Assembly: GCF_051903065.1 (NCBI RefSeq)
Contig: NZ_CP178440.1
Length of the DNA stretch: 64,000 nt
Strand: one strand, 5' to 3'
Source: Escherichia coli
Lineage (GTDB): Bacteria > Pseudomonadota > Gammaproteobacteria > Enterobacterales > Enterobacteriaceae
In this document: in pieces, positions 1 to 64,000 of the stretch
How positions within the stretch are numbered: position 1 is the stretch's first letter
Layout: each line of letters opens with the position of its first letter
Program-made: the position numbers and the translations under genes
Notes under the pieces: generated by a model
What the model saw: the letters and a program-made list of their open reading frames with translations, nothing else
What the model was told of the DNA's origin: nothing
Database searches by the model: none

Positions 1-119
1 AGAACCAGGAACCACGGAGCTTATGGCCTGGTATGCGCAAGCGCAGGTGGGCGACAGCACTTTTGCCGTCTAAGGCGATAAACAAAAACGGAATGAGTTT
101 CCCCATTCCGTTTCCGCTA

Positions 120-1049
<930 letters not shown>

Positions 1050-1122
1050 TTACCTGAAGCGAGCCACAACGCGTCCGATTTTATGCTTCCGAAAGGCAAA
1101 TACGGACGTCGCCAGAATGAAA

Positions 1123-1364
1123 CCTAAATTCCACGTGTGTTTTTTATTAGCTTCAAAAATCACTATTTCACGAAGAATTTAGACTGCTTCTCACACATTG
1201 TAACATTATTTACAACCACCTTTCAATCATTTTTGATAAATCATTGATTTCATCTTTGCTGCAATGATACTTAATAAACTCTGCAAGTTATCCACAGAGC
1301 AACACTCAATTTTATTGATGATATTCTTATTATACCAGACATTTTTCATACACTCCCTTGTACG
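1123..1364 (-). mobile_element. Truncated ISEcp1 right end (IRR cctaaattccacgt at 1123-1136) supplying the outward promoter for bla; 127-bp spacer (996-1122) to the bla start; cut at 1364/1365 by IS26
   Basis: IRR motif read directly; spacer length counted from coordinates; 127-bp spacer is a known CTX-M-3/55 configuration. Confidence 0.75.
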
Positions 1365-2184
1365 GGCACTGTTGCAAAGTTAGCGATGAGGCAGCCTTTT
1401 GTCTTATTCAAAGGCCTTACATTTCAAAAACTCTGCTTACCAGGCGCATTTCGCCCAGGGGATCACCATAATAAAATGCTGAGGCCTGGCCTTTGCGTAG
1501 TGCACGCATCACCTCAATACCTTTGATGGTGGCGTAAGCCGTCTTCATGGATTTAAATCCCAGCGTGGCGTTGATTATCCGTTTCAGTTTGCCATGATCG
1601 CATTCAATCACGTTGTTCCGGTACTTAATCTGTCGGTGTTCAACGTCAGACGGGCACCGGCCTTCGCGTTTGAGCAGAGCAAGCGCGCGACCATAGGCGG
1701 GCGCTTTATCCGTGTTGATGAATCGCGGGATCTGCCACTTCTTCACGTTGTTGAGGATTTTACCCAGAAACCGGTATGCAGCTTTGCTGTTACGACGGGA
1801 GGAGAGATAAAAATCGACAGTGCGGCCCCGGCTGTCGACGGCCCGGTACAGATACGCCCAGCGGCCATTGACCTTCACGTAGGTTTCATCCATGTGCCAC
1901 GGGCAAAGATCGGAAGGGTTACGCCAGTACCAGCGCAGCCGTTTTTCCATTTCAGGCGCATAACGCTGAACCCAGCGGTAAATCGTGGAGTGATCGACAT
2001 TCACTCCGCGTTCAGCCAGCATCTCCTGCAGCTCACGGTAACTGATGCCGTATTTGCAGTACCAGCGTACGGCCCACAGAATGATGTCACGCTGAAAATG
2101 CCGGCCTTTGAATGGGTTCATGTGCAGCTCCATCAGCAAAAGGGGATGATAAGTTTATCACCACCGACTATTTGCAACAGTGCC
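1365..2184 (-). mobile_element. IS26 copy 1 (820 bp), 14-bp terminal inverted repeats ggcactgttgcaaa / tttgcaacagtgcc
   Basis: Exact terminal repeats at both ends; internal ORF is Tnp26; flanking 8-mers cttgtacg and tctcaaaa differ, so no target site duplication. Confidence 0.95.
1417..2121 (-). CDS. tnpA: IS26 transposase (DDE, IS6 family)
   Basis: ORF translation [31 protein letters not shown]... identical in all three IS26 copies; ORF-track start lies 6 codons upstream of the usual Met. Confidence 0.95.
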
Positions 2185-2252
2185 TCTCAAAATCGGTGGA
2201 GCTGCATGACAAAGTCATCGGGCATTATCTGAACATAAAACACTATCAATAA

Positions 2253-2765
2253 GTTGGAGTCATTACCAAACAGGGATTATTTATTCTCTCAGGCGAGAAT
2301 AAAATAGACGAAGAATGTTTCATTAATATAGTCCAAACGGCTGTCGCCATAAATAACATCGGTAGAGAATCTAATGGTTATATTTTAGTTGGTGTTTCCG
2401 ATACCAAAGCTACGGCAGACAGAGTTAAGACTTTATATGGTGTTACCCCTATTGAGTGCAATGGCTATTATATCAATGGAATTGATCATGAAGCTGTAAT
2501 TCAATCAAAAAACATAGATAATTACTTTCTGTTCATAAAACAAAAAATAGAATCATTTAATTTTAATGAGGCTTTGAAACAACAAATACTAAAAGATATT
2601 TCATTATGTTCATATGAAGGACTGCATGTTTTAAAAATCGAAATAAAAAGTGTCGGAGAAGTCTGTCATTTTGAAAATAGGTATTATATAAGACAAGGAA
2701 CAGCTACGCATTTAATCACTGACGGTGAAGCAATTAGTAGTTTACACAGATTATATTACTCATAA
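2253..2765 (+). CDS. Hypothetical protein with an AlbA_2/Schlafen-like motif pattern (FINIVQTAVAINNIGRESNGYILVGVSD); no in-frame ATG at the 5' end, possibly non-canonical start or 5'-truncated
   Basis: Open frame from stop at 2250-2252 to stop at 2763-2765, translated by hand; AT-rich codon usage unlike the backbone. Confidence 0.3.
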   Translation, partial: VGVITKQGLFILSGENKIDEECFINIVQTAVAINNIGRESNGYILVGVSDTKATADRVKTLYGVTPIECNGYYINGIDHEAVIQSKNIDNYFLFIKQKIESFNFNEALKQQILKDISLCSYEGLHVLKIEIKSVGEVCHFENRYYIRQGTATHLITDGEAISSLHRLYYS

Positions 2766-4062
2766 TTACTTAAGCACTATGAAGGTATCATACACCTTCA
2801 TAGTGTACTTTTTTACTGCGCTTTGGGGCTAAATTGTTTTTGTGAATAGCCAGAATATCGTGGCTACGGCGGCAATGGAAATATATGATCTCTGCTGCCA
2901 GAGACTGGAGATGTAATTGGGGGCAGTTTGGATATCGAAAATTATTGTACTATAAGGGGTCCGCTTGAGGGGGCCGCTTGGAAAACGGAAATTTTCCCAC
3001 GCTAAGAGAATTGAGTTGAACGAGTGGTTACATCTAGGCCAGCTAACTCACTGAACGTAAAGGCTGTACGAAATGTTCCGACCGTCCGATAACCATTTGG
3101 CTTACTTCCGTACATTTCCTTGCGTAGATGTACAGAATTGTACGATTTCGGACACCAAAACTGCTGTTGTCCCGGTGCATGAAGCTACTTTCCGGGTTGG
3201 TGGTACTGACTTTGGTGTTCTTAACGACGACGTTTTCAACTCTGAAAATCGCCTCTCTGCACGGGGATTTTTACCCCCCCATAGAGCCGTCATATAAATT
3301 CAAATTATTAACTTTGATGGTAGAATTATCTTAGGTTTGATAAAATTTTGAGCCGTCGCCGTTTACTTCACAGGATTCAATATAATGGCTAAATATACAG
3401 TTTGTGATTACCAATAAACTATTAGAAATAATGGGAATGGTTGTGCCAATCTCTATCTGGAGGTCTTATTGCAGGGAACATCCACCCCATCGTTACACCA
3501 ATACAGAATTGCCCCCGATACAAGACATCCAGACATTAACCTAATAAAAGCGCACCTTGACGAGGGCTTTCAGCAGGCAAAGTCTGAGGGATTAAAAGTA
3601 GAGATTTCAGATTATAAAGAACGTCTTTACCTGTACATTAGAACACCTGGTAATAACCTAATGCAATATTCTGGTTGCAGAGAAAAATAATACAGTCGCG
3701 CTGGATACTCTGACATTGACGCAGTTATATGATTTTCTGGCGTTGGTCAGTAAACCAGCTGCAGCCAGAACGGTGTAGTCCCTGACACAGGCGCCGGTCA
3801 TTCTGTTAACTCATCCACGTATGGGATGAACAGTTGTTTCAGTTTGAAACCAGGGATGCCAGACGGATTTTTGCTGGCGAGTACGAAATCCGTTACGAAC
3901 TTAATGGCCAGACTATTTATGTATTGCGCCTGTGACACACACGAGAAAACAGGTAGATTGTGTGTGAGGGCAACTTTAACATAGCCTGCAGGTGTTAATT
4001 CAGGAGCATTGTTATCAGACCAAATATTTTTCATTCCATTAAATAGTCTTGTAGGGGATAAA

Positions 4063-4344
4063 ATGAATTACGATGAAATAACGAAAATCACTGCAGAACG
4101 TATTAGCGACTACATGACTGAAGCGGTTAATACAGACTCTAAATCTGTTGCGGAAATGTTTCATAACGCTGCATGGGGAGTGCTATCATTGTGGTTTGAA
4201 CTCGTCACAAAAATAGATCTGGATATACATAAAAAGAACAGGTATGCAAGTTATGATTTTAGAAGAAAAATCGAAATGCAGCATGAAGAGTTTCAGAAAA
4301 TGACAGAGCGTGAGCAAGTGCCTTTATTGAAATTGCCTGAATAA
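4063..4344 (+). CDS. Hypothetical protein (93 aa), convergent with parR
   Basis: ORF with ATG at 4063; no family recognised. Confidence 0.4.
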
Positions 4345-4466
4345 CAGAGACAGTGCAAACGATTATTTCATAATAACGATTATGTAATGACTGGTAAGAA
4401 AATAACTTGATTGAGTTCCCTTTATCCAGCCTGATAGTGGATAAAGGGAACTCAATAATAATTGAA

Positions 4467-4820
4467 TTAATTTATTAGCTTCATCGCATTTTTTTTGGTC
4501 TCTTCATCACTTTTTTGCTCTTGTTGTGAAGAGGATTGAGTAACTATTGAAGAATTAAAATCGGCCATCTCTTTTGGAAATAGCGATCTCAATATATTCA
4601 CGATATCTGAAAATGTGGTTTCTTTCGTCAGCAGCTCACATAAAAGGAAAGGGGTCCGGGGATCTTGTCTGTATAAGGCCAGACCTGCCGTCAGTGCGGC
4701 CCGGTTAAGGCGGCTTCGTTCCCCTTGCGGGATACTGTCCAGTGTATCACAAACAATTTTATCTGTTTGATTTACATCTGGATTTAGTTTGAAGGCAATG
4801 GTTCTGCGCTTGTCCATCAT
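4467..4820 (-). CDS. parR: Plasmid partition adaptor ParR (StbB), type II partition system
   Basis: 117-aa ORF immediately downstream of and overlapping parM; matches R1/R100 ParR from memory. Confidence 0.8.
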   Translation of the reverse strand: MMDKRRTIAFKLNPDVNQTDKIVCDTLDSIPQGERSRLNRAALTAGLALYRQDPRTPFLLCELLTKETTFSDIVNILRSLFPKEMADFNSSIVTQSSSQQEQKSDEETKKNAMKLIN

Positions 4821-5782
4821 TAATTACCTATGAGATACATACCGTTAACTAAATCATATTGAGAGTTATTGGTTTTGAAAAAACGTTCATCACGAATCTG
4901 TGTGTGTTTTTTTACTGCATCGCATATTAATTCTGCGCCACCGCCTATAACCATAACATGAGTATAACCAGAAAATTCATTGAGCGTATTTAATACACGT
5001 TGCTCAAGTTTACGAAGTGCGTCATTCATTGCTTCGGTGACTATTGATATTTTGTTCTCATCATTAATTCGTTGCTTCAGATAGTTGTTGTCTTTTCTGT
5101 GAATAATTATATCGTCAGCAAGATAGCTACTTCCTTTTGTTCTCGCAAGAGAAAGTGCATCTTTTACTGCAGATGTGACCAGAGATACACCAAGAGATGA
5201 GTCTCCGTATATTTTACTGATCCCCGATAATTTCCCCATTACCTGAGAAATATCTAATGTGGTGCCCCCGAGATCTATAATTAATAAAGAATCTAACTCA
5301 TCCAGTTCTTGTAGAACTTCATAACCTGCCGGTATAGATTCAGGCATGACTTTTACATCTTTTATTGTGAATGTATCCCCACCATTTAATGTAATTTTTT
5401 TCCGGAAGTTTGCTTTCTTACGCTCAATATTTTCCGTATTGGGTTGGTTATTTCTGTCGTAATACTCTGTCAGAGGAAGTGTGCAAACAATATCCACTTC
5501 GCTTACCGGCAGACCACTGGTCAGTAAGGCGTGGTGCACCGCAACGACATTAACGTCGCTGTATTGCCATGCGATATTGGTTGTGACTACAGCATCCGGG
5601 CTGATTGGATCAAATGAATACTGTTCGCCGTTCAGTGTGTAGTTAAAGACCTTTTTATCACCAAAAGAGACTGCCCACTCGCGTTTGAAGCTGTTCGGGC
5701 TAATGTGCTGTTTAATTGTTCCGTCGTTTTCCTGCCACTGTAGTTTGATGTTTGTTGAACCGTCATCAATGAATACCAACAT
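4820..5782 (-). CDS. parM: Actin-like segregation ATPase ParM (StbA)
   Basis: 320-aa [20 protein letters not shown]... with DLGGTTLD phosphate-binding motif; near-identical to R1 ParM as recalled. Confidence 0.9.
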
Positions 5783-5960
5783 TTATAAAACTCCTTATGG
5801 TGTTTTTTTGGTGTGTGTTTGGGTATGTTTTGGGTTTTAAGTGGGTTTATTTGTCAAGTTTACCCCATTTTAACCATCAATCAATGATTATTTGTCTTGT
5901 TTTGGTGTTTTATTGGGTTGGGTGTGGGTTGTTTTTGGGTTTTGTTTGGCGGGTAACAAA
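5783..5960. promoter_or_regulatory. parC-like centromere/promoter region upstream of parM (GT-rich short direct repeats)
   Basis: Repeated ttttgg / gggtt(t) units on both sides of the presumed promoter, position relative to parM. Confidence 0.5.
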
Positions 5961-6295
5961 AGATGTCGCCGGGCTCCTCTTTTTACTGCGCCGGCTGACG
6001 CGGCGCGGCAGGAACGCTGCCTGTGGTCAGTGTCCCGCGTCCGGCGGGCACGGGACGGGCGCTTTTACCGCTCCCGGCTGGCGTCAGTGACAGTGTACGC
6101 CAGCCAGTCGCCCTTTCTGATGAACGCCCTTCAAGCCGCTTTCGCGGCATAGCCTTGCCGTCAAACAGACGACGGCTGCGGTATTCCACGGTCGGCCTGA
6201 CCCGTTACCGGACGCGGTGAACAGCCCACAGGCAGCGGGGAACGGGCACCACAGGGGTGCCCTCCCGGTGCCCTCTGTAAGAGAAGGAGGCTTTT

Positions 6296-6979
6296 ATGTC
6301 CCGTTTTATCCTGGGTGACTGCGTGCGAGTTATGGCCACGTTTCCGGACAATGCTGTCGATTTCATCCTCACCGACCCGCCGTATCTCGTCGGTTTCCGT
6401 GACCGTTCCGGGCGCACCATTGCCGGTGACGTTAACGATGACTGGCTGCAACCTGCCAGTAATGAGATGTACCGCGTACTCAAAAAAGACGCGCTGATGG
6501 TGAGTTTCTATGGCTGGAACCGTATTGACCGCTTTATGGCAGCCTGGAAACGCGCCGGATTCAGCGTTGTAGGGCATCTCGTCTTCACCAAAAACTACAC
6601 ATCGAAGGCCGCATATGTGGGCTATCGCCACGAATGCGCCTATATCCTGGCAAAAGGCCGTCCACGTCTGCCACAAAACCCGCTGCCGGACGTGCTGGGC
6701 TGGAAATATTCAGGCAACCGCCATCACCCGACGGAAAAGCCTGTTACCAGCCTGCAACCACTGATTGAGAGCTTCACACACCCGAACGCGATTGTGCTGG
6801 ACCCGTTTGCAGGCAGCGGCTCAACCTGCGTCGCCGCCCTTCAGTCCGGACGCCGGTATATCGGTATCGAGCTGCTTGAACAGTATCACCGTGCCGGACA
6901 GCAACGACTGGCCGCCGTGCAACGGGCCATGCAGCAGGGGGCCGCGAATGATAACTGGTTTGAACCGGAGGCTGCGTAA
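6296..6979 (+). CDS. Orphan DNA methyltransferase, beta-class (DPPY motif near N-terminus, FAGSGST AdoMet motif near C-terminus), N6-adenine or N4-cytosine
   Basis: Motif order IV then I read in translation; no adjacent restriction endonuclease gene. Confidence 0.75.
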   Translation: MSRFILGDCVRVMATFPDNAVDFILTDPPYLVGFRDRSGRTIAGDVNDDWLQPASNEMYRVLKKDALMVSFYGWNRIDRFMAAWKRAGFSVVGHLVFTKNYTSKAAYVGYRHECAYILAKGRPRLPQNPLPDVLGWKYSGNRHHPTEKPVTSLQPLIESFTHPNAIVLDPFAGSGSTCVAALQSGRRYIGIELLEQYHRAGQQRLAAVQRAMQQGAANDNWFEPEAA

Positions 6980-7201
6980 ATGAACTATGCCGGACACGAA
7001 AAACTTCGCGCCGACGTGGCGGAGGTGGCCAACACCATGTGTGACCTTCGGGCCAGGCTGAACGATATGGAGCATCGCTGTCGCTTTGATTCCGATGTGC
7101 TTGTTGAACGCCTGACACGCCAGACGCTGTATCGCGCCAATCGCCTGTTTATGGAGGCGTATACCGAAATTCTGGAACTGGATTCCTGCTTCAAAGATTG
7201 A
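6980..7201 (+). CDS. Hypothetical small protein (73 aa), start overlaps methyltransferase stop (taaATG)
   Basis: ORF; translational coupling geometry. Confidence 0.4.
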   Translation: MNYAGHEKLRADVAEVANTMCDLRARLNDMEHRCRFDSDVLVERLTRQTLYRANRLFMEAYTEILELDSCFKD

Positions 7202-7214
7202 GAAGGAGACGAGA

Positions 7215-7649
7215 ATGTACGGAACATGCGAAACGCTCTGCCGGGAGCTGGCAGCGCAGTATCCGGGAGACGCGCCGCTGATGCTGGTTGTCTGGTCCCC
7301 GGAAGAGATCCAGGCCCTCGCTGACGGAATGGATATTTCCCTGTCCGATCATGAAATCAGGACCGTCCTGGCGCGCCTGGAGGACATCCCGGAAGACCAG
7401 CGAATTGAGTCCGGTATTTCTTCCGCCGCGGCGATGGAGATTATCAGCAACGTGAGCGAAAACCGCCAGGTGACCGTTCCGGCTGAACTGCTGGCGTCCC
7501 TGATTCAGACCGCTGAACAGGCATTGTGGAAACGTGAATGGGCCGCCCGGGATCATGGCCTCGCCGTCCCGGAATGCGTCACCCGCCGTCAGGCGGTGGT
7601 TAATCAGGCCCGCACCCTGCTGAAAAACAACACACGCGAAAACGACTGA
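7215..7649 (+). CDS. Hypothetical leading-region protein (144 aa)
   Basis: ORF with RBS gaaggagacgagaATG; conserved-hypothetical of IncF leading regions as far as I recall. Confidence 0.5.
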   Translation: MYGTCETLCRELAAQYPGDAPLMLVVWSPEEIQALADGMDISLSDHEIRTVLARLEDIPEDQRIESGISSAAAMEIISNVSENRQVTVPAELLASLIQTAEQALWKREWAARDHGLAVPECVTRRQAVVNQARTLLKNNTREND

Positions 7650-7693
7650 TGTTATCGCCGCCTGCGGGCGGCGATTCAGGGAGACCATGAATC

Positions 7694-8464
7694 ATGAACG
7701 AAACGCTGAATGCACTGATTTGTCGCCACGCCCGTAACCTGCTGCTGGCGCAGGGCTGGCCGGAAGAGACGGATGTTGACCAGCGAAATCCGAACCATCC
7801 GGGCTGGATCAGCATTTACGTGCGGCTGGATGCGCCCCGGCTGGCGACATTACTCGTTAACCGCCACGATGGCGTGCTGCCGCCGCACCTGGCCTCCGCC
7901 ATTCAGAAACTGACCGGAACCGGGGCGGAGCTGGTACTGTCCGGCAGTCAGTGGCAGTCGCTGCCGGTACTTCCGGCAGACGGAACGCAGGTGTCTTTCC
8001 CGTATGCCGGTGAGTGGCTGGCAGAGGACGAAATCAGGGCAGTTCTTGATGCGGTACGCGATGCAGTACGCTGTGTCAGTTACCAGGTGGCAGAAGATAC
8101 GCGGCGTATCCGGGCGGCGCTGACCACAACCGGTCAGACGTTACTGACCCGCCAGACGCGCCGCTTTCGCCTGGTTGTGAAGGAAAGCGATCACCCCTGC
8201 TGGCTCGATGAGGACGACGAAAACCTGCCCGTGGTGCTCGATGCCATCCTGAACCGGGGCGCACGTTTTTCGTCGGTGGAAATGTATCTGGTCAGTGAGT
8301 GTATTGAGCATATCCTGTCCAGTGGGCTGGCCTGCGATGTGCTGCGTATACCGGATGAACCGCCCCGCCGCTGGTTTGACCGTGGTGTTCTGCGGGAGGT
8401 GGTCCGGGAAGCCCGGACCGAAATCCGCAGCATGGCGGATGCCCTGGCAAAAATCCGGAAATGA
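7694..8464 (+). CDS. Hypothetical leading-region protein (256 aa)
   Basis: ORF; no recognised motif. Confidence 0.5.
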
Positions 8465-8879
8465 TGACACTGGCGGGGTAAATCCCCGCCTTTTTCCTGC
8501 CGGTCCCCGGACAGAGCACAAAGGAAGTCGCCGCCGGCTCCGCTTTACCCGGCCATGCAGAGCATGGCCTTGTGGTTTTTCAGTTATGTGGCCTCAGCGT
8601 CGTGTGCGGGCTGTGCCGTGCCTCCATCTTAGCCGGGCTGGCGTTGATGCAAGGGTACGCTTCGCCGCTGCGGTCACCCGGTCCCTCCTTCCCGTCTGCC
8701 GTGATTTTCCGGTCGTTCGCCCGCTCAGGTTTCGCGGCCTCACCCTGCAACTCCCGCCAGCCGTGTGCGTCAGGCTGCGGCTTCCCTTGCGCCCCTGCAT
8801 CCCCGCCTTATCGCCCGGCTTTTATGGAGGCACGGCACCGCCCGGTGTCGCGGAATATGTGAACAACGGAGGAAATCCC

Positions 8880-9305
8880 ATGCAGTATGCGAAACCTGTC
8901 ACTCTGAACGTTGAAGAGTGCGACCGTCTCTCCTTTCTGCCTTACCTGTTTGGCAACGATTTTCTGTATGCCGAGGCGTATGTGTACGCGCTGGCGCAAA
9001 AAATGATGCCGGAATATCAGGGCGGCTTCTGGCACTTCATCCGCCTGCCGGACGGTGGCGGTTACATGATGCCGGATGGCGACCGTTTCCACATGGTGAA
9101 CGGTGCAAACTGGTTTGACCGTACCGTGAGTGCTGATGCCGCAGGCATCATCCTGACCTCCCTTGTGATTAACCGCCAGTTGTGGCTGTACCACGACAGC
9201 GGGGATGCAGGACTGACCCAGCTTTACCGGATGCGCGATGCGCAGTTGTGGCGTCACATCGAATTTCACCCCGAATGCAACGCGATTTACGCGGCTCTGG
9301 ACTGA
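8880..9305 (+). CDS. Antirestriction protein, KlcA/ArdB family
   Basis: 141-aa protein from ATG 8880 (RBS aacggagg); DRLSFLP and [15 protein letters not shown] segments resemble KlcA; the 336-aa ORF-track version is an N-terminal over-extension through GC-rich non-coding DNA. Confidence 0.7.
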
Positions 9306-9351
9306 TTAACGGACGGGGCGGCAATGCCGCCCCTGTAAAGGAGACGAGAAC

Positions 9352-9774
9352 ATGTACTGTACTGTTAAAGAAATCATCCGCGATGTACTGGATACAGACG
9401 TGCCGGACAGTGAATGTGTTTTTGCCGTGGTGCTGACCCGTGGGGATGTGCGTCACATAGCCCAGGACTGGAACCTGTCAGACGATGAGCTGGAAACCGT
9501 CATGCAGCGGCTGGACGATGCCTTTGAGCATGGTGCGGATGTCAGCGTTGTTCACGACGTTGTTCGTGAACTGATGGAAGAAAAGCGCGCCAGCCGTCAT
9601 GTGACAGTCCCGGCGGTGATGCTGGAAAAAGTGATGGCGCTGGCAGGCAGTGAAATGAAGCGCCTGTATGCCGTCGGGAGTGAGAACGGGGGCGACGGTG
9701 ACGCATTCGTCAGGGAGGAACGCGAAGCAATGGACGTTGTGTTACAGGCGCTGGACGGGGAGACGATGTCATGA
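9352..9774 (+). CDS. Hypothetical leading-region protein (140 aa), acidic C-terminus
   Basis: ORF with RBS aaaggagacgagaacATG. Confidence 0.5.
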   Translation: MYCTVKEIIRDVLDTDVPDSECVFAVVLTRGDVRHIAQDWNLSDDELETVMQRLDDAFEHGADVSVVHDVVRELMEEKRASRHVTVPAVMLEKVMALAGSEMKRLYAVGSENGGDGDAFVREEREAMDVVLQALDGETMS

Positions 9775-9962
9775 ATATCAGCACAGAAACCCGCGAAATT
9801 CTGCGTAATTACAGGGCCGTGATTAATGCGCGGCGTCGTGAAATGGGGCAGAAACCGCTCACCACCGCGCAGATTGTTGATGAAATCTGCGATTTTGTGG
9901 CGAATCAGCAGGCGGTTTTCCTGGGCGGTCACTACATCTTACAGGGCAGCAGAAACAGGTGA
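9771..9962 (+). CDS. Hypothetical small protein (63 aa), start overlaps upstream stop
   Basis: ORF; ATGA overlap with preceding gene. Confidence 0.4.
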   Translation: MNISTETREILRNYRAVINARRREMGQKPLTTAQIVDEICDFVANQQAVFLGGHYILQGSRNR

Positions 9963-10155
9963 TACAGGGGCAGGCGGTGGAGGCCGCCTGTCAGCCCGCG
10001 CGAAAACCCCTGGCAGGCTGACGCCTGCCGGAAGGGAAGCGGGCCACGCTGGCGCGTCGCCCGTTACCCTTCCCGTCTGTGATGTGTCTGACTCAGGAGT
10101 GTTTCTTTCTTATGTTGCGGAACTGTTCCTGATGTTGTTGTTGTTCCTTTATCTG

Positions 10156-10763
10156 CTGCTCTGATTCTGACTACTGCAGTGTTGTTCTGTCTGCCGGGCG
10201 CACCTTCGGCTCCCGGCTGCCTGGCGGCATCCGGTCGTCAGGCCCGACTCCGACAGGCAGCTGCTGGCGCACCTGCCAGTCTCCGCCGAACCCGCTGGCG
10301 CGGCTTCGGGCTGCCGCTACGGTCCGATGCGTGAAAACCCCGGGCTTGCAGCGACCGTTCCGGTCGCGCCGCCTCTGTCGCGCCGTGGCCTGCGCTCCTG
10401 GCATCCCGGCAAAAGGCCGCCGGGATGTAAGGGGCAACGCCGTTTCGCGCACGCGCTCTCCGTCGTTGCGGCGGGTCCCTGCTCATTGCCTGCCGGGTGC
10501 CACACACCCGTATGAGTCCCTGTCGCCGGGGGCTGATACAGCCACAACCTGCCGCACTGACTGTCCAGGGTAAATGAACAGCCCACAAAATTTTTTACCC
10601 AAAACCCGGTAAAAAATTTTGCGTTCTGCCCAGGACAGGTGCGTCAGGCCGTGGCAGTGATGCCCCTTGCGGCGAAGGTTCTCAAACGGGTGAAGTTCAT
10701 ACCACAGGGAATACAGCAGCAGGTTCCCGCGAAACGTCAAAACCGCGGCTCCCGAAACTCAAC
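10156..10763 (+). promoter_or_regulatory. Frpo/ssi-like structured repeat, copy A (candidate single-strand promoter / priming element)
   Basis: About 608 bp sharing long identical blocks with copies B and C; contains a 14-bp perfect inverted repeat at 10585-10598 / 10608-10621; ORFs called inside on both strands are artefacts. Confidence 0.65.
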
Positions 10764-11003
10764 GGGTGATGTTCTTTAAAAATCAGGATTTATTTCAGGC
10801 TCCGGCAATACGCATTTATTTGTTCTGTCAGTCATCCGGCTGGCAGGTAATGAGAACGCAGGAACAGAAGGAGGAAAACACCGTAGAACGTCAGACGCAG
10901 ATATGAAAAAAGCAGGTCAGGGACCTGCTTAATCCACGCCGTAAGAATTGCGCAACCAATTTTGACGGCATTGTTAACCAATTTGTCATAAGGAGTTTCA
11001 TTT

Positions 11004-11234
11004 ATGACAGTAAGTATTGTTTCACCTTCCGCAGCGGCTGTAAAGCCCCGCCGTCATCCCCGTTTCAGACGCGAAGACATCCCCGCGCCGGAAATTGACC
11101 CCGTGCTGAAAGCCTTCGGGCGACACATTGCCCGGAGTTTTCACCGGGGGCGTGGTGTACACATCCCCGCCATGAAAAACACGGCCTTCGGGCAGGTGCT
11201 CCGCACACTCGAACTGAAACGCGCTTTTAACTGA
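11004..11234 (+). CDS. Hypothetical small basic protein (76 aa) first gene after repeat copy A
   Basis: ORF with RBS aaggag 9 nt upstream of ATG. Confidence 0.4.
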   Translation: MTVSIVSPSAAAVKPRRHPRFRREDIPAPEIDPVLKAFGRHIARSFHRGRGVHIPAMKNTAFGQVLRTLELKRAFN

Positions 11235-11285
11235 TGAGGTGAGCCGCCCCGCGAGGGGCGGCAACAGACGGAAGGAGAACATTTT

Positions 11286-12647
11286 ATGACATTAGCAGCC
11301 ATCACCATGACCGCCCCGGAAGCCGCCAGCCCTGTGCAGATGTACCGCGCGACCTACTCACCGGATGACAACAAACTGCGCCTGTATGCCGCGTCACGCC
11401 TCGACCCGGAGACGTATAAAAAAGTGCATGATGCTGGTTTTCGCTGGGCACCCAAACAGGCGCTGTTTGTCGCGCCGGCCTGGACACCGGGCCGGGAAGA
11501 CGTGCTCCTCTCACTTGCCGGAGAGATTGAGGATGAAGACAGCACGCTCGCTGAACGTCAGGAAGCACGGGCGGAGCGGTTTACCGGATACAGCGGAAAG
11601 CGGGCCAGTGAATCCGCACAGGCACTTGATGAAGTGGAAAGACTGGCCGCGATGATCCCGCCCGGTCAGCCCATTCTTGTGGGGCATCACAGCGAACGCC
11701 GCGCCCGTCGTGATGCGCAGCGTATTGAAAACGGCATGAAACGTGCCGTGATGCTCTTTGAACGTGCGGAATACTGGGAAGAACGCGCGCGGTCGGCACT
11801 GCTTCACGCGAAGTATAAAGAACGTCCGGACGTTCGCTGGCGTCGTATCAAAAAAATCGAAGCTGATTTGCGCAAGGCTGAAAAGACCATTGCACAGTCG
11901 CAGAAATATCTGACGATGTGGCGGGCTGAATCGCTGGATCTGAATATGGCAAAACTCATCAGCAGTCATGACCATATCAGCGCCTGTTTCCCGCTGGATA
12001 CGTATCCGCGCCCGGCAGAAAAAAGCCAGTATGAAGGAAGTCGATCGTTATGGTCGGCCCTGGATGATGACATCATCACCACGGAGCAGGCCCGCGAAAT
12101 TGCGATCCGCTGTCATGAACGGCAGATCCAGCGTCAGCAACGCTGGGTTAACCACTATCAGAACCGCCTGATCTATGAGCGTGCCATGCTGGACGAAAGC
12201 GGCGGCGTGGTTACCCGGACACAGGATTTTGAGCCGGGCGGACAGGTTTTCAGCCGGGGCGAGTGGCTGACCATCATCCGTGTGAACAAAAGCAACGGGG
12301 CGGTGAGTTCAGTCACAACGCCAAATTACAGTTTTCTCGGGTACAGCGGCACGATGAAAGTGACGCCCGATCGCATCACGGACTACAAAGCACCATCGGC
12401 AGAAGAGGCTGCCGTCGCCAGTCAGGCCGCGAAGCGTCCGCCGGTAGTCAACTATCCGGGGGAAGGTTTCCGGGAAATGACAAAGGCACAGTGGGCCGCC
12501 CTGCCCCGGGACTGTAAGGCCGTGCGCAGTGTGGCAGAAGCAGAAGACCACGGGGCATACCGCTACCGCCGCACAATGGACAATAATTTCCGCCTGGTGA
12601 ATGTGTATATCACCGACATGAAAATCACGGAAATTCCACAGAAATAA
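11286..12647 (+). CDS. Hypothetical large leading-region protein (453 aa)
   Basis: ORF with RBS ggaaggagaacattttATG; conserved in IncF leading regions as far as I recall; function unknown. Confidence 0.6.
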   Translation: MTLAAITMTAPEAASPVQMYRATYSPDDNKLRLYAASRLDPETYKKVHDAGFRWAPKQALFVAPAWTPGREDVLLSLAGEIEDEDSTLAERQEARAERFTGYSGKRASESAQALDEVERLAAMIPPGQPILVGHHSERRARRDAQRIENGMKRAVMLFERAEYWEERARSALLHAKYKERPDVRWRRIKKIEADLRKAEKTIAQSQKYLTMWRAESLDLNMAKLISSHDHISACFPLDTYPRPAEKSQYEGSRSLWSALDDDIITTEQAREIAIRCHERQIQRQQRWVNHYQNRLIYERAMLDESGGVVTRTQDFEPGGQVFSRGEWLTIIRVNKSNGAVSSVTTPNYSFLGYSGTMKVTPDRITDYKAPSAEEAAVASQAAKRPPVVNYPGEGFREMTKAQWAALPRDCKAVRSVAEAEDHGAYRYRRTMDNNFRLVNVYITDMKITEIPQK

Positions 12648-12694
12648 GGTATATCCCCCCGGGAAAATCCCCGGGGGATGACGGAGATAATGAC

Positions 12695-13258
12695 ATGCAC
12701 AGTCAGTTAAGAGAACGTATCCGGCTGATGCGCGCAAGGCTGGATAACGCCGCGCCGGTTGCTGAAATCCGGGCTGAATCTCAGCTTTTTGTGACTCCTG
12801 CCCCGGTCTGTGATCGCCTGGTGATGCTGGCGGAGATCAGCAACCGTGATCACATTCTGGAACCCTCTGCCGGCACCGGGGCCATACTGCGGGCGATTCG
12901 GGATACCGCGCCGGGGGCCATGTGTGATGCGGTGGAAATCAACAGCGGGCTGGTCCGGTATCTGCGGGAAAATTTTAACGGTGTCAGGGTTCAGTGTGGC
13001 GACTTCATGGAATGGCAGCCGGCGCAGTATTACAGCCGGGTTATCATGAATCCGCCGTTCAGCCACGGGCAGGATATCCGGCATATCCTGCGGGCCTTTT
13101 CCCTGTTGCGTCCGGGTGGCGTGCTGGTCGCCGTCTGTCTCAACGGACCACGCCAGCAGGAGAAGCTGTTACCGTTTTCTGACGTCCGCGAGGAGCTGCC
13201 GCGCGGCACGTTTGCTTATACCGATGTCCCGACGATGATTATTCGTCTGCGTGCCTGA
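12695..13258 (+). CDS. Small putative AdoMet-dependent methyltransferase (187 aa), gamma-like motif order (EPSAGTG then NPPF)
   Basis: Motifs read in translation; too short to include an obvious target-recognition domain. Confidence 0.6.
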   Translation: MHSQLRERIRLMRARLDNAAPVAEIRAESQLFVTPAPVCDRLVMLAEISNRDHILEPSAGTGAILRAIRDTAPGAMCDAVEINSGLVRYLRENFNGVRVQCGDFMEWQPAQYYSRVIMNPPFSHGQDIRHILRAFSLLRPGGVLVAVCLNGPRQQEKLLPFSDVREELPRGTFAYTDVPTMIIRLRA

Positions 13259-13464
13259 AGACGCCGGGCAGGCGGGAGGATAAATGCCCGTCTGCCCGCG
13301 CCGGGAAAAGACCGCGCGCCGGTGGCGCTGAAAGGGGCCGCGCTCACGCGCCGCCCCTTTCATTACGCGGACGTTCTGATGGGGGCTTCTGTTTCTTCAT
13401 GCCTGTCATTTGTCTGTTACTGATGTTGTTGTTCCTGCTACTGCTACTGTTCTTCTTTTTCCTG

Positions 13465-14074
13465 CTGCTCTGATTCTGACTACTGCAGTGTTGTCCCGTC
13501 TGCCGGGCGCACCTTCGGCTCCCGGCTGCCTGGCGGCATCCGGTCGTCAGGCCCGACTCCGACAGGCAGCTGCTGGCGCACCTGCCAGTCTCCGCCGAAC
13601 CCGCTGGCGCGGTTTCGGGCTGTCGCTACGGTCCGATGCGTGAAAACCCCGGGCTTGCAGCGACCGTTCCGGTCGCGCCGCCTCTGTCGCGCCGTGGCCT
13701 GCGCTCCTGGCATCCCGGCAAAAGGCCGCCGGGATGTAAGGCGCAACGCCGTTTCGCAAACCGCGCTTCACGTCGTTGCGGCGGGTCCCTGCCCGTTGTT
13801 GTGTCCGGTGCCATTCACCTGTTTAAGCCCCTGTCGCCGGGGGCATAGACAGCCACAACCGTCTCCGCCAGTCCAGGGGTGAAATGCACATCCCGCAAAA
13901 CTTTTTGCCCGGAAGCAGGCAAAAACTTTTGCGGTCTGCCCCCGGACAGTCGTTTCCGGCCGTGGCAGTGATGCCCCTTGCGGCGAAGGTTCTCAAACAG
14001 GTGATGGTGAATACCGGAGGGAACAAAGAGCAGGTCCCCGCAAAACGTCAAAACCGCGGCTCCCGAAACTCAAC
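13465..14074 (+). promoter_or_regulatory. Frpo/ssi-like structured repeat, copy B, immediately upstream of ssb
   Basis: 610 bp, nearly identical to copy C (a few mismatches), more diverged from copy A; inverted repeat cgcaaaactttttgcc / ggcaaaaacttttgcg. Confidence 0.65.
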
Positions 14075-14115
14075 AGATGATGGGGGCTGAAAACATCAAC
14101 AGAAGGAGACACATC

Positions 14116-14951
<836 letters not shown>

Positions 14952-15016
14952 GAGAGGTGCCGGACGGGGACACGTCCGGCAGACAATCATTATTACCGTT
15001 TTGGGAGGTACTAACT

Positions 15017-15591
15017 ATGTCAGTTACAGAGTCTAAGGCAAAAACGGAGCGTAAATCCAGCCGTAAACCTGCAAAAACGCAGGAAACAGTCCTGTCTGCC
15101 CTGCTGGCGGAGACGGCTGAAGTGAGCGTGCCGCTGGCCTCGCTGATTAAGTCACCGCTGAATGTGCGCACGGTGCCGTATTCTGCGGAGTCCGTCAGCG
15201 AACTGGCAGAGTCCATTAAAGGTGTCGGCCTGCTGCAGAATCTGGTTGTCCATGCCCTGCCTGGTGACCGTTACGGTGTCGCCGCAGGTGGTCGCAGGCT
15301 GGCGGCACTCAATATGCTGGCAGAGCGTGGCATCCTTCCGGCTGACTGGCCTGTCCGCGTGAAGGTCATCCCGCAGGAACTGGCGACGGCGGCATCGATG
15401 ACCGAGAACGGTCATCGTCGGGATATGCACCCTGCCGAACAGATTTCCGGATTCCGTGCAATGGCGCAGGAAGGCAAAACACCTGCACAAATCGGTGATT
15501 TGCTGGGCTATTCACCCCGCCATGTCCAGCGAATGCTGAAACTGGCAGACCTTGCGCCTGTCATCCTCGATGCGCTGGCAGAAGACCGCAT
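15017..15591 (+). pseudogene. ParB-like leading-region gene, N-terminal fragment interrupted by IS26 copy 2
   Basis: ORF runs without a stop into the IS26 left inverted repeat at 15592; remainder resumes in frame at 20742. Confidence 0.6.
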
Positions 15592-16411
15592 GGCACTGTT
15601 GCAAATAGTCGGTGGTGATAAACTTATCATCCCCTTTTGCTGATGGAGCTGCACATGAACCCATTCAAAGGCCGGCATTTTCAGCGTGACATCATTCTGT
15701 GGGCCGTACGCTGGTACTGCAAATACGGCATCAGTTACCGTGAGCTGCAGGAGATGCTGGCTGAACGCGGAGTGAATGTCGATCACTCCACGATTTACCG
15801 CTGGGTTCAGCGTTATGCGCCTGAAATGGAAAAACGGCTGCGCTGGTACTGGCGTAACCCTTCCGATCTTTGCCCGTGGCACATGGATGAAACCTACGTG
15901 AAGGTCAATGGCCGCTGGGCGTATCTGTACCGGGCCGTCGACAGCCGGGGCCGCACTGTCGATTTTTATCTCTCCTCCCGTCGTAACAGCAAAGCTGCAT
16001 ACCGGTTTCTGGGTAAAATCCTCAACAACGTGAAGAAGTGGCAGATCCCGCGATTCATCAACACGGATAAAGCGCCCGCCTATGGTCGCGCGCTTGCTCT
16101 GCTCAAACGCGAAGGCCGGTGCCCGTCTGACGTTGAACACCGACAGATTAAGTACCGGAACAACGTGATTGAATGCGATCATGGCAAACTGAAACGGATA
16201 ATCAACGCCACGCTGGGATTTAAATCCATGAAGACGGCTTACGCCACCATCAAAGGTATTGAGGTGATGCGTGCACTACGCAAAGGCCAGGCCTCAGCAT
16301 TTTATTATGGTGATCCCCTGGGCGAAATGCGCCTGGTAAGCAGAGTTTTTGAAATGTAAGGCCTTTGAATAAGACAAAAGGCTGCCTCATCGCTAACTTT
16401 GCAACAGTGCC
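15592..16411 (+). mobile_element. IS26 copy 2 (820 bp)
   Basis: Exact 14-bp terminal inverted repeats; flanking 8-mers gaccgcat and ttgtgaac. Confidence 0.95.
15655..16359 (+). CDS. tnpA: IS26 transposase
   Basis: Identical translation to the other copies. Confidence 0.95.
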   Translation: MNPFKGRHFQRDIILWAVRWYCKYGISYRELQEMLAERGVNVDHSTIYRWVQRYAPEMEKRLRWYWRNPSDLCPWHMDETYVKVNGRWAYLYRAVDSRGRTVDFYLSSRRNSKAAYRFLGKILNNVKKWQIPRFINTDKAPAYGRALALLKREGRCPSDVEHRQIKYRNNVIECDHGKLKRIINATLGFKSMKTAYATIKGIEVMRALRKGQASAFYYGDPLGEMRLVSRVFEM

Positions 16412-16907
16412 TTGTGAACCTTATTGATGATCGTACCGATGATATTTTGTATGGAAGGCCATGGTACAAAAAATGGACGATGGGGAGAATGATCTCATTT
16501 AACACATCTTCGCCTTACGCCAATGCTAATGGAAGATTAAGAAAGTGGGCAAAAAATAATAATATCAGTTTAAAGTAAGCATCAGAATGAAATTATATGG
16601 ACGAAAAATTTCTCTATTAACTGCACCATGGCTGGTAAAATCTCTTACCCTTGATGAAAATACAGGTTCCGTTACTGTTACGGTCGGAATCGCTGAAAAT
16701 ACCTATAACCATCGTAAATGGTTCCACTTTGATACCTGCCTGTTCATTACCCAGTGCGCCGTAAAGCCCCGTCCTTCAGGGCGTGGAGGATGTCAAATTA
16801 GTAGAAGCCGATGCTGGGAGCAATGTTCCACTACGGGAAGCTGAATATGGCGTTCTGAGCCTTCCTACAATTATCGGGGAAGCCCCATCTGCGTACTCCG
16901 GATTTTT

Positions 16908-17035
16908 GTTTATATGATCATGGGATTATATGATTATATCATTTTGTAACTATTTGATTATGTAATTTTATGATTGCATAATTTTATGAATATGAGATTA
17001 TTTGAATACTTGGCAGAGGTACTATTTGAACAAAG
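16908..17035. promoter_or_regulatory. Array of about 7 degenerate AT-rich direct repeats (TT(A/T)TGA(T/A)T) upstream of parA; candidate centromere/operator
   Basis: ttatatgatca, ttatatgattat, tttgattatgt, ttttatgattg, ttttatgaata, ttatttgaata, tatttgaaca read at roughly 11-12 bp spacing. Confidence 0.5.
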
Positions 17036-17046
17036 GGGAGAGGTGA

Positions 17047-17670
17047 ATGCCTAACGTGATAGCATTTTTAAATGGTAAGGGGGGGGTGTCTAAGACAACC
17101 TCGGCAGTTAATATTGCTACTGCTCTTGCTCGTAAGGGTTACAAAGTTGTTGTTGTGGATACCGATCCCCAGGGAAGTGTTAGTAACTGGTATGATGACA
17201 GTAAGTGTGTTTTTGATGTAGCGGAAGCTACGGCAGAAAAAGAAATTTACCGTTTGCGGAAGGCGCTTCCTTTGCACGATTTTATCATTATTGATGGTGC
17301 TGCTGCGATTTCGGCGATATCGGCGGCTGCTGTTATGGTTTCTGATCTTGTTATTATTCCAGTTACTCCTTCGCCGCTTGATTTTGCTGCGTGTGGCGCG
17401 ATATTGGCAGTGATAGAAGCTCGTCAGGATTTACGCCCGGTGATTGCTCGCTTTTTGATTACTAAAAAAGTACAGCAAACGCATATGTTATCTTTGCTGA
17501 AAGAATCTATTGCAGAAACAAGCATACCAGCATTAAAAACAGGAACGTCGTACAGGCAGTCATATATAAGATCTATGCTGGATGGTGGTACTATATTTGA
17601 TACAAAAGATAGTGCTGCTAAAGGTGAAATATCAGTTATTACAGAAGAAATACTTGGACTATTAAAATGA
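17047..17670 (+). CDS. ParA-family partition ATPase (small, type Ib-like)
   Basis: Deviant Walker [11 protein letters not shown] at N-terminus, 207 aa. Confidence 0.85.
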
Positions 17671-17873
17671 GTAAAATGAAACTTGGGAATCATAAGGCAA
17701 CAAACACTGCTCTGGATGCACTGAAGAAACCTGCGGGAGCAACCAGAAAGTTACAAATGAATATTCCAGAAGAGTTACATCTTGCATTTAAATTAGCTTG
17801 TGTGGAAGATGGCATTGATATGACACAGGTAAATATAGAACTCATTCAAAACTGGTTAAAGAGTCGTAACTGA
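17667..17873 (+). CDS. Small partition partner protein (ParG-like, probable ribbon-helix-helix centromere binder)
   Basis: 68-aa ORF overlapping parA stop; basic N-terminal tail then short structured domain. Confidence 0.5.
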
Positions 17874-18182
17874 TAGTGTTTCAGCCAGTCGTAATCTGCG
17901 ACGCAAACAAAAAGCGCTGTCCCGCAAGCTCAATGCGGCACTCAACATCCGGCAAAAAGGAATACAGGAACTACAGGCGACGGGACTCGTCGTCACTGCC
18001 CATGGAGACCAGCGTAAATCCGTCGTACAGAAGAGGATAAAATGGGAGAGCAGTTATCGATTCCCTATCCGGGCAGCCCGTTTACGGGCCGTAAGTAACG
18101 AAGTTGGATGCAAATGTCAGATCGTGTGCGCCTGTTAGGGCGCGGCTGGTAAGAGAGCCTTATAGGCGCATTTGAAAAACCT

Positions 18183-18206
18183 CCGGCTATGCCGGAGGAT
18201 ATTTAT
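18183..18206. terminator. Bidirectional rho-independent terminator hairpin (cctccggc ... gccggagg) flanked by A/T runs
   Basis: Perfect stem with T-run on the minus strand about 80 nt downstream of the adhesin stop. Confidence 0.5.
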
Positions 18207-18284
18207 TTATCGAGTTCGGTGACCGCCTGGACGGTCACTTCTGAGACAAGGCATTTACACAGAATCTTAAACAGGCTCGCTAAT

Positions 18285-19775
18285 TTACCACCCAATGGCA
18301 AAACCAGCTCCTAAGTTTGTATCACCACCATTGTTCCATGATGTGTTGACTCGTATGTTAGCATTCTGGCTCACTTTATATTGAACTCCGGCTGCGATTG
18401 CTTGAGCATCACGATAATGCCCCACGCCCATACCAAATGAAAAGCGCTCATTATTAACATAAGGAATTGATGAAATAGCGGTAACTCCGGCAATACCCGC
18501 ATTAGCACGCTTTTCGACTCTATCTATTTTTTTATTCATTTGTGAGAATCTTTGCTCATTTTTCTGCTGTAAATCATTTAATGTTTTATTGAAGTTTTTA
18601 CCTAATGTATCAACGCTAGATGCAGTATATTTGTTTGCCATTTCTAGAGTGTTTAAATCACCTTGTTCACGGAGTCTTTTCTCTTCATTGATTGCACTTG
18701 TTCTGGCTTTTTTTTCTTCATTTATTCTTGCAACTACTGATTTGCTGGGGTCTTTTTCTATATTTTTAATTTCATCTTCACTCATGCCTATAGCTTTAGT
18801 GACAACATCTAATTGGGACATATTCACAGCATCTGTAGGATTTACGCCCCCGGCAAGATTCGTGATTCTTCTGTTTATCATGGGCTCTGTCGTTGTTGCT
18901 TCCCTTCCTAAAGATACAACACCATTCTTACTATCTGTGTTCTCTACAGCGGTATATTTAGATACAGTATCATCATATTGATTATGCGTTTTCGATCTTG
19001 CCCCAAGAGCAATACTGCCTTTTGAATTAGACTCAGATAAATATCCAATGGAAACAGAATCAGTTTCCTGAGAGGCTGAATATGATCCTAATGCAATACT
19101 ATTTTTACCAATGGAATGAGACTCTAATCCTATGGCAGAACTGCCAGAGCCAATTGATAATGATTGACTACCCAATGCTGTACCAAATTCACCAACCACC
19201 GTCGAAAAGGAACCTACTGCCGTTCCTTCAATATTGTGGGAACTTGATTTATATCCCATTACAGATGACGCATATTGATTCCCATATTTCTCCTTAGCAT
19301 GAGGATCAACAGATGAGTCAACAGAAATATGTCCATCAGCGGATACTGTTATTTTTTTACCACTCACATCTAAGGATGAATTATTTTCAGGCAATTTAGT
19401 TACTGAAGCTTTGTTACCGATTAAAGTTGAATAGTTTCCTTCTGAATCAATTTTCGATCTGGATCCAACTATAGTCGAAAAAGTCCCTGCTTCTGTTGCA
19501 GAATCGTATCCTATTACTACTGATGCTCCTGCTCCTCCTTTTTCTGGTATATTCAAAGACTTAGAATTTGGACCTATTACTACTGAGAAATTTTGTTCTG
19601 ATCTTGTAGCATCACCAATTCCCTTACCAATAGCGATACTGCCAATACCTGAAGATTCTGTATTATCCGCACCAATAGCTATAGATGAGTAGCCTTTAGG
19701 ATTAGCAGCAAAAGAACAAAGGCTAACACCAGATAATGTTAATAGTATAGATGATAAAATTAATTTATTATTCAT
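18285..19775 (-). CDS. Trimeric autotransporter adhesin (YadA-like head repeats, coiled-coil stalk, C-terminal beta-barrel anchor)
   Basis: Signal peptide MNNKLILSSILLTLSGVSLCSFA, repetitive SIAIG/SxGxxS head motifs, heptad-rich stalk, C-terminal anchor ending GAGFAIGW. Confidence 0.8.
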   Translation of the reverse strand: MNNKLILSSILLTLSGVSLCSFAANPKGYSSIAIGADNTESSGIGSIAIGKGIGDATRSEQNFSVVIGPNSKSLNIPEKGGAGASVVIGYDSATEAGTFSTIVGSRSKIDSEGNYSTLIGNKASVTKLPENNSSLDVSGKKITVSADGHISVDSSVDPHAKEKYGNQYASSVMGYKSSSHNIEGTAVGSFSTVVGEFGTALGSQSLSIGSGSSAIGLESHSIGKNSIALGSYSASQETDSVSIGYLSESNSKGSIALGARSKTHNQYDDTVSKYTAVENTDSKNGVVSLGREATTTEPMINRRITNLAGGVNPTDAVNMSQLDVVTKAIGMSEDEIKNIEKDPSKSVVARINEEKKARTSAINEEKRLREQGDLNTLEMANKYTASSVDTLGKNFNKTLNDLQQKNEQRFSQMNKKIDRVEKRANAGIAGVTAISSIPYVNNERFSFGMGVGHYRDAQAIAAGVQYKVSQNANIRVNTSWNNGGDTNLGAGFAIGW

Positions 19776-19921
19776 AGCAACATATCCCACCAAAGTAGAT
19801 AGATTATCGTTATTCCTCGATAAATAAATTGCAATGTAAGATACATTAATCTTAACAATGTGTTAACATAAGAGGCTGTTAACACATTTAGTTTATAACA
19901 TAAAACATCATAAATATTAAG

Positions 19922-20741
19922 GGCACTGTTGCAAATAGTCGGTGGTGATAAACTTATCATCCCCTTTTGCTGATGGAGCTGCACATGAACCCATTCAAAG
20001 GCCGGCATTTTCAGCGTGACATCATTCTGTGGGCCGTACGCTGGTACTGCAAATACGGCATCAGTTACCGTGAGCTGCAGGAGATGCTGGCTGAACGCGG
20101 AGTGAATGTCGATCACTCCACGATTTACCGCTGGGTTCAGCGTTATGCGCCTGAAATGGAAAAACGGCTGCGCTGGTACTGGCGTAACCCTTCCGATCTT
20201 TGCCCGTGGCACATGGATGAAACCTACGTGAAGGTCAATGGCCGCTGGGCGTATCTGTACCGGGCCGTCGACAGCCGGGGCCGCACTGTCGATTTTTATC
20301 TCTCCTCCCGTCGTAACAGCAAAGCTGCATACCGGTTTCTGGGTAAAATCCTCAACAACGTGAAGAAGTGGCAGATCCCGCGATTCATCAACACGGATAA
20401 AGCGCCCGCCTATGGTCGCGCGCTTGCTCTGCTCAAACGCGAAGGCCGGTGCCCGTCTGACGTTGAACACCGACAGATTAAGTACCGGAACAACGTGATT
20501 GAATGCGATCATGGCAAACTGAAACGGATAATCAACGCCACGCTGGGATTTAAATCCATGAAGACGGCTTACGCCACCATCAAAGGTATTGAGGTGATGC
20601 GTGCACTACGCAAAGGCCAGGCCTCAGCATTTTATTATGGTGATCCCCTGGGCGAAATGCGCCTGGTAAGCAGAGTTTTTGAAATGTAAGGCCTTTGAAT
20701 AAGACAAAAGGCTGCCTCATCGCTAACTTTGCAACAGTGCC
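19922..20741 (+). mobile_element. IS26 copy 3 (820 bp), same orientation as copy 2
   Basis: Exact terminal inverted repeats; flanking 8-mers atattaag and accggaag. Confidence 0.95.
19985..20689 (+). CDS. tnpA: IS26 transposase
   Basis: Identical translation to the other copies. Confidence 0.95.
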   Translation: MNPFKGRHFQRDIILWAVRWYCKYGISYRELQEMLAERGVNVDHSTIYRWVQRYAPEMEKRLRWYWRNPSDLCPWHMDETYVKVNGRWAYLYRAVDSRGRTVDFYLSSRRNSKAAYRFLGKILNNVKKWQIPRFINTDKAPAYGRALALLKREGRCPSDVEHRQIKYRNNVIECDHGKLKRIINATLGFKSMKTAYATIKGIEVMRALRKGQASAFYYGDPLGEMRLVSRVFEM

Positions 20742-22029
20742 ACCGGAAGTACAGACCATTCGTCGTCTGGTGACCGAAAGTGAAGTGGCGGTGGCGGGGA
20801 ACAGTAAATTCCGCTTCGTGGGGGCTGATGCCTTCTCGCCAGACGAACTGCGCACCGATTTGTTCAGCGATGACGGGGACGGTTATGTCGACCGCGTGGC
20901 GCTCGATGCTGCCCTGCTGGAAAAACTCCAGGCTGTCGCAGAGTTCCTTCGGGAAGCCGAGGGCTGGGGATGGTGCGCCGGACGCATGGAGCCTGTCGGT
21001 GAATGCCGTGAAGATGCCCGGGCATACCGCAACCTGCCGGAGCCGGAAGCGGTGCTGACGGAGGCGGAAGAAGAACACCTGAACGAACTGATGGCACGTT
21101 ACGACGCGCTGGAAAACCAGTGTGAGGAATCTGACCTGCTGGCAGCAGAAATGAAGCTGATTGACTGCATGGCGAAGGTCAGGGCGTGGACGCCGGAGAT
21201 GCGTGCCGGAAGTGGCGTGGTGGTGTCCTGGCGTTACGGTAATGTGTGTATCCAGCGTGGTGTGCAGTTGCGCAGTGAGGATGATGTGGCTGACGACGCT
21301 GACCGCACGGAACAGGGGCTGGAGAGCGCGTCAGTGGAGGAAATCAGTCTGCCGTTGCTGACTAAACTGACCTCAGAGCGCACGCTGGCAGTCCAGGCAG
21401 CACTGATGCAGCAACCGGACAAATCCCTGGCACTGCTGGCATGGACGCTCTGCCTGAATGTGTTTGACAGCAAAGCGCACTGTAGTCCCGCCAGAATTCG
21501 CCTGGCATGTGAGCATTATGCGCTGACCAGCGATGCACCGTCGGGGAAGGAAGGTGCCGCATTCATGGCGCTGATGGCAGAACACTCTCGTTTTGCTGCC
21601 CTGCTGCCGGAAGGATGGGAACGGGATATGACGACGTTCCTGTCACTCAGCCAGGAGGTGCTGTTATCCCTGCTCAGCTTCTGTACCGCGTGCAGTCTTA
21701 ACGGTGTCCAGACCCGAGAGTGTGGTCACACGTCACGCAGTCCGCTTGACTCGCTGGAAACCGCCATCGGCTTTCACATGCGCGACTGGTGGCAGCCGAC
21801 AAAAGCAAACTTCTTCGGACACCTGAAAAAGCCGCAGATTATCGCAGCTCTGAATGAGGCAGGACTGTCCGGTGCCGCACGGGACGCGGAGAAGATGAAG
21901 AAAGGCGATGCGGCTGAACATGCAGAGTTCCATATGAAAGACAACCGCTGGGTGCCTGGCTGGATGTGTGCACCACGTCCACAGACGGATACCACTGAAC
22001 GCACCGATAACCTGGCTGATGCCGCCTGA
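20742..22029 (+). pseudogene. ParB-like leading-region gene, C-terminal fragment (continues the frame interrupted at 15591)
   Basis: Open frame begins exactly at the IS26 boundary; joining 15591 to 20742 gives codon ata and an uninterrupted frame. Confidence 0.6.
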
Positions 22030-22083
22030 TGAACAACCACACCGCCCCGCCGGAGACGGGGCGGCAGCAAGGGAGATACCGTG

Positions 22084-22518
22084 ATGAAAACTGAACTGAC
22101 CCTGAATGTATTACAGACCATGAGTGCACAGGAATATGAAGATATCCGGGCTGCCGGAAGTGATGAACGCCGTGAGCTGACACACGCCGTGATGCGGGAA
22201 CTGGATGCGCCGGACAACTGGACGATGAATGGCGAGTACGGCAGCGAGTTCGGCGGCTTTTTCCCCGTCCAGGTCCGTTTCACGCCTGCCCACGAACGTT
22301 TTCACCTGGCGTTATGTTCACCGGGCGATGTCTCTCAGGTCTGGGTGCTGGTTCTGGTGAATGCCGGTGGTGAGCCGTTTGCGGTGGTTCAGGTGCAGCG
22401 GCGGTTTGCACCGGAAGCTGTCAGCCATTCACTGGCACTGGCGGCGTCACTGGATGCGCAGGGGTACAGCGTTAACGACATCATTCATATCCTGATGGCG
22501 GAAGGAGGTCAGGCATGA
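22084..22518 (+). CDS. psiB: Plasmid SOS inhibition protein PsiB
   Basis: [32 protein letters not shown]... matches PsiB as recalled. Confidence 0.9.
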
Positions 22519-23234
22519 GCGCACGTTCACAGGCACTGGTTCCTCTCAGCACAGAGCAACAGGCCGCATGGCGGGCGGTGGCGGAGACCGAAAAACGCCG
22601 CCATCAGGGTAACACGCTGGCTGAATATCCGTATGCGGGTGCGTTTTTCCGCTGTCTGAACGGAAGCCGCAGGATATCGCTGTCTGACCTGCGATTTTTC
22701 ATGCCGTCCCTGACCGCAGAAGAACTGCACGGCAACCGTCTTCAGTGGCTGTATGCCATCGATGTGCTGATTGAAACACAGGGCGAGGTCTGCCTCCTTC
22801 CCCTTCCCGGCGATGCAGCAGAGCGCTTGTTCCCGTCGGTGCGGTTTCGTGTCAGGGAACGCAGTCGCCATAAATCCGCGCTGGTCATGCAGAAGTACAG
22901 CCGCCAGCAAGCGAGGGAGGCAGAGCAGAAAGCCCGTGCGTACCAGGTGCTGGTTGCTCAGGCTGAAATCGAACTGGCATTTCATTCACCGGAAACAGTC
23001 GGAAGCTGGCATGCACGCTGGAGTGACCGGGTGGCAGAGCATGACCTGGAACCCCTGTTCTGGCAGTGGGGCGAGCGTTTTCCGTCACTGGCCGGAATGG
23101 AACGCTGGCAGTGGCAGGATATGCCATTCTGGCAGGTTATCGCGGAAGCCAGTCTGGCAGCCAGAGAGGCCGGTCATGCTGTCCGTGAGATGGAGCGGTG
23201 GATGGTGCCGAACAAACTCCGGGAGGCAGCGTGA
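22515..23234 (+). CDS. psiA: PsiA
   Basis: 239-aa ORF overlapping psiB stop, conserved psiB-psiA arrangement. Confidence 0.85.
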
Positions 23235-23455
23235 TGCGGCAATAATCACACGGATTACCCGTGAACTGGTTGAACGACCAGATTATTTTCAGGGAAAGTG
23301 AGTGTGGTCAGCGTGCAGGGATATGAGCTATGATGTGCCCGGCGCTTGAGGCTTTCTGCCTCATGACGTGAAGGTGGTTTGTTGCCGTGTTGTGTGGCAG
23401 AAAGAAGATAGCCCCGTAGTAAGTTAATTTTCATTAACCACCACGAGGCATCCCT

Positions 23456-23668
23456 ATGTCTAGTCCACATCAGGATAGCCTCTTACCGCGCTTTGCGCAA
23501 GGAGAAGAAGGCCATGAAACTACCACGAAGTTCCCTTGTCTGGTGTGTGTTGATCGTGTGTCTCACACTGTTGATATTCACTTATCTGACACGAAAATCG
23601 CTGTGCGAGATTCGTTACAGAGACGGACACAGGGAGGTGGCGGCTTTCATGGCTTACGAATCCGGTAA
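23456..23668 (+). CDS. mok: Mok (modulation of killing) reading frame overlapping hok
   Basis: 70-aa ORF in alternate frame spanning hok. Confidence 0.55.
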
Positions 23669-23672
23669 GTAG
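23514..23672 (+). CDS. hok: Hok toxin (52 aa), host-killing membrane peptide of the hok/sok post-segregational killing locus
   Basis: Hand translation [52 protein letters not shown]; absent from ORF track because under 60 aa; the antisense Sok RNA should lie on the minus strand just upstream but was not mapped. Confidence 0.85.
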
Positions 23673-23943
23673 CAACCTGGAGGCGGGCGCAGGCCCGCCT
23701 TTTCAGGACTGATGCTGGTCTGACTACTGAAGCGCCTTTATAAAGGGGCTGCTGGTTCGCCGGTAGCCCCTTTCTCCTTGCTGATGTTGTACGGGCATGA
23801 ACAACCTGACTTCAGGAAGGTCGTTTCCCTTCAGGAACGGGGATGAACGCGCGCCTGCGGCGCCCGTTCTTTTCCCCCGCCTTCTCTGGTTATGGCCTGT
23901 CAAAAATCACATCACCTTCCCTGTGATTATTCTCTTTTTCTTC

Positions 23944-24553
23944 CTGCTCTGATTCTGACTACTGCAGTGTTGTCCTGTCTGCCGGGCGCACCTTCGGCTC
24001 CCGGCTGCCTGGCGGCATCCGGTCGTCAGGCCCGACTCCGACTGGCAGCTGCTGGCGCACCTGCCAGTCTCCGCCGAACCCGCTGGCGCGGTTTCGGGCT
24101 GTCGCTACGGTCCGATGCGTGAAAACCCCGGGCTTGCAGCGACCGTTCCGGTCGCGCCGCCTCTGTCGCGCCGTGGCCTGCGCTCCTGGCATCCCGGCAA
24201 AAGGCCGCCGGGATGTAAGGCGCAACGCCGTTTCGCAAACCGCGCTTCACGTCGTTGCGGCGGGTCCCTGCCCGTTGTTGTGTCCGGTGCCATTCACCTG
24301 TTTAAGCCCCTGTCGCCGGGGGCATAGACAGCCACAACCGTCTCCGCCAGTCCAGGGGTGAAATGCACATCCCGCAAAACTTTTTGCCCGGAAGCAGGCA
24401 AAAACTTTTGCGGTCTGCCCCCGGACAGTCGTTTCCGGCCGTGGCAGTGATGCCCCTTGCGGCGAAGGTTCTCAAACAGGTGATGGTGAATACCGGAGGG
24501 AACAAAGAGCAGGTCCCCGCAAAACGTCAAAACCGCGGCTCCCGAAACTCAAC
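23944..24553 (+). promoter_or_regulatory. Frpo/ssi-like structured repeat, copy C
   Basis: 610 bp nearly identical to copy B (offset 10479 bp); followed by an RBS and an ORF. Confidence 0.65.
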
Positions 24554-24593
24554 AGATGATGGGGGCTGAAAACCAGAGAGAGGAGAAAGCAGG

Positions 24594-24881
24594 ATGAGTA
24601 CCCGAAATATCCACGTTAACACCGCGTCGTACACGCTTCTTGTTGCCGGGAAGAAAAAAAACACCGGGGAAGAGTGGGACGTCCTGGAATTCAGCAGCCT
24701 GACTGAGCTGAAAAAATATCGCAAAAGCCACCCGGAAAAGATGGCCTTCAGTTATAGCTACGCGCTCAGTCAGGGTGTGGATAAGCAGTTCCGCCATATC
24801 AACATTGCGGAAGCCGATCACTTCAAACAGTTCCTGCGTCAGATTAAGCGTGCCGGCCTCGATATCCGGGCGATCTGCTGA
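24594..24881 (+). CDS. Hypothetical protein (95 aa), first gene after repeat copy C
   Basis: ORF with RBS gagaggagaaagcaggATG. Confidence 0.45.
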   Translation: MSTRNIHVNTASYTLLVAGKKKNTGEEWDVLEFSSLTELKKYRKSHPEKMAFSYSYALSQGVDKQFRHINIAEADHFKQFLRQIKRAGLDIRAIC

Positions 24882-24998
24882 CCGGATGTGATGAATATCC
24901 CTCCTGATTGTTGCAATCTTGTTAATGGTGGCCGGGAGGGATGATATTAAGCGGAAAATTTTTTATTAAATTTATTCTTTCATAAAGGAGTAGCTGTT

Positions 24999-25820
24999 AT
25001 GCGATTAGCTTCCCGTTTTGGTCGGTATAATTCCATCCGCCGTGAACGTCCTTTAACGGATGATGAATTAATGCAGTTCGTGCCTTCGGTATTTTCCGGT
25101 GATAAACATGAGTCCCGGAGTGAACGTTATACGTATATTCCAACAATCAATATCATCAATAAGTTACGTGATGAAGGTTTCCAGCCATTCTTTGCCTGTC
25201 AGAGTCGGGTTCGTGATTTGGGACGTCGCGAATACAGTAAACATATGTTACGTCTTCGCAGGGAAGGGCATATTAACGGGCAGGAAGTTCCTGAAATTAT
25301 CCTGCTTAATTCACATGATGGTTCATCCAGTTATCAGATGATCCCCGGAATTTTTCGTTTTGTCTGCACAAATGGCCTGGTGTGCGGAAATAATTTTGGC
25401 GAAATCCGCGTTCCACATAAAGGTGATATTGTCGGGCAGGTTATCGAGGGAGCGTATGAAGTGCTCGGTGTCTTTGATAAGGTCACTGATAATATGGAGG
25501 CGATGAAAGAAATTCATCTTAACAGTGACGAGCAACATTTATTTGGCAGAGCTGCACTGATGGTCAGGTATGAAGATGAAAATAAAACGCCAGTGACACC
25601 TGAACAGATAATTACTCCCCGTCGTCGGGAAGACAAACAGAACGATCTCTGGACAACCTGGCAGCGGGTTCAGGAGAATATGATAAAAGGTGGATTATCG
25701 GGGCGAAGTGCCTCCGGGAAAAATACCAGGACAAGAGCCATTACAGGTATTGATGGTGATATAAGAATCAACAAGGCGTTATGGGTGATTGCCGAACAGT
25801 TCAGAAAGTGGAAGTCATGA
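24999..25820 (+). CDS. Hypothetical leading-region protein (273 aa)
   Basis: ORF with RBS aaaggag; conserved near oriT in F-like plasmids as far as I recall. Confidence 0.55.
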   Translation: MRLASRFGRYNSIRRERPLTDDELMQFVPSVFSGDKHESRSERYTYIPTINIINKLRDEGFQPFFACQSRVRDLGRREYSKHMLRLRREGHINGQEVPEIILLNSHDGSSSYQMIPGIFRFVCTNGLVCGNNFGEIRVPHKGDIVGQVIEGAYEVLGVFDKVTDNMEAMKEIHLNSDEQHLFGRAALMVRYEDENKTPVTPEQIITPRRREDKQNDLWTTWQRVQENMIKGGLSGRSASGKNTRTRAITGIDGDIRINKALWVIAEQFRKWKS

Positions 25821-25830
25821 TAATATAAGT

Positions 25831-25858
25831 AAAGCCCCGAAAAAATTTTCGGGGCTTT
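25831..25858. terminator. Rho-independent terminator hairpin aagccccgaaaa / ttttcggggctt
   Basis: Perfect 12-bp stem directly after the 24999-25820 gene stop. Confidence 0.6.
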
Positions 25859-26116
25859 ACTTATATTATCATTTTTCGGCATTGCTGTGTCGTCTGATAT
25901 ACCTCAATTTCATCAACCGGCTTTCCGGTTGTCTGTAAATATTGTGCCCGCGAAAAATGGTCTGGCAGGAGGCTGCGCAGTTACCGGGTATATATAAGAT
26001 GGGTTCCCGCTTCGCGGGGCTTCGGCCAGTCAGTATTGTCACTCATATGATATTTTTGTGTGTGGCCTTCCATGCCGCTTTTGCGGCATAACCGGTATCT
26101 GACAATGTCTGTAAGA

Positions 26117-26626
26117 TTAATTGTTCTGCACGCTGTTAATTTCCGGAAGTGATTTCTTCGTGGCCGGAAGCCGGATACCTTTACTGCTTTTTATCCCGGT
26201 ATAAATCCGGTAAACCTCTGATGCGTAGGCAAGACGTCTCTGGTTCTGGCGTTCGGATTTCCTGAATCCTGCATTGTATGCACCAACGGCCTCCCAGGTG
26301 ACGCCCCATTTTTTAAATGCTATTGCCAGATAATAAGCACCGGTATAAATGTTCATGCAGGGATCTGTTGTCAGATGTTCCGGCTTAATTCCGTAGCGGG
26401 CCAGTTCGTTAAAATGCTGGGAATCTACCTGCATCAGTCCGCTGCCATATCCCGTTACCGGATTAATACCGATGGCATTAACCCGGTAACGGGATTCTTT
26501 CCATGATATTGCTCTCAGTAAATCAGGATCTATTTTGTAATCCCGGCCTGCAAGATCAAAGCAATCAGTGGCATGGCAGATCTCATTTATAAACATCAGG
26601 CAGATGGCTAACATCCATTTTTTCAT
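26117..26626 (-). CDS. Lytic transglycosylase (F gene X / orf169 homologue), signal peptide plus SLT domain
   Basis: 169 aa from [11 protein letters not shown] with RBS gaggtgg; SLT-type motifs in translation; ORF-track 215-aa version over-extends across oriT. Confidence 0.8.
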
Positions 26627-27040
26627 TTTTCCACCTCTGGTGACTTTATCCGTAAATAATTTAACCCACTCCACAAAAAGGCTCAACAGGTTGGTGGTTC
26701 TCACCACCAAAAGCACCACACCCCACGCAAAAACAAGTTTTTGCTGATTTGCTTTTTGAATCATTAGCTTATGTTTTAAATAATGTATTTTAATTTATTT
26801 TACATTATTAAATAGGGGCGTTGACGACCCTATGGCGACCCTATGGCGACCCTTGTTAGGGTCAGTACTGACAAATTTTATGAAAAACATTTGGATATAT
26901 TAGGGCCGCCCCTAGCAGCGCCGTGCGTTTTTTTATAGTATGCCCCTAGGGGCGCTGCTAGGGGTGCTCTTCTTTTTTCAGACCAAACTATGAGTAAATG
27001 AAATAAAACACTTGTTTCAGAATATAAAAGGTACTGTCTT
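26627..27040. other. Origin of transfer (oriT) region between gene X and traM, with direct repeats cgaccctatgg x2 and inverted repeats (ctagcagcgcc / ggcgctgctag)
   Basis: Position, nic 22-mer, repeat architecture typical of relaxosome accessory-protein binding sites. Confidence 0.8.
26710..26731 (-). other. oriT nic region, minus-strand 5'-tttgcgtggggtgt/ggtgcttt-3'; predicted nick between 26718 and 26717
   Basis: Exact match to the F TraI ssDNA recognition 22-mer as I recall it; the 5' end at the nick leads into the leading region. Confidence 0.7.
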
Positions 27041-27424
27041 ATGGCCAGAGTAAATCTGTATATCAGTAATGAGGTTCATGAAAAAATTAACATGATTGTT
27101 GAAAAGCGTCGTCAGGAGGGAGCAAGAGATAAAGATATAAGCCTTTCAGGAACTGCTTCAATGCTTCTTGAATTGGGGCTTCGCGTATATGATGCACAGA
27201 TGGAGCGTAAAGAGTCTGCGTTTAACCAGACAGAGTTTAATAAACTTCTTCTTGAATGTGTTGTAAAAACACAGTCAACGGTGGCAAAGATTTTAGGTAT
27301 TGAGTCTCTCAGTCCTCATGTCTCCGGAAACCCGAAGTTTGAATATGCCAGTATGGTTGACGATATCAGAGAGAAAGTGTCTGTTGAGATGGACCGGTTT
27401 TTTCCAAAAAATGATGATGAATAA
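27041..27424 (+). CDS. traM: Relaxosome accessory protein TraM
   Basis: 127-aa ORF MARVNLYISNEVHEKINMIVEKRRQEGA...; first gene after oriT. Confidence 0.9.
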   Translation: MARVNLYISNEVHEKINMIVEKRRQEGARDKDISLSGTASMLLELGLRVYDAQMERKESAFNQTEFNKLLLECVVKTQSTVAKILGIESLSPHVSGNPKFEYASMVDDIREKVSVEMDRFFPKNDDE

Positions 27425-27539
27425 ATGAAAATGAAGTTTGAGTTGGTTCAAATATAAGAATTTTTATGATTCAAAAAGATGACAATACGTCAGATAATTA
27501 GTATATTAATTACGTGGTTAATGCCACGTTAAAAATTGA

Positions 27540-27615
27540 AACTGAAAATCGCCGATGCAGGGAGGTCTGAACTCCCTGCATCGACTGTCCATAGAATCCT
27601 TAACGGAGGTTCCTA
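27540..27615 (-). ncRNA. finP: FinP antisense RNA (approximate), complementary to the traJ leader and RBS
   Basis: Stem-loop gatgcagggag-gtctgaact-ccctgcatc at about 27555-27583 in the traJ 5' leader; ends not determined. Confidence 0.4.
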
Positions 27616-28301
27616 TGTGTGCGCTGGATCGTAGAGAAAGGCCACTTAACAGTCAATCTGTAAATAAGTACATCCTTAACGTTCAGAATATCTACAGAAA
27701 TTCTCCCGTTCCGGTTTGTGTCCGTAACAAAAACCGGAAAATCCTTTATGCCAATGGGGCTTTTATTGAACTCTTTTCCAGAGAAGATAAACCCTTATCC
27801 GGAGAGAGTTATATACGTCTGCAGGTTGAAATTTTTCTTTCATCACTTGAATTGGAATGCCAGGCTCTTGGACATGGCTCTGCATTTTGTCGTCGTTTTA
27901 ATTTTCATGGCGAAATCTATCAGATAAGGATGGAGAATGTTTCTTTTTATAATGACGAATCTGTTGTTTTATGGCAAATTAATCCGTTTCCTGATTATCC
28001 ATTTTTTGCGTTAAGTCAGAGTGGAAGTAATACAAATACTTCTGATAAATTAACGATATGGAATGATCTTTCCCCCGGGACATTGCTTGTTTTCTCTTTT
28101 TATATGCTGGGTGTTGGTCATGCAACAATTGCCAGAGAATTGGGTATTACAGACAGAGCATCTGAGGATCGAATTAAACCAGTTAAACGGAAAATAAAAG
28201 AATTTTTTGAACACTTTGATTTATTCAGAGTGTCATGTATCTATAAAGGGAAAATAGATTTGCTATTAAATATAATTCGTGAATTTTATAGCGTTAAGTA
28301 A
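27615..28301 (+). CDS. traJ: Transfer operon activator TraJ
   Basis: ORF from ATG after RBS ggagg; position between traM and traY; ORF-track start is 20 codons upstream. Confidence 0.8.
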
Positions 28302-28394
28302 ATGTTAAATAAGGCACGCCAATTTTGGCGTGTTTTTTTTCGTCGGTTTCTGTGCAATCATAATTTTATTAGTCGGGAAACAGAGGTGAATTGA

Positions 28395-28622
28395 GTGAGG
28401 AGGCGTAACGCGAGAGGCGGTATAAGCAGAACAGTCTCGGTGTATCTCGATGAAGATACAAATAACCGACTTATTAAGGCCAAAGATCGTAGTGGAAGAA
28501 GTAAAACGATAGAAGTCCAGATCCGTCTCAGAGATCATCTGAAACGATTTCCTGATTTCTATAACGAAGAAATATTCAGGGAGGTGACCGAAGAGAGCGA
28601 GTCAACATTTAAAGAACTTTAG
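28395..28622 (+). CDS. traY: TraY, oriT-binding ribbon-helix-helix protein (GTG start)
   Basis: 75-aa ORF, position before traA. Confidence 0.75.
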   Translation: MRRRNARGGISRTVSVYLDEDTNNRLIKAKDRSGRSKTIEVQIRLRDHLKRFPDFYNEEIFREVTEESESTFKEL

Positions 28623-28655
28623 TTTTTATCTATCAATATTAAACAGAGGAATCAT

Positions 28656-29021
28656 ATGGACGCCGTTTTAAGTGTTCAGGGTGCTTCTGCGCCCGTCAAA
28701 AAGAAGTCGTTTTTTTCCAAATTCACTCGTCTGAATATGCTTCGCCTGGCTCGCGCTGTGATCCCGGCTGCTGTTCTGATGATGTTCTTCCCGCAACTGG
28801 CGATGGCCGCTAGCAGCAGTGGTCAGGACCTGATGGCAAGTGGTAACAACACGGTTAAGGCGACCTTCGGTAAGGACTCCAGTATTGTTAAATGGGTTGT
28901 TCTGGCTGAAGTTCTGGTCGGTGCGGTCATGTACATGATGACCAAAAACGTCAAGTTCCTGGCCGGTTTCGCCATCATCTCTGTATTTATTGCTGTGGGT
29001 ATGGCCGTCGTTGGCCTCTGA
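28656..29021 (+). CDS. traA: Propilin TraA
   Basis: 121 aa, long leader then hydrophobic mature pilin; near-identical to F pilin with substitutions in the mature N-terminal region. Confidence 0.95.
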
Positions 29022-29035
29022 CAGGAAATAAAACG

Positions 29036-29347
29036 ATGTCGGGAGACGAGAATAAACTTAAGAAATATCGTTTCCCGGAAACACTGACCAACCAGAGCCG
29101 CTGGTTTGGCCTGCCACTGGATGAACTGATCCCCGCAGCAATCTGTATTGGCTGGGGTATCACAACATCGAAATATCTGTTCGGTATTGGTGCAGCGGTT
29201 CTGGTTTATTTCGGGATTAAAAAACTGAAAAAAGGGCGGGGCAGTTCCTGGTTACGTGACCTGATTTACTGGTATATGCCAACAGCCCTGCTGCGCGGTA
29301 TTTTTCATAATGTTCCCGATTCGTGTTTCCGGCAGTGGATTAAATAG
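29036..29347 (+). CDS. traL: TraL pilus assembly protein
   Basis: ORF and gene order. Confidence 0.85.
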
Positions 29348-29368
29348 AACTGATACCAGGATTGTTAT

Positions 29369-29935
29369 ATGGAACACGGTGCCCGTTTAAGTACCAGTCG
29401 TGTAATGGCCATCGCCTTTATATTTATGTCAGTGCTTATTGTTCTCAGCCTCTCTGTTAACGTCATTCAGGGGGTGAATAACTACCGTCTTCAGAATGAG
29501 CAACGCACTGCCGTGACGCCAATGGCATTTAATGCCCCCTTTGCCGTGTCACAGAACAGTGCCGACGCCTCTTATTTACAGCAGATGGCGCTGTCATTTA
29601 TTGCCCTCCGTCTGAATGTTTCATCAGAAACCGTCGACGCCTCACATCAGGCGCTTCTGCAATATATCCGCCCGGGCGCACAGAACCAGATGAAAGTTAT
29701 TCTGGCTGAAGAAGCGAAGCGTATTAAAACCGATAACGTGAACTCAGCCTTTTTCCAGACCAGTGTTCGTGTCTGGCCTCAGTATGGCCGTGTGGAAATT
29801 CGTGGTGTGCTTAAAACCTGGATTGGTGATTCAAAACCTTTCACTGATATCAAACATTACATCCTTATTCTGAAGCGGGAAAACGGGGTGACCTGGCTGG
29901 ATAATTTCGGGGAAACAGACGATGAGAAAAAATAA
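29369..29935 (+). CDS. traE: TraE pilus assembly protein
   Basis: ORF and gene order. Confidence 0.85.
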
Positions 29936-30650
29936 TACGGCAATAATATTCGGCAGCCTGTTTTTTTCCTGCAGCGTGATGGCCGCAAACGGTACGCTGG
30001 CCCCCACCGTGGTGCCAATGGTGAACGGTGGTCAGGCCAGTATTGCCATCAGCAATACCAGCCCGAATCTGTTTACCGTTCCCGGTGACCGGATTATCGC
30101 CGTGAACAGTCTGGATGGTGCCCTGACCAATAATGAGCAGACCGCCTCCGGCGGTGTGGTGGTGGCCACCGTCAACAAAAAGCCCTTTACGTTCATTCTG
30201 GAAACAGAACGTGGTCTGAATCTTTCCATTCAGGCCGTTCCCCGTGAAGGCGCGGGGCGTACCATTCAGCTGGTCAGTGACCTGCGCGGAACCGGAGAAG
30301 AAGCCGGTGCGTGGGAAACGTCCACGCCTTACGAATCCCTGCTTGTGACCATCAGCCAGGCCGTCCGTGGCGGAAAATTACCCGCAGGCTGGTATCAGGT
30401 CCCGGTGACAAAGGAAACCCTGCAGGCCCCGGCGGGGCTGTCTTCAGTGGCAGATGCCGTATGGACGGGGAATCACCTGAAGATGGTCCGCTTTGCCGTG
30501 GAAAATAAAACGCTGTCTGCCCTGAATATCCGGGAAAGTGATTTCTGGCAGCCGGGAACCCGTGCCGTGATGTTCAGCCAGCCTGCCAGCCAGTTACTGG
30601 CAGGTGCGCGCATGGATGTGTATGTCATCCGTGACGGGGAGGGCAACTGA
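29922..30650 (+). CDS. traK: TraK secretin-like pilus assembly protein
   Basis: ORF and gene order. Confidence 0.85.
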
Positions 30651-32077
30651 TGGCCAGTATCAATACCATTGTGAAACGCAAGCAGTACCTGTGGCTGGGG
30701 ATTGTGGTTGTCGGTGCAGCCTCCGCGATTGGTGGTGCACTGTATCTGTCTGATGTGGACATGTCCGGTAACGGTGAGGCCGTGGCTGAACAGGAACCCG
30801 TGCCGGATATGACCGGTGTGGTGGATACGACCTTTGATGACAAGGTGCGTCAGCATGCCACCACAGAGATGCAGGTGACGGCAGCGCAGATGCAGAAGCA
30901 GTATGAGGAAATCCGTCGCGAGCTGGATGTCCTGAACAAACAGCGCGGTGATGACCAGCGTCGTATTGAAAAGCTGGGACAGGATAATGCCGCCCTGGCA
31001 GAGCAGGTGAAAGCCCTGGGTGCTAATCCCGTCACGGCGACCGGTGAGCCTGTACCGCAGATGCCTGCCTCACCGCCCGGCCCGGAAGGCGAACCACAGC
31101 CAGGAAACACCCCCGTATCCTTCCCGCCGCAGGGCAGCGTTGCTGTTCCACCGCCGACGGCGTTTTATCCCGGGAATGGTGTCACGCCACCACCACAGGT
31201 GACGTACCAGTCTGTGCCGGTGCCTAACCGGATACAGCGTAAGGTGTTTACCCGTAATGAGGGAAAACAGGGACCATCACTGCCGTACATTCCGTCAGGA
31301 AGTTTTGCGAAAGCCATGCTGATTGAAGGGGCGGATGCCAATGCGTCAGTCACCGGTAATGAATCCACGGTGCCGATGCAGCTGCGTATCACCGGTCTGG
31401 TGGAAATGCCGAACAGCAAAACGTATGACGCAACGGGATGTTTTGTGGGGCTGGAAGCCTGGGGGGATGTGTCCAGTGAACGTGCCATTGTACGCACCCG
31501 CAATATCAGCTGCCTGAAGGACGGCAAAACCATTGATATGCCGATTAAGGGGCATGTCAGCTTCCGGGGTAAAAACGGTATCAAGGGCGAAGTGGTGATG
31601 CGTAACGGCAAAATCCTCGGCTGGGCATGGGGCGCGGGATTTGTTGACGGTATCGGTCAGGGAATGGAGCGCGCCTCCCAGCCGGCTGTCGGGCTGGGTG
31701 CCACAGCCGCTTACGGGGCTGGTGATGTCCTGAAAATGGGTATCGGTGGCGGCGCATCGAAAGCCGCACAGACGCTCAGTGACTACTACATCAAACGTGC
31801 CGAACAGTATCACCCGGTGATACCGATTGGTGCGGGCAACGAAGTGACCGTGGTGTTCCAGGACGGCTTCCAGCTGAAAACCGTGGAAGAGATGGCGCTG
31901 GAACGCACGCAGAGCAGAGCGGAAGAAGAGAATCAGGAAAGTCCGGTTCCTGTTCCGCCATCGGCTGAAAGTCATCTTAACGGCTTTAATACTGACCAGA
32001 TGCTGAAGCAGCTGGGCAACCTGAATCCGCAGCAGTTTATGTCCGGCAGCCAGGGAGGGGGCAACGATGGCAAATAA
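30650..32077 (+). CDS. traB: TraB (VirB10-like)
   Basis: 475-aa ORF with Pro-rich region; gene order. Confidence 0.9.
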   Translation: MASINTIVKRKQYLWLGIVVVGAASAIGGALYLSDVDMSGNGEAVAEQEPVPDMTGVVDTTFDDKVRQHATTEMQVTAAQMQKQYEEIRRELDVLNKQRGDDQRRIEKLGQDNAALAEQVKALGANPVTATGEPVPQMPASPPGPEGEPQPGNTPVSFPPQGSVAVPPPTAFYPGNGVTPPPQVTYQSVPVPNRIQRKVFTRNEGKQGPSLPYIPSGSFAKAMLIEGADANASVTGNESTVPMQLRITGLVEMPNSKTYDATGCFVGLEAWGDVSSERAIVRTRNISCLKDGKTIDMPIKGHVSFRGKNGIKGEVVMRNGKILGWAWGAGFVDGIGQGMERASQPAVGLGATAAYGAGDVLKMGIGGGASKAAQTLSDYYIKRAEQYHPVIPIGAGNEVTVVFQDGFQLKTVEEMALERTQSRAEEENQESPVPVPPSAESHLNGFNTDQMLKQLGNLNPQQFMSGSQGGGNDGK

Positions 32078-32657
32078 TATGTCGTCCCGTCAGGCGTGCC
32101 ATGCCGCCCGGTATGTTGTCGCCCGGGTTCTGCGAGGACTGTTCTGGTGTCTGAAGTACATCGTCATTCTGCCACTGGCCACAATGGCCCTGATGGCTCT
32201 GTTTGTTTTATGGAAGGACAACACCACGCCGGGGAAATTACTGGTTAAGGAGATTAACTTCGTAAGACAAACAGCACCTGCCGGACAGTTCCCGGTCAGT
32301 GAATGCTGGTTTTCTTCCTCTGATTCTTCAGGCAGATCAGAAATACAGGATATCTGCCATTACCGCGCGGCTGATGCTGCAGATTATGTCAGGGAGACTG
32401 ACCGGTCACTGATGCAACTGGTCACCGCATTATGGGCAACACTGGCACTGATGTATGTCTCGCTGGCAGCGATCACCGGGAAATATCCGGTGCTGCCCGG
32501 AAAAATGAAATGTATCCGGGTGGTAACCGCAGATGAATATCTGAAGGACGTTTATACGGAAGACGCTTCCCTGCCGGGAAAAATCAGGAAATGCCCTGTT
32601 TATCTTCCTGATGACAGAACAAACAGAAACAACGGAGATAAAAATGAACATGCGTAA
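32067..32657 (+). CDS. traP: TraP
   Basis: ORF and gene order. Confidence 0.75.
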   Translation: MANNMSSRQACHAARYVVARVLRGLFWCLKYIVILPLATMALMALFVLWKDNTTPGKLLVKEINFVRQTAPAGQFPVSECWFSSSDSSGRSEIQDICHYRAADAADYVRETDRSLMQLVTALWATLALMYVSLAAITGKYPVLPGKMKCIRVVTADEYLKDVYTEDASLPGKIRKCPVYLPDDRTNRNNGDKNEHA

Positions 32658-32841
32658 TATTAATGTTATTACAGCCCTCTCTGTGCCGGGTAAAACCGTG
32701 TCAGATGATTTTATGCATGCTGTTCTCAGTAACTGCGCCACAAGAATCGTACTTCCTGCACCGGAGAAATTCGGTTCTGAGTCATTGCCGGACAATTTTA
32801 ATATGACTGCTGTCGGTGTGATGAAGAATTCAGAAATATAA
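32644..32841 (+). CDS. trbD: TrbD
   Basis: 65 aa from MNMRNINV; gene order. Confidence 0.65.
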   Translation: MNMRNINVITALSVPGKTVSDDFMHAVLSNCATRIVLPAPEKFGSESLPDNFNMTAVGVMKNSEI

Positions 32842-32852
32842 GGAACCCTTCG

Positions 32853-33104
32853 ATGAATAAGCTGGTTTCTGATGGCAGCGTCAAAAAAATAAATTATCCG
32901 GTGCTGTATGAGTCCGGAATAACACCTCCGTTATGTGAAGTCAGTGCACCAGAGCCTGATGCGGGTGGGAAACGCATTGTGGCATATGTTTATAAATCAT
33001 CACGGAATACGGTTTTTGAAAATCCTGACATTGTAAAAACCTGTACGGTCAGGGATTTGAAGAATGATTTTGTGAACTGCGATGAGAAAGGTGAGGGACA
33101 GTGA
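32853..33104 (+). CDS. trbG: TrbG
   Basis: ORF and gene order. Confidence 0.65.
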   Translation: MNKLVSDGSVKKINYPVLYESGITPPLCEVSAPEPDAGGKRIVAYVYKSSRNTVFENPDIVKTCTVRDLKNDFVNCDEKGEGQ

Positions 33105-33616
33105 AACAGATTTCTTTATTTATTCCTCTGCTGGGGACCTTATTACTTTCCGGCTGTGCCGGAACCAGTACGGAATTTGAGTGTAACGCCACCACATCCG
33201 ATACCTGTATGACGATGGAGCAGGCCAATGAGAAGGCCAAAAAACTGGAGCAGTCCTCAGAAGCAAAGCCGGTTGCGGCATCACTGCCGCGCCTGGCTGA
33301 AGGGAACTTCCGGACAATGCCGGTGCAGACCGTCACCGCGACCACTCCGTCCGGCAGCAGACCTGCGGTGACAGCACATCCGGAGCAGAAACTGCTGGCA
33401 CCACGCCCGCTGTTTACCGCTGCCCGGGAAGTGAAAACGATTGTTCCGGTCAGTTCAGTTGCGCCGGTAACACCTCCCCGTCCGCTAAGAACGGGTGAGC
33501 AGACGGCTGCATTATGGATAGCGCCTTATATTGATAATCAGGATGTTTATCATCAGCCATCCAGCGTGTTTTTTGTTATTAAACCGTCTGCGTGGGGAAA
33601 ACCACGTATTAATTAA
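33101..33616 (+). CDS. traV: TraV outer-membrane lipoprotein
   Basis: Lipobox LLSGC; gene order. Confidence 0.85.
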   Translation: MKQISLFIPLLGTLLLSGCAGTSTEFECNATTSDTCMTMEQANEKAKKLEQSSEAKPVAASLPRLAEGNFRTMPVQTVTATTPSGSRPAVTAHPEQKLLAPRPLFTAAREVKTIVPVSSVAPVTPPRPLRTGEQTAALWIAPYIDNQDVYHQPSSVFFVIKPSAWGKPRIN

Positions 33617-33750
33617 CTGGCCCTGAAGTTGTATATCAGCCGGCAATGCCGGCGGGCTTTCTGTATTCAAAATCTGCCTGTAAAACGAGTGCCCTGTGCG
33701 TGAAAAGGGATGGGCGGTAGCGTGTCAGAACATGTCGGGAGGAATATTCC

Positions 33751-33972
33751 GTGAGTGATGAAGCCGATGAAGCATATTCAGTGACAGAACAACTGACCAT
33801 GACAGGAATAAACCGGATACGCCAGAAAATAAATGCTCATGGTATTCCTGTTTATCTCTGTGAAGCATGCGGAAATCCTGTTCCGGAAGCCCGGCGGAAA
33901 ATATTTCCCGGTGTGACGTTGTGCGTTGAATGTCAGGCGTATCAGGAAAGACAGAGAAAACATTATGCATAA
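33751..33972 (+). CDS. traR: TraR (DksA/TraR C4 zinc-finger family)
   Basis: CEACGNP ... CVEC motif. Confidence 0.85.
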   Translation: MSDEADEAYSVTEQLTMTGINRIRQKINAHGIPVYLCEACGNPVPEARRKIFPGVTLCVECQAYQERQRKHYA

Positions 33973-34131
33973 GTCAGTCGCAGAACATAGTGATTTAACT
34001 CCGGATGAACATGAGTGGATATTCAGAAAACAGAAATCTTTGTATATGCGCCGGGAAATGGCGCGTTAATTACAGGTATTCCCTTCATGGCTACCGCATT
34101 TCTCGCTTTATTTTTCAACTAAGGAATTCAT

Positions 34132-36759
34132 GTGAATAACCCACTTGAGGCCGTCACTCAGGCGGTTAACTCCCTCGTCACAGCACTGAAACTGCCTGAC
34201 GAATCCGCAAAGGCCAATGAAGTTCTGGGCGAAATGAGCTTCCCGCAGTTCAGCCGTCTGCTGCCGTACCGTGATTACAACCAGGAATCCGGTCTGTTCA
34301 TGAATGACACCACGATGGGCTTTATGCTGGAAGCCATTCCCATCAATGGGGCGAATGAGTCCATTGTGGAGGCGCTCGACCACATGCTGCGCACCAAACT
34401 GCCGCGCGGAGTGCCGTTCTGCATCCATCTGATGTCCAGTCAGCTTGTTGGTGACAGGATTGAATACGGGCTGCGTGAGTTCTCCTGGTCAGGTGAACAG
34501 GCTGAACGGTTTAACGCCATTACCCGTGCCTATTATATGAACGCGGCAGCGACACAGTTTCCGCTGCCGGAGGGGATGAATCTGCCCCTGACCCTGCGCC
34601 ATTACCGGGTATTCTTCTCGTACTGTTCTCCCTCGAAGAAAAAAAGCCGGGCTGACATTCTGGAAATGGAAAACCTGGTGAAAATCATCCGGGCGTCGTT
34701 ACAGGGGGCCAGTATCACCACACAGGCGGTGGATGCACAGGCCTTTATCGATATTGTCGGGGAGATGATTAACCATAACCCGGACTCCCTGTACCCGAAA
34801 AGACGTCAGCTGGACCCGTATTCTGATCTGAATTATCAGTGTGTGGAGGACAGTTTTGATCTGAAGGTCCGGGCGGATTACCTGACGCTGGGGCTGCGTG
34901 AGAACGGCAGGAACAGCACAGCCCGTATCCTGAATTTCCATCTGGCCCGTAACCCGGAAATCGCCTTCCTGTGGAACATGGCCGATAACTACAGCAATCT
35001 GCTGAACCCGGAAATGTCCATTTCCTGCCCGTTCATCCTGACGCTGACACTGGTGGTGGAAGATCAGGTGAAAACCCACAGTGAAGCCAACCTGAAGTAC
35101 ATGGACCTGGAGAAAAAGTCGAAGACCTCCTATGCCAAATGGTTTCCGTCCGTGGAGAAAGAAGCTAAGGAGTGGGGGGAACTGCGCCAGCGGCTGGGCT
35201 CCGGTCAGTCTTCTGTCGTGTCCTACTTCCTTAACATCACAGCATTCTGCAAGGATAACAATGAAACGGCTCTGGAAGTGGAGCAGGACATTCTGAACAG
35301 CTTTCGTAAAAACGGTTTTGAGCTGATTTCACCGCGCTTTAACCACATGCGCAATTTCCTGACCTGCCTGCCCTTTATGGCCGGGAAAGGGCTGTTTAAA
35401 CAGCTGAAAGAGGCCGGTGTGGTTCAGCGCGCAGAGAGCTTTAATGTGGCCAACCTGATGCCGTTAGTGGCGGATAACCCCCTGACACCGGCAGGCCTGC
35501 TGGCACCCACCTACCGTAACCAGCTGGCGTTTATCGATATCTTCTTTAAGGGGATGAATAACACCAACTACAACATGGCGGTCTGTGGAACATCCGGGGC
35601 CGGTAAAACCGGGTTGATACAGCCACTTATCCGCAGCGTGCTGGACTCCGGGGGCTTTGCCGTGGTGTTCGACATGGGGGATGGCTACAAGTCTTTGTGT
35701 GAGAACATGGGGGGCGTATATCTGGACGGTGAAACCCTGCGCTTTAACCCGTTTGCGAACATCACTGATATTGACCAGTCAGCGGAGCGTGTCCGTGACC
35801 AGTTGTCGGTGATGGCCAGCCCCAACGGTAACCTGGATGAAGTGCATGAAGGTCTGTTGCTGCAGGCGGTCAGAGCCTCCTGGCTGGCTAAAAAGAAGCA
35901 GGCGCGCATTGATGATGTGGTGGATTTCCTGAAAAACGCCCGTGATAACGACCAGTATGTCGAGTCACCGACCATCCGCAGCCGTCTGGACGAAATGATT
36001 GTGCTGCTTGACCAGTACACTGCCAACGGCACTTACGGCCGGTATTTTAACTCTGATGAACCGTCCCTGCGGGATGATGCCAGAATGGTGGTGCTGGAGC
36101 TGGGTGGGCTGGAAGACCGTCCGTCACTGCTGGTTGCGGTGATGTTCAGCCTTATCATTTACATCGAGAACCGGATGTACCGCACGCCGCGTAACCTCAA
36201 GAAACTGAACGTCATTGATGAAGGCTGGCGTCTGCTGGACTTCAAAAATCGTAAAGTTGGTGAGTTTATTCAAAAAGGTTACCGCACCTGTCGCCGTCAT
36301 ACCGGTGCCTATATCACCATCACACAGAACATCGTCGACTTTGACTCTGACAAGGCATCCAGCGCAGCCCGCGCGGCATGGGGTAACTCCTCCTACAAAA
36401 TTATCCTCAAACAGAGTGCGAAGGAGTTCGCGAAATACAACCAGCTGTATCCGGACCAGTTCCTGCCACTGCAGCGCGACATGATTGGTAAGTTTGGTGC
36501 GGCCAAAGACCAGTGGTTCAGTTCCTTCCTGCTGCAGGTGGAGAACCACTCCTCCTGGCACCGTCTGTTTGTGGACCCGTTAAGCCGCGCCATGTACAGC
36601 TCTGACGGCCCGGATTTTGAGTTTGTGCAGCAGAAGCGTAAAGAGGGGCTGAGTATTCATGAGGCGGTGTGGCAGCTGGCGTGGAAGAAGTCAGGGCCGG
36701 AGATGGCTTCGCTGGAAGCCTGGCTGGAAGAACATGAGAAATACAGGAGTGTTGCATGA
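34132..36759 (+). CDS. traC: TraC (VirB4-like type IV secretion ATPase)
   Basis: 875-aa ORF with Walker A GTSGAGKTG. Confidence 0.95.
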   Translation: MNNPLEAVTQAVNSLVTALKLPDESAKANEVLGEMSFPQFSRLLPYRDYNQESGLFMNDTTMGFMLEAIPINGANESIVEALDHMLRTKLPRGVPFCIHLMSSQLVGDRIEYGLREFSWSGEQAERFNAITRAYYMNAAATQFPLPEGMNLPLTLRHYRVFFSYCSPSKKKSRADILEMENLVKIIRASLQGASITTQAVDAQAFIDIVGEMINHNPDSLYPKRRQLDPYSDLNYQCVEDSFDLKVRADYLTLGLRENGRNSTARILNFHLARNPEIAFLWNMADNYSNLLNPEMSISCPFILTLTLVVEDQVKTHSEANLKYMDLEKKSKTSYAKWFPSVEKEAKEWGELRQRLGSGQSSVVSYFLNITAFCKDNNETALEVEQDILNSFRKNGFELISPRFNHMRNFLTCLPFMAGKGLFKQLKEAGVVQRAESFNVANLMPLVADNPLTPAGLLAPTYRNQLAFIDIFFKGMNNTNYNMAVCGTSGAGKTGLIQPLIRSVLDSGGFAVVFDMGDGYKSLCENMGGVYLDGETLRFNPFANITDIDQSAERVRDQLSVMASPNGNLDEVHEGLLLQAVRASWLAKKKQARIDDVVDFLKNARDNDQYVESPTIRSRLDEMIVLLDQYTANGTYGRYFNSDEPSLRDDARMVVLELGGLEDRPSLLVAVMFSLIIYIENRMYRTPRNLKKLNVIDEGWRLLDFKNRKVGEFIQKGYRTCRRHTGAYITITQNIVDFDSDKASSAARAAWGNSSYKIILKQSAKEFAKYNQLYPDQFLPLQRDMIGKFGAAKDQWFSSFLLQVENHSSWHRLFVDPLSRAMYSSDGPDFEFVQQKRKEGLSIHEAVWQLAWKKSGPEMASLEAWLEEHEKYRSVA

Positions 36760-37142
36760 CCACAACGCAAAAAACGACTGATGTTACAGCCCGTCGATGC
36801 AGCCACTGGTGGTGGACGGTGCCGGGATGCCTGGCAATGGTGTTACTGAACGCAGCCGTCAGTTACGGCATTGTCAGACTGAACGCACCGGTGACTGTCG
36901 CCTTCAACATGAAGCAGACCGTGGATGCGTTTTTTGACAGCGCCAGTCAGAAACAACTGTCAGAAGCACAGTCAAAAGCCCTTTCAGCGCGTTTTAATAC
37001 GGCACTGGAAGCCAGCCTGCAGGCGTGGCAGCAGAAACACCACGCGGTCATTCTGGTGTCGCCTGCCGTGGTACAGGGGGCACCGGATATCACCCGGGAA
37101 ATCCAGCAGGATATCGCCCGGCGAATGAGGGCGGAACCATGA
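36756..37142 (+). CDS. trbI: TrbI
   Basis: ORF and gene order. Confidence 0.8.
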   Translation: MTTTQKTTDVTARRCSHWWWTVPGCLAMVLLNAAVSYGIVRLNAPVTVAFNMKQTVDAFFDSASQKQLSEAQSKALSARFNTALEASLQAWQQKHHAVILVSPAVVQGAPDITREIQQDIARRMRAEP

Positions 37143-37771
37143 GATGCCGGGGGCTGATTGCCCTGCTGATATGGGGGCAGAGTGTGACCGCCGCCGATCT
37201 TGGTACCTGGGGCGATCTGTGGCCGGTAAAGGAGCCGGACATGCTGACGGTGATCATGCAGCGCCTGACGGCACTGGAGCAGTCCGGTGAGATGGGCCGG
37301 AAAATGGATGCCTTTAAGGAGCGGGTGATCCGCAACAGTCTGCGGCCCCCTGCCGTGCCCGGTATCGGACGCACGGAGAAATACGGCAGCCGGTTGTTTG
37401 ACCCGTCCGTCAGACTGGCTGCGGATATCCGGGATAACGAAGGGCGGGTGTTTGCCCGTCAGGGTGAAGTGATGAATCCGCTGCAGTATGTTCCTTTTAA
37501 CCAGACGCTGTATTTCATCAATGGCGATGATCCGGCGCAGGTGGCCTGGATGAAACGCCAGACGCCGCCCACACTGGAGAGCAAAATTATCCTCGTGCAG
37601 GGCAGTATCCCGGAGATGCAGAAGTCTCTGGACAGCCGTGTTTACTTTGACCAGAACGGTGTGCTCTGCCAGCGCCTCGGCATTGATCAGGTCCCGGCAC
37701 GGGTGAGCGCCGTTCCCGGCGATCGCTTCCTGAAGGTGGAATTTATTCCGGCAGAGGAGGGCAGAAAATGA
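37139..37771 (+). CDS. traW: TraW
   Basis: Start ATG overlaps trbI stop (ATGA); ORF-track version over-extended upstream. Confidence 0.85.
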   Translation: MRCRGLIALLIWGQSVTAADLGTWGDLWPVKEPDMLTVIMQRLTALEQSGEMGRKMDAFKERVIRNSLRPPAVPGIGRTEKYGSRLFDPSVRLAADIRDNEGRVFARQGEVMNPLQYVPFNQTLYFINGDDPAQVAWMKRQTPPTLESKIILVQGSIPEMQKSLDSRVYFDQNGVLCQRLGIDQVPARVSAVPGDRFLKVEFIPAEEGRK

Positions 37772-38760
37772 AGCGAAGCCTGTGGCTGCTGATGTTATTC
37801 CTTCTCGCCGGTCATGTCCCTGCAGCGTCTGCGGATTCTGCCTGTGAAGGGCGTTTTGTAAACCCGATCACGGATATCTGCTGGAGCTGTATTTTCCCGC
37901 TCTCGCTGGGCAGTATCAAAGTCAGTCAGGGTAAGGTCCCCGACACGGCGAACCCGTCGATGCCCATTCAGATTTGTCCGGCACCGCCGCCGCTGTTCAG
38001 GCGTATCGGGCTGGCCATTGGTTACTGGGAGCCGATGGCGCTGACGGATGTCACCCGGTCACCGGGATGCATGGTGAACCTGGGCTTCAGCCTGCCAGCT
38101 TTTGGTAAAACGGCACAGGGAACGGCGAAAAAGGATGAGAAGCAGGTGAACGGGGCGTTCTATCACGTTCACTGGTACAAATACCCGCTGACGTACTGGC
38201 TGAACATCATCACATCGCTGGGCTGTCTGGAAGGTGGTGACCTGGATATCGCTTATCTTTCTGAAATTGACCCCACCTGGACGGACAGCAGCCTGACCAC
38301 CATTCTCAATCCGGAAGCTGTCATCTTTGCCAATCCGATAGCACAGGGGGCCTGTGCAGCAGATGCCATTGCCAGCGCCTTTAATATGCCTCTCGATGTT
38401 CTGTTCTGGTGTGCCGGTTCGCAGGGCAGCATGTACCCGTTCAATGGCTGGGTGAGTAATGAGTCCAGTCCGTTGCAGTCCTCCCTGCTGGTCAGTGAAC
38501 GCATGGCGTTCAAGCTGCACCGTCAGGGCATGATTATGGAAACCATCGGGAAAAATAACGCCGTCTGTAATGAATATCCGTCCCCAATCCTGCCCAAAGA
38601 ACGCTGGCGTTATCAGATGGTGAATATGTATCCGGACAGCGGACAGTGCCACCCGTTCGGGCGCAGTGTGATGCGCTGGGAGACGGGAAAAAATCCGCCC
38701 AACACAAAGAAAAACTTCGGCTACCTGATGTGGCGTAAACGTAACTGTGTATTTCTGTAA
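37768..38760 (+). CDS. traU: TraU
   Basis: 330-aa ORF with signal peptide; gene order. Confidence 0.9.
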   Translation: MKRSLWLLMLFLLAGHVPAASADSACEGRFVNPITDICWSCIFPLSLGSIKVSQGKVPDTANPSMPIQICPAPPPLFRRIGLAIGYWEPMALTDVTRSPGCMVNLGFSLPAFGKTAQGTAKKDEKQVNGAFYHVHWYKYPLTYWLNIITSLGCLEGGDLDIAYLSEIDPTWTDSSLTTILNPEAVIFANPIAQGACAADAIASAFNMPLDVLFWCAGSQGSMYPFNGWVSNESSPLQSSLLVSERMAFKLHRQGMIMETIGKNNAVCNEYPSPILPKERWRYQMVNMYPDSGQCHPFGRSVMRWETGKNPPNTKKNFGYLMWRKRNCVFL

Positions 38761-38786
38761 CTTAAACAAAAAGAGGAATATTTTAA

Positions 38787-39095
38787 ATGGAAAAGAAATT
38801 AAGCAGTAAATACATTCATATGTATATGAGTATATCCCGAGTGTTCATTCGTTTGACAGGAAATGTATTAAAACTGTTTCCTTTTGCTATGGTGATATGC
38901 CCTGTGGTGTGGTTTTATCTTTGCCCTGAACATATTATCTCAGACATTGTTAACGACTGGCAGGATGCAGATACACTGGAAAAAATACTGCTTGTCAAAC
39001 TGTATCTGAAGACGGTTCTTATTCTGACAGTGGTAAGCGTTGTTGTCTTGTATCTTTCGTCAGATAAGTTTATGCCTGTTAAACGCAGGAAATGA
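38787..39095 (+). CDS. Hypothetical small membrane protein (two predicted hydrophobic helices), AT-rich
   Basis: ORF; hydrophobic stretches LKLFPFAMVICPVVWFYL and LKTVLILTVVSVVVLYL. Confidence 0.5.
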   Translation: MEKKLSSKYIHMYMSISRVFIRLTGNVLKLFPFAMVICPVVWFYLCPEHIISDIVNDWQDADTLEKILLVKLYLKTVLILTVVSVVVLYLSSDKFMPVKRRK

Positions 39096-39157
39096 GTCTG
39101 GTGGTTCTCATAAATATAACTGTGTGTGCATGTGTACAATATAAGTAAAGGTGCGTT

Positions 39158-39679
39158 ATGGGATTTTTCTCGTTTTTACGAAAGATAAGTAATAAAGAAA
39201 AAGGGGTGGTTATCTATGAGAAGCAGTGGTTCTCACTGCTGGAAAAGGTGAGTGCTTTTGATGAGGTCAGACAATGGGCTGAAAGTAATGGTGGAGCATA
39301 TTATCCTCTGCTGGAGTGTCGTCGGCTTACAGACAGTGAAAATGTCAGGAAATCAGAGGATATACTGAACCGACTGGAGTTTATTGACAGAAGATTTCGG
39401 GAATTCATCAGCATTATGTCTGAACATATTAATAATGATAAAACTAAATCCATGTGGGAGAGGGAATTGTCTGAATATCCACCGGAAAAAATATACCAGG
39501 TCCGGAGAGAGGGAGAACATCTGTCATTAAAAAATTATGGTGATGATATTACTCTGAACAGAGATACCGCCGTGGCTACGGTGCAGATTACTGTCAGCAG
39601 AAAATGCATTACTCAGGAAGAAATGGATGAATTATATGCATTGTCTGAGAGACTGAAAGAAAAGTGCGCCGGTAATTAA
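39158..39679 (+). CDS. Hypothetical soluble protein (173 aa), AT-rich
   Basis: ORF; no recognised motif. Confidence 0.5.
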   Translation: MGFFSFLRKISNKEKGVVIYEKQWFSLLEKVSAFDEVRQWAESNGGAYYPLLECRRLTDSENVRKSEDILNRLEFIDRRFREFISIMSEHINNDKTKSMWERELSEYPPEKIYQVRREGEHLSLKNYGDDITLNRDTAVATVQITVSRKCITQEEMDELYALSERLKEKCAGN

Positions 39680-39690
39680 ATTATATCACT

Positions 39691-40344
39691 GTGCCGGGAG
39701 ATGATATGAGCCGGAAAATATTTGAACTTTTTGCCCTGACAGCAGGACTGTTTATTTCTGCCCACGCTTCGGAAAATGTGAATACACCCGAAAACCGCCA
39801 GTTCCTGAAGCAGCAGGAAACACTGAGTCAGCAGTTACGTGAAAAACCGGACACACAGCTGCAGGCATGGGCAGAACAGCAGGTCAGGGCGAATCCCCTT
39901 CAGCATTCCGATAACCAGTTTCTCGATGAACTGGTCCGTAAACAGCAGGCTGCTCAGAAGGATAAACCACAGCAGGGTGCCGTGTATTTTGTGTCGTTTT
40001 CCATACCCGAAGAGGGGCTGAAACGGATGCTGGGAGAAACCCGGCACTACGGTATTCCGGCCACACTGCGGGGTATGGTGAACAACGACCTGAAAGCCAC
40101 GGCTGAAGCAGTGCTGTCTCTGGTGAAAGACGGTGCGACCGATGGTGTTCAGATTGACCCGACGCTGTTTTCACAGTACGGCATTCGCAGCGTGCCGGCT
40201 CTGGTGGTGTTCTGCAGCCAGGGGCACGACATCATCCGGGGAAATCTGCGCGTCAGACAGGCGCTGGAGAAAGTGGCCGCCACAGGAGACTGCCGGCAGG
40301 TGGCTCAGGGACTGCTGGACGGCACCGGGGATAAGTCGCAATGA
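39691..40344 (+). CDS. trbC: TrbC
   Basis: ORF with signal peptide; gene order. Confidence 0.8.
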   Translation: MPGDDMSRKIFELFALTAGLFISAHASENVNTPENRQFLKQQETLSQQLREKPDTQLQAWAEQQVRANPLQHSDNQFLDELVRKQQAAQKDKPQQGAVYFVSFSIPEEGLKRMLGETRHYGIPATLRGMVNNDLKATAEAVLSLVKDGATDGVQIDPTLFSQYGIRSVPALVVFCSQGHDIIRGNLRVRQALEKVAATGDCRQVAQGLLDGTGDKSQ

Positions 40345-40712
40345 GTTTACCTGCAGGCTATTACCGGATTGACCCGGACATCCGTGCACTGGTGGCCGCG
40401 ATGAACGTTCACGGATTTCGTACATATGCGTCCTGTCAGGGGCATGGTTTCCCTGTTACAAAGCTGCCGCCTTATATCGCCTTTGCCTGTCCGGTAAAAA
40501 TGGCTGCCCTTCTGGAGCAGCGACTGCGGCAGGATGCTGAATCAGCAATACCACGTCTGACATGGGGATGGTCGGTGAAGGGGACTTTTAACAGTGATTT
40601 TCAGCTTTGCTTCCGGCTTCAGCCTGAAGGCCCTCATCACTGGTATCACCGGTACTGTCGCCGCTCACTGCGTGCAGACTTCAGGACGCTGGTCCGATTA
40701 GTGAATCCGTAA
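40341..40712 (+). CDS. Hypothetical protein (123 aa) between trbC and traN
   Basis: ORF, translationally coupled to trbC. Confidence 0.5.
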   Translation: MSLPAGYYRIDPDIRALVAAMNVHGFRTYASCQGHGFPVTKLPPYIAFACPVKMAALLEQRLRQDAESAIPRLTWGWSVKGTFNSDFQLCFRLQPEGPHHWYHRYCRRSLRADFRTLVRLVNP

Positions 40713-40734
40713 ATCTGTTCCCGTTAAGGAGGCA

Positions 40735-41160
40735 TTGATGGCGCTGACAAAGAAACAGCGGGAAAAACTGCGTATGAAATTCGGTGGCCGTTGTGCGTAC
40801 TGCGGCTGTGAACTGCCGGAGAAAGGATGGCATGCCGACCATGTTCAGGCGGTGCTCCGCAAGTCAGAGCAGTGCATGAAGGCTGCAGAAAAGCGCATTT
40901 TCAGGCTGAAATCCACCGGTGATGTTTTCAGACCGGAGGCCGACTGTCCGGAAAACCTCGTCCCGGCCTGTGCGCCGTGCAACCTGCTGAAAACAACATA
41001 TTCGCTGGAGATGTTCAGAACGCAGGTGTCCCTGCAGGTTGAACGGGGGCGAAGAAGCAGCGTGAATTTCAGGACCGCAGAACGGTTCGGGCTGATTCAG
41101 GTGGTGAACAAACCAGTCGTGTTCTGGTTTGAGCAATATCAGAGGGAGAGTGAGGTATGA
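40735..41160 (+). CDS. HNH endonuclease-family protein
   Basis: CAYCGC ... HADH ... CAPCN zinc/HNH motif pattern. Confidence 0.7.
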   Translation: MMALTKKQREKLRMKFGGRCAYCGCELPEKGWHADHVQAVLRKSEQCMKAAEKRIFRLKSTGDVFRPEADCPENLVPACAPCNLLKTTYSLEMFRTQVSLQVERGRRSSVNFRTAERFGLIQVVNKPVVFWFEQYQRESEV

Positions 41161-43007
41161 AACGTCTTCTGCCATTGCTGCTGGGGCTGGCAGTCAGTGT
41201 GGCACAGGCTGACAGCAACAGTGATTACCGGGCGGGTTCTGATTTTGCCCGTCAGATTCAGGGGCAGGGTACAGGCAGTATTCAGGGCTTTAAGCCACAG
41301 GAGAGTATCCCCGGCTATAACGCTAATCCGGACGAGACAAAATATTACGGTGGTGTGACTGCTGGCGGGGATGGCGGCCTGAAAAATGACGGCACCACGG
41401 AATGGGCGACCGGTGAAACCGGAAAAACTATCACAGAGTCATTCATGAACAAGCCGAAAGACATTCTGTCACCGGATGCACCGTTCATTCAGACCGGCAG
41501 GGATGTGGTGAACAGGGCTGACAGCATTGTAGGAAACACAGGCCAGCAGTGTAGTGCACAGCAGATAAACCGCAGTGAATTTACAAACTATACCTGTGAA
41601 CGGGACACGATGGTGGAGGAGTTCTGCACACGGACTGCCAGGATCACCGGAGACTGGAAATACACGGATGAATATCGTGAGGTGACGATACCGCACTCAC
41701 AGTTCCGGTTCAGTATGAACGGGCTGAAACTGGTGTTCAGTGTCACGGCTCCGGTAACCGGTACAGTGGAAAGTGCATCATTGTCTGTATACGCCGCTTT
41801 TTTCTTCCTGAATTCTCGTTATACCTTCATGAATTCAACGTTCAATGTTGGCCTGGTAAACGGGCAGTCGGGTACTTTCCCCTTGTCCGGGGCGACAGGT
41901 TTGCAGGTGACACAGGGGCAGGTACTGACCGGCAGTGGCTGTACTGCTAACGGTAACTGTCTTTCTGGCGGGAACGGTGACCGACAGGTTTATGAGAAAC
42001 TAGCCAGCGGCGCGTCCACCTTTACGCTGAAACTCAGGATGAAGGTCCGTGATAAAGAATGGGTTCCACGGGTGGAGTGGGTGGAGAGTTGTCCGTTTAA
42101 TAAAGCGGATGGCGTGCTGAAAGGTACTGAGTGTTCAGAGCCGGGTGGTACGAAAACCGGAGTGATGGAAGGTAAACCCTGGAGCATCACACAGGCATGC
42201 TGGGCATACCGGGATAAATATGTCACTCAGTCCGCAGATAACGGCACCTGTCAGAAATATGTCGATAATCCGGCCTGTACGCTGGCCTCACGTCAGTGCG
42301 CGTTTTATTCCGATGAGGGAACCTGTCTGCATGAGTATGCCACGTATTCCTGCGAGTCAAAAACATCAGGAAAAGTGATGGTCTGTGGTGGTGATGTCTT
42401 CTGCCTTGACGGTGAATGCGATAAGGCACAGAGCGGAAAAAGCAGTGATTTTGGTGAGGCAGTATCACAGCTGGCTGCGCTTGCCGCCGCAGGTAAGGAT
42501 GTTGCCGCCCTGAATGGTGTGGATGTCAGGGCTTTCACGGGCGAGGCGAAATTCTGCCGTAAGGCCGCAGCCGGCTTCAGTAACTGCTGTAAGGATGGTG
42601 GCTGGGGTCAGGATGTGGGGCTGGCGAAGTGCAACAGTGAAGAAAAGGCACTGGGAAAGGCAAAGGACAACAAACTGACGGTGAGTGTGGGCGAGTTCTG
42701 TTCGAAAAAGGTGCTGGGCGTCTGCCTGCAGAAAAAGCGCAGCTACTGCCAGTTTGATTCGAAGCTGGCGCAGATAGTCCAGCAGCAGGGGCGTAACGGG
42801 CAGTTGCGTATCGGGTTTGGCAGCGCCAAAAGTCCTGACTGTCGGGGGATTACGGTTGATGAGCTGCAGAAAATTCAGTTCGACAGACTGGATTTCACTA
42901 ACTTCTACGAAGACCTGATGAATAACCAGAAAATCCCGGACAGTGGCGTTCTGACGCAGAAAGTGAAAGAGCAGATTGCTGACCAGCTGAAACAGGCAGG
43001 GCAGTAA
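41157..43007 (+). CDS. traN: TraN mating-pair stabilisation outer-membrane protein
   Basis: 616-aa Cys-rich ORF with signal peptide. Confidence 0.9.
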   Translation: MKRLLPLLLGLAVSVAQADSNSDYRAGSDFARQIQGQGTGSIQGFKPQESIPGYNANPDETKYYGGVTAGGDGGLKNDGTTEWATGETGKTITESFMNKPKDILSPDAPFIQTGRDVVNRADSIVGNTGQQCSAQQINRSEFTNYTCERDTMVEEFCTRTARITGDWKYTDEYREVTIPHSQFRFSMNGLKLVFSVTAPVTGTVESASLSVYAAFFFLNSRYTFMNSTFNVGLVNGQSGTFPLSGATGLQVTQGQVLTGSGCTANGNCLSGGNGDRQVYEKLASGASTFTLKLRMKVRDKEWVPRVEWVESCPFNKADGVLKGTECSEPGGTKTGVMEGKPWSITQACWAYRDKYVTQSADNGTCQKYVDNPACTLASRQCAFYSDEGTCLHEYATYSCESKTSGKVMVCGGDVFCLDGECDKAQSGKSSDFGEAVSQLAALAAAGKDVAALNGVDVRAFTGEAKFCRKAAAGFSNCCKDGGWGQDVGLAKCNSEEKALGKAKDNKLTVSVGEFCSKKVLGVCLQKKRSYCQFDSKLAQIVQQQGRNGQLRIGFGSAKSPDCRGITVDELQKIQFDRLDFTNFYEDLMNNQKIPDSGVLTQKVKEQIADQLKQAGQ

Positions 43008-43030
43008 GGTATGGGAAACAACCGGGGGAA

Positions 43031-43291
43031 ATGATGAAGGTCATATTCACGTCGAACCGTTTTATTGATTTTCTTATCCGGCTTTTGATTACAGCGATTG
43101 TCATTTCCCCGGTAATTATCTGGTCGTGGGATACGGTAAAAGAAACCACGGCAAACGGGATGCTTGCCGCTGCTTTCGTTATCCTTTACTCCGGTGTGCT
43201 CCTGTTTATTCTGTATTTTTGTTTTTCTGCCCTGACTGACCTGCAGAAACCTGATGAAAGAAAAAATGATGAAAGGAATGAAGATGAATAA
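43031..43291 (+). CDS. trbE: TrbE
   Basis: ORF and gene order. Confidence 0.7.
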   Translation: MMKVIFTSNRFIDFLIRLLITAIVISPVIIWSWDTVKETTANGMLAAAFVILYSGVLLFILYFCFSALTDLQKPDERKNDERNEDE

Positions 43292-44027
43292 AGCATTACT
43301 GCCACTGTTACTCTGCTGCTTTATTTTTCCGGCGTCAGGGAAAGATGCAGGCTGGCAGTGGTATAACGAGAAAATAAATCCGAAGGAAAAAGAAAATAAA
43401 CCTGTACCTGCAGCCCCCCGTCAGGAGCCGGATATTATGCAGAAACTGGCCGCGCTGCAGACGGCAACAAAGCGGGCGCTGTACGAAGCCATTCTGTATC
43501 CCGGTGTGGATAATTTTGTGAAATATTTCCGGCTGCAGAATTACTGGACTCAGCAGGCCGGGCTTTTCACCATGAGTGCTAAAAAGGCCATGCTGGCACA
43601 TCCCGAACTGGACTATAACCTGCAGTACAGCCATTACAACGGCACGGTACGGAACCAGCTGGCAGCAGACCAGGCGCAGCAGCGACAGGCGATTGCCAGA
43701 CTGGCAGAGCATTACGGCATTATGTTTTTTTACCGGGGGCAGGAACCCATCGACGGGCAGCTGGCGCAGGTCATTAATGGCTTCAGGGATACCTATGGTC
43801 TGAGTGTTATTCCCGTTTCCGTGGATGGCGTGATTAATCCGCTGTTGCCGGATTCCCGGACTGACCAGGGGCAGGCGCAGCGCCTCGGCGTGAAATATTT
43901 CCCGGCCATGATGCTGGTTGACCCGAAACAGGGCAGTGTTCGTCCGTTATCATACGGTTTTATTTCGCAGGACGACCTGGCAAAACAGTTCCTGAACGTT
44001 TCTGAAGATTTTAAACCGAACTTCTGA
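43284..44027 (+). CDS. traF: TraF (thioredoxin-fold pilus assembly protein)
   Basis: 247 aa from MNKALLPLLLCC, matches F TraF as recalled. Confidence 0.9.
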   Translation: MNKALLPLLLCCFIFPASGKDAGWQWYNEKINPKEKENKPVPAAPRQEPDIMQKLAALQTATKRALYEAILYPGVDNFVKYFRLQNYWTQQAGLFTMSAKKAMLAHPELDYNLQYSHYNGTVRNQLAADQAQQRQAIARLAEHYGIMFFYRGQEPIDGQLAQVINGFRDTYGLSVIPVSVDGVINPLLPDSRTDQGQAQRLGVKYFPAMMLVDPKQGSVRPLSYGFISQDDLAKQFLNVSEDFKPNF

Positions 44028-44142
44028 ATTACGGATATTTTCCGTTCGTCAGTAAATTCCATTAATTCTGAACCTGGTAATAATTCACCATTTATTCCGG
44101 TAGTCCCTTATTTAATTCTCTGTATGACAGGAGAGTTTTACT

Positions 44143-44424
44143 GTGCATAAATATAAATTCTCTTTACCCCGGCTTGATATTACGGGAATGTGGGTATTTT
44201 CCCTGGGTGTCTGGTTTCATATCGTCGCCCGTCTTGTTTACAGCAAACCCTGGATGGCTTTTTTTCTGGCGGAGTTGATTGCGGCCATCCTTGTGCTGTT
44301 CGGCGCATACCAGGTGCTGGATGCATGGATTGCCCGTGTCAGCCGGGAAGAGCGTGAGGCACTGGAAGCCAGGCAACAGGCCATGATGGCAGAGCAGCAG
44401 GAGGGCGGACATGTCTCTCACTAA
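44143..44424 (+). CDS. traQ: TraQ pilin chaperone (small inner-membrane protein); trbA appears absent
   Basis: 93-aa ORF with hydrophobic helices directly before trbB. Confidence 0.6.
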   Translation: MHKYKFSLPRLDITGMWVFSLGVWFHIVARLVYSKPWMAFFLAELIAAILVLFGAYQVLDAWIARVSREEREALEARQQAMMAEQQEGGHVSH

Positions 44425-44956
44425 ATTACTGCCGGTCATTTTGTTGATGATGGCCACAGGTGTGCAGGCCTCCACCCGGGATGAAATTGAACGACTCTGG
44501 AATCCGCAGGGTATGGCCGCGCAGCCTGCACAACCGGCAGCAGACACGTCAGCCAGGACAGAAAAGCCGGCTCCCCGCTGGTTCCGCCTCAGCAACGGCA
44601 GGCAGGTTAACCTGGCCGACTGGAAGGTGGTGCTGTTTATGCAGGGGCATTGCCCTTACTGCCACCAGTTTGACCCGGTACTGAAGCAGTTGGCACAGCA
44701 GTACGGCTTTTCCGTTTTTCCCTACACCCTGGATGGTCAGGGGGATACCGCCTTTCCGGAAGCATTACCGGTGCCACCGGACGTGATGCAGACCTTCTTC
44801 CCGAATATCCCGGTGGCCACACCGACCACCTTCCTGGTCAACGTCAACACGCTTGAGGCATTACCGCTTTTACAGGGGGCAACGGATGCCGCCGGTTTTA
44901 TGGCGCGGATGGATACCGTTCTGCAGATGTACGGAGGAAAAAAAGGTGCGAAATAA
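44411..44956 (+). CDS. trbB: TrbB thioredoxin-like disulfide isomerase
   Basis: CPYC motif, signal peptide. Confidence 0.85.
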   Translation: MSLTKLLPVILLMMATGVQASTRDEIERLWNPQGMAAQPAQPAADTSARTEKPAPRWFRLSNGRQVNLADWKVVLFMQGHCPYCHQFDPVLKQLAQQYGFSVFPYTLDGQGDTAFPEALPVPPDVMQTFFPNIPVATPTTFLVNVNTLEALPLLQGATDAAGFMARMDTVLQMYGGKKGAK

Positions 44957-45260
44957 GCAGGTGGTGTTACTCATTGCCGGAATATCCGGCATCGCGACGG
45001 GAATAATCGTCAGCCTGAATATCCCCTTTATCCGTCAGGGGCTTTTTTATCCCGCCAGCCCTGTAGAAATAGTCGTTTCGCTGTGTCTTACCTTTTCTGT
45101 TTCTGTTGTGTTTTTTGTGGGGGCAATTGTGGGATGGATTTTGGTGTCTGAAATATATTACAGCCGCATGACCGGTCTGAATGAATCATCAGTAATATCA
45201 GAGGAAACTTATAATGACAGCAAACAAAAAGAATCAGGAATTCAAAATCAGAAAAATTAG
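44946..45260 (+). CDS. trbJ: TrbJ (GTG start)
   Basis: In-frame GTG within ORF 44853-45260; hydrophobic small protein; start not certain. Confidence 0.5.
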   Translation: MRNKQVVLLIAGISGIATGIIVSLNIPFIRQGLFYPASPVEIVVSLCLTFSVSVVFFVGAIVGWILVSEIYYSRMTGLNESSVISEETYNDSKQKESGIQNQKN

Positions 45261-45606
45261 ACGGAATATTGAGTATAGTTTCAGGGATTCTGACAGATAT
45301 TTTGATTTGTTTATTGTTTTCCTTGTTGCCGGAATTGTTTTATGGGCAGTTATGCACGTTATTTTCGATGTCTGTATTGATTCATGGATGGCCGACCCGA
45401 AATTACTTAATTTCCAGTATATGTGGAATGTTCTGATGAAAGTCATTCCGTTTACGTTATGGGCGCTGGCAGCAGGGTTTCTTGTTACATTTTTTCTGTC
45501 CCCAATGTGCGAATTAATATTCGGAAATATCATGATATTCCTGCTGAAACGCCGTATGCGCCGGGAGAACACATTAAGGGAGGGCAGCAATAATGCTTCG
45601 CATTAA
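45214..45606 (+). CDS. trbF: TrbF
   Basis: ORF and gene order. Confidence 0.7.
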   Translation: MTANKKNQEFKIRKIRRNIEYSFRDSDRYFDLFIVFLVAGIVLWAVMHVIFDVCIDSWMADPKLLNFQYMWNVLMKVIPFTLWALAAGFLVTFFLSPMCELIFGNIMIFLLKRRMRRENTLREGSNNASH

Positions 45607-46966
45607 GCCTCTTTTTATTCTTTGTGCCGCCTTACTGACGGTGACGCCTGCAGCGTCAGCGGATGTGAACAGCGACATGAATCAGTTCTTTAACAAGCTG
45701 GGCTTCGCCTCCAATACCACACAGTCGGGCGTCTGGCAGGGGCAGGCTGCCGGCTATGCTTACGGCGGCTCCCTGTATGCCCGTACTCAGGTCAAAAATG
45801 TTCAGCTGATTTCCATGACGCTGCCGGATATCAATGCCGGATGTGGCGGCATCGATGCCTACCTCGGTTCGTTCAGTTTTATTAATGGCGAGCAGCTGCA
45901 GCGTTTTGTTAAGCAGATTATGAGCAATGCTGCCGGTTACTTTTTTGACCTTGCCCTGCAGACAACGGTGCCGGAAATCAAAACCGCAAAAGACTTCCTG
46001 CAGAAAATGGCAAGCGACATTAACAGTATGAACCTCAGTTCCTGCCAGGCGGCGCAGGGGATTATTGGCGGGCTTTTCCCCCGGACGCAGGTGTCCCAGC
46101 AAAAAGTCTGTCAGGACATTGCCGGTGAGAGCAATATTTTTGCTGACTGGGCGGCTTCCCGGCAGGGATGTACCGTTGGCGGGAAATCTGACAGTGTCAG
46201 GGATAAAGCCAGCGACAAGGATAAGGAGCGGGTGACCAAAAACATCAACATCATGTGGAATGCGCTTTCCAAAAACAGAATGTTTGACGGCAACAAAGAG
46301 CTGAAAGAGTTTGTGATGACGCTGACCGGCTCACTGGTGTTTGGTCCCAACGGCGAAATCACACCGCTGTCAGCCAGAACCACTGACCGCTCAATTATCC
46401 GGGCCATGATGGAAGGCGGCACAGCAAAAATTTATCACTGCAACGATTCTGATAAATGCCTGAAAGTGGTGGCAGACACACCGGTGACCATCAGCCGGGA
46501 TAATGCACTGAAGTCTCAGATTACTAAACTTCTGGCCAGCATTCAGAACAAGGCGGTCAGTGACACGCCTCTGGATGACAAGGAAAAAGGCTTTATTTCC
46601 AGTACCACCATCCCCGTCTTCAAATACCTGGTTGACCCGCAGATGCTCGGAGTTTCCAACAGCATGATTTACCAGCTGACGGACTATATCGGTTACGACA
46701 TCCTGCTGCAGTACATTCAGGAGCTGATACAGCAGGCCCGGGCGATGGTGGCCACAGGAAATTATGACGAAGCAGTTATCGAACATATTAACGACAACAT
46801 GAATGATGCCACCCGGCAGATTGCGGCGTTTCAGTCACAGGTGCAGGTACAGCAGGATGCGCTGCTGGTTGTCGATCGTCAGATGAGCTACATGCGTCAG
46901 CAGCTTTCCGCCCGCATGCTCAGTCGTTACCAGAACAACTATCACTTCGGAGGGAGCACGCTGTGA
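45593..46966 (+). CDS. traH: TraH
   Basis: 457-aa ORF with signal peptide. Confidence 0.9.
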   Translation: MLRIKPLFILCAALLTVTPAASADVNSDMNQFFNKLGFASNTTQSGVWQGQAAGYAYGGSLYARTQVKNVQLISMTLPDINAGCGGIDAYLGSFSFINGEQLQRFVKQIMSNAAGYFFDLALQTTVPEIKTAKDFLQKMASDINSMNLSSCQAAQGIIGGLFPRTQVSQQKVCQDIAGESNIFADWAASRQGCTVGGKSDSVRDKASDKDKERVTKNINIMWNALSKNRMFDGNKELKEFVMTLTGSLVFGPNGEITPLSARTTDRSIIRAMMEGGTAKIYHCNDSDKCLKVVADTPVTISRDNALKSQITKLLASIQNKAVSDTPLDDKEKGFISSTTIPVFKYLVDPQMLGVSNSMIYQLTDYIGYDILLQYIQELIQQARAMVATGNYDEAVIEHINDNMNDATRQIAAFQSQVQVQQDALLVVDRQMSYMRQQLSARMLSRYQNNYHFGGSTL

Positions 46967-49779
46967 ATGAAGTTTATGTGATTGCCGGTGGTGAGTGGTT
47001 GCGGAATAACCTGAACGCCATTGCCGCCTTTATGGGAACCAGGACGTGGGATTCCATTGAAAAAATTGCGCTCACATTGTCTGTTCTCGCGGTGGCCGTG
47101 ATGTGGGTACAGCGGCACAACGTGATGGATTTGCTGGGCTGGGTGGCCGTGTTTGTGCTTATCAGCCTGCTGGTTAATGTCCGCACATCGGTGCAGATTA
47201 TTGATAACAGTGACCTGGTCAAAGTTCACCGGGTGGATAATGTACCGGTCGGACTGGCGATGCCACTTTCACTGACGACCCGTATCGGGCATGCGATGGT
47301 GGCAGGTTATGAGATGGTGTTCGCTCAGCCTGACAGCGCCACCTACAGCAAGACAGGCATGCTGTTCGGGGCGAACCTGATTGTGAAAAGCACCGATTTC
47401 CTGTCCCGGAATCCGGAAATCATCAATCTGTTTCAGGACTACGTCCAGAACTGCGTGCTGGGTGATATTTACCTGAACCACAAATACACGCTGGAAGACC
47501 TGATGGCCTCCGGTGACCCCTACACGCTGATTTTTTCCCGGCCCAGCCCGCTACGGGGCGTTTATGACAGCAATAATAATTTCATAACCTGTAAAGATGC
47601 GTCGGTCACGCTGAAAGACAGGCTGAATCTCGATACAAAGACGGGAGGCAAGACCTGGCATTATTATGTGCAGCAGATATTTGGCGGCAGGCCGGACCCT
47701 GACCTGTTATTCAGACAACTGGTGAGTGACAGTTACAGTTATTTCTACGGCTCCAGCCAGTCTGCCAGCCAGATTATGCGCCAGAACGTCACCATGAATG
47801 CCCTGAAAGAGGGTATCACCAGTAATGCGGCCCGTAACGGTGATACCGCCAGCCTGGTCAGTCTGGCCACGACTTCGTCGATGGAGAAACAGCGTCTGGC
47901 ACATGTCTCCATTGGTCATGTGCTGATGCGAAACCTGCCGATGGTGCAGACCATTCTGGTGGGCATTACCATTGGTATCTTCCCGCTCCTGGTACTGGCG
48001 GCTGTCTTCAACAGACTGACGCTGTCTGTTCTGAGAGGCTATGTGTTTGCTCTGATGTGGTTCCAGACCTGGCCGTTGCTGTATGCCATTCTGAACAGTG
48101 CCATGACATTCTATGCAAAGCAGAATGGTGCACCGGTCGTGCTCTCTGAACTCTCTCAGATACAGCTGAAATACTCCGACCTGGCGTCCACTGCCGGATA
48201 TATATCTGTCATGATACCCCCGTTGTCATGGATGATGGTAAAAGGCCTTGGCGCAGGTTTTTCCAGCGTGTACAGCCATTTCGCTTCCTCTGCTATCAGT
48301 CCAACTGCCAGTGCGGCAGGTAGTGTGGTTGACGGTAATTACTCCTACGGCAACATGCAGACGGAAAACGTGAACGGCTTCAGCTGGAGCACCAACAGCA
48401 CCACGTCGTTTGGTCAGATGATGTACCAGACCGGCAGTGGCGCAACCGCCACACAGACCCGTGACGGTAATATGGTGATGGATGCAAGCGGAGCTATGTC
48501 CCGGTTACCGGTCGGCATCAATGCAACGCGTCAGATTGCGGCAGCACAACAGGAAATGTCCCGGGAAGCATCGAACAGAGCAGAAAGTGCCCTGCATGGG
48601 TTCAGCAGCAGTATTGCCAGTGCCTGGAACACGCTCAGTCAGTTTGGTTCTAACCGGGGGAGCAGTGATTCTGTCACAGGTGGTGCTGACAGCACCATGA
48701 GCGCACAGGACTCCATGATGGCCAGCCGTATGCGCAGTGCAGTGGAAAGCTATGCGAAGGCGCATAATATCAGTAATGAGCAGGCGACAAGAGAACTGGC
48801 ATCGAGAAGTACAAATGCGTCGCTTGGCCTTTACGGTGATGCTTATGCTAAAGGGCATTTAGGCATAAGTGTATTGGGTAACGGTGGAGGGGTTGGTCTC
48901 CAGGCCGGAGCTAAGGCAAGCATTGATGGCAGTGATCTTGACTCACATGAAGCCAGTAGTGGTTCACGGGCCAGCCATGATGCTCGTCATGATATCGATG
49001 CCAGAGCTACACAAGACTTTAAAGAGGCCAGCGATTACTTTACCAGCCGCAAAGTCAGTGAATCCGGCAGCCATACTGACAATAATGCCGATTCCCGCGT
49101 GGACCAGCTGTCTGCAGCCCTGAACTCAGCGAAACAGAGTTACGACCAGTACACGACGAATATGACCCGCAGCCATGAATATGCTGAAATGGCATCCCGT
49201 ACTGAAAGCATGAGTGGGCAGATGAGTGAAGATCTGTCGCAACAGTTTGCACAGTATGTGATGAAACACGCACCGCAGGATGCCGAAGCTATTCTGACAA
49301 ACACCAGTTCACCGGAGATTGCAGAACGCCGCCGGGCGATGGCGTGGTCTTTTGTGCAGGAACAGGTGCAGCCTGGTGTTGATAATGCCTGGCGTGAATC
49401 CCGTGGCGATATTGGTAAAGGAATGGAGAGCGTACCTTCGGGTGGTGGCAGCCAGGATATTATTGCTGACCATCAGGGGCATCAGGCCATTATTGATCAA
49501 AGAACGCAGGACAGTAATATCCGGAATGATGTAAAACATCAGGTTGATAATATGGTCACAGAATATAAAGGGAATATAGGTGATACTCAGAACAGTATCC
49601 GTGGCGAGGAAAATATTGTAAGAGGGCAGTATTCTGAACTACAAAATCATCATAAAACAGAAGCATTAACTCAGAATAATAAATATAATGAAGAAAAGCT
49701 GGCTCAGGAAAGAATACCTGGTGCTGATAGTCCGAAAGAGCTTTTAGAGAAAGCAAAGAGTTACCAGCATAAAGAATAA
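46963..49779 (+). CDS. traG: TraG (mating-pair stabilisation / entry-exclusion determinant)
   Basis: 938-aa ORF, N-terminal membrane domain. Confidence 0.9.
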   Translation: MNEVYVIAGGEWLRNNLNAIAAFMGTRTWDSIEKIALTLSVLAVAVMWVQRHNVMDLLGWVAVFVLISLLVNVRTSVQIIDNSDLVKVHRVDNVPVGLAMPLSLTTRIGHAMVAGYEMVFAQPDSATYSKTGMLFGANLIVKSTDFLSRNPEIINLFQDYVQNCVLGDIYLNHKYTLEDLMASGDPYTLIFSRPSPLRGVYDSNNNFITCKDASVTLKDRLNLDTKTGGKTWHYYVQQIFGGRPDPDLLFRQLVSDSYSYFYGSSQSASQIMRQNVTMNALKEGITSNAARNGDTASLVSLATTSSMEKQRLAHVSIGHVLMRNLPMVQTILVGITIGIFPLLVLAAVFNRLTLSVLRGYVFALMWFQTWPLLYAILNSAMTFYAKQNGAPVVLSELSQIQLKYSDLASTAGYISVMIPPLSWMMVKGLGAGFSSVYSHFASSAISPTASAAGSVVDGNYSYGNMQTENVNGFSWSTNSTTSFGQMMYQTGSGATATQTRDGNMVMDASGAMSRLPVGINATRQIAAAQQEMSREASNRAESALHGFSSSIASAWNTLSQFGSNRGSSDSVTGGADSTMSAQDSMMASRMRSAVESYAKAHNISNEQATRELASRSTNASLGLYGDAYAKGHLGISVLGNGGGVGLQAGAKASIDGSDLDSHEASSGSRASHDARHDIDARATQDFKEASDYFTSRKVSESGSHTDNNADSRVDQLSAALNSAKQSYDQYTTNMTRSHEYAEMASRTESMSGQMSEDLSQQFAQYVMKHAPQDAEAILTNTSSPEIAERRRAMAWSFVQEQVQPGVDNAWRESRGDIGKGMESVPSGGGSQDIIADHQGHQAIIDQRTQDSNIRNDVKHQVDNMVTEYKGNIGDTQNSIRGEENIVRGQYSELQNHHKTEALTQNNKYNEEKLAQERIPGADSPKELLEKAKSYQHKE

Positions 49780-49811
49780 TCGTAACATGTTGGGTAGGGT
49801 ATGGAGAGGCC

Positions 49812-50333
49812 ATGATTACACAACAAATTATCAGTAGTGAGTTGGAAGTTTTAAAGAAACATATTGACTCAGGAGATATTAGAATTCCGTCACTATGGCA
49901 GGGATTAAAACCCGGGTTTATAATCATGGGATGGATGATTTTTTGTCCCTTACTAATGTCATTTCTAATAACACAAAAGACAAGTGAAACACTCACTGCT
50001 GTGTTAGCCGGAGGATGGCTTGGACTTATTATTCTGTTTATTGTGGCAAGGATTAGAATGTTATATTTCTCTCTGCCGGAAGAATTCCTAAAGACATCAT
50101 CCGTAATGAGGATTATATCATCAAAACTGAAAGTGTATTTCATTGTGTATATGGGAATTATATTTTTATGGTCTTTTTTAGGTGGAGGGATTATATACGG
50201 TTTTGGTGCAATTTTAGTGACGGTTATTATGGCGTTCTTGATTCAATTAGATATCGGTAGATATCAATTTGTTGGTGTTATTGATGCAATCAATAGTTAC
50301 GTCAAAAACAAGAAGTTATCAAGAGTAAAATAA
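49812..50333 (+). CDS. traS: TraS entry exclusion inner-membrane protein
   Basis: Hydrophobic 173-aa ORF, AT-rich, between traG and traT. Confidence 0.75.
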   Translation: MITQQIISSELEVLKKHIDSGDIRIPSLWQGLKPGFIIMGWMIFCPLLMSFLITQKTSETLTAVLAGGWLGLIILFIVARIRMLYFSLPEEFLKTSSVMRIISSKLKVYFIVYMGIIFLWSFLGGGIIYGFGAILVTVIMAFLIQLDIGRYQFVGVIDAINSYVKNKKLSRVK

Positions 50334-50354
50334 AAGATATTAGAGAGTAAATAT

Positions 50355-51089
50355 ATGATGAAAACAAAAAAACTAATGATGGTTGCACTGGTCAGTTCCA
50401 CTCTGGTCCTTTCAGGGTGTGGTGCGATGAGCACAGCAATCAAGAAGCGTAACCTTGAGGTGAAGACTCAGATGAGTGAGACCATCTGGCTTGAACCCGC
50501 CAGCGAACGCACGGTATTTCTGCAGATCAAAAACACGTCTGATAAAGACATGAGTGGGCTGCAGGGCAAAATTGCTGATGCTGTGAAAGCAAAAGGATAT
50601 CAGGTGGTGACTTCTCCGGATAAAGCCTACTACTGGATTCAGGCGAATGTGCTGAAGGCCGATAAGATGGATCTGCGGGAATCTCAGGGATGGCTGAACC
50701 GTGGTTATGAAGGCGCAGCAGTTGGTGCAGCGTTAGGTGCCGGTATCACCGGATATAATTCCAGTTCTGCCGGTGCCACACTCGGTGTGGGCCTTGCTGC
50801 CGGTCTGGTGGGTATGGCTGCAGATGCGATGGTGGAAGATGTGAACTATACCATGATCACGGATGTGCAGATTGCAGAGCGTACTAAGGCAACGGTGACA
50901 ACGGATAATGTTGCCGCCCTGCGTCAGGGCACATCAGGTGCGAAAATTCAGACCAGTACTGAAACAGGTAACCAGCATAAATACCAGACCCGTGTGGTCT
51001 CAAATGCGAACAAGGTTAACCTGAAATTTGAAGAGGCGAAGCCTGTTCTCGAAGACCAGCTGGCCAAATCAATCGCAAATATTCTCTGA
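50355..51089 (+). CDS. traT: TraT surface exclusion / serum-resistance lipoprotein
   Basis: Lipobox LSGC; near-identical to F TraT as recalled. Confidence 0.95.
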
Positions 51090-51291
51090 ACCTCGTCAGG
51101 AGGCTGGTCTGACCGGCCTCCTTGCTGACGCCTCGCGTTGCTCGTTGTCCAACCCCGGGACGTAACAAAATAAATTTTGTCACTTCCCGACGTTTCCGAA
51201 ATAAATATGAAAACACTGAGCGGTTGTGCAAATTCTTTGTGCGACCGTGAAGTGTTGCCGGCGAAGCCGGGATCTTCCGGAGAAAGTCATT

Positions 51292-52029
51292 ATGACATCA
51301 GACAATATCGCTGAATATGTTGGTGAGAATAATCAATTTACTGAGAAGCCTGTAACTGAATACCCCCCGGTGATACAGAATAATACAGTGACCACTAAAG
51401 ACTATCTGTACAGCAATAATATTGATACTGACCTTTTAGTGGTTATCGGAGGGCTTATTGTTATATTGTTTCTCATGATGCTTATCATGTACTTTATTAA
51501 TTCTCTCAGGCATAAGGAATTAACTGAAATACTGACAAAAATATCTTTTCCTGAAAAATCCGGGAGCAATTCGCTTAAACCGGAAGCGGTCAGCTGTAAT
51601 TTGTTGTCCCTGTGTGTGCTGGCACCGGTATTCTTTACACCCAGAAAGCTGGCTGAAGTTTCCAGGGAGATCATCGTGGCGAGTGCGCAGGAAATTGCAT
51701 GGACGCCGGGGAGCAGTCGTATTGATGGCCACCAGGCGGAGAATATCACCTGGGCGATTTCATCGCAGTCTCCTGCCGATAAGTATGATCTCATCAATAA
51801 AACGTCCCGTGTTTCTCCTGACAGTGGCCGTTTTTATGAACCGGACACAGTTCTGGATCACCGTGAGCGGGTACGCCTTTTTGTTCAGATCCAGTTTCCG
51901 CATGGGAGTGACTGGTCTGAAGTATTGCGCCTGACTGACATTGTTACAGAGAAGGTCTCTTCCGGCAGGGCTGCAGGCGGGTATCACCACCGGCATACAG
52001 GGTACACCTGGTCTGTTTCTGTGAATTAA
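51292..52029 (+). CDS. Hypothetical protein (about 245 aa, one predicted transmembrane helix) between traT and traD
   Basis: ORF from ATG 51292; not part of the core F tra gene set as I recall. Confidence 0.5.
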
Positions 52030-52079
52030 CCCCACATCATCCTTTTCTGCCCTGTTCCAGATTTTCCCGGAGTTTCATC

Positions 52080-54341
52080 ATGAGTTTTAACGCAAAGGAT
52101 ATGACCCAGGGCGGTCAGATTGCGTCCATGCGTATCCGCATGTTCAGCCAGATCGCCAATATCATGCTTTACTGCCTGTTTATTTTTTTCTGGATACTCG
52201 TTGGTCTGGTTTTATGGGTAAAAATAAGCTGGCAGACGTTTGTGAACGGCTGTATTTACTGGTGGTGTACCACGCTGGAAGGCATGCGGGATTTAATCAA
52301 GTCCCAGCCGGTCTATGAGATCCAGTATTACGGCAAAACCTTCCGGATGAATGCTGCTCAGGTACTGCATGATAAATATATGATCTGGTGCGGAGAGCAG
52401 CTATGGTCCGCATTCGTTCTGGCCACAGTTGTGGCACTGGTTATTTGCCTGATTACCTTCTTTGTTGTCTCCTGGATTCTGGGGCGTCAGGGTAAACAAC
52501 AGAGCGAAAATGAAGTCACAGGTGGTCGTCAGCTGACAGACAATCCGAAAGACGTTGCCCGGATGCTGAAAAAAGACGGCAAGGACTCCGATATCCGGAT
52601 TGGCGACCTGCCGATTATCCGGGATTCTGAAATCCAGAACTTCTGTCTGCACGGCACGGTCGGGGCCGGTAAGTCGGAAGTTATCCGTCGTCTGGCCAAC
52701 TACGCCCGTCAGCGCGGTGATATGGTGGTGATTTATGACCGTTCAGGGGAATTTGTTAAAAGTTACTATGATCCCTCCATCGATAAGATCCTGAATCCGC
52801 TGGATGCCCGCTGTGCCGCCTGGGATTTATGGAAGGAGTGTCTGACACAGCCGGATTTTGATAATACGGCAAATACCCTGATCCCGATGGGCACAAAAGA
52901 GGACCCGTTCTGGCAGGGTTCAGGACGTACCATTTTTGCGGAAGCGGCGTACCTGATGCGTAATGACCCCAACCGCAGCTACAGCAAACTGGTGGACACA
53001 CTGCTTTCCATCAAAATCGAAAAACTGCGTACCTTCCTGCGTAATTCACCGGCGGCCAACCTGGTGGAAGAGAAAATTGAGAAAACGGCGATTTCCATCC
53101 GTGCTGTGCTGACCAACTACGTGAAAGCCATCCGTTACCTGCAGGGGATTGAGCATAACGGTGAGTCTTTTACCATCCGTGACTGGATGCGGGGTGTCCG
53201 GGAAGATCAGAAAAACGGCTGGCTGTTTATCTCGTCGAATGCCGACACCCATGCCTCCCTGAAGCCGGTGATCTCCATGTGGCTGTCCATTGCCATTCGT
53301 GGTCTGCTGGCAATGGGAGAAAACCGTAACCGTCGTGTGTGGTTTTTCTGTGATGAGCTACCCACGTTACACAAACTGCCGGACCTGGTGGAGATCCTGC
53401 CGGAAGCCCGTAAGTTCGGTGGCTGTTATGTGTTTGGTATCCAGTCCTATGCCCAGCTGGAAGATATCTACGGTGAGAAAGCGGCTGCCACGCTGTTTGA
53501 CGTCATGAACACCCGTGCCTTTTTCCGTTCTCCCAGCCATAAGATTGCAGAGTTCGCTGCCGGTGAGATTGGTGAGAAAGAGCACCTGAAAGCCAGCGAG
53601 CAGTACTCCTACGGTGCTGATCCGGTACGTGACGGGGTATCGACCGGTAAGGATATGGAGCGCCAGACGCTGGTCAGTTATTCCGACATTCAGTCTCTGC
53701 CGGATTTGACCTGTTATGTCACCCTGCCCGGACCGTATCCGGCAGTAAAACTCTCACTGAAATATCAGGCACGTCCGAAGGTTGCCCCTGAGTTTATTCC
53801 GCGTGACATCAACCCGGAAATGGAGAACCGCCTGAGCGCCGTACTTGCCGCAAGGGAAGCAGAAGGTCGTCAGATGGCCAGCCTCTTCGAACCGGATGTG
53901 CCGGAAGTTGTTTCCGGAGAAGACGTGACTCAGGCTGAACAGCCGCAACAGCCGCAACAGCCGCAACAGCCGCAACAGCCGCAACAGCCGCAACAGCCGC
54001 AACAGCCGCAACAGCCGCAACAGCCGCAACAGCCGCAACAGCCGCAACAGCCGCAACAGCCGGTGTCTCCCGCCATCAACGATAAGAAGTCAGATTCAGG
54101 TGTGAATGTTCCGGCAGGGGGGATCGAGCAGGAGCTGAAAATGAAACCGGAAGAAGAGATGGAACAGCAACTGCCACCCGGGATCAGTGAATCCGGTGAA
54201 GTGGTGGATATGGCCGCTTATGAGGCATGGCAACAGGAAAATCATCCGGACATCCAGCAGCAGATGCAGCGTCGTGAAGAGGTGAACATTAATGTGCACC
54301 GGGAGCGCGGGGAGGATGTTGAGCCGGGAGATGATTTCTGA
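52080..54341 (+). CDS. traD: TraD type IV coupling protein
   Basis: 753-aa ORF, Walker [10 protein letters not shown]-terminal QPQ repeat and acidic tail. Confidence 0.95.
53940..54062 (+). repeat. Tandem 9-bp repeat cagccgcaa, about 13.7 copies, in-frame within traD (QPQ repeats)
   Basis: Counted directly in sequence. Confidence 0.95.
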
Positions 54342-57300
54342 TGATGAGTATCGCGCAGGTCAGATCGGCCGGAAGTGCCGGTAACTATTATACCGACAAG
54401 GATAATTACTATGTGCTGGGCAGCATGGGAGAACGCTGGGCCGGCAGGGGGGCTGAACAGCTGGGACTGCAGGGCAGTGTCGATAAGGATGTTTTTACCC
54501 GTCTTCTGGAGGGAAGGCTGCCGGACGGAGCGGATCTAAGCCGCATGCAGGATGGCAGTAACAGGCATCGTCCCGGCTACGACCTGACCTTCTCCGCCCC
54601 CAAAAGTGTCTCCATGATGGCCATGTTAGGTGGCGATAAGCGCCTGATTGATGCACATAACCAGGCCGTGGACTTTGCTGTTCGTCAGGTGGAGGCGCTG
54701 GCCTCCACACGGGTGATGACGGACGGACAGTCAGAAACGGTGCTGACCGGTAATCTGGTGATGGCACTGTTTAACCACGACACTAGTCGCGATCAGGAAC
54801 CACAGTTACACACGCATGCGGTGGTGGCTAATGTCACGCAGCATAACGGTGAGTGGAAGACACTGAGCAGTGACAAAGTGGGGAAAACGGGGTTCATTGA
54901 GAATGTGTACGCTAATCAGATTGCCTTTGGCAGGCTCTATCGGGAAAAACTGAAAGAGCAGGTTGAGGCGCTGGGCTATGAAACCGAAGTGGTGGGTAAG
55001 CACGGTATGTGGGAGATGCCGGGCGTACCGGTGGAGGCCTTTTCCGGACGCTCACAGGCTATCCGAGAGGCCGTCGGGGAAGATGCCTCGCTAAAATCCC
55101 GGGATGTGGCGGCACTGGATACGCGAAAATCCAAACAGCACGTCGATCCTGAAGTCAGAATGGCTGAATGGATGCAGACGCTGAAGGAAACCGGGTTCGA
55201 CATCCGGGCATATCGTGACGCGGCGGATCAGCGTGCGGAGACCCGCACGCAGGCGCCCGGGGCTGTTTCACAGGAGGGGCCGGATGTGCAGCAGGCGGTG
55301 ACACAGGCGATTGCCGGATTAAGTGAACGAAAAGTGCAGTTTACGTACACGGACGTGCTGGCCAGAACAGTCGGCATACTGCCGCCGGAAAATGGTGTGA
55401 TTGAACGGGCACGCGCCGGTATCGATGAGACCATCAGCCGTGAGCAACTCATCCCCCTTGACCGTGAGAAGGGGCTGTTCACGTCCGGGATTCATGTGCT
55501 CGATGAACTGTCAGTCCGGGCACTCAGTCGCGATATCATGAAACAGAACCGGGTGACCGTACATCCGGAGAAAAGTGTCCCCCGGACGGCCGGCTACAGT
55601 GATGCCGTCAGTGTTCTGGCACAGGACCGTCCGTCGCTGGCCATTGTGTCCGGGCAGGGCGGTGCAGCCGGGCAGCGTGAGCGGGTGGCTGAACTGGTCA
55701 TGATGGCCCGGGAGCAGGGGCGGGAGGTGCAGATTATCGCTGCTGACCGTCGCTCGCAGATGAACCTGAAGCAGGATGAACGGCTGTCCGGTGAGCTGAT
55801 AACCGGACGTCGTCAGCTGCCGGAAGGCATGGCCTTCACGCCGGGCAGTACTGTTATCGTTGACCAGGGCGAAAAACTCTCCCTGAAAGAGACGTTAACC
55901 CTGCTAGACGGTGCCGCACGTCATAACGTACAGGTCCTGATAACCGACAGCGGGCAGCGAACCGGTACAGGCAGTGCGCTGATGGCCATGAAGGATGCCG
56001 GGGTTAACATATATCGCTGGCAGGGCGGAGAGCAACGACCGGCAACCATCATCAGTGAACCGGACCGTAATGTCCGCTATGCCCGGCTGGCCGGGGACTT
56101 TGCGGCCAGCGTGAAAGCCGGAGAAGAGAGCGTGGCACAGGTCAGCGGGGTACGGGAACAGGCCATACTGACACAGGCCATTCGCAGTGAGCTGAAAACA
56201 CAGGGCGTGCTCGGACACCCGGAGGTAACCATGACCGCCCTGTCACCGGTCTGGCTGGACAGCCGGAGCCGTTATCTGCGGGATATGTACCGCCCGGGAA
56301 TGGTGATGGAGCAGTGGAACCCGGAGACACGCAGTCATGACCGCTATGTTATCGACCGGGTGACGGCGCAGAGTCACAGCCTGACCCTGCGGGATGTGCA
56401 GGGCGAAACGCAGGTGGTGCGTATTTCCTCCCTGGACAGCAGCTGGTCGCTGTTCCGGCCGGAAAAAATGCCGGTGGCAGACGGCGAGCGACTGAGGGTG
56501 ACCGGGAAAATTCCCGGACTCCGAGTCTCCGGCGGTGACCGCCTGCAGGTGGCATCCGTCAGTGAAGATGTGATGACGGTTGTTGTGCCGGGGCGGGCTG
56601 AACCGGCCTCCCTGCCTGTGAGCGATTCACCGTTCACGGCACTGAAGCTGGAGAATGGCTGGGTGGAAACGCCCGGGCATTCCGTCAGCGACAGTGCGAA
56701 GGTTTTTGCCTCCGTCACACAGATGGCAATGGACAAGGCCACCCTGAACGGTCTGGCCCGCAGCGGTCGTGATGTCCGGCTGTATTCCTCACTGGATGAA
56801 ACCCGTACTGCGGAAAAACTTGCCCGCCATCCGTCCTTTACGGTGGTTTCTGAGCAGATAAAGGCGCGGGCCGGTGAGACATCGCTGGAAACGGCTATCA
56901 GTCATCAGAAGTCCGCACTTAACACGCCGGCACAGCAGGCCATTCATCTTGCCCTTCCGGTGGTGGAAAGTAAAAACCTGGCCTTCAGCCATGTGGACCT
57001 GCTGACAGAGGCAAAGTCGTTTGCTGCAGAAGGAACCAGTTTTGCTGACCTGGGGCGGGAAATCGATGCGCAGATAAAACGGGGCGATTTACTGCATGTG
57101 GATGTGGCAAAAGGTTATGGCACAGACCTGCTGGTTTCCCGTGCGTCGTATGAGGCTGAAAAAAGCATTCTTCGCCATATTCTCGAAGGTAAGGAGGCGG
57201 TCACGCCGCTGATGGAGAGAGTACCTGGCGAACTCATGGAGAAACTGACATCAGGACAGCGCGCCGCCACCCGCATGATACTGGAAACGCCCGACCGTTT

Positions 57301-59611
57301 CACGGTGGTGCAGGGCTATGCCGGTGTGGGTAAGACCACACAGTTCCGGGCGGTGATGTCAGCCGTGAACATGCTGCCGGAGAGTGAGCGTCCCCGTGTC
57401 GTTGGGCTGGGCCCCACGCACCGTGCGGTCGGGGAGATGCGCAGCGCCGGCGTGGATGCACAGACACTGGCGTCCTTTCTGCATGACACGCAACTGCAGC
57501 AGCGCAGCGGAGAAACGCCGGATTTCAGCAACACGCTGTTCCTGCTCGATGAGAGCTCAATGGTGGGCAATACCGACATGGCACGGGCATACGCCCTGAT
57601 TGCGGCCGGTGGTGGTCGTGCCGTGGCCAGCGGTGACACGGACCAGCTGCAGGCCATCGCGCCCGGTCAGCCTTTCCGTCTCCAGCAGACGCGCAGTGCT
57701 GCCGATGTGGCCATCATGAAGGAGATTGTGCGTCAGACGCCGGAACTGCGGGAGGCGGTATACAGCCTGATTAACCGGGATGTGGAAAGGGCACTGTCCG
57801 GGCTTGAGAGTGTGAAACCGTCTCAGGTGCCACGTCAGGAGGGCGCATGGGCACCGGAGCACTCCGTGACGGAGTTCAGTCACAGCCAGGAAGCAAAACT
57901 GGCAGAAGCGCAGCAGAAGGCGATGCTGAAAGGCGAGGCTTTCCCGGATGTCCCCATGACACTGTATGAAGCCATTGTCCGCGACTATACCGGCAGGACA
58001 CCGGAAGCACGGGAGCAGACGCTGATTGTCACGCACCTGAATGAGGACCGGCGCGTGCTGAACAGCATGATTCATGATGCACGGGAAAAGGCCGGTGAGC
58101 TGGGAAAAGAGCAGGTCATGGTGCCTGTCCTGAACACAGCGAATATACGTGACGGAGAACTGCGTCGTCTTTCCACCTGGGAGACACATCGGGACGCACT
58201 TGCCCTGGTGGATAATGTGTATCACCGGATTGCCGGTATCAGCAGGGATGACGGGCTGATAACCCTGCAGGATGCGGAAGGTAACACGCGGCTGATTTCG
58301 CCCCGGGAGGCGGTGGCTGAAGGTGTCACACTGTACACCCCGGACAAAATCCGGGTGGGGACCGGTGACCGGATGCGCTTCACGAAGAGTGACCGGGAGC
58401 GTGGTTATGTGGCCAACAGCGTCTGGACGGTGACAGCGGTATCCGGTGACAGTGTCACGCTGTCGGACGGACAGCAGACCCGGGTGATTCGCCCCGCCCA
58501 GGAGCAGGCAGAGCAACATATTGACCTGGCCTATGCCATCACCGCCCACGGTGCGCAGGGTGCGAGTGAAACCTTTGCCATTGCGCTTGAAGGCACGGAA
58601 GGTAACCGGAAACTGATGGCCGGCTTTGAGTCAGCCTACGTGGCCCTGTCGCGTATGAAGCAGCATGTGCAGGTGTACACCGATAACCGTCAGGGCTGGA
58701 CGGATGCCATTAACAATGCCGTACAGAAAGGAACTGCCCACGATGTGCTGGAGCCGAAACCGGACCGGGAGGTCATGAATGCAGAGCGGCTGTTCAGTAC
58801 GGCGCGGGAGCTGCGGGACGTGGCGGCAGGGCGTGCCGTTCTTCGTCAGGCGGGGCTTGCCGGGGGAGACAGTCCTGCACGGTTTATTGCACCGGGGCGT
58901 AAATATCCACAGCCGTATGTGGCACTGCCGGCGTTTGACCGTAACGGCAAATCAGCCGGTATCTGGCTGAACCCGCTGACCTCGGATGATGGAAACGGGC
59001 TGCGGGGATTCAGTGGTGAAGGCCGTGTGAAAGGCAGCGGGGATGCGCAGTTCGTGGCCCTGCAGGGCAGCCGTAACGGAGAAAGCCTGCTGGCTGATAA
59101 TATGCAGGATGGTGTCCGGATTGCCCGTGATAATCCTGACAGTGGTGTGGTGGTAAGAATCGCCGGTGAAGGCCGTCCGTGGAATCCCGGTGCCATCACC
59201 GGTGGCCGCGTGTGGGGGGATATCCCGGACAACAGCGTCCAGCCGGGAGCCGGAAATGGCGAGCCGGTCACGGCAGAGGTACTGGCACAGCGGCAGGCTG
59301 AAGAGGCCATCCGCCGTGAAACGGAACGCCGTGCGGATGAAATTGTCCGTAAAATGGCAGAGAACAAACCTGACCTGCCGGATGGCAAAACAGAGCAGGC
59401 TGTCAGGGAGATTGCCGGGCAGGTGCGTGAGCGGGCTGCCATAACTGAACGGGAAACTGCGCTGCCGGAGAGTGTGCTGCGTGAACCACAACGGGAGCGG
59501 GAAGCGGTCCGGGAGGTTGCCCGGGAAAATCTGCTGCAGGAGCGTCTGCAGCAGATGGAGCGGGATATGGTCCGTGACCTGCAGAAAGAGAAAACCCTGG
59601 GCGGAGACTGA
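54341..59611 (+). CDS. traI: TraI relaxase-helicase
   Basis: 1756-aa ORF; start overlaps traD stop. Confidence 0.95.
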   Translation: MMSIAQVRSAGSAGNYYTDKDNYYVLGSMGERWAGRGAEQLGLQGSVDKDVFTRLLEGRLPDGADLSRMQDGSNRHRPGYDLTFSAPKSVSMMAMLGGDKRLIDAHNQAVDFAVRQVEALASTRVMTDGQSETVLTGNLVMALFNHDTSRDQEPQLHTHAVVANVTQHNGEWKTLSSDKVGKTGFIENVYANQIAFGRLYREKLKEQVEALGYETEVVGKHGMWEMPGVPVEAFSGRSQAIREAVGEDASLKSRDVAALDTRKSKQHVDPEVRMAEWMQTLKETGFDIRAYRDAADQRAETRTQAPGAVSQEGPDVQQAVTQAIAGLSERKVQFTYTDVLARTVGILPPENGVIERARAGIDETISREQLIPLDREKGLFTSGIHVLDELSVRALSRDIMKQNRVTVHPEKSVPRTAGYSDAVSVLAQDRPSLAIVSGQGGAAGQRERVAELVMMAREQGREVQIIAADRRSQMNLKQDERLSGELITGRRQLPEGMAFTPGSTVIVDQGEKLSLKETLTLLDGAARHNVQVLITDSGQRTGTGSALMAMKDAGVNIYRWQGGEQRPATIISEPDRNVRYARLAGDFAASVKAGEESVAQVSGVREQAILTQAIRSELKTQGVLGHPEVTMTALSPVWLDSRSRYLRDMYRPGMVMEQWNPETRSHDRYVIDRVTAQSHSLTLRDVQGETQVVRISSLDSSWSLFRPEKMPVADGERLRVTGKIPGLRVSGGDRLQVASVSEDVMTVVVPGRAEPASLPVSDSPFTALKLENGWVETPGHSVSDSAKVFASVTQMAMDKATLNGLARSGRDVRLYSSLDETRTAEKLARHPSFTVVSEQIKARAGETSLETAISHQKSALNTPAQQAIHLALPVVESKNLAFSHVDLLTEAKSFAAEGTSFADLGREIDAQIKRGDLLHVDVAKGYGTDLLVSRASYEAEKSILRHILEGKEAVTPLMERVPGELMEKLTSGQRAATRMILETPDRFTVVQGYAGVGKTTQFRAVMSAVNMLPESERPRVVGLGPTHRAVGEMRSAGVDAQTLASFLHDTQLQQRSGETPDFSNTLFLLDESSMVGNTDMARAYALIAAGGGRAVASGDTDQLQAIAPGQPFRLQQTRSAADVAIMKEIVRQTPELREAVYSLINRDVERALSGLESVKPSQVPRQEGAWAPEHSVTEFSHSQEAKLAEAQQKAMLKGEAFPDVPMTLYEAIVRDYTGRTPEAREQTLIVTHLNEDRRVLNSMIHDAREKAGELGKEQVMVPVLNTANIRDGELRRLSTWETHRDALALVDNVYHRIAGISRDDGLITLQDAEGNTRLISPREAVAEGVTLYTPDKIRVGTGDRMRFTKSDRERGYVANSVWTVTAVSGDSVTLSDGQQTRVIRPAQEQAEQHIDLAYAITAHGAQGASETFAIALEGTEGNRKLMAGFESAYVALSRMKQHVQVYTDNRQGWTDAINNAVQKGTAHDVLEPKPDREVMNAERLFSTARELRDVAAGRAVLRQAGLAGGDSPARFIAPGRKYPQPYVALPAFDRNGKSAGIWLNPLTSDDGNGLRGFSGEGRVKGSGDAQFVALQGSRNGESLLADNMQDGVRIARDNPDSGVVVRIAGEGRPWNPGAITGGRVWGDIPDNSVQPGAGNGEPVTAEVLAQRQAEEAIRRETERRADEIVRKMAENKPDLPDGKTEQAVREIAGQVRERAAITERETALPESVLREPQREREAVREVARENLLQERLQQMERDMVRDLQKEKTLGGD

Positions 59612-59630
59612 TACAGGAAGGCAAACGCTG

Positions 59631-60377
59631 ATGACAACGGATAACACGAACACGACACGTAACGATTCACTGGCTGCCCGGACCGATACCTGGTTGCAGT
59701 CGTTGCTGGTCTGGTCACCCGGACAGCGGGATATCATCAAAACGGTGGCACTGGTGCTGATGGTACTGGACCACATCAATCTGATATTCCAGCTGAAGCA
59801 GGAATGGATGTTTCTGGCCGGGCGTGGAGCCTTTCCGCTGTTTGCCCTGGTGTGGGGGCTGAATCTGTCCCGTCATGCGCATATCCGGCAACCGGCCATT
59901 AACCGGCTGTGGGGATGGGGGATTATTGCCCAGTTCGCATATTATCTGGCAGGCTTTCCCTGGTATGAGGGGAATATCCTGTTTGCCTTTGCAGTGGCGG
60001 CACAGGTGCTGACGTGGTGTGAAACGCGCAGTGGGTGGCGTACAGCAGCGGCCATTCTTCTGATGGCGCTGTGGGGGCCTTTGTCCGGCACCAGTTACGG
60101 CATTGCCGGGCTGCTGATGCTGGCAGTCAGCCACCGGCTGTACCGGGCGGAAGACAGAGCGGAACGTCTGGCGCTGGTCGCCTGCCTGCTGGCTGTTATT
60201 CCGGCGCTTAACCTTGCCACCAGTGATGCAGCGGCGGTGGCCGGTCTTGTGATGACGGTGCTGACCGTTGGTCTGGTGTCGTGTGCAGGAAAATCATTAC
60301 CCCGTTTCTGGCCCGGGGATTTTTTCCCGGTATTCTACGCCTGTCATCTGGCTGTGCTGGGCGTTCTGGCGCTGTGA
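59631..60377 (+). CDS. traX: TraX pilin N-acetylase (membrane protein)
   Basis: 248 aa from ATG 59631; ORF-track version over-extended. Confidence 0.85.
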   Translation: MTTDNTNTTRNDSLAARTDTWLQSLLVWSPGQRDIIKTVALVLMVLDHINLIFQLKQEWMFLAGRGAFPLFALVWGLNLSRHAHIRQPAINRLWGWGIIAQFAYYLAGFPWYEGNILFAFAVAAQVLTWCETRSGWRTAAAILLMALWGPLSGTSYGIAGLLMLAVSHRLYRAEDRAERLALVACLLAVIPALNLATSDAAAVAGLVMTVLTVGLVSCAGKSLPRFWPGDFFPVFYACHLAVLGVLAL

Positions 60378-60431
60378 CGGGTGTGGTATCTTTGACCGCA
60401 AGAGGATGATTCGTCAGAGGCAGAACACAGC

Positions 60432-60992
60432 ATGACAGAGCAGAAGCGACCGGTACTGACACTGAAGCGGAAAACGGAAGGGGAGACGCCTGTCCGCAGG
60501 CGGAAAACCATCATCAATGTCACCACGCCACCAAAGTGGAAGGTGAAAAAGCAGAAGCTGGCCGAGAAAGCAGCCCGGGAAGCAGAGCTGGCGGCAAAAA
60601 AAGCGCAGGCCAGACAGGCACTGTCCATTTATCTGAATCTGCCCACGCTGGATGAGGCCGTGAATACCCTGAAACCCTGGTGGCCGGGATTGTTTGACGG
60701 TGACACGCCCCGGCTTCTGGCCTGCGGTATCCGGGACGTGTTACTGGAAGACGTGGCGCAGCGGAATATCCCGCTCTCGCATAAAAAACTGCGCAGGGCG
60801 CTGAAGGCCATCACCCGTTCAGAAAGCTATCTGTGTGCCATGAAAGCCGGTGCCTGCCGGTATGACACGGAAGGGTATGTGACGGAGCATATTTCTCAGG
60901 AGGAGGAAGCGTATGCGGCAGCGCGTCTGGATAAAATCCGCCGCCAGAACCGGATAAAGGCAGAACTTCAGGCCGTGCTTGATGAGAAATAA
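60432..60992 (+). CDS. finO: FinO fertility inhibition RNA chaperone
   Basis: 186-aa basic ORF after traX. Confidence 0.9.
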
Positions 60993-61123
60993 AAAAAAGC
61001 CTCCATCAGAGAGGAGGCAGGGAAATAAGGCTTAAAAGGAAATAACTTCCGTACCCGAAAGGAAGCCAATTCAGTAGATTATTTAACACCATAATACTGA
61101 CGGGTTAAAGAGGAGTGATAAAG

Positions 61124-61324
61124 ATGAATGGATTCAGAAACAGTTCACGGAACGGTCAGGTCTGGCGCTGGCAGCGTGCCGGAAGCCGTGCCGTCAGCCT
61201 GGAGGTCAGGGGATTCCGGAAGGAGGCCGCTGAAGCGTGGCTCCTGGCTGCCCGTGTTGCTCCCCGTACAGACTGGCAGCAGTTTGCACGGCAGAGAGCC
61301 GAACGCTGTCAGCGACGGAGATAA
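61124..61324 (+). CDS. Hypothetical small basic protein
   Basis: ORF with RBS aagaggag. Confidence 0.35.
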   Translation: MNGFRNSSRNGQVWRWQRAGSRAVSLEVRGFRKEAAEAWLLAARVAPRTDWQQFARQRAERCQRRR

Positions 61325-61709
61325 TGAAAAAAAACGGCAAAAAAAAGACTTCCCCTGAGCAAAGGAGGCCAAAAATCATTCATAGCGTATTACTGACATT
61401 GAATGAATGCTCTGTACATCAACCCTGTGAAGCTACCACCGGTTAATGCCGGGAGGTTGCGGGAAGAAAGATAATACACAGTCATTACGTGGTTAATATC
61501 TGTCAGAATGTTTTTTGTGACCATAAACTGTCAGATGGATAAAAAAGACCGTCATGTGACGGTCAGTGTTGTCCTGTCAGGGACAAATGCATTCAGTAAG
61601 GAGAGCAAAATAATAACATCACGTTGCCCGGCTGTTAATATCAGGCGATGTTAAGTGTTATTTATGACTCTTTTATCTGGTTGTGAAGTCTGTTAATCAG
61701 GAAGAGAAA

Positions 61710-62309
61710 ATGGCGACCGGAAAATCAGAGAAGCAACAGGTGATTGCCTTTATCGATTACGAGAACTGCAGTAACCTGACAGAAATTTCCTTAAATATAT
61801 ATACGGAGTTAATTATATTCGCGGGTGCGAAACAGAATAATGTGGCACTGCCAGTAAACGCTTTCCCTGAAGCAGTAAAAATCACACTCCGGCATGTCAG
61901 TGAAGTCTCCCGGAACAATGTTGATTTTCATCTGGTGCTGGAGCTGGGGCAGTGTGTATGCCACTACGGGCCGGAGAAGGAATACCATATTGTTTCCGCT
62001 GACAAGGGATATGACGGTATTGTCCGGACACTGCAGGCGCGCGGGATTCGCTGCCGTCGCGTCTCCCCGGATAAGGCGTCATCAGTAAAGATGGCTGCAC
62101 CCGACATGGATATCGTTATCCGGTGGGCAAACAAAATTCAACAGGCAGCGCGGGAGGTTCGTAATATGCCGGTAACAGAAAAGACATTTAATAATTATTT
62201 AAAATCACAGATGCGCGGTGAATGGCGTGATGTCCTGACCAGAGGTATCCGGGATGAACTGGTCCGTCGCGGGGTAATGAAAATTCAGGGGAATAAAATC
62301 ATCTGGTAA
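61710..62309 (+). CDS. Hypothetical protein with NYN/PIN-like nuclease motif pattern (VIAFIDYENC ... IVSADKGYDGIV)
   Basis: Motif pattern in translation; start chosen at ATG with RBS ggaagag. Confidence 0.5.
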   Translation: MATGKSEKQQVIAFIDYENCSNLTEISLNIYTELIIFAGAKQNNVALPVNAFPEAVKITLRHVSEVSRNNVDFHLVLELGQCVCHYGPEKEYHIVSADKGYDGIVRTLQARGIRCRRVSPDKASSVKMAAPDMDIVIRWANKIQQAAREVRNMPVTEKTFNNYLKSQMRGEWRDVLTRGIRDELVRRGVMKIQGNKIIW

Positions 62310-62370
62310 GACTGCCAGAATAAAATGATATTTATTTTATTTATAAAAACAGAAAGGTCGAAAATCAATA

Positions 62371-62703
62371 ATGGCATTTATTTCCATGACAAGACAGAAA
62401 GCGCCGTACAGATATGCAAGCAAGACCCGGTTATCGATAAGACGAACAGACTCAGGCTCTGCCGGGTGTTATGTGACGGTTGCCGTTCGGGGGAAGCAGG
62501 AATTTATTATTGCTGAACTTGATTCAGAAATCCGGAAAATCAGGCTGAAACTGACGGACTCCTATGAAGAAGGGGTAAGGCTGTCTTCGGGCACGTTTAC
62601 GCTTCCGGCCAGATTCTGCCGGGAAATACTGCCGGACGACGTCAGGAGTATCACCATTATTCTGGAAAAAAGCGACGATGAGTGGTGGTACGGGAGTTAC
62701 TGA
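62371..62703 (+). CDS. Hypothetical protein (110 aa)
   Basis: ORF only. Confidence 0.4.
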   Translation: MAFISMTRQKAPYRYASKTRLSIRRTDSGSAGCYVTVAVRGKQEFIIAELDSEIRKIRLKLTDSYEEGVRLSSGTFTLPARFCREILPDDVRSITIILEKSDDEWWYGSY

Positions 62704-62952
62704 TATGTGGCAGAACTCCGGACACTGACGCCTTCGCGTTGCTCAGTTGTCCAACCCCGGAAACGGGAAAAAGCAAGTTTTCCCCGCTCCCGGCGTTTCT
62801 GCAATAAAAAGCAGGGGCATGGAGGTCGTCGTAACCAGACAGGAATGTGGTATTATCGCGGCGGGTGTCTGAGCCTTTCTGGTTCAGGCAAGACGCAGGT
62901 ACCAGAAATGCGAAGACCCCACTCGTTAATCCATTAACTCGTGAGGTCTGCA

Positions 62953-63012
62953 TGAAGTACTTAGCACTACTGATTGTAGCCTCTTCTTTGCAGAGAGGTC
63001 AAAGTTTATGAC
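62953..63012 (+). CDS. Leader reading frame (19 aa) translationally coupled to the hok-family toxin (mok/pndC-like)
   Basis: ATG 62953, stop overlaps toxin start as ATGA. Confidence 0.4.
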
Positions 63013-63158
63013 GAAATATGCCCTTATCGGGTTGCTCGCCGTGTGTGCCACGGTATTGTGTTTTTCACTGATATTCAGGGAACGGTTATGTGAACTGAAT
63101 ATTCACAGGGGAAATACAGTGGTGCAGGTAACTCTGGCCTACGAAGCACGGAAGTAAG
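63009..63158 (+). CDS. Hok-family toxin, SrnB/PndA type (49 aa)
   Basis: Hand translation MTKYALIGLLAVCATVLCFSLIFRERLCELNIHRGNTVVQVTLAYEARK; not in ORF track (under 60 aa). Confidence 0.75.
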
Positions 63159-63440
63159 CTGCCGGGCGGGGACGGAAGTCCCCGCTTTCCGGAAGTGTGA
63201 GGTATTTCAGGGGCAGACACCCGACATGCCAGAAACAGCCGGTCCCGCCCGGGGCCGGCATCCAGGTTAAGGCATTTCCTGTTTTTCAGTCATTTCATCA
63301 TCAAAATCACATTAAACGGTCGTAATCAGACATGATTTGTGCGCCAACACAGATCATCATCACAACTTTCAAGTCGCTGATTTCAAAAAACTGTAGTATC
63401 CTCTGCGAAACGATCCCTGTTTGAGAATTGAGGAGGCGAG

Positions 63441-63689
63441 ATGTCGCAGACAGAAAATGCAGTGACTTCCTCATCAGGTACAAAGCGAGCATACCGAAAA
63501 GGTAATCCTCTGACGCTTGCAGAACGTCAGCAGGCATCTCTGGCAAGAAAACGTGCCACACATAAAGAACTCAGAGTGTTCATTCCTGCTGCGTTAAAAG
63601 CGCAATTACAGGAGATGTGTGACGCTGAAGGTGTTACTCAGGCTGAGATGATTGCTGAACTGATAAAGCAGAAGAGTGCTTTCAGCTAA
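63441..63689 (+). CDS. copB: CopB (RepA2) transcriptional repressor of the FII replicon
   Basis: 82-aa [27 protein letters not shown]... resembles R1/R100 CopB. Confidence 0.85.
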
Positions 63690-63933
63690 CTAAAATGTAG
63701 CGACATCACATTCTTGCCTGTTTGTGGTGTGCGTGATAGATTGCTGATCGTTTAAGGAATTTTGTGGCTGGCCACGCCATAAGGTGGCAGGGAACTGGTT
63801 CTGATGTGGATGTACAGGAGCCAGAAAAGCGAAAACCCCGATAATCTTCTTTAACTTTGGCGAGTCAGAAAGATTACCGGGGCTAACAAGAAACTGCATA
63901 GAAGCTGTTGCTCTATGCGGGGAGTATAGTTAT

Positions 63934-64000
63934 ATGCCCGGAAAAGTTCAAGACTTCTTTCTGTGCTCACTCCTTCTGTGCAACATAAGTGCAGGATGGT
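63934..64000 (+). CDS. Start of repA leader peptide (tap), truncated by window end; the antisense CopA RNA region would lie just upstream on the minus strand
   Basis: [22 protein letters not shown] read from ATG 63934. Confidence 0.4.

Follow-up and report, generated by a model that had tools for sequence, protein, structure and literature searches.

Positions 2185-4062 of the 64,000-nucleotide stretch of Escherichia coli DNA analysed here (the window) are almost certainly ordinary R100-type IncFII plasmid backbone that contains three items of genetic debris (Table 1). The largest of them is very probably the 3' remainder of a defence-type locus made up of one gene, whose place in the ancestral backbone was between pemIK and stbAB. 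The R100 resistance determinant evidently inserted into, and inactivated, this gene, which codes for a DUF262-Schlafen protein. The feature is thus ordinary, a relic of a gene of a familiar kind at a junction already described; what is added here is the identity of the disrupted gene and the exact position of the break within its catalytic motif.

Table 1. Features in and around positions 2185-4062 of the window
Feature	Position	Strand	Basis or remarks
IS26, 820 bp	1365-2184	-	Terminal repeats GGCACTGTTGCAAA (1365-1378) and TTTGCAACAGTGCC (2171-2184)
IS26 transposase ORF	1417-2139	-	
IS1, last 83 bp, right end ...GGAGTCATTACC	2185-2267	+	100% identity to R100 IS1 end
9-bp IS1 target-site duplication AAACAGGGA	2268-2276	+	Parent codons K426-Q427-G428
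3' fragment (codons 426-590 and stop) of 590-codon DUF262-Schlafen (pSlfn7-type) gene	2268-2768	+	Pfam match, join and identity
Intrinsic-terminator-like hairpin, 13 pairs then T-run	2774-2806	+	6 bp past stop; consensus scan only
Two tandem 38-bp Tn3-family terminal inverted repeats, same orientation	2919-2956, 2969-3006	+	Direct repeat family, GGGG...TAAG form
101-codon ORF (WP_001152000.1, hypothetical protein)	3385-3690	+	Comparison with intact relatives
Decayed ParE/RelE toxin gene	3716-3956	+	Repaired translation against Pfam ParE_toxin, E = 1.9e-9
78-codon ORF	3798-4034	-	Antisense to parE remnant; no domain match
stbB	4467-4820	-	ORF; partition operon bounding the segment; colinear R100 annotation, plasmid stability protein
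stbA/parM	4820-5782	-	ORF; partition operon bounding the segment; colinear R100 annotation, ParM

Positions 2186-4062 were 99.8% identical to R100 (NC_002134.1, 21911-23787). The R100 counterpart has the same flanks: on one side the end of IS1b, where the resistance determinant stops on the right, and on the other the partition genes stbB/parM. Coverage of 80% or more of the segment is seen in at least 885 plasmid records, and the segment is also colinear with backbones devoid of any resistance region. A preliminary description had presented it as an orphan segment that is AT-rich and unlike the backbone. The first point has to be given up, since this is the canonical R100-type IncFII backbone; the compositional point is accurate, with a GC content of 30.7% at 2268-2768 and 39.1% at 2268-4062, against 52.3% at 5783-64000. 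Since stbB and stbA are also AT-rich (39.7%), the low-GC block reaches to about position 5800, past the end of the segment. A scan of 2100-6300 against Rfam returned only a match to Erse that lies outside the region and, at 23.5 bits, falls far short of the gathering score (138).

The same DNA occupies the same place in R100 and in thousands of IncF records, beside stbAB in each, and is colinear with backbones lacking any resistance region, so that any foreign origin must predate the IncFII/R100 lineage. R100 is an old plasmid and is not known to carry the IS26/blaCTX-M structures. A recent foreign origin of the segment, as an AT-rich island or as mobile-element debris that arrived with the IS26/blaCTX-M region and is no part of the backbone, is thus very unlikely, even though its GC content (31-39%, where most of the window has 52%), the adjoining IS26 and the Tn3-family end repeats inside it would suit such an origin. 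So would a 35-bp direct repeat that brackets the gene region in intact plasmids, hinting that the gene itself was once an insert.

The left-hand junction of this backbone segment records how the gene was broken. The equivalent position in a related plasmid locus is annotated as IS26/IS15. A 54-nt pattern for the end of IS1 had a single match, at 2214-2267, where none is expected by chance, and the 83 bp that follow IS26 are evidently the remnant of R100's IS1b, cut by IS26. The earlier reading had overlooked the IS26 end at 2184, the IS1 end at 2185-2267 and the duplication at 2268-2276. IS1 characteristically leaves a 9-bp direct repeat when it transposes, and in R100 an identical copy of AAACAGGGA abuts the outer end of IS1a across the resistance determinant, where it closes the 428-codon piece of the DUF262 gene. 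The IS1-flanked resistance determinant of R100 is known as Tn2670. Two steps account for the arrangement, both of them legible in the sequence: the IS1-flanked determinant inserted into codons 426-428, duplicating AAACAGGGA, and in the lineage of the window plasmid IS26 later removed the right-hand IS1 except for 83 bp.

The junction as such is already known, and plasmid biologists draw it as "delta-IS1 / backbone". In F33:A-:B- IncFII plasmids the resistance region lies downstream of pemIK and has IS1 fragments as its bounds (PMC6052338). The IS1-bounded region of R100/NR1 and its IncFII derivatives share with the window lineage the insertion point downstream of pemIK and the right-hand IS1 fragment, with the interior remodelled by IS26 (PMC6052338). 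The accounts of this IncFII hot spot consulted here describe it by position alone (PMC6052338), and among the papers listed in a search of the literature none links DUF262 to IncFII or to pemK.

When the R100 flanks were joined with one copy of AAACAGGGA, an uninterrupted, in-frame gene of 590 codons resulted. In R100 itself the CDS annotated as "DUF262 domain-containing protein", which consists of the first 428 codons, runs into the outer end of IS1a. The preliminary description had proposed a search for an intact parent locus in other genomes, and such a locus exists: the identical intact 590-aa protein, WP_001262767.1 (RefSeq name "GmrSD restriction endonuclease domain-containing protein"), is encoded in at least 146 plasmid records (tblastn), and the assembly collection yielded the same intact protein in 4,033 blocks. 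The order of the intact locus is invariable, namely repA, a CPBP gene, pemI, pemK, the 590-codon gene, about 1.7 kb of further sequence, stbB and stbA.

Disruption of this gene is the common state in E. coli. Among 5,426 complete E. coli genomes a match was present in 823, but at least 80% of the gene in only 133; about 84% of the locus-bearing genomes have the gene broken and about one sixth keep it whole. The 5' pieces stop exactly at nt 1284 and the 3' pieces begin at nt 1276, giving a 9-nt overlap, and these breakpoints point to one ancestral IS1 event. Further, independent breaks comprise an IS5-family element near codon 95 and a second 5' truncation, and a paralogue in a P2 prophage is also broken by IS1. 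No 5' part of the gene was detected in the window by blastn; the window stops where repA1 begins, which leaves pemIK and any 5' piece outside it. In the closest sequenced relative, NZ_CP082958.1 (99.2% identity over the first 14 kb), a plasmid distinct from that of the window, there is no 5' piece between pemK and the resistance region.

The fragment in the window is 100% identical to the intact gene. It had come to attention through the frame at 2253-2765, described as long, start-less and reminiscent of AlbA_2/Schlafen domains, with the peptide FINIVQTAVAINNIGRESNGYILVGVSD quoted from it; the frame, the peptide and the two smaller ORFs at 3469-3690 (plus strand) and 3798-4034 (minus strand) are all present as described. 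The frame is open for 170 codons, a length reached in none of 5000 shuffles of the same stretch (maximum 137), and lacks ATG and GTG codons in frame; a TTG does not occur before 2574. Its resemblance to AlbA_2 is a true match to Pfam PF04326 (SLFN_AlbA_2; E = 2e-6, profile positions 18-115 of 118), although the Schlafen domain scores only just above the curated cut-off of 25.3 bits (28.7 bits for the fragment; range 27.8-28.7).

Since the IS1 target duplication corresponds to codons K426-Q427-G428, IS1 split the gene within its catalytic motif. With K426 as its first codon, the fragment keeps most of the Schlafen/AlbA_2 domain, but the catalytic residues E419 and D424 are missing, the DUF262 and middle domains are entirely absent, the Ex4(E/D)xK motif of prokaryotic Schlafen (pSlfn) nucleases is incomplete and there is no expressible full-length gene. 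The fragment is, judging by its sequence, a non-functional pseudogene remnant without promoter, ribosome-binding site, start codon, DUF262 sensor or two of the three catalytic residues. In the promoter scan the number of sites did not rise above that in shuffled sequence. The hairpin just past the stop codon is probably the terminator of the parent gene. The R100-type IS1 insertion is only decades old. The state of decay of the fragment is uninformative either way, since it is still completely identical to the intact gene.

The preliminary description had left a choice between debris of a defence or mobile element and a non-canonically initiated gene. Debris of a defence-type gene stands; the canonical start is missing through truncation of a longer gene, which is intact elsewhere. 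It is hardly credible that the frame (2253 or 2262 to 2765) is a living gene for a small stand-alone AlbA_2 nucleic-acid-binding protein, for example one initiated at the ATT at 2262 or driven by read-through from IS26/IS1: although most of the AlbA_2 fold is still present and some records do call a CDS here (a 167-aa "hypothetical protein" from the ATT in one GenBank record, an "RNA-binding domain-containing protein" at times in RefSeq), the frame is exactly codons 426-590, its break coincides with the IS1 end and the target duplication, no ATG, GTG or TTG precedes 2574, two catalytic residues are gone, 57 of 57 homologues are full-length two-domain proteins, and a length far beyond chance is no more than a legacy of the gene that was split not long ago. 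The description had also held that its proposal would fall if domain searches found no significant domain and the region matched a known inert pseudogene remnant. A significant domain was found, yet the region is indeed a known kind of inert remnant.

The remainder of the segment carries other debris. The two tandem repeats at 2919-3006 are evidently transposon-end scars in the backbone, and the first of them matches another locus where a Tn3-family transposase gene ends. A 207-bp unit at 2968-3174 recurs in colicin V and IncI1 plasmids. Further along, the 101-codon ORF carries a C-to-A nonsense change at 3416 (codon 11), both in the window and in R100, and the ORF at 3469-3690 is the downstream part of this interrupted frame. 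The decayed toxin gene is 92% identical at the nucleotide level to the intact parE of plasmid p111; homology starts from toxin codon 13, the first 12 codons being missing, and the remnant contains one frameshift and two in-frame stops, its tblastn match being split over two frames. No match to an antitoxin was found upstream of it, so that an intact toxin with its antitoxin is lacking. The 101-codon ORF was considered as the ParE antitoxin and rejected: the antitoxin of the intact relative is a ribbon-helix-helix protein, with no match in the window. The minus-strand ORF antisense to the parE remnant is most likely spurious. The suggestion that the remaining ORFs are fragments was therefore sound, one being part of a nonsense-cut ORF and the other the antisense of a toxin remnant. 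Nothing significant was found in Pfam for the ORFs at 3073-3297, 3128-3334, 3469-3690 and 3798-4034, nor in NCBIfam or PADLOC for those at 3469-3690, 3798-4034 and 4063-4344.

The domains of the parent protein indicate what was lost. A GmrSD_N/DUF262 (ParB-like) domain occupies residues 26-165 (E = 2e-19) and includes the motifs QRxxxW (32-37) and DGMQR (71-75), while the Schlafen/AlbA_2 domain, above the cut-off, occupies residues 420-573. The catalytic motif reads E419-QPNY-D424-F-K426 (Ex4DxK). In an alignment of 57 full-length homologues (36-87% identity), all of them two-domain proteins, every sequence has E419 and K426, and at least 90% have D424; Q32, R33, W37, D71, G72, Q74 and R75 of the DUF262 motifs are also invariant. 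The family is a large one: the best 120 matches listed are mostly full-length proteins of about 590 aa with 36-87% identity, and come from Enterobacterales, Vibrio, Aeromonas, Chromobacterium, Burkholderia and Planctomycetes.

Homologues of the parent occupy accessory slots of mobile elements. In P2-like prophages of Cronobacter and E. coli they lie between tail/virion-morphogenesis genes and the baseplate gene V, and a Vibrio homologue sits in an integrase island. A chromosomal P2-type paralogue is present in 28 complete E. coli genomes, and the P2-prophage paralogue is 68% identical to the plasmid protein.

By analogy with known systems, the intact parent is most likely a phage defence protein in which a DUF262 sensor is joined to a Schlafen tRNase. 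The DUF262 and middle domains would sense phage DNA or an infection cue through NTP binding or hydrolysis, as in GmrSD, BrxU and SspE, and the sensor would then switch on the fused Schlafen RNase, which would cut tRNA and block phage protein synthesis. A further-reading interpretation, which we regard as unlikely, is that the multiresistance hot spot of R100-type IncFII plasmids is the catalytic centre of a Schlafen anti-phage gene whose loss was not neutral, either because inactivation was perhaps favoured or because the dead fragment is expressed and interferes. If so, one advantage of inactivation might be relief from a tRNase that, once triggered by infection, is a burden or impedes the spread of the plasmid, and an expressed, catalytically dead C-terminal fragment might disturb intact Schlafen defences such as that of the P2-prophage paralogue.

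For the window itself a dead gene fragment is of little consequence. For annotation, many IncF records contain a start-less "hypothetical" or "RNA-binding" CDS that ought to be labelled a pseudogene, namely a fragment of WP_001262767.1. Plasmids with the intact and the split gene also offer a natural comparison for the effect of a plasmid-borne Schlafen protein on phage sensitivity or plasmid fitness.

Several known systems share parts of the parent's architecture. PD-T4-2 is a two-gene system, and the suffix "_A" in the PADLOC model name implies a partner. The PADLOC model PD-T4-2_A matches only the DUF262 part of the parent (residues 14-179), and the ORFs flanking and downstream of the parent gave no PADLOC match, so that this system is not represented. 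The best PADLOC match was NsnA (9e-22), covering residues 10-341, i.e. DUF262 and the helical domain that follows. NsnA of Menshen is the ParB-DUF262 plus ParBDB sensor of NsnABC (PMC12065111). The parent shares with it the DUF262 and helical domains, but has its effector fused rather than separate. Since neither an NsnB ATPase nor an NsnC effector was found beside the parent in ten intact loci, where the neighbours are pemK and the 101-codon ORF, it is not a Menshen system.

The similarity to the GmrSD family is likewise confined to the N-terminal side. GmrSD, BrxU and SspE, like the parent, begin with a ParB-like DUF262 domain, which bears the motifs QRxxxW and DGxQR, and have a helical middle domain after it. 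Two of these type IV restriction/sensing enzymes (DUF262 plus DUF1524), BrxU and SspE, are structural matches of the parent, and its sequence also matches BrxU (7p9k; E = 2e-4). However, the C-terminal DUF1524 His-Me nuclease of this family is replaced in the parent by Schlafen/AlbA_2: no match to DUF1524 (His-Me/HNH) was found in the parent at E values up to 1, so that it lacks the GmrSD nuclease. Because of this replacement, RNA rather than modified DNA is the likely target.

The closest counterpart is found among the prokaryotic Schlafen proteins. Catalysis by the Ex4(E/D)xK motif has been shown for human SLFN11 and for RorSlfn5, a bacterial Schlafen with demonstrated tRNA cleavage (PMC13056530). 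Fusions of DUF262 with Schlafen constitute the class pSlfn7, which makes up 1.8% of prokaryotic Schlafens (Perez Taboada et al., Nat Microbiol 2026, PMC13056530), and a member of this class from E. coli UC4224, EcoSlfn7, cuts T7 plating 538-fold (PMC13056530). The parent has a profile-detectable Schlafen/AlbA_2 domain with the Ex4(E/D)xK motif and, both as reconstructed and in its naturally intact form, unites DUF262 and Schlafen in one polypeptide. Its likeness to EcoSlfn7 is one of architecture: both have an N-terminal DUF262 domain and a Schlafen nuclease domain with Ex4(E/D)xK, and, as for pSlfn7 in general, a single gene is carried on mobile elements. Only the final 165 codons of such a gene are present in the window, and DUF262, E419 and D424 are not among them, whereas the intact plasmid gene has both pSlfn7 domains in one chain together with the motif.

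In intact plasmids, the two copies of a direct repeat about 35 bp long bracket the DUF262-Schlafen gene, of which the window keeps only a 3' fragment. The first is situated between pemK and the gene's start, the second about 370 bp 3' of its stop, and the two sequences compared (window 3140-3174 and 4749-4783 of L007, a plasmid with the gene intact) are 88% identical. Together these repeats enclose a gene of 33% GC, a hint that it once arrived as an inserted cassette.

Downstream of the fragment are two tandem repeats of Tn3-family type, which have the same orientation, are 71% alike and have no transposase gene attached. The first of them has a match at the end of a tnpA gene of the Tn3 family on an IncHI1B plasmid. 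The 207-bp unit was found again, at 91-97% identity, in unrelated contexts: pJIE186-2 has it in the colicin V/B/M region, and in IncI1 plasmids it is flanked by a parA-like gene on one side and yagA on the other. This unit may be a miniature element derived from Tn3, or the relic of a transposon end.

Features of the window and chromosomal paralogues
Feature	Record	Position	Strand	Remarks
blaCTX-M gene	window	120-995	minus	
Tn3-family terminal inverted repeats	window	2919-2956; 2969-3006		38 bp, two in tandem (GGGG...TAAG)
207-bp unit	window	2968-3174		starts at second Tn3-type repeat
Conserved hypothetical ORF (WP_001152000.1)	window	3385-3690	plus	101 codons
ParE/RelE toxin gene, dead	window	3716-3956	plus	5'-truncated; one frameshift, two stops
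Conserved hypothetical ORF (WP_001333089.1)	window	4063-4344	plus	93 codons; directly upstream of stbB
Chromosomal DUF262-Schlafen paralogue	L014	7001-8776		
Chromosomal DUF262-Schlafen paralogue	L008	8001-9776		

Intact relatives of the ParE/RelE remnant occur on other E. coli IncF plasmids (83-89% amino-acid identity), where they are accompanied by a ribbon-helix-helix antitoxin. The 101-codon ORF, in which a domain search found no domain, is intact where the plasmid keeps the Schlafen gene whole; the window and R100 share a nonsense codon in it, at 3415-3417. Domain matches to the 93-codon ORF were all sub-threshold. Beyond stbA, a weak Rfam match to the Erse sRNA (6061-6255, minus strand) scores 23.5 bits, where the gathering score is 138. 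It falls in GC-rich DNA (66%) that separates stbA from a gene for a DNA methylase, and probably arose by chance.

On the other side of the segment, IS26 cuts at 1365 into AT-rich DNA upstream of blaCTX-M (996-1364), which we take to be probably an ISEcp1 remnant. The closest relatives carry CTX-M-55 as the blaCTX-M allele, and the complete plasmids that come closest, at 99.2% identity, are two of IncFII type from Salmonella enterica in China.

The DUF262-Schlafen family has also been disrupted independently in two other records, L031 (CP061532.1) and L032 (NZ_CP031134.1). In the plasmid gene, an IS5-family element near codon 95 leaves a 500-aa truncated product; the cluster to which this product was assigned at 90% identity contains 1,685 sequences, checked in part. 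A 68%-identical paralogue in a P2-like prophage carries IS1, inserted at a different site. Among the 5,426 complete E. coli genomes, 28 have such chromosomal paralogues. In the P2-like prophages they lie between tail/virion-morphogenesis genes and the baseplate gene V, a position typical of accessory defence cargo.

Follow-up and report, generated by a model that had tools for sequence, protein, structure and literature searches.

We asked what the genes lying between the parC-like centromere and ssb do in a 64,000-nucleotide stretch of Escherichia coli DNA (contig NZ_CP178440.1; hereafter the window). An earlier note had seen there one island of methyltransferases, an anti-restriction gene and seven ORFs of no recognisable function, and had proposed the latter as inhibitors of host immunity. 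Judged from its sequence, the segment at 5.8-14.1 kb is the oriT-distal half of a canonical leading region of IncF plasmids (R100/R1/pHK01-type). This region is already known and very widespread: more than 5000 plasmid records match it, of which 3118 cover at least 80% of it at 90-99.6% identity, and IncF plasmids, F and pESBL are annotated with their genes in one and the same order. The region also fits the islands described by Samuel and Burstein in 2024 (PMC11541004) in its T-strand orientation, anti-restriction genes, methylases, SSB and Frpo-like promoters; it does not differ from them in kind and is among their commonest examples. Two IncFII plasmids, pIncFIIEC181 (LC763833.1) and pO26_NIID080884_1 (NZ_AP027186.1), are 99.6% identical to it over the whole 6963 bp, show no difference within 6296-13258 and have the same order of parM, methylase, DUF1380, KlcA, DUF3560, class I methylase and ssb. 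In the window, an IS26 composite splits the ParB-like gene downstream of the region. This 5.15-kb composite is located between oriT and the 5.8-14.1 kb region; it delays the entry of the leading-region operons U1 to U3 and could interfere with U4, the operon next to them.

The ten plus-strand ORFs predicted between parC and ssb are all present, exactly where the earlier note had placed them (Table 1). The parC iterons have start-to-start spacings of 11, 83 and 11 (repeat family D2). To locate oriT we used the sequence GTGGGGTGTGGTGCTTT, which we take to be the F-type nic site; its single exact match in the window is on the minus strand, with traM, traJ and FinP just beyond, and the leading-region position is thereby borne out. 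Since the nic is on the minus strand, the T-strand is the minus strand and the plus-strand genes can be read from it. Each of the ten ORFs has a GGAG-type Shine-Dalgarno sequence 5-10 nt upstream. Purifying selection acts on every one of them, with dN/dS of 0.00-0.41 relative to orthologues from F, pESBL or Klebsiella. Several had been thought to be translationally coupled, and indeed the stop codon of the 227-aa methylase gene directly abuts the start codon of the 73-aa ORF (TAA then ATG, gap 0, 6979/6980), while the 63-aa ORF overlaps the preceding DUF1380 gene by 4 nt (ATGA, 9771-9774). The 73-aa, two DUF1380, 256-aa, 63-aa and basic 76-aa ORFs are real, co-transcribed and conserved genes. 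Parts of the initial description had to be revised. The interval is not one island: it consists of three operons, with about 1.9 kb of structured non-coding leader. Moreover, co-orientation holds for the ten ORFs but not for an antisense RNA gene on the minus strand.

Table 1. Features of the leading region and its flanks in the window
Feature	Position	Strand	Evidence or remarks
parM	4820-5782	-	parM/parR annotation; parC iterons upstream of parM
parC-like centromere	5795-5943		two clusters of 11-bp-phased iterons; left boundary of leading region
U1 leader	6015-6237	-	inverted repeat I2; T-strand hairpin, 30-nt arms, 163 nt between
U1: 227-aa beta-class N6A/N4C DNA methyltransferase, M.EcoGIX-type orphan ssDNA methylase	6296-6979	+	NCBIfam PRK13699
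U1: 73-aa ORF, yfeB-type	6980-7201	+	PHROG 4830 (unknown function), E 1e-36; dN/dS 0.14-0.21
U1: 144-aa DUF1380 protein, paralogue a	7215-7649	+	Pfam PF07128, E 1.3e-52; pI 4.6; dN/dS 0.23-0.41
U1: 256-aa YcfA/YchA-type protein	7694-8464	+	dN/dS 0.17-0.22
Terminator-like GC hairpin, then T run	8472-8490	+	8 nt past stop codon of last U1 gene
U2 leader	8607-8844	-	inverted repeat I1; T-strand hairpin, 32-nt arms, 88% complementarity
U2: 141-aa KlcA/ArdB-family anti-restriction protein (YubI / YfgB)	8880-9305	+	PDB 2kmg, 2wj9 matches
U2: 140-aa DUF1380 protein, paralogue b (YubJ)	9352-9774	+	very acidic, pI 4.4, 31 Asp+Glu; dN/dS 0.18-0.28
U2: 63-aa basic ORF	9771-9962	+	pI 9.8; dN/dS 0.07-0.14
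U3 leader	10139-10771	-	one of three Frpo/ssi class 1 ssDNA-promoter repeat copies in window
AS-pc01 cis-antisense RNA gene	10907-11009	-	Rfam RF02875, 90.4 bits, gathering score 79
U3: 76-aa very basic ORF, first U3 gene	11004-11234	+	pI 11.9
U3: 453-aa YdbA protein, DUF3560 at residues 89-206	11286-12647	+	Pfam match
U3: 187-aa gamma-class-like N6-adenine methyltransferase catalytic domain	12695-13258	+	PDB M.TaqI catalytic domain, E 1.2e-6
U4 leader	13448-14094	-	class 1 Frpo repeat preceding ssb; outside 6296-13258; fold z = -10.1
ssb	14116-14655		right flank
F-type oriT nic-site sequence	26710-26726	-	exact single match; sets minus as transferred strand

How, then, are these operons expressed? 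A search for sigma-70-like promoters on the plus strand found none anywhere in 5700-14200. Each of the three operons is preceded by a long hairpin-forming leader of 220-630 nt. The U1 leader (DNA fold -79.9 kcal/mol, z = -4.8) lies within a contiguous 93.6% match to pESBL and has as its homologue there the class 3 ssDNA promoter that was mapped ahead of M.EcoGIX. The U2 leader (z = -4.8) lies in a segment, 8521-8873, that shares 96% identity with what precedes ardA in pESBL; it is homologous to the class 2 ssDNA promoter found ahead of klcA and ardA in that plasmid and to ssp2 of F. Together, the U1 and U2 leaders share 94-96% identity with those of pESBL. In U3, a self-BLAST of the window pairs the leader with two further copies, at 13448-14082 and 23927-24561 (88.7% identity); positions 10335-10762 are 94% identical to the Frpo that precedes ssb in F, and the T-strand fold reaches -178.6 kcal/mol (z = -9.9).

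Two relatives share U1 and U2. The match to the IncI1 plasmid pESBL (PMC7736820, PMC12672017) runs from the methylase through the 73-aa, DUF1380, 256-aa, KlcA and DUF1380 genes to the 63-aa ORF, with the class 3 and class 2 leaders; pESBL differs in having ArdA and other genes, in lacking the DUF3560/methylase unit and in its other type of relaxase and oriT (NikB). F (NC_002483) is collinear over U1 and U2 at 94% identity, leaders included, and has Frpo repeats in common with the window, but it lacks U3 (Frpo copy, 76-aa ORF, DUF3560 and 187-aa methylase), so that 10763-13643 is unmatched. Its leading region has been described as four operons under ssDNA promoters (bioRxiv 10.64898/2026.01.09.698686): Frpo1, Frpo2, ssp2 and the one that heads the M.EcoGIX-homologue operon. 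In pESBL the promoter classes were defined, and transcription starts for both U1- and U2-type leaders were mapped by 5' RACE in transconjugants; in F, the operons of KlcA and of the M.EcoGIX homologue were shown to be zygotically induced (PMC12672017). For U3, which F lacks, it is the Frpo-class leader and not the published RNA-seq that would point to the same behaviour.

The identifiable products include the methylases and KlcA. The 227-aa protein scores 493.6 bits against NCBIfam PRK13699 (cut-off 244), with the motifs DPPY at residue 27 and DPFAGSG at residue 169, and is 91% identical to the sole methylase annotated in the pESBL leading region, which we take to be M.EcoGIX, an enzyme that acts on ssDNA and has a protective role (PMC7736820). 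The 187-aa protein has M.TaqI-like catalytic motifs, intact (PSAGTG at residue 57, NPPF at residue 119), and is without a target-recognition domain; the call of two methyltransferases was therefore correct. So was that of a KlcA/ArdB-type gene, whose product matches KlcA (PDB 2kmg) at E 1.8e-18 and ArdB (2wj9) at E 3e-7, and is 100% and 98% identical in amino acids to the pESBL and F proteins, respectively. Deletions of klcA were without effect in some plasmids (PMC11602122).

We propose that U1 to U3 are three zygotic induction operons with ssDNA-promoter leaders and restriction-protecting products, and we consider this explanation as a whole to be probable. The induction itself, the mapped starts, the ssDNA activity of M.EcoGIX and the effect of deleting ssp2 come from the F and pESBL literature; the anatomy, homologies, fusion and folding come from our analysis. 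During conjugation, the minus strand would pass into the recipient with its 5' end, made at the nic at about 26.7 kb, in the lead. On the single strand, each leader would fold into a long hairpin mimicking a double-stranded promoter, and the plus-strand genes would therefore be transcribed in a burst before complementary-strand synthesis, falling silent once the DNA is duplex. The identifiable products would shield the entering DNA against restriction, each operon in its own way: U1 through a promiscuous M.EcoGIX-type methylase acting on single-stranded DNA, U2 through KlcA/ArdB, which would block type I restriction, and U3 through a second methylation module made of two polypeptides, YdbA/DUF3560 and the 187-aa catalytic domain, which are fused in most other elements. 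U3 may have an extra off-switch in AS-pc01. This RNA gene overlaps U3 at its start and is equipped with a sigma-70-like promoter (11044-11016) and a terminator (10930-10910) of its own; it encodes a 5' hairpin complementary to the Shine-Dalgarno sequence and start codon of the 76-aa ORF. We infer that it is a switch for U3: its conventional promoter would find a template strand only after duplex conversion, and the RNA would base-pair with the ribosome-binding site that serves the 76-aa ORF, the first of U3.

What of the seven ORFs of no recognisable function? Three belong to Pfam families (DUF1380 twice, DUF3560 once), the two DUF1380 paralogues being 29% identical (E 9e-9). None of the unknowns matched a known family in NCBIfam or PADLOC, and such PHROG families as they matched all lack an assigned function; the 73-aa ORF had no match in Pfam, and the 63-aa ORF matched no family. 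The 256-aa protein had no match in Pfam, NCBIfam or PDB, and its AF2 model was unusable (pLDDT 54); its family of 424 clusters, of which the best 120 are all at least 83% identical, is narrow and confined to enterobacterial plasmids. The 76-aa ORF has only a weak HU-like match (Pfam HU-CCDC81, E 7e-4) and has kept its synteny and 82% amino-acid identity in a plasmid of Klebsiella (dN/dS 0.12).

It is conceivable, though on balance rather unlikely, that the small ORFs, instead of inhibiting defences, serve as accessories in establishment or housekeeping, for instance as regulators or chaperones of the methylase and KlcA, in complementary-strand synthesis, in ssDNA handling or in host reprogramming. 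Stoichiometric partnership is suggested by the tight coupling that joins the 73-aa ORF to the methylase and the 63-aa ORF to DUF1380b. In U1 and U2 alike, the lead gene is followed by a DUF1380 paralogue, and the 76-aa protein combines a very basic character with its HU-like match. M.EcoGIX itself is active only with a host partner, Pol I (PMC7736820), and a precedent exists in YfjB/HerB, an unknown from the same leading region recently found to reprogram the host and to block no defence system (PMC13370423). The ssp2 hairpin of F modulates DNA conversion by itself. Against such roles, a rifampicin experiment showed complementary-strand synthesis in F to be independent of plasmid-encoded proteins (bioRxiv 10.64898/2026.01.09.698686), and our NCBIfam and Pfam searches gave no homology to replication, repair or regulatory families.

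We find it doubtful that the seven, or most of them, encode independent proteins that each inhibit a different host defence (restriction, CRISPR, BREX, abortive infection, SOS). The general premise stands, as leading regions are established hotspots, statistically enriched in anti-defence genes, and the families of these unknowns rank among the largest enriched (nos. 7, 14 and 28); the anti-defence reading was already published as a hypothesis by Samuel and Burstein (PMC11541004). The unknowns are, moreover, co-transcribed with KlcA and the methylases. Both DUF1380 proteins are strongly acidic (pI 4.4-4.6), as are some DNA-mimic inhibitors, which is only a lead. When ssp2 is deleted in F, the whole KlcA operon is unexpressed and transfer into restriction-proficient hosts falls 5-fold to more than 36-fold (bioRxiv 10.64898/2026.01.09.698686). 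However, no known anti-defence family was matched, and Supplementary Table 1 of PMC11541004 lists the enriched DUF1380, YubJ and DUF3560/YdbA families as 'Uncharacterized', with no Foldseek match to anti-CRISPR or anti-restriction structures except 31 ArdB matches among 3145 YubJ/YcgC members. The HerB case argues against this reading as well, as does the 453-aa ORF, which is half of a methyltransferase; the families, being narrow and limited to Enterobacteriaceae, would suit host-specific functions of any kind. Altogether, the anti-defence hypothesis is reasonable for the seven ORFs, but probably wrong for at least some of them.

The 453-aa ORF illustrates this last point. Among the 150 best cluster representatives of YdbA, 100 carry a C-terminal domain homologous to the 187-aa methylase; of the 102 representatives that reach 560 aa or more, 95 have this domain at their C-terminus. 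Fused DUF3560-methyltransferases of about 630-750 aa occur in phage-like and integrative elements (A0AAW7MGQ8 of Pandoraea, A0R835 of Pelobacter, metagenomic P0252-P0274); they are 43-57% identical across residues ~20-450 of YdbA, and their C-terminal domains match the 187-aa protein at E 1e-17 to 1e-40. In the window, by contrast, there are two genes 47 nt apart, the second with its own ribosome-binding site, and the Pro/Ala-rich linker is absent. A Klebsiella plasmid, 73% identical in nucleotides, has the two genes split in this way and likewise 47 nt apart, and both halves are under purifying selection. The AF2 model of YdbA is confident (pLDDT 94.1); a PDB relative was sought and none was found, while its AFDB matches include fusions named 'Methyltransferase type 11'. 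As the partner half of the adjacent methylase, 11286-12647 was ruled out as an independent unknown. It is improbable that the pair modifies RNA or protein rather than plasmid DNA, or that DUF3560 is itself an enzyme: the 187-aa protein does weakly match rRNA and protein methylase models (Erm/KsgA, PrmC; NCBIfam), fused relatives weakly match the Pfam 'MTS' small domain, and DUF3560 has a nearly invariant GQPILxGHHS loop, with His-His-Ser and many arginines (near-)invariant, and 'hydrolase' names in public annotation, but the best specific matches are to DNA methylases (M.TaqI, MADS MAD2 with PADLOC mad2 at E 1e-20, PHROG DNA-methyltransferase domains), NPPF is typical of N6-adenine DNA methylases, and neither a domain nor a structural match lies behind the 'hydrolase' label.

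By homology, YdbA and the 187-aa protein are the split form of a single fused DUF3560-methyltransferase common elsewhere, with DNA as the likely substrate. YdbA corresponds to the non-catalytic N-terminal module, may form a complex with the catalytic domain and may supply substrate binding or targeting. It would thus be a component of protective modification rather than an inhibitor, and this split DUF3560-methyltransferase is the one addition that the region offers beyond published knowledge.

All ten open reading frames (ORFs) that the earlier note had described between parC and ssb (6296-13258) were reproduced by our ORF list, at the same coordinates and on the + strand. The translational coupling that it had claimed was likewise found, at the TAA/ATG junction between the 227-aa methylase and the 73-aa ORF and at the ATGA overlap between the 140-aa and 63-aa ORFs. 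A GGAG-type ribosome-binding site lies 5-10 nt upstream of each of the ten and, in codon alignments with orthologues from F (NC_002483), the IncI1 plasmid pESBL and a Klebsiella plasmid, dN/dS is between 0.00 and 0.41 for all of them, including the three of 63-76 aa. Because of these Shine-Dalgarno sites and dN/dS values, which rule out an explanation by spurious ORFs, the ten are real genes and not chance ORFs. The idea of a single island had to be abandoned: according to its repeats and leaders, the interval consists of three units. U1 comprises the 227-aa methylase (6296-6979), the 73-aa ORF, a first DUF1380 protein (7215-7649) and the 256-aa YcfA protein (7694-8464); U2 comprises KlcA (8880-9305), a second DUF1380 protein, YubJ (9352-9774), and the 63-aa ORF (9771-9962); U3 comprises the 76-aa ORF (11004-11234), the 453-aa YdbA protein (11286-12647) and the 187-aa methylase (12695-13258).

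The region is ordinary and already in the literature. When it was compared by megablast with 72,556 plasmid records, at least 5000 records matched, and at least 3118 covered 80% or more of the 6963 bp at 90-99.6% identity; the matching plasmids are mostly conjugative (MOBF/MPF_F) and come from Escherichia, Klebsiella and Salmonella. The DUF3560/methylase unit alone (2.5 kb) was found in at least 4850 plasmids. In annotated neighbours the genes follow the standard IncF order, which runs parR-parM, methylase, 73-aa ORF, DUF1380, YcfA, KlcA/YubI, YubJ (DUF1380), 63-aa and 76-aa ORFs, YdbA (DUF3560), class I SAM methylase, ssb, DUF905, a ParB-like gene and psiB. We took GTGGGGTGTGGTGCTTT to be the F-type nic sequence. 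Because its match lies on the minus strand and is followed by traM (27041), traJ with its 5' UTR and FinP, the transferred strand (T-strand) is the minus strand, which enters 5' first and moves towards lower coordinates; therefore, the + strand genes are those that the T-strand can template. The earlier note had held all these genes to be co-oriented for early expression, and this is true of the ten ORFs, with the AS-pc01 RNA gene on the minus strand as the sole exception. The interval is 13.5-20.4 kb and about 25 ORFs away from nic, with the 5.15-kb IS26 insertion counted in. Relative to oriT, its ORFs are thus on the leading side and belong to the few dozen that reach the recipient first, as in the leading-region islands of Samuel and Burstein (2024), and KlcA, two methylases, ssb, psiB and psiA are all present.

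Features located in the window, with coordinates as searched
Feature	Coordinates	Strand	Remarks
parC	5795-5943		two clusters of 11-bp-phased iterons
U1 leader, long inverted repeat	6015-6237		repeat search
Terminator-like hairpin	8472-8490		just 3' of the last U1 gene
U2 leader, long inverted repeat	8607-8844		repeat search
Repeat of ~640 nt, three copies	10139-10771 (U3 leader), 13448-14094, 23927-24573		
AS-pc01 (Rfam RF02875)	11009-10907	minus	90.4 bits, gathering score 79
IS26 composite	15592-20741		two identical direct IS26 copies: 15592-16411, 19922-20741
ParA-like gene in IS26 composite	17047-17670		
502-aa gene in IS26 composite	18285-19793	minus	YadA-type adhesin-like, from sequence alone
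Match to nic sequence GTGGGGTGTGGTGCTTT	26710-26726	minus	exact, single occurrence

Several features of the leaders point to expression from single-stranded DNA. Folded as T-strand ssDNA, the four leaders in or beside the interval form extended stem-loops whose stability greatly exceeds that of shuffled controls (z = -4.8, -4.8, -9.9 and -10.1), and for the U3 leader the fold reaches -178.6 kcal/mol (20 shuffles, z = -9.9). Between the 640-nt repeat and the two Frpo elements of F, identity is 84-97%, and the U3 leader in particular matches the copy upstream of ssb at 94.2% over 431 nt and the second copy at 84%. Wen et al. described three classes of ssDNA promoters, namely Frpo/ssi (class 1), those upstream of klcA and ardA (class 2) and that upstream of M.EcoGIX (class 3), with transcription starts of the pESBL leaders mapped by 5' RACE in early transconjugants (PMC12672017). 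By its homology and its T-strand stem-loop, the U3 leader would belong to class 1 and is a putative promoter. Both shorter leaders are contained in a contiguous 93.6% match to pESBL (window 5958-10033), and window 8521-8873 is also 96% identical to the pESBL sequence upstream of ardA; homology thus groups the U1 and U2 leaders with classes 3 and 2, respectively. In F, which has no counterpart of U3, transconjugants show induction of the operons for the KlcA and M.EcoGIX homologues (PMC12672017). Moreover, Fraikin et al. divided the F leading region into four ssDNA-promoter operons, and deletion of ssp2, upstream of the KlcA homologue yfgB, reduced transfer into restriction-proficient recipients (bioRxiv 10.64898/2026.01.09.698686). 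A consensus scan of 5700-14200 found no sigma-70-like promoter on the + strand, and a single match in the 8.5 kb scanned against 3.3 +/- 1.9 expected from shuffles, a scarcity that is weakly suggestive of expression through single-strand hairpin promoters.

Other observations concern the same leaders. In some public records, ORFs annotated as 'hypothetical protein' lie wholly within hairpin/Frpo leaders at window 10171-10452 and 13480-13746 (minus) and at 4785-5090 of the F locus used for comparison (L003); they are probably annotation artefacts of GC-rich structured DNA. Around their ribosome-binding sites and start codons, parM (minus; 5767-5799) and the 76-aa ORF (10987-11019) are 73% complementary over 33 nt, and this inverted repeat, I3, probably reflects merely similar AAGGAG-N-ATG contexts. 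A chromosomal CRISPR spacer of K. pneumoniae matches the Frpo-class leader with 2 mismatches (window 10453-10484, minus strand). The same spacer is listed in a published Table 3 as 'intergenic, 2-4 hits per plasmid', and spacers against DUF3560 and SAM-methylase genes have also been reported (PMC6965323); therefore, host CRISPR arrays target the leading region.

We then considered the proteins with recognisable functions. The 227-aa protein scores 493.6 bits against NCBIfam PRK13699 (cut-off 244), carries its motifs in the beta-class order (DPPY, then DPFAGSG) and shares 206 of 227 residues (91%) with the sole annotated methylase of the pESBL leading region; homology and motif order indicate an enzyme of the M.EcoGIX type. 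M.EcoGIX is a promiscuous m6A methylase (at SAY) that acts on single-stranded DNA only and shields pESBL at entry in an orientation-dependent manner, and Fomenkov et al. noted that its homologues are numerous in IncF plasmids (PMC7736820). The 141-aa product of 8880-9305 aligns over residues 5-141 with the solved KlcA structure 2kmg (E 1.8e-18) and also with the ArdB structure 2wj9 (E 3e-7), a full-length homology that assigns it to the KlcA/ArdB family. ArdB(R64) and KlcA reportedly alleviate type I restriction, an activity that has also been inferred for YfgB of F (bioRxiv 10.64898/2026.01.09.698686), and negative results exist for the KlcA proteins of pB10 and RIP113 (PMC11602122).

The two larger U3 genes deserve to be treated together. 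The 187-aa protein resembles the M.TaqI catalytic domain (E 1.2e-6, PDB) and also matches PADLOC MAD2 (E 1e-20) and methyltransferase domains within very large phage proteins (PHROGs). Its SAM-binding and catalytic motifs are intact (PSAGTG at residue 57, NPPF at residue 119), and the chain, ending at residue 187, leaves no space for a target-recognition domain. The 453-aa YdbA matches PF12083 (DUF3560) with E 1.1e-36. A HMMER search of 1.84 billion cluster representatives returned 3899 relatives (E <= 1e-30 for 693); the N-terminal module that contains DUF3560 is conserved over about 440 aa and was matched in full length in 115 representatives. The fusion argument rests on relatives at 43-57% identity, many of which align to query residues ~20-450 yet measure 630-750 aa. 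A C-terminal extension homologous to the 187-aa methylase is present in 100 of the 150 best representatives (among those of 560 aa or more, in 95 of 102), and in 97 of these 100 the methylase domain is C-terminal to the DUF3560 part. AFDB50 contains such fusions as 'Methyltransferase type 11' in Pandoraea, Pelobacter and others, the fused genes are located in phage-like and integrative elements, and NCBIfam revealed no extra informative domains in the long polyvalent relatives. Apparent fusion proteins at 99% identity (e.g. P0005, P0025) were disregarded as probable frameshift or assembly artefacts. A Klebsiella IncFII(K) plasmid keeps the two-gene form with an identical 47-nt gap; there the nucleotide identity is 73%, and dN/dS is 0.10 (DUF3560 half) and 0.27 (methylase half). 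Given the homologous domain of the fused relatives and the kept two-gene form, the most plausible reading of 11286-12647 and 12695-13258 is one enzyme split between two genes.

Comparison with other plasmids shows that this unit is not present in all of them. F lacks the whole unit formed by the Frpo copy, the 76-aa ORF, the DUF3560 gene and the 187-aa methylase gene (window 10089-13643 against L003), and U3 looks like a cargo module inserted through duplication of the Frpo leader. In the IncFII(K) plasmid CP067449 of K. pneumoniae (locus L010, 3820-8382), KlcA and the 76-aa/DUF3560/methylase triad lie near oriT, with no ssb or psi genes between them, and a gene annotated as the DNA polymerase III theta subunit directly 3' of KlcA. 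In the present plasmid, the IS26 composite interrupts the ParB-like herB/yfjB gene, of which ~120 bp were lost, and no 8-bp target duplication was found at the insertion. Owing to this insertion psiB/psiA (22081-23234) now lie ~8 kb from their Frpo leader, a displacement that may impair early SOS inhibition.

U3 might be subject to a further control. The only sigma-70-like match of the scan (TTTACA, 17 nt, TG-AACAAT at 11044-11016) is positioned to start AS-pc01, for which a terminator is found at 10930-10910. In the first AS-pc01 hairpin, CUCCUUAUGAC is complementary to the start codon of the 76-aa ORF and to its Shine-Dalgarno site. The template of this RNA is the + strand, absent until the complementary strand is synthesised, so that AS-pc01 could silence U3 specifically after establishment and act as an off-switch for the DUF3560/methylase operon.

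What, then, of the remaining ORFs and their proposed anti-defence role? The DUF1380 pair are paralogues (29% identity, E 9e-9) and acidic (pI 4.6 for 144 aa, 4.4 for 140 aa), and their family is narrow (514 clusters); a PP-binding match of the first (E 0.009) was weak and treated as noise. The 256-aa YcfA/YchA protein had no match in Pfam, NCBIfam or PDB and belongs to another narrow family (424 clusters). Nothing informative was found for the 73-aa and 63-aa ORFs in PHROGs, Pfam and the family libraries. The 76-aa protein is very basic (pI 11.9) and matches HU-CCDC81 weakly, without backing in PDB or NCBIfam searches, which we keep only as a hint of an HU-like protein; its gene is not conserved upstream of distant DUF3560-methylase fusions. 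Samuel and Burstein described leading regions as anti-defence hotspots with Frpo-like promoters, and in their Supplementary Table 1 family 7 (DUF1380, YcgB/YceB), family 14 (YcgC/YubJ) and family 28 (DUF3560, YdbA) are entered as 'Uncharacterized', the last with some structural matches to 'Methyltransferase domain'; a Foldseek screen of the three gave no anti-CRISPR or anti-restriction matches except 31 ArdB in family 14 (PMC11541004). Since the same families appear in that table, the interpretation offered for the seven unknown ORFs amounts to a hypothesis already in print, applied here to one of the most frequent cases. It gains support from the leading-region setting, KlcA and the methylases, and not from the seven themselves, which in NCBIfam, PHROGs, PADLOC, Pfam and PDB showed no similarity to a characterised inhibitor and no informative match; the YcfA model was unusable and was discarded for the fold search (pLDDT 54, pTM 0.42; a shallow alignment of 24 sequences at >=83% identity). 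Our literature search found no experimental work on ydbA, yfgB, yffB, yfdA, yfhA, ycgB or the DUF1380 and DUF3560 families. Moreover, YfjB/HerB, a former unknown of the same leading region, turned out to be a host-reprogramming factor and not a defence inhibitor (PMC13370423), a precedent that may counsel caution. Altogether, the observation of the earlier note is confirmed and its interpretation is supported in part only.

The most likely scenario is that hairpin promoters would drive a transient burst of expression, yielding two methylation modules and KlcA, which would shield the entering plasmid from restriction, with five or six small accessory genes alongside. A bolder proposal, which we consider rather doubtful as a whole, is that YdbA and the 187-aa domain form a two-subunit, broad-specificity adenine methyltransferase serving as a second shield at entry only, mechanistically distinct from M.EcoGIX, and that the acidic DUF1380 pair are new protein-level inhibitors of a host nuclease. 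The arginine-rich helical module of YdbA would then replace the target-recognition domain and guide the enzyme to plasmid DNA that is entering single-stranded or has just been replicated. Two independent switches, the loss of the hairpin promoter upon duplex conversion and AS-pc01, transcribable only after conversion, would confine the module to the zygotic window.

As both the region and the anti-defence hypothesis are already in the literature, the finding adds little. Its modest additions, both open to testing, are the split DUF3560-methylase suggested by homology and a possible off-switch role of AS-pc01; groups working on this region may find it useful to study ydbA and the downstream methylase gene as one unit, and to consider that AS-pc01 may turn that unit off after establishment. 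In E. coli, Klebsiella and Salmonella, antibiotic resistance is carried mainly by F-like plasmids, and this very segment is found in thousands of them. Whether an incoming plasmid withstands the restriction systems of the recipient depends on these genes; therefore, knowing the role of each could suggest ways to block plasmid spread.

Follow-up and report, generated by a model that had tools for sequence, protein, structure and literature searches.

This locus raises the question of what function resides in the 415 nt (positions 8465-8879) that separate the stop codon of a 256-aa yffB-like open reading frame (7694-8464) from the klcA ATG at 8880, in the 64,000-nt stretch of DNA analyzed here (the window). 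The initial annotation had pointed to a GC-rich gap ahead of klcA; this gap was real, with a GC content of 0.64 (0.66 in 8551-8850), only modestly above the 0.54-0.62 of the flanking genes. The window belongs to an F-like conjugative plasmid, and the gap lies in its leading region (IncF). Used as a query, the 415-nt gap matched at 100% a plasmid of Salmonella enterica (NZ_CP082958; IncFIA, MOBF), and in a gap-identical (100%) record the adjoining anti-restriction gene bears the protein accession of pESBL, WP_001198928.1.

The orientation of the locus was read from the nick site, and Rfam analysis also revealed the traJ 5' UTR and FinP at 27.5 kb, as well as sok and CopA, in the window. The nick site and the elements bordering the gap are as follows:

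26710-26723, minus strand: F-type nick-site sequence GGGTGTGGTGCTTT (exact match)
About 8472-8497, plus strand: intrinsic terminator ending the yffB-like operon upstream, GGCGGGGTAAATCCCCGCC with a T run after it (terminator scan and sequence)
8868-9305, plus strand: Shine-Dalgarno sequence GGAGG (8868-8872) and klcA/ardB-type anti-restriction gene (8880-9305)

Since the nick sequence is on the minus strand, the minus strand is the transferred strand and the leading region lies at lower coordinates. With its 5' end first, the transferred strand enters the recipient in the direction of lower coordinates. It serves as template for the plus-strand genes of the leading region, namely a methyltransferase (6296), klcA (8880), DUF3560, a second methyltransferase, ssb, and DUF932. 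The Shine-Dalgarno sequence is located 8 nt ahead of the klcA ATG, and a scan of 5700-9000 for consensus sigma-70 double-strand promoters revealed none. In the minimum-energy fold, the complement of the klcA Shine-Dalgarno region (8867-8875) pairs, with a probability of about 0.5, with TTTCCTGCCG at 8493-8502, just past the upstream terminator; in RNA that reads through, this segment would be an anti-Shine-Dalgarno, and the klcA-upstream copies of F and pESBL have it as well. Elsewhere in the leading region, a unit at 15592-20689 is inserted between ssb and psiB. It is bounded by two directly oriented, identical copies of an IS26-type transposase gene (15637-16359 and 19967-20689, with identical ends of 79 nt), which enclose a ParA-like ATPase and a trimeric autotransporter adhesin of the YadA type.

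Six operons were reported to be induced in early transconjugants of the IncI1 plasmid pESBL by Wen et al. (NAR, December 2025, PMC12672017), who searched the transferred strand for hairpins and located six start sites in transconjugants by 5' RACE; as presented there, these start sites agree with the in-silico hairpin-promoter predictions. Their class 1 comprises Frpo/ssi1-3, class 2 lies upstream of klcA and ardA, class 3 lies upstream of M.EcoGIX, and classes 2 and 3 are described as conserved in F. In a January 2026 preprint (bioRxiv 10.64898/2026.01.09.698686), the F elements were named ssp1a, ssp1b, ssp2, and ssp3. According to this preprint, complementary-strand synthesis stalls, independently of transcription, at the stem foot of ssp2, which precedes the ArdB homologue yfgB, and ssp2 aids transfer into restriction-bearing hosts; the stall is resolved by UvrD and the delay roughly doubles PsiB expression, while ssp3 is equally strong, without roadblock activity. 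Activity restricted to single-stranded DNA was reported for both the F and the pESBL copies (PMC12672017; 10.64898/2026.01.09.698686).

Comparison with the pESBL-EA11 and F regions showed that the gap is 97.6% identical to the klcA-upstream region of pESBL over 411 nt, 96.0% identical to its ardA-upstream region over 354 nt, and 95.6% identical to the yfgB-upstream region of F over 406 nt. The mapping primers of the preprint are located at 8084 and 8176 of the F locus, just left of the homologous F gap, and one of them matches the window exactly at 8206. As in the pESBL klcA and F ssp2 copies, the element follows a yffB-like gene and precedes a klcA/ardB-type gene, and it shares with class 2 of pESBL (klcA and ardA) and ssp2 of F an identity of 95.6-97.6%, the same strand logic, and a long hairpin with rebuilt -35 and -10 boxes. 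It differs from these copies by about 10-18 substitutions and a few 1-nt indels.

The structure of the element was analyzed on the transferred strand, and the following features were assigned to it:

8598-8852, minus strand: main hairpin of the class 2 (ssp2-type) single-strand promoter (inverted repeat, folds, and covariation)
8647-8652, minus strand: -35-like hexamer TTGCAT on the 3' (non-template) arm; its partner on the template arm is ATGCAG (8795-8800, minus strand)
8626-8631, minus strand: -10-like hexamer TAAGAT on the non-template arm
8832, plus strand: A predicted as the transcription start, 7 nt downstream of the -10 position (from geometry)
8551-8577, plus strand: small hairpin, GGCCATGCAGAGCATGGCC then TTGTGGTTTT, terminator-like on the plus strand

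The basal stem of the main hairpin is formed by a 32-nt inverted repeat, in which 8607-8638 pairs with 8813-8844 at 88% complementarity and encloses 174 nt. The initial annotation had proposed that secondary structure be predicted on the transferred strand; folded as DNA, the minus strand of 8465-8879 reached -107 kcal/mol (z -4.96), and none of 100 shuffled sequences was as stable. The best 300-nt window of the gap reached -84.7 kcal/mol, which is beyond the -75 kcal/mol threshold of the screen by Wen et al. (PMC12672017), although the window size of that screen may differ. In a 300-nt sliding scan of the transferred strand from 1 to 28000, this gap and a second one at about 5958-6295 were within the top nine structure-prone segments after GC correction, which included the three Frpo-like hairpins, a terminator palindrome near 25.8 kb, the class 3 element of the second gap (see below), oriT, and the class 2 element. 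The palindrome, a perfect 26-bp inverted repeat at 25817-25875 directly after the DUF932 gene, looks like a bidirectional terminator, and the 306-nt segment has a z of -10.

Because transcription of klcA must exit the hairpin along its 5' arm, the 3' arm is the non-template strand. Read from the loop to the base, this arm carries TTGCAT (8652-8647), 15 nt, and TAAGAT (8631-8626); the two arms differ in spacer length (15 and 19 nt). All bases of the -35 hexamer are paired, and it matches the consensus at only three of six positions. The three central bases of the -10 hexamer (8628-8630) face AAA (8821-8823) and form a 3-nt mismatch bubble, and about 20 more base pairs follow downstream of the -10 box. 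The predicted start at A8832 would leave a leader of about 48 nt to the klcA ATG. We infer the placement of both boxes and of the start site from the geometry of the hairpin.

Diverged copies of the element were found via KlcA homologues of 65-80% identity in Citrobacter, Edwardsiella, Klebsiella, Salmonella, E. coli, and one metagenome. All traced loci of these homologues keep an upstream gap of 400-520 nt, homologous to that of the window at 66-87% identity. A comparative alignment had also been proposed by the initial annotation, and in an alignment of 12 sequences on the transferred strand, the consensus hairpin had 66 pairs, with 96.3% of cells paired and compensatory changes in 26 of the 66 pairs, values reached by none of 500 shuffles. 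When the partners were slid by 1-3 columns as controls, the paired fraction fell to 34-40% and the compensatory pairs to 2-7. The promoter boxes were conserved in the same alignment: the -10 variants TAAGAT, TACAAT, TACGAT, and TAAAGT follow the pattern TA[AC][AG][AG]T with an invariant TA...T, always 15 nt from T[TG]G[CTA]AT, and the -35 variants TTGTAT, TGGTAT, and TGGAAT are accompanied by compensatory changes on the opposite arm. The 3-nt bubble of the -10 box was kept in all 12 copies with differing bases, and the adjacent A-T pair is replaced by G-C in four of them.

Since Watson-Crick covariation fits either DNA strand or RNA, only the wobble bias separates these possibilities. G.T pairs exceeded C.A mismatches by 17 to 5, which, as counts that are not phylogenetically independent, favors a fold of the transferred strand over one of the plus strand or its RNA. 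In the diverged copies the stem sequence of the small hairpin at 8551-8577 varies, and by eye pairing is still possible, as for GGCCATGAC...GTCATGGCC in the locus designated L017. In some of the diverged plasmids, ardA directly follows klcA (L012, 1969-2469; L017, 2014-2029 and 2373-2879), and L017 has a second copy of the flank motif described below ahead of ardA, which suggests that the class 2 module was duplicated or shuffled between klcA and ardA.

Homology, strand, fold, covariation, conserved boxes, and bubble were thus established for the window copy. With its homology, its leading-region position before klcA on the transferred-strand template, its large fold, and its rebuilt -35 and -10 boxes, the segment 8465-8879 is very probably a class 2 single-strand DNA promoter of the ssp2 type, which precedes klcA/ardB and ardA genes in the leading regions of IncF and IncI1 plasmids, and to judge from its sequence it appears to be an ordinary member of this class. 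By analogy, the window copy would be expected to behave as the F and pESBL copies do, its start sites, single-strand dependence, and roadblock being taken from the literature on those copies. About 18 positions differ from F ssp2, including AA for CC at 8644-8645, which gives two stem mismatches absent from F, and the fold is slightly weaker than that of F ssp2 (-107.0 vs. -111.3 kcal/mol); because of these differences, the roadblock strength of the window copy could differ.

Other readings of the gap were weighed against these data. That it encodes protein, whether by extending KlcA at the N terminus or as a small open reading frame, can practically be discounted: ORFs of 49-96 aa and a 336-aa GTG-started ORF do overlap it (the 336-aa and 96-aa ORFs span it), a few database entries extend KlcA upstream, a few plasmid records call a hypothetical protein in the gap, and some pipelines call such ORFs (e.g., 182-221 aa proteins named DUF1472), but the only Pfam match of the 336-aa ORF was Antirestrict at residues 240-336, which is the real KlcA, and Pfam gave no match in the remaining gap ORFs. 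Among the plasmid matches listed, nearly all annotate no feature in the gap; close homologues are separated by 1-nt indels that break any reading frame, the ATG at 8880 has its Shine-Dalgarno sequence 8 nt upstream, and substitutions track base-pairing rather than codon position. The initial annotation, which had seen no credible ORF and had called the 336-aa ORF an artefact, was correct in this respect. It is highly improbable that klcA is controlled by a structured RNA in its 5' leader (riboswitch, attenuator, or translational operator) whose transcription begins at an ordinary double-strand promoter further upstream. The plus strand also folds well (-96 kcal/mol, z -4.12) and the Watson-Crick covariation fits an RNA hairpin equally; against this, the intrinsic terminator (8472-8490) and the terminator-like hairpin (8551-8569) stand between the upstream gene and the main hairpin, no consensus promoter was found in 5700-9000, and Rfam 15 gave no hit in either gap at the gathering score, with only weak sub-threshold hits at a permissive threshold. 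Moreover, the wobble bias favors the minus strand, the one-arm TA...T pattern and the conserved bubble are features of a promoter and not of a leader, and the predicted start lies inside the stem, so that the mRNA would miss one arm. The published starts of the near-identical pESBL copy also match, as presented by Wen et al. (PMC12672017), the in-silico hairpin-promoter predictions.

It is likewise unlikely that the hairpin is mainly a replication signal and not a promoter, acting as a priming site (ssi/primosome assembly) or as a programmed pause site of complementary-strand synthesis. The AAGCGG of the class 2 flank motif, which we take to be common to PriA-type assembly sites, would speak for such a role, as do the reports that Frpo-type transcripts prime DNA synthesis and that F ssp2 stalls the replisome at the stem foot (10.64898/2026.01.09.698686). 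A replication function, however, adds to the promoter role and does not replace it, and the conserved -35/-10 pattern needs a promoter role. In the same preprint, priming was assigned to ssp1 and not to ssp2, deletion of ssp2 lowered transfer into restricting hosts, which the authors credit in part to lost yfgB expression, and ssp3 in place of ssp2 restored transfer against a type II system.

The second gap precedes the first methyltransferase gene and had been described as similar by the initial annotation. It is a real, conserved block at about 5958-6295, and the similarity holds in kind only, the two sequences being unlike except for a 29-nt flank motif at their left edges (82.8% identity, E 0.008 by blastn). 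Its features are as follows:

5959-5982, plus strand: flank motif GATGTCGCCGGGCTCCTCTTTTTA of the second element
5986-6011, plus strand: small hairpin of the second element
6015-6237, minus strand: branched main hairpin of class 3 (ssp3-type; inverted repeat, folds, and covariation)

The class 3 hairpin is located upstream of an N6_N4 DNA methyltransferase gene (6296-6979), and its 30-nt inverted repeat (6015-6044 with 6208-6237) encloses 163 nt. Folded as DNA, the minus strand of 5950-6295 reached -96.8 kcal/mol (z -5.33), and an alignment of eight sequences showed 97.2% paired and compensatory changes in 19 of 90 pairs, values reached by none of 500 shuffles. The gap is 96.7% identical to the M.EcoGIX-upstream region of pESBL and 95.8% identical to its F counterpart. 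With this homology, its site upstream of a methyltransferase, and its large conserved fold, the gap at about 5958-6295 is very probably a class 3 (ssp3) single-strand promoter of the methyltransferase operon. Like the pESBL M.EcoGIX promoter and F ssp3, it has a homologous N6_N4 methyltransferase downstream and a branched hairpin conserved with covariation; unlike them, its left neighbor is the parM promoter side, where F and pESBL have a small hypothetical ORF. A Frpo-like promoter upstream of ecoGIXM had already been assumed by Fomenkov et al. (2020).

A strict scan revealed no good -35/-10 pair on the correct arm of the class 3 hairpin. A guess at its -10 box would be GACACT at 6029-6034 (minus strand), which lies across two internal loops, has no -35, and follows the pattern nAnACT with A2 and T6 invariant in eight copies. 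TACACT/TAAAAT/CATAAT was rejected as the -10 box, as it sits in the loop of a side hairpin, where the geometry cannot supply a template. The best sub-threshold Rfam hit was the Erse small RNA (RF02757, 23.5 bits vs. a gathering score of 138) at 6061-6255 of the class 3 element (minus strand), in the transferred-strand orientation, and a literature search on "Erse" returned nothing relevant; RF02757 might be a distant relative of the single-strand promoters filed as a small RNA. A small hairpin at 26065-26093 of the window (minus strand), TATGCCGCAAAAGCGGCATGGAAGG, resembles the invariant apical hairpin of class 3, TATGCCGCGAAAGCGGCTTGAAGGG (nhmmer E 0.007); it lies on the transferred strand about 620 nt from the nick.

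The three Frpo-like repeats of the window (about 10.4, 13.7, and 24.2 kb) correspond to class 1, with 84-97% identity to the ssb-upstream and ygeA-upstream regions of F. Frpo and ssi1-3 were reportedly described by Masai and Arai in 1997, by Bates et al. in 1999, and as Frpo1 and Frpo2 by Couturier et al. in 2023. The klcA gap had been considered unrelated to these repeats, and indeed blastn (word size 7) gave nothing better than E 0.33 between them, and an nhmmer profile of the 12 class 2 copies matched only itself in the window. Below E 1e-3, both gaps matched only their own class 2 or class 3 counterparts and no Frpo-bearing region of F. Homology among class 2, class 3, and the Frpo-like repeats was therefore rejected, blastn and nhmmer being empty apart from the flank motif. 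Class 2 is like class 1 in being a leading-region hairpin of the transferred strand that mimics a double-strand sigma-70 promoter and in the order of its parts (flank motif, small hairpin, main hairpin); it differs in having no detectable sequence homology in the hairpin, and class 1 hairpins are longer and more nearly perfect. No promoter boxes were found in class 1 by a scan. Class 1 transcripts are described as priming DNA synthesis, in contrast to ssp2, which is a barrier (10.64898/2026.01.09.698686).

The view that the gaps hold structured single-stranded elements distinct from Frpo was thus sound, except that they form two classes and not one; the observation and the interpretation of the initial annotation were right, but the element is already published and the proposal is no longer new. 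Integron attC sites and the hairpin promoters of phage N4 (reviewed by Bikard et al., 2010) likewise need a hairpin of one strand during a single-stranded phase in order to function. They differ from the present elements in using the integrase and the N4 virion RNA polymerase, respectively, and in their unrelated sequences. Other features were noted around the Frpo-like repeats. Ahead of each one lies an additional module of about 220 nt (10117-10335, 13426-13644, and about 23940-24130), composed of a CTG/TTG-rich tract and then a GC-rich segment; its copies are 97% alike and hairpin-prone on the transferred strand, and no match was found in the ssb-upstream region of F. Between the first Frpo-like hairpin and the next ORF, at 10907-11009 (minus strand), Rfam identified AS-pc01 (antisense to pHK01_035) with 90 bits.

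The 29-nt stretch is the only similarity between the two gaps, and it was generalized as the motif GTCGC-N2-16-GCTCC on the plus strand, or GGAGC-N2-16-GCGAC on the transferred strand. The flank motif of the klcA gap and the matches to the generalized motif in the window are:

8521-8546, plus strand: flank motif GAAGTCGCCGCCGGCTCCGCTTTAC of the klcA gap, AAAGCGGAGC-N-GCGACTTCC on the transferred strand, at the left edge of the conserved module (pattern hits)
5965-5977, plus strand: GTCGC-N2-16-GCTCC at the class 3 element
8527-8541, plus strand: GTCGC-N2-16-GCTCC at the class 2 element
10377-10398, plus strand: GTCGC-N2-16-GCTCC at the first class 1 repeat
13686-13707, plus strand: GTCGC-N2-16-GCTCC at the second class 1 repeat
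24165-24186, plus strand: GTCGC-N2-16-GCTCC at the third class 1 repeat

These five matches to the generalized motif in 64 kb, all on the plus strand, compare with a chance expectation of 1.64 for both strands. The motif was found just left of the single-strand promoters in 5 of 5 cases in the window, 4 of 4 in F, and 6 of 6 in pESBL (plus strand); the four plus-strand matches of F are the four regions homologous to known promoters, and the six of pESBL are at intergenic regions compatible with the six reported promoters. The loci, 190 kb in total, gave 28 hits on the plus strand and 5 on the minus strand. GCGGA and CGAC of the class 2 motif do not vary among the 12 copies, and the GGAGC and GCGAC halves are unchanged in copies with hairpin identities as low as 66%. 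Paralogous modules start to be homologous a few bases to the left of the motif, homology with the pESBL ardA-upstream copy begins at the motif, and each of the three classes has a small hairpin, variable in sequence, between motif and main hairpin. In the text of PMC12672017 and 10.64898/2026.01.09.698686, the classes are presented as lacking sequence homology and the flank motif is not mentioned.

Possible partners of the motif were also examined. As an anti-Shine-Dalgarno or a partner of the 5' leader it was rejected, since its duplex energies with the 45 nt before the start codon were no better than those of shuffles (15 elements, RNA or DNA parameters, z -1.4 to +1.5). RNAalifold proposed a basal helix between the motif and bases 5' of the main stem (8850-8853 with 8540-8543; 6239-6243 with 5973-5977), each pair of which is either invariant or differs by C-to-T only, and the minimum-free-energy fold of single sequences pairs these 5' bases elsewhere; this putative short helix is thus unsupported. 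A MAFFT alignment of the flanks of the three classes did not anchor on the motif. We tentatively propose that the three classes share one undescribed module plan, in which the 3' side of the main hairpin carries a variable small hairpin and then GGAGC-N2-16-GCGAC, the motif being either a common functional part or a trace of common origin. As a functional part, it may be a site for the binding or loading of a factor, a junction-forming element, or an insulator.

Taken together with the literature, the class 2 promoter reading implies the following course of events. During conjugation, the minus strand would pass into the recipient with its 5' end, at the nick (about 26.7 kb), in the lead, and the arriving segment 8465-8879 would fold into a hairpin of about 250 nt. 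Its paired stem would rebuild a sigma-70 promoter, with the 3' arm as the non-template strand carrying TTGCAT, 15 nt, and TAAGAT, and with the central -10 bases in a pre-opened 3-nt bubble. RNA polymerase would then start near 8832, leave the stem at its base, and continue on the single strand, so that klcA-operon mRNA would be made ahead of the complementary strand; synthesis of that strand would remove the hairpin and switch the promoter off. In F, this hairpin is reported to stall complementary-strand synthesis at the stem foot as well until it is unwound by UvrD, which prolongs early expression. The class 3 element (about 5958-6295) would act on the same principle for the methyltransferase operon.

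Both elements were present at at least 80% identity (class 3, at least 95%) in at least 5000 plasmid records of E. coli, Klebsiella, Salmonella, and Shigella. The gaps should be labeled in annotations as class 2 (ssp2) and class 3 (ssp3) single-strand promoters instead of being left blank or given hypothetical ORFs. The covariation evidence, the conserved pre-opened -10 bubble, and the flank motif common to all classes may be additions to the published work. With such hairpins, a plasmid can express its anti-restriction and methylase genes within minutes after entering, while it is still single-stranded, and this early expression helps resistance plasmids cross between strains with restriction systems.

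Follow-up and report, generated by a model that had tools for sequence, protein, structure and literature searches.

Class 1 single-strand DNA promoters have been demonstrated experimentally in F and IncI1 plasmids (PMC9849209, PMC12672017). In F, deletions of Frpo1 and Frpo2 abolish early expression in transconjugants (PMC9849209); the transcription starts of ssi1-3, mapped by 5' RACE, agree with predictions, and promoters of the class 1 type are reported to be inactive as duplex DNA (PMC12672017). An anti-CRISPR driven by Frpo is effective only if it is placed in the leading region and on the transferred strand, and Samuel et al. counted 13,089 homologues across 6,006 elements (PMC11541004). 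A burst of expression of anti-defence, SOS-inhibition and ssDNA-binding genes, under the control of Frpo/ssi promoters, determines whether a resistance plasmid becomes established in a new host.

Here, we describe three repeats in direct orientation (A, B and C), each about 640 nt long, from the leading region of an F-type conjugative plasmid; they are contained in a 64,000-nt stretch of Escherichia coli contig NZ_CP178440.1 that is referred to below as the window. A preliminary description of this DNA had reported three copies of ~610 bp. The three copies are confirmed, although the units prove slightly longer (~640 nt), and the 40-mer quoted from them occurs exactly three times in the window (starts at 10648, 13959 and 24438), against a chance expectation of none. 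The repeats, their left modules and right-hand hairpins, the gene blocks that follow them and the origin of transfer are located as follows, in window coordinates:

10145-10786, minus strand (the transferred and functional strand): repeat A, whole unit (repeat search and alignment)
10145-10427, minus strand: left module of A, outside the published Frpo
10428-10775, minus strand: hairpin of A, homologous to Frpo/ssiD, a very probable class 1 single-strand promoter with the apex type of F Frpo2
11004-13258, plus strand: gene block after A (open reading frames, RefSeq annotation of a 97% identical plasmid and NCBIfam methyltransferase-fold matches), comprising a 76-aa open reading frame (11004-11234), a DUF3560 protein (11286-12647) and a class I SAM-dependent methyltransferase (12695-13258)
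13454-14097, minus strand: repeat B, whole unit, directly upstream of ssb (repeat search and alignment)
13454-13736, minus strand: left module of B, outside the published Frpo
13737-14086, minus strand: hairpin of B, homologous to Frpo/ssiD (identity and DNA fold)
14116-23234, plus strand: gene block after B, with ssb, DUF905, a ParB-like gene, psiB (22081-22518) and psiA (22515-23234)
23933-24576, minus strand: repeat C, whole unit, directly upstream of ygeA-like and ygeB-like (DUF932) genes (repeat search and alignment)
23933-24215, minus strand: left module of C, outside the published Frpo
24216-24565, minus strand: hairpin of C, homologous to Frpo/ssiD (identity and DNA fold)
24594-25820, plus strand: gene block after C, with a 95-aa ygeA-like gene (24594-24881) and a DUF932 ygeB-like gene (24999-25820)
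26710-26726, minus strand: F-type oriT nick sequence GTGGGGTGTGGTGCTTT, the single exact match in the window

The nick match owes its weight to its position just upstream of traM (27041), from which the tra genes run rightwards; the traJ 5' UTR and FinP are at 27512-27621. The minus strand, which bears the nick sequence, is therefore the transferred strand, and the order of entry is C, B and A, at distances from the nick of 2.1, 12.6 and 15.9 kb, respectively. All three copies lie in the leading region and are oriented such that transcription templated by the transferred strand reads the neighbouring genes, and every leading gene downstream of them is on the plus strand, as hairpin-started transcription would read it.

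When read on the minus strand, the right-hand ~350 nt matches F ssiD/Frpo with 95.5% identity over 351 nt in B and C and with 80% identity over 335 nt in A (10760..10428), the ssiD reference sequence being that of PMC11541004 Supplementary file 4. Another ssi of F given in the same file, ssiE, looks unrelated on reading, and Rfam holds no family covering repeats A, B or C. Among the copies themselves, B and C are 99.5% identical, with an identical stretch of 344 nt; in the alignment of A with B/C, identity is 98% in the left 286 nt and just 77.5% in the right 346 nt.

Copy C shares its position, downstream genes and long hairpin with F Frpo1 (ssiD, ssp1a; upstream of ygeA/ygeB), and the F Frpo1 region is 96.7% identical to it over 458 nt (95.5% for the deposited ssiD); the first ~190 nt of C (23933-24122) have no counterpart in F, which has a different sequence there. 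Copy B shares its position and the ssb-psiB operon with F Frpo2 (ssp1b, upstream of ssb), but, unlike F Frpo2, this ssb-proximal copy is of the Frpo1 sequence type, as is C. The F Frpo2 region is instead 94% identical to copy A, which has the same type of apical sequence. ColIb-P9/IncI1 plasmids likewise have three copies scattered over a single leading region (ssi1-3), each heading an operon, with the same hairpin architecture and many compensatory changes, although their hairpin sequence is just 49-64% identical to the present copies and some of the genes that follow are different (ardA and others).

As a single minus strand, each copy folds into an imperfect hairpin of ~310 nt; the conserved long stem-loop for which folding had been suggested as a check is found in A, B and C. 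Minus-strand DNA folds of the whole repeats give z = -9, -13 and -18.5, the last of these for copy C (23928-24590). The hairpins alone (z = -10 to -11) are 7-16 kcal/mol more stable on the minus strand than on the plus strand, because their G.T pairs form on the transferred strand alone: the transferred-strand fold reaches -94.6 kcal/mol (z = -10) in A and -105 kcal/mol (z = -11) in B, the latter being 15.6 kcal/mol better than the plus strand. The apical hairpin has its arms at 10586-10599/10608-10621 in A, 13894-13909/13918-13933 in B and 24373-24388/24397-24412 in C.

The covariation previously noted for this apical hairpin stands in part. The compensatory A:T to G:C change is genuine, but pairing is not fully preserved, since a second double change in the same hairpin leaves B/C with a C.C mismatch (G.G on the transferred strand) where A has a T:A pair. 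The suggested count of changes between A and B, made over the 74 pairs common to both folds, gives four two-sided compensatory changes and four one-sided changes to G.T. One compensatory pair between two sequence types is weak evidence by itself; across the family, covariation is strong. In a set of ten members (A, B, F Frpo1 and Frpo2, ColIb-P9 ssi1-3, a Serratia copy and two metagenomic copies), the 45 consensus stem pairs are 93.5% paired, compared with 41-48% when the partner is slid, and two-sided compensatory change is seen in 14 of the 45, compared with 1-7 when the partner is slid; these values were reached in none of 500 shuffles. Several conserved positions pair as G.T on the minus strand and would be C.A mismatches in the plus strand or its RNA.

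Each repeat thus very probably carries a class 1 single-strand DNA promoter of the Frpo/ssi family. The reading as Frpo/ssi-type single-strand promoters, offered in the preliminary description, is borne out by homology, location on the transferred strand, orientation, long hairpins and family covariation, all observed in the present analysis, as is the absence of a conventional promoter: a plus-strand candidate was rejected because no sigma-70 consensus occurs on that strand in A, B or C. A weight-matrix scan of both hairpin arms placed no canonical -35/-10 hexamers; its candidates are weak and not conserved across the family (TTGAGA-17-CATCAC in the 5' arm and TTGYGG-15/17-TGGACW in the 3' arm). 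A conserved unpaired CATYT bulge is a further weak candidate. Recognition by RNA polymerase, dependence on the single-stranded state and priming are expected here by analogy with the published near-identical copies. The earlier statement that the function of each copy is untested holds just for the present plasmid, the near-identical F copies having been deleted (PMC9849209) and the starts of ssi1-3 mapped (PMC12672017).

In the mechanism that we propose, the minus strand would be nicked at 26710-26726 and would enter the recipient 5' end first, C arriving before B and B before A. At the single-stranded stage, the right-hand ~350 nt of each repeat would fold upon itself, and host RNA polymerase would take the resulting ~310-nt imperfect hairpin as a promoter. 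With the incoming strand as template, transcription would proceed rightwards in window coordinates: C would drive ygeA/ygeB, B the genes from ssb to psiB/psiA, and A the DUF3560-methyltransferase block. These transcripts could also prime synthesis of the complementary strand. Expression is proposed to stop once the strand has been copied into duplex, since the hairpin would then be gone.

The claim that each copy lies directly upstream of a ribosome-binding site (RBS) and a gene is correct for B and C, the ends of which are 7-10 nt from the RBS (AGGAG at 14104 and the ssb ATG at 14116 for B; GGAG at 24582 and ATG at 24594 for C), but not for A, which ends 218 nt short of the next ATG (11004), with the antisense RNA gene AS-pc01 on the other strand within the gap. 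Given this gap and the 80% identity, the output of A may be differently regulated or weaker. In the block after B, the ParB-like gene is split by an IS26-bounded 5.15-kb insert (15592-20741) located between copy B and psiB/psiA, and B-driven transcription may or may not still reach these two genes past the insert.

We consider it improbable that the repeats serve priming alone, as primosome-assembly or primase sites for complementary-strand synthesis that contribute nothing to gene expression. It was as a single-strand initiation sequence (ssiD) that Frpo was originally isolated, and Frpo transcripts act as primers for DNA synthesis in vitro (PMC7690428), early rifampicin-sensitive conversion has been reported near ssp1 sites in vivo (bioRxiv 10.64898/2026.01.09.698686), and the structured GC-rich left module is a formal candidate for a PriA-type priming site. 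However, Frpo priming runs through transcription by RNA polymerase, so that the two functions are not alternatives, and both the closeness of the RBS to the ends of B and C and the placement of all leading genes on the strand so read argue for expression.

Less probable still are ordinary promoter or leader regions whose conserved structure acts in an mRNA 5' UTR and not in single-stranded DNA. A start within the hairpin would put part of the repeat, including the 40-nt invariant block, in a UTR, and the plus strand, too, forms strong structure (-84 to -90 kcal/mol); against this, that strand is the one without a sigma-70 consensus and the less stably folded of the two, the conserved G.T pairs would be C.A mismatches in RNA, and the reported inactivity of such promoters as duplex DNA (PMC12672017) points the same way.

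The best-conserved part of the repeats is not the promoter hairpin itself but the unstudied GC-rich segment of ~290 nt beside it. This left module is 98-99% identical among A, B and C, and its transferred strand is structured (z = -4 to -6), more so than its plus strand. The IncI1 plasmid pSH4469 is 94.7% identical to 13508-13694 of the left module of B, whereas its hairpin is 49-64% identical; the module has thus stayed ~95% identical to the present one while the promoter hairpin diverged. The left module is, to judge from the alignments, homogenised among the three copies. That it also has a separate function of its own on the transferred strand is conceivable but rather doubtful: a polymerase arriving from the upstream block would reach it immediately ahead of the hairpin, so it could be a barrier that prolongs the single-stranded, active state of the promoter, or, alternatively, it could be an insulator or a priming site.

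The copies also recombine with each other. F Frpo2 is A-type at 48 of 49 informative sites over A coordinates 10483-10687 and B-type at 39 of 39 from 10688 on, and F is without the 76-aa/DUF3560/methyltransferase block that parts A from B here; F Frpo2 looks like an A/B hybrid formed upon deletion of that gene block. We give very little credence to the view that the repeats are kept mainly as substrates for homologous recombination or gene conversion that shuffle cassettes, their structure being incidental. The 344-nt identity of B and C, the near-identical left modules, the clean F mosaic and the deletion between such repeats described in IncI plasmids (PMC3817090) are in keeping with it, but it explains the mosaicism and not the 14 compensatory pairs, the strand-specific G.T pairs or the published promoter function. 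Recombination is a real side effect of carrying the repeats rather than an alternative function.

That the repeats encode small proteins is almost certainly wrong: RefSeq has 68-aa ‘single-stranded DNA-binding protein’ open reading frames at 13884-14090 and 24363-24569 and several hypothetical proteins within the repeats, and several overlapping frames occur in the left module, but these coding candidates were rejected because the 68-aa frame is missing from A, where single-base indels break it, and because several frames are open at once on both strands, with the Arg/Pro/Ala/Gly-rich translations expected of ~70% GC DNA.

Three copies in one leading region, previously called unusual, turn out to be the commonest number. 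Three are present in ColIb-P9 and in further IncI1 plasmids (ssi1-3; PMC12672017, PMC3817090). In a BLAST search of a plasmid collection (at least ~80% identity), at least 5000 plasmid records matched, with a mean of ~3.0 places each, and in an even sample of 60 records, 31 had exactly three copies among the matches listed. A scan of genome contigs for distant family members, with the pattern GTCCNGGGN{45,75}CCCTGGAC, returned only chance matches in high-GC genomes; the family was instead drawn from published sequences and plasmid records. Because the promoter is well studied and three copies are the usual number, the finding is real but ordinary: the repeats are the already known Frpo/ssi hairpin promoter.

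The class 2 (ssp2, ‘Frpo3’) and class 3 promoters of F and pESBL share the working principle of class 1 but have no sequence similarity to A, B or C, and ssp2 is additionally a barrier to complementary-strand synthesis (bioRxiv 10.64898/2026.01.09.698686). The window adds no new principle and is a clean example with all three published promoter classes. Its class 2 and class 3 promoters are located upstream of an antirestriction gene and a DNA methylase gene.

Repeat finding and alignment place three direct repeats (copies A, B and C) in the plasmid leading region, as a preliminary description had claimed, and the 40-mer quoted there has exactly three exact occurrences. The repeats, and the terminator-like structures preceding them, are:

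10145-10786, direct repeat, copy A
13454-14097, direct repeat, copy B
23933-24576, direct repeat, copy C
9965-10145, 13258-13454 and 23790-23933, + strand, terminator-like hairpins and CT tract

Copies B and C are 99.5% identical overall, without a single difference in the right 344 nt, whereas copy A matches them at 98% in the left 286 nt and at 77.5% in the right 346 nt.

The traJ 5′ UTR and FinP (27512-27621), the antisense RNAs of traG and traI, two sok RNAs and CopA were detected with Rfam, and the region shares 93-97% identity with thousands of IncF plasmids of Escherichia, Klebsiella, Salmonella and Shigella; the window therefore belongs to an F-type conjugative plasmid. On the minus strand, at 26710-26726, lies the only exact match to the F-type nick sequence GTGGGGTGTGGTGCTTT. 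Judged by this match, the transferred strand is the minus strand, the leading region is all sequence left of ~26.7 kb, and the order of entry is C (2.1 kb from the nick), B (12.6 kb) and A (15.9 kb).

[quoted passage not shown] Using the deposited F plasmid sequence (Supplementary file 4 of PMC11541004) as reference, identity is 95.5% over 351 nt to the minus strand of B (14086..13737) and C (24565..24216), and 80% to that of A (10760..10428). F has two copies: Frpo1, which is ssiD, precedes ygeA/ygeB, and Frpo2 precedes ssb. The main feature of the minus-strand fold, a check put forward in the preliminary description, is an imperfect hairpin of ~310 nt, with the A/T-rich hairpin of that description at its apex. 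Single-stranded folds of the three repeats reach z = -9.0, -13.1 and -18.5 against shuffled controls, and the minus-strand hairpin exceeds its + strand counterpart in stability by 7-16 kcal/mol, because several conserved pairs are G.T.

The arms of the apical hairpin lie where they had been reported, and the compensatory change exists (A:T in A, G:C in B/C); pairing is nevertheless not fully kept, since at another position of this hairpin both bases differ as well, with T:A in A but mismatched C.C in B/C (G.G when read on the transferred strand). Separate minimum-energy folds of A and B have 74 pairs in common, four with two-sided compensatory changes and four with one-sided changes to G.T. 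Much stronger support for a selected structure than that single pair comes from covariation in a ten-member family alignment (A, B, F Frpo1 and Frpo2, ColIb-P9 ssi1-3, one Serratia and two metagenomic copies). Two-sided compensatory changes affect 14 of its 45 consensus pairs, against 1-7 in controls with the 3′ partner displaced by 1-3 columns; paired cells amount to 93.5%, against 41-48% in the same controls, and none of 500 column shuffles reached the observed values. The selected structure is thus borne out, and homology, transferred-strand fold and covariation show the Frpo/ssi-type identification to have been right. The observation is real, yet both the element and its occurrence in several copies are well known from earlier work.

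Three Frpo-like repeats per leading region were recorded for ColIb-P9 in 1999 and for pO26-CRL125 in 2013 (PMC3817090), and Samuel et al. list 13,089 homologues across 6,006 elements (PMC11541004). Our hairpin query matched 14,964 places in the best 5,000 records of a plasmid collection; among 60 records evenly spaced through these, 31 had three places, 16 two, four one and nine four or more. Three copies, thought unusual at first, are therefore the commonest state, and two-copy F is the exception. Compared with copies A and B, F Frpo2 (F 10175-10628) is a clean mosaic of A-type apex and B-type tail: 48 of the 49 informative sites in A coordinates 10483-10687 agree with A, all 39 from 10688 onward agree with B, and the switch coincides with the point where the invariant 40-mer ends on the right. 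F also lacks the 76-aa/DUF3560/methyltransferase block that the window plasmid has between A and B. Both features are consistent with deletion through A-type x B-type recombination, which suggests how the two-copy state of F arose. The risk of such repeat-repeat deletion was raised by Couturier et al. (PMC9849209), and deletion between such repeats has been observed in IncI plasmids (PMC3817090).

No sigma-70 consensus promoter was found on the + strand of copy A, B or C. As Masai and Arai (1997) are summarised in PMC7690428, RNA polymerase is offered -35/-10 boxes by the stem-loop of single-stranded Frpo, and the transcript can serve as a primer for DNA synthesis. Duplex conversion turns Frpo promoters off (PMC9849209); 5′ RACE starts for ssi1-3 of an IncI1 plasmid agreed with predictions, the family being named class 1 (PMC12672017); and a Frpo-controlled anti-CRISPR gene protected its plasmid only when placed on the leading-region transferred strand (PMC11541004). 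By geometry, polymerase templated by the minus strand runs rightward in the window, and all downstream genes point that way. By analogy with these near-identical copies, copy C would then serve the 95-aa ygeA-like gene and the DUF932 ygeB-like gene; copy B would serve ssb, DUF905, the ParB-like gene, psiB and psiA; and copy A would serve the 76-aa ORF, the DUF3560 protein and the SAM-dependent methyltransferase. We infer that the window hairpins present such boxes; candidates are TTGAGA-17-CATCAC in the 5′ arm (-10 inside an internal loop), TTGYGG-15/17-TGGACW in the 3′ arm (adjoining the A/T hairpin) and a nearly invariant unpaired CATYT bulge, all non-canonical and not conserved family-wide.

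The description of each copy as directly upstream of an RBS holds for B and C (7-10 nt before it; ATG 14116 of ssb and 24594 of the ygeA-like gene) and fails for A, which is separated from the next gene (ATG 11004) by 218 nt. Ahead of each repeat, the + strand carries terminator-like GC-rich hairpins and then a 50-80-nt pyrimidine-rich (CT) tract, an arrangement suggesting that gene blocks are insulated from the next promoter unit.

The GC-rich left module (~290 nt; 68-72% GC) falls outside ssiD in every repeat. Its 13508-13640 segment is 95.5% identical to IncI1 pSH4469, where it also lies just upstream of an ssi element, whereas the corresponding stretch of F is unrelated; 13641-13694 is 93-100% identical in all sequences compared. 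In the pSH4469 record, the counterpart of 13508-13694 is ~2501-2690 (~95% identity), although the hairpins of the IncI1 and window plasmids share only 49-64%. The module occurs at 95-100% identity in at least 5000 plasmid records, and its transferred strand folds at z = -4 to -6, 4.5-11 kcal/mol more stably than the + strand. By analogy with the ssp2 roadblock, the module might act as a barrier or insulator. Its overlapping ORFs were rejected as genes; they resemble the incidental reading frames that GC-rich DNA commonly yields.

Two further hairpins resemble other single-strand promoter classes:

8471-8884, minus strand, class 2 single-strand promoter (ssp2, ‘Frpo3’), from hairpin and identity to F and Samuel et al.
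5958-6299, minus strand, candidate class 3 single-strand promoter, from hairpin and F identity

The first folds strongly on the transferred strand (-91 kcal/mol, z = -4.5) and directly precedes an antirestriction (KlcA/ArdB-like) gene (ATG 8880). It shares 95% identity with the sequence ahead of the KlcA homologue in F and 83% with 'Frpo' 4' of Samuel et al., and a match to the published ssp2 primer lies at 8299-8319 (two mismatches); on this sequence evidence it is a class 2 promoter. The second is also a strong transferred-strand hairpin (-101 kcal/mol, z = -6.1); it directly precedes a 227-aa DNA methylase gene (6296-6979, MSRFILGDC...DPPY) and is 95% identical to the region upstream of the F methylase, so it is probably a class 3 promoter of Wen et al.

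The antisense RNA AS-pc01 (Rfam, 90 bits) lies on the minus strand at 10907-11009, with a sigma-70-like promoter of its own (11044..11016, TTTACA-17-AACAAT with TG); its intrinsic terminator is at 10930..10910. This RNA overlaps the start codon of the 76-aa ORF and its RBS, and since that ORF is the first gene after copy A, the block may be under antisense control.

Downstream of copy B, two IS26 elements in direct orientation (15592-16411 and 19922-20741) flank a 5.15-kb insert (15592-20741), which interrupts the ParB-like leading gene located between ssb and psiB and sets psiB/psiA apart from copy B. The genes of the insert, and a third IS26 elsewhere in the window, are:

17047-17670, ParA-family ATPase gene, within the insert
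18285-19793, YadA-like trimeric autotransporter adhesin gene, within the insert, on the strand opposite to the ParA-family gene
1365-2184, third IS26

Loss-of-function mutations in yfhA, a leading-region gene of the same operon that may or may not be the ParB-like gene, gave higher transfer rates in one host (PMC10104558).

A 68-aa ORF inside the hairpin (13884-14090, 24363-24569) is named ‘single-stranded DNA-binding protein’ (WP_073520019.1) in near-identical RefSeq plasmids; copy A lacks it, the real ssb begins at 14116, and the name is probably an annotation artefact. Rfam sok matches mark two hok/sok-type loci, at 23340-23516 and 62863-63020. One of them sits between psiA and copy C and hence separates copy B from copy C; for its equivalent in F, Couturier et al. 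suggested a protective role against deletion via repeat recombination.

Follow-up and report, generated by a model that had tools for sequence, protein, structure and literature searches.

The ydbA-ydcA cassette lies between two Frpo-type repeats

The window analysed here, a 64,000-nucleotide stretch of the Escherichia coli contig NZ_CP178440.1, contains an IncF leading region that is recognisable by klcA, ssb, psiB and oriT/tra, in agreement with the location given by an earlier reading of the locus made from the letters alone (the sequence-only reading). Three genes on the + strand form a cassette: a small first ORF of 76 aa (11004..11234), ydbA (11286..12647), which encodes a 453-aa DUF3560 protein, and ydcA (12695..13258), which encodes a predicted 187-aa gamma-class amino-methyltransferase catalytic module, as judged from its ORF, motifs, homologues and AF2 model. 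The 76-aa ORF is also annotated in NZ_CP027448 and is a hypothetical protein in relatives; a Pfam search with it gave only a weak, sub-threshold HU-like match, and it probably belongs to the YdaB/YdfB family, a label taken from family 1 in the Supplementary Table of Samuel et al. The ydaB-ydbA-ydcA cassette is missing from classical F.

The cassette sits between two Frpo-type repeats. Copy 1 (10123..10771, + strand), a single-strand-promoter repeat, is located directly upstream, and copy 2 (13414..14094, + strand) closes the cassette and precedes ssb (14113-14655, confirmed by Pfam SSB). The two copies are direct repeats with 97% identity over 300 nt and 76-93% identity after that, and copy 1 is 94% identical to the Frpo2 region of the F plasmid. 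The - strand of copy 1, which is the T-strand, is predicted to fold as single-stranded DNA into a long hairpin (-179 kcal/mol, z = -7.06); for F, the documented function of Frpo is zygotic expression (PMC9849209). On the + strand, a search ahead of the cassette gave no sigma-70-like double-stranded DNA promoter. ydcA points in the same direction as ssb and psiB and is located upstream of oriT/traM, with its coding strand complementary to the T-strand. Orphan methyltransferases are enriched in plasmid leading regions, and YdbA is family 28 among the leading-region-enriched families.

Two known leading-region proteins were considered as identities for YdcA and rejected. M.EcoGIX is a beta-class enzyme and its true homologue in the window is a separate gene at 6296-6979 (227 aa, DPPY motif, N6_N4_Mtase E 6e-39), while YdcA has no N6_N4_Mtase match. 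YfjB/HerB is the ParB-like gene downstream of ssb, which in the window is truncated by an IS26-type insertion.

ydcA is a conserved gene

The ydcA ORF starts with ATG, has 187 codons and ends with TGA, and a Shine-Dalgarno sequence (GGAG, 12683-12686) is positioned 8 nt ahead of the ATG. The surrounding region is G+C-rich and has many spurious overlapping ORFs. Relatives with 96-100% identity to YdcA are present in at least 5,000 plasmid records, with a query coverage of at least 80% in 4,989 of the best 5,000, and an exhaustive HMMER search of the whole database returned 10,116 matches at E<=1e-3. Across 24 homologues from several genera (51-88% identity), 42 alignment columns are invariant; these include the columns of QLFxTP, EPxAGTG, E81, D103-F104, NPPF and the C-terminal F-x-Y-T-x-V-x-T. 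The small size of 187 aa, which had caught attention in the sequence-only reading, holds up as a property of the family: the proteins of Enterobacterales keep a length of about 187 aa. ydcA is a genuine conserved gene and not a chance ORF.

YdcA has the motifs and fold of a gamma-class methyltransferase

The order of the motifs in YdcA is X-I-II-III-IV-VIII, with motif I ahead of motif IV, as is typical for the gamma class. Motif X (QLFVTP, aa 30-35; 12782..12799, + strand) has Q30, L31, F32 and P35 invariant in the 24 homologues and is followed by a helix (aa 36-46); it aligns with ETP of M.TaqI and YYTP of P1 DarB, and a TP motif plus helix has been described for the methyltransferases of polyvalent proteins (PMC5512222). 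The predicted AdoMet-binding motif I (EPSAGTG, aa 56-62; 12860..12880, + strand) is identical to the corresponding part of LEPSAGTG in DarB, with E56, P57, A59, G60, T61 and G62 invariant. The predicted catalytic motif IV (NPPF, aa 119-122; 13049..13060, + strand) aligns with NPPY of M.TaqI; N119, P121 and F122 are invariant in the same homologues and P120 is at least 90% conserved. Further conserved elements are E81, D103-F104 and LPRGTFxYTxV (168-178). EPSAGTG followed by NPPF was what had led the sequence-only reading to an amino-methyltransferase, and both motifs stand.

The AF2 model of YdcA (pLDDT 87) consists of a seven-stranded Rossmann methyltransferase core and nothing more: there is no appended domain, the protein ends at the last core strand and a target-recognition domain is absent, which bears out the earlier observation that YdcA falls well short of the usual length of DNA N6-adenine methyltransferases and lacks such a domain. 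YdcA thus has neither the recognition domain nor the dedicated specificity subunit of gamma-class enzymes; YdbA is a candidate partner in trans, although it resembles no known recognition domain. The N-terminal helix of YdcA has five invariant residues among the 24 homologues (M1, L5, R8, I9, M12) but does not pack against the core in the model (pLDDT 39-65), which suggests that it may serve as a docking element.

The best match among solved structures, by sequence, is the catalytic domain of M.TaqI (E 1e-6, aa 33-135), and this domain is also the top Foldseek match (E 1e-11, TMq 0.69, 25% identity). It is followed by TrmN, type I HsdM and PacII, and RNA and small-molecule methyltransferases are found within one log.

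Among the family scans with YdcA, PADLOC gave a match to mad2 (1e-20) and matches to numerous profiles of Type II methyltransferases; the similarity to mad2 comes solely from the PADLOC profile, as searches for literature on a MADS defence system found only papers on plant MADS-box proteins. Matches to PHROGs (1e-33 to 1e-31) are to methyltransferase modules within giant phage proteins, and the one that was checked is a Vibrio phage protein of 3,066 aa. With the methyltransferase domain of P1 DarB, YdcA has 24% identity and shares LEPSAGTG, NxPF and LPxGTF. Iyer et al. placed such modules among the EcoKI/TaqI-like N6-adenine methylases (PMC5512222). YdcA has the predicted fold and the motifs of gamma-class, TaqI/EcoKI/DarB-like N6-adenine methyltransferases, a type of module that is found in polyvalent proteins of phages and plasmids.

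YdbA is a DUF3560 protein with no counterpart among solved structures

ydbA ends 48 bp upstream of ydcA. Its protein has a Pfam DUF3560 domain at aa 89-206 (E 5e-37) and is modelled by AF2 with a pLDDT of 90.6; the core (aa 89-212) has a pI of 10.2 and the whole protein has 25 conserved K/R positions. The model matches no solved structure (best Foldseek E 0.2), phmmer and profile searches of YdbA against PDB sequences were both empty, and Pfam searches with the N-terminal, middle and C-terminal pieces gave no match. The labels 'hydrolase' and 'HD superfamily hydrolase', found in old database entries, were rejected, being unsupported by the fold, profile and Pfam searches. A word-indexed protein search with YdbA returned only close relatives from Enterobacterales and no distant architectures.

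We tentatively suggest, as a less probable reading, that YdbA may be a new targeting module without a counterpart among solved structures, which would take the place of a classical recognition domain. It could do so in two ways: YdbA would load YdcA, whether tethered or docked, onto the T-strand as it enters or onto the nascent duplex, resulting in sequence-independent methylation, or it would steer YdcA to a host target other than DNA, such as the ribosome, a tRNA or a defence protein.

ydbA and ydcA are the two parts of a split gene

The closest of the distant relatives of YdcA found by exhaustive HMMER are mostly single proteins of about 575-780 aa. We examined the 135 best representatives of 50%-identity clusters from this search. 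Full collinear fusions, with a region corresponding to about residues 20-452 of YdbA at the N-terminus and YdcA at the C-terminus, make up 44 of the 135, and another 24 combine a part of YdbA with the methyltransferase; Pfam detects DUF3560 and MTS in the same proteins. The methyltransferase module stands alone in 11 representatives (about 173-213 aa) and follows an unrelated N-terminal extension in 28, one of which has a DnaJ domain. The fused proteins, which are encoded on many other conjugative plasmids and mobile elements, consist of the DUF3560 part, a proline-rich linker, a short conserved helix and the methyltransferase, and NPPF is invariant or nearly so across the 44. The linkers are 27-160 aa long and disordered or flexible.

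In the fused protein of pALIDE201 (679 aa), for example, aa 22-458 align with aa 17-451 of YdbA (46% identity, E 9e-130) and aa 496-679 align with YdcA (E 7e-33), collinear with the YdbA match. A fused query finds both genes, with at least 80% coverage, in all of the 5,000 best plasmid records: as one ORF in plasmids of Betaproteobacteria and Pseudomonas, and as two ORFs in Enterobacterales. The two ORFs are neighbours on the same strand, align collinearly and without overlap, and have kept adjacency and order. Since the distant relatives are collinear fusions, the separate genes of Enterobacterales are best explained by fission with a cut in the linker: the break point is within a linker rich in proline and alanine, and the conserved helix has remained on YdcA. 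On the evidence of these alignments, ydbA and ydcA of Enterobacterales are the products of fission of a fused DUF3560-methyltransferase gene. An independent split of a fused gene is found in L009, with a gene overlap of 4 nt. The claim of a DNA methyltransferase-like protein keeps its support, with M.TaqI as the best match in both sequence and fold, but the 'orphan minimal' enzyme of the sequence-only reading is no free-standing protein by origin: it is the C-terminal module of a split protein, and the roughly 450 residues 'missing' from it are encoded 48 bp upstream, as ydbA.

The junction between the two genes has features of its own. A conserved, G+C-rich intercistronic stem-loop (12649..12682, + strand; predicted RNA fold -21.6 kcal/mol) lies between the stop codon of ydbA and the ribosome-binding site of ydcA and is not followed by a U-tract. 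Junction and hairpin are alike in E. coli, Serratia and Klebsiella, with stem-loops of different sequence at the same position in the latter two (-22.6 and -21.9 kcal/mol, respectively). Programmed recoding that would re-create a YdbA-YdcA fusion was considered and found to be unsupported: a slippery heptamer is not apparent, and every ydcA comes with a Shine-Dalgarno sequence and an ATG to itself. Ahead of this ATG, the frame of ydcA stays open over 108 nt, and a -1 shift would join the two ORFs of E. coli; in Serratia, however, ydbA and ydcA share one frame and are separated by stop codons, so a recoding event is not conserved. Rare 582-aa 'fusions' with 99% identity (P0261/P0262) are deletion chimeras at an RLV microhomology, and we dismiss them as deletions or assembly artefacts, because they lack motif X, are singletons and come from short contigs.

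A gene that was cut could in principle be decaying, and fission of a longer ORF, together with the fact that classical F dispenses with the whole cassette, might suggest that ydcA is a functionless remnant of the disrupted gene. Such decay is very improbable, and in fact close to refuted: the 42 invariant columns include every catalytic motif at 51-88% identity, the length is constant, the Shine-Dalgarno sequence and start codon of ydcA are kept together with the junction hairpin in three genera, and the gene is intact in the 4,989 plasmid records mentioned above.

A further question is whether YdcA depends on YdbA at all. Fusion is weaker evidence of joint function here than it usually is, because a long flexible linker also fits independent modules that are merely delivered together, and the methyltransferase module may not need YdbA, as it is also found alone or behind unrelated N-terminal extensions. 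YdcA could accordingly be, along the lines of the sequence-only reading, an autonomous, promiscuous minimal methyltransferase for adenine in DNA or single-stranded DNA, with YdbA serving a separate establishment function and linked to it by co-expression or co-delivery only. This is compatible with an AF2 model that comprises a complete Rossmann core with every catalytic motif, with the combination of independent functions in polyvalent proteins (PMC5512222) and with the precedent of M.EcoGIX, a small non-specific leading-region methylase that is represented by 227 aa in the window. Nevertheless, the order of DUF3560 and methyltransferase is fixed in at least 44 diverse fusions, adjacency has outlasted the fission in 5,000 of the 5,000 best plasmid records and also in the independent split, and the conserved, unpacked N-terminal helix suggests docking. 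We regard autonomy as rather unlikely.

The substrate of YdcA is most probably DNA

Homology leaves the substrate of YdcA unfixed, because amino-methyltransferases for DNA, rRNA and protein score with similar E-values: a family profile matches M.TaqI, KsgA/Erm, MJ0882 and HemK alike in PDB sequences (E 1e-7 to 1e-5). The best NCBIfam matches are Erm (35.1 bits, cut-off 212) and KsgA (30.4 bits, cut-off 171), and PrmC reaches 25.4 bits (cut-off 199); all are sub-threshold. The YdbA-YdcA pair could thus methylate a host molecule other than DNA, for example an adenine or guanine of rRNA or tRNA or a glutamine of a protein, and transiently reprogramme or disarm the recipient. In addition to these profile and family scans, this possibility is favoured by TrmN and Dim1/Erm being among the top fold matches of YdcA, by the lack of a DNA-recognition domain in YdcA and of a recognisable DNA-binding fold in YdbA, by the leading-region protein YfjB/HerB, newly shown to reprogramme the host rather than to protect DNA, and by the DNA methylase that the plasmid already has at 6296-6979.

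We consider a non-DNA substrate unlikely. Scores to RNA and protein methyltransferase families are all far under the curated cut-offs, and YdcA has neither the C-terminal helical RNA-binding domain of KsgA/Erm nor, with its single N-terminal helix, the N-terminal helical substrate-binding domain of PrmC/HemK. The best matches, ahead by many orders of magnitude, are the modules of polyvalent proteins, which are classed as DNA adenine methylases (PMC5512222), and mad2, and the F-x-T-P motif X has the form of DNA methyltransferases of the gamma class. In the literature searched we found no experiments on YdcA, YdbA or any fused homologue. Counting against DNA methylation by the pair, a SMRT methylome of an IncF-bearing E. 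coli reported no unassigned plasmid-linked motif and listed only the M.EcoGIX-type enzyme, for a plasmid that may or may not carry ydcA.

A model for early plasmid protection

Taking these data together, we propose, as a reading that we hold to be about as probable as its opposite, that YdcA and YdbA form a bipartite leading-region methyltransferase, in which YdcA is the catalytic subunit and which protects the plasmid early after transfer; the role of this enzyme would most likely be an early, YdbA-targeted adenine methylation of the entering plasmid DNA with low specificity. In F-like plasmids of Enterobacterales, the ancestral gene was cut in the linker; the site of the cut now holds a stop codon and the stem-loop, followed by a new ribosome-binding site with its start codon. 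The small ORF, ydbA and ydcA lie directly downstream of an Frpo-type repeat whose promoter would work only on the single strand as it enters, and the proteins are for this reason probably made in the first minutes in the recipient and then shut off. YdcA would bind AdoMet via EPSAGTG, E81 and D103-F104 and transfer the methyl group via NPPF to an exocyclic amino nitrogen; the most probable acceptor is adenine N6 of the incoming plasmid DNA. Lacking a recognition domain itself, YdcA would show little sequence specificity and depend, physically or functionally, on the basic, arginine-rich YdbA to carry it to the substrate. The plasmid would then be shielded from restriction by the new host, in parallel to the M.EcoGIX-type methylase and KlcA encoded nearby.

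Among sequenced F-like plasmids, at least 5,000 from E. coli, Klebsiella, Salmonella and Shigella carry the pair; these plasmids are the main vehicles of antibiotic resistance, and the pair belongs to the part that is first to arrive in a new host. Recent studies of how leading regions are expressed missed the cassette, because their model plasmid, classical F, does not have it. Seen as the halves of a single enzyme, YdbA and YdcA provide the first link of DUF3560 to a function, and the unit to study becomes both proteins together, or the natural fusion, rather than ydcA alone. If the pair does shield entering DNA from restriction, M.EcoGIX would have beside it another methylation shield that works by a different mechanism, and one that might be targeted to stop plasmids from spreading. 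If the pair instead acts on a host molecule, it would represent a new type of establishment factor, and with YdbA steering YdcA to that molecule, a very widespread pair of Enterobacterales resistance plasmids would be a host-manipulating enzyme instead of a methylase for DNA 'vaccination'.

Comparison with known systems

The methyltransferase module of P1 DarB (Iyer et al. 2017, PMC5512222) has the same gamma-class, EcoKI/TaqI-like layout as YdcA, with the TP motif, helix, EPSAGTG, NxPF/NPPF and LPxGTF in common. DarB is a genetically defined antirestriction factor, and DarB-type polyvalent modules are used at the earliest stage of invasion, as YdcA would be. DarB-type modules, however, have LPD36 on the N-terminal side and an SF2/SNF2 helicase on the C-terminal side, whereas the partner of YdcA is DUF3560 and domain scans found no helicase or LPD domain in YdbA, YdcA or the fusions; moreover, DarB is injected from the virion, while YdcA is a separate 187-aa polypeptide that would be made in the recipient. 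M.TaqI (PDB 2ADM/1G38), the best sequence and fold match, shares the motif order and NPPY/NPPF with YdcA, but continues into a C-terminal recognition domain of about 180 aa that reads TCGA, whereas in YdcA nothing follows the catalytic domain.

A gamma-class core that relies on a separate target-binding protein is known from HsdM+HsdS and from PacII M1M2S (PDB 7VRU), and HsdM and PacII are among the fold matches of YdcA; YdbA is unlike HsdS-type recognition domains or any solved fold, and no restriction partner is present. The single-strand-specific enzymes M.EcoGIX/M.BceJIII (Fomenkov et al. 2020, PMC7736820) resemble YdcA in being small orphan leading-region methyltransferases in the orientation for T-strand expression, with protection from restriction during entry as the presumed role. 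They differ in belonging to the beta class, with DPPY before motif I and the Pfam domain N6_N4_Mtase, and activity has been demonstrated (SAY, one strand) for M.EcoGIX, which consists of one polypeptide, while YdcA is a predicted gamma-class enzyme with a DUF3560 partner.

Fused proteins, for example that of pALIDE201 from Alicycliphilus (WP_013723335, 679 aa) and that of the Acidovorax sp. JS42 plasmid CP000540, are directly homologous to YdbA plus YdcA over the whole length. They are one polypeptide with a Pro-rich linker, of the length range given above, where the Enterobacterales form has two genes, and they are located in a similar establishment cluster, with ssb, DUF932, kleA and radC on a MOBF/MPF_F plasmid.

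Gene and protein fold

The methyltransferase gene ydcA (12695-13258, + strand) reads from ATG to TGA over 187 codons, exactly where a sequence-only reading had placed it, with a ribosome-binding site (GGAG) 8 nt upstream of the start and with the motifs EPSAGTG (residues 56-62) and NPPF (residues 119-122) as that reading had reported. Its surroundings are G+C-rich and an ORF scan finds many overlapping spurious ORFs there; despite these, ydcA is a genuine gene. At least 5,000 plasmid records encode near-identical proteins, and homologues with identity as low as 51% are of the same length (~187 aa) and share 42 invariant columns, including all catalytic motifs; a decaying remnant is extremely improbable.

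RefSeq names the protein 'class I SAM-dependent methyltransferase'. Pfam returns weak generic matches only (MTS at 29 bits); among solved structures, YdcA comes closest in sequence to the M.TaqI catalytic domain (E 1e-6, residues 33-135). In the AlphaFold model (pLDDT 87), a helix that packs poorly (residues 3-17) and a disordered segment (18-30) lead into a bare Rossmann core of seven strands; the chain ends at the last core strand and thus lacks a target-recognition domain, as had been proposed. In Foldseek, M.TaqI leads (E 1e-11, 25% identity), ahead of TrmN, type I HsdM and PacII: the suggested DNA methyltransferase fold is the top match, but RNA and small-molecule methyltransferases are close behind. 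The family profile also scores KsgA/Erm, MJ0882 and HemK level with M.TaqI, so YdcA might modify RNA or protein; all the same, we consider a non-DNA substrate unlikely.

Fusion and fission with a DUF3560 protein

An exhaustive HMMER search with YdcA found 10,116 relatives (E <= 1e-3), and the 135 best cluster representatives were cross-searched with YdbA, the 453-aa DUF3560 protein encoded directly upstream of ydcA (11286-12647, +). In 44 representatives, whole YdbA (residues ~20-452) is N-terminal and the methyltransferase C-terminal in a single polypeptide (485-1,453 aa, most about 575-780) and a further 24 combine a partial YdbA with the methyltransferase; 28 are fragments. Pfam likewise finds DUF3560 and a methyltransferase domain within the same chains. 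In the fused 679-aa protein of the Alicycliphilus plasmid pALIDE201, residues 22-458 align with YdbA 17-451 (46% identity, E 9e-130) and residues 496-679 with YdcA 5-187 (40% identity, E 7e-33); this plasmid is conjugative (MOBF/MPF_F) and the neighbours of the fused gene are ssb, DUF932, kleA and radC. Rather than the free-standing 'miniature' enzyme described earlier, YdcA is half of a DUF3560-methyltransferase that has been split.

With the fused protein as query, coverage is at least 80% in all of the 5,000 best plasmid records. It matches one ORF on plasmids of Acidovorax, Comamonas, Cupriavidus, Pandoraea, Paraburkholderia, Denitratisoma and Pseudomonas, and two adjacent ORFs in Escherichia, Klebsiella, Raoultella, Serratia, Salmonella and an Erwiniaceae bacterium. 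The fused parts are joined by a Pro/Ala-rich linker of 27-160 aa, after which comes a conserved amphipathic helix (F-x-A-M-R-x-x-L-K-x-G-V-x-V-V), the counterpart of the N-terminal helix of YdcA; the break in Enterobacterales therefore lies within the flexible linker. E. coli, Serratia and Klebsiella plasmids share the junction: stop codon, G+C-rich stem-loop, Shine-Dalgarno sequence and ATG. The stem-loop (~-22 kcal/mol) keeps its position after the ydbA stop and ahead of the ydcA ribosome-binding site (12649-12682, +; 6328-6348 and 4814-4836 in the related loci L007 and L013) and differs in sequence; no U-tract follows it, and it could act on mRNA stability or processing or on translational uncoupling. 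One separate lineage has a different split, with genes overlapping by 4 nt, and in another three small genes separate the upstream DUF3560 gene from the methyltransferase.

In Samuel et al., YdbA is family 28 of those enriched in leading regions ('Uncharacterized; DUF3560; Methyltransferase domain protein'). The literature searched contains no statement of the YdbA/YdcA split, and its mentions of DUF3560 are none of them functional.

The YdbA model is of high confidence (pLDDT 90.6): a small alpha/beta domain (residues 20-83), three very long helices that form the Pfam DUF3560 core (88-212), a second helical region (219-304) and a beta-rich C-terminal part. Structure comparison found no solved structure like it beyond generic helical bundles, and its ends matched nothing in searches with sequence profiles and Pfam. 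The core is strongly basic (pI 10.2) and 25 Lys or Arg and 18 aromatic positions are conserved, a composition that fits a nucleic-acid-binding role without proving it.

Plasmid setting

Two stretches, 5956-15591 and 20742-33755, run collinear with an IncF plasmid through its leading region, oriT and tra genes, in agreement with the leading-region location assigned before. The order is a beta-class DNA methylase gene (6296-6979, +; 227 aa, DPPY, Pfam N6_N4_Mtase E 6e-39), homologous to M.EcoGIX; DUF1380; a klcA-type antirestriction gene; Frpo-type repeat copy 1 (10123-10771); the cassette of a 76-aa ORF (11004-11234, +), ydbA and ydcA; copy 2 (13414-14094); and ssb, DUF905 and a ParB-like gene. 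A 5.1-kb insertion (15592-20741) cuts the latter; beyond it lie psiB, hok, copy 3 (23927-24573) and oriT/traM. The plasmid thus carries two different early methylases, the M.EcoGIX homologue and the unrelated YdcA; M.EcoGIX is single-strand-specific (PMC7736820).

The insertion opens with an IS26-type (IS6-family, DDE_Tnp_IS240) transposase gene (15637-16359). Of the ParB-like yfjB/herB there remains an N-terminal fragment (228 aa) that contains ParB_N and HTH, so the plasmid lacks an intact HerB, a protein that according to a recent report reprogrammes recipient cells. The 76-aa ORF has a weak, sub-threshold HU-like Pfam match (E 7e-4, 20 bits against a cut-off of 26) and appears to belong to YdaB/YdfB/YgdA, the commonest leading-region family of Samuel et al.; related plasmids have a comparable small ORF downstream of another Frpo copy.

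The three repeats (~650 nt) share 84-98% identity with the two Frpo regions of F or with repeat copies of NZ_CP027448. The Frpo2 region of F matches copy 1 at 94% identity, and the transferred strand of copy 1 forms a long hairpin that far exceeds shuffled controls (z = -7.06, ssDNA folding). Frpo elements have promoter activity only on the entering single strand (PMC9849209), and no ordinary sigma-70 consensus was found upstream of the cassette. RefSeq annotates 207-nt 'single-stranded DNA-binding protein' genes inside the repeats (13884-14090, +; 16891-17097 and 22314-22520 in the related locus L001); these lie across the promoter hairpin and are apparently annotation artefacts. A G+C-rich inverted repeat (AGGGGCCGCGC / GCGCCGCCCCT) followed by TTTCATT, at 13333-13358 (+), 75 nt past the ydcA stop, may be a terminator that ends the cassette ahead of copy 2; a simple terminator scan made no call there.

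In classical F, with two Frpo copies, the ~3.5-kb segment from copy 1 to copy 2 (~10089-13643) is missing, and klcA/DUF1380 is directly followed by Frpo2 and ssb. Direct repeats thus stand on both sides of the cassette and could delete it; recombination between them would produce the F pattern. F, the model plasmid of recent leading-region studies, thus lacks the cassette.

A chromosomal CRISPR spacer of Klebsiella pneumoniae (PMC6965323) matches copy 1 at 10453-10484 (-) with 2 mismatches; it is labelled 'intergenic region, 2-4 hits in same plasmid' (Table 3 there). The same study gives three spacers against a DUF3560 gene and one against a SAM-methyltransferase gene; host CRISPR arrays therefore target this module.

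Proposed function

We see about an even chance that YdbA and YdcA are a bipartite methyltransferase acting early on incoming plasmid DNA. The pair would be synthesised from the strand that enters, within minutes of transfer; YdcA would provide the chemistry, dependent on YdbA for targeting, and would methylate adenine N6 of the incoming plasmid with little sequence specificity, shielding it from restriction. Fusion can also mean mere co-delivery of independent functions, as in polyvalent proteins (Iyer et al., PMC5512222), and here the linker is long and flexible and the module also occurs alone (11/135) or behind unrelated short N-terminal extensions (28/135). These architectures speak for an autonomous minimal DNA methylase, which we find doubtful beside the 44 full fusions.

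Relation to known methyltransferases

Orphan methyltransferases in leading regions are already known, and ydcA already has a putative annotation. New are the identity of the 'miniature' enzyme as half of a split protein, the grouping of its catalytic module with polyvalent-protein (DarB-like) methylases and not M.EcoGIX, a partner that lacks structural precedent, and a cassette that is both Frpo-bracketed and absent from F. The very wide distribution on resistance plasmids gives this practical weight.

M.EcoGIX itself was ruled out as the identity of YdcA: it is a beta-class enzyme with DPPY (PMC7736820), which YdcA is not, and has its own homologue at 6296-6979. Mobile-element libraries score YdcA far better than Pfam or solved structures do: PADLOC gives mad2 at 1e-20 and numerous Type II methyltransferase profiles, and PHROGs gives 1e-33 to 1e-31 to methyltransferase modules within profiles of 1,259-3,431 positions. 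Iyer et al. call such giant proteins 'polyvalent proteins'. About 120 Vibrio phage genomes have a YdcA-like module (34% identity) mid-way in one 3,066-aa protein, a 'hypothetical protein' in phage 252E42.2 (MW824390; L014 1-5489, record 5670-14870) and apparently a polyvalent early or injected protein. According to Iyer et al., the polyvalent-protein methyltransferase is of the EcoKI/TaqI-like type and carries a TP motif, a helix and NPP(Y/F); its archetype is P1 DarB. The DarB module is 24% identical to YdcA (E 6e-7), and both have LEPSAGTG, NxPF and LPxGTF.
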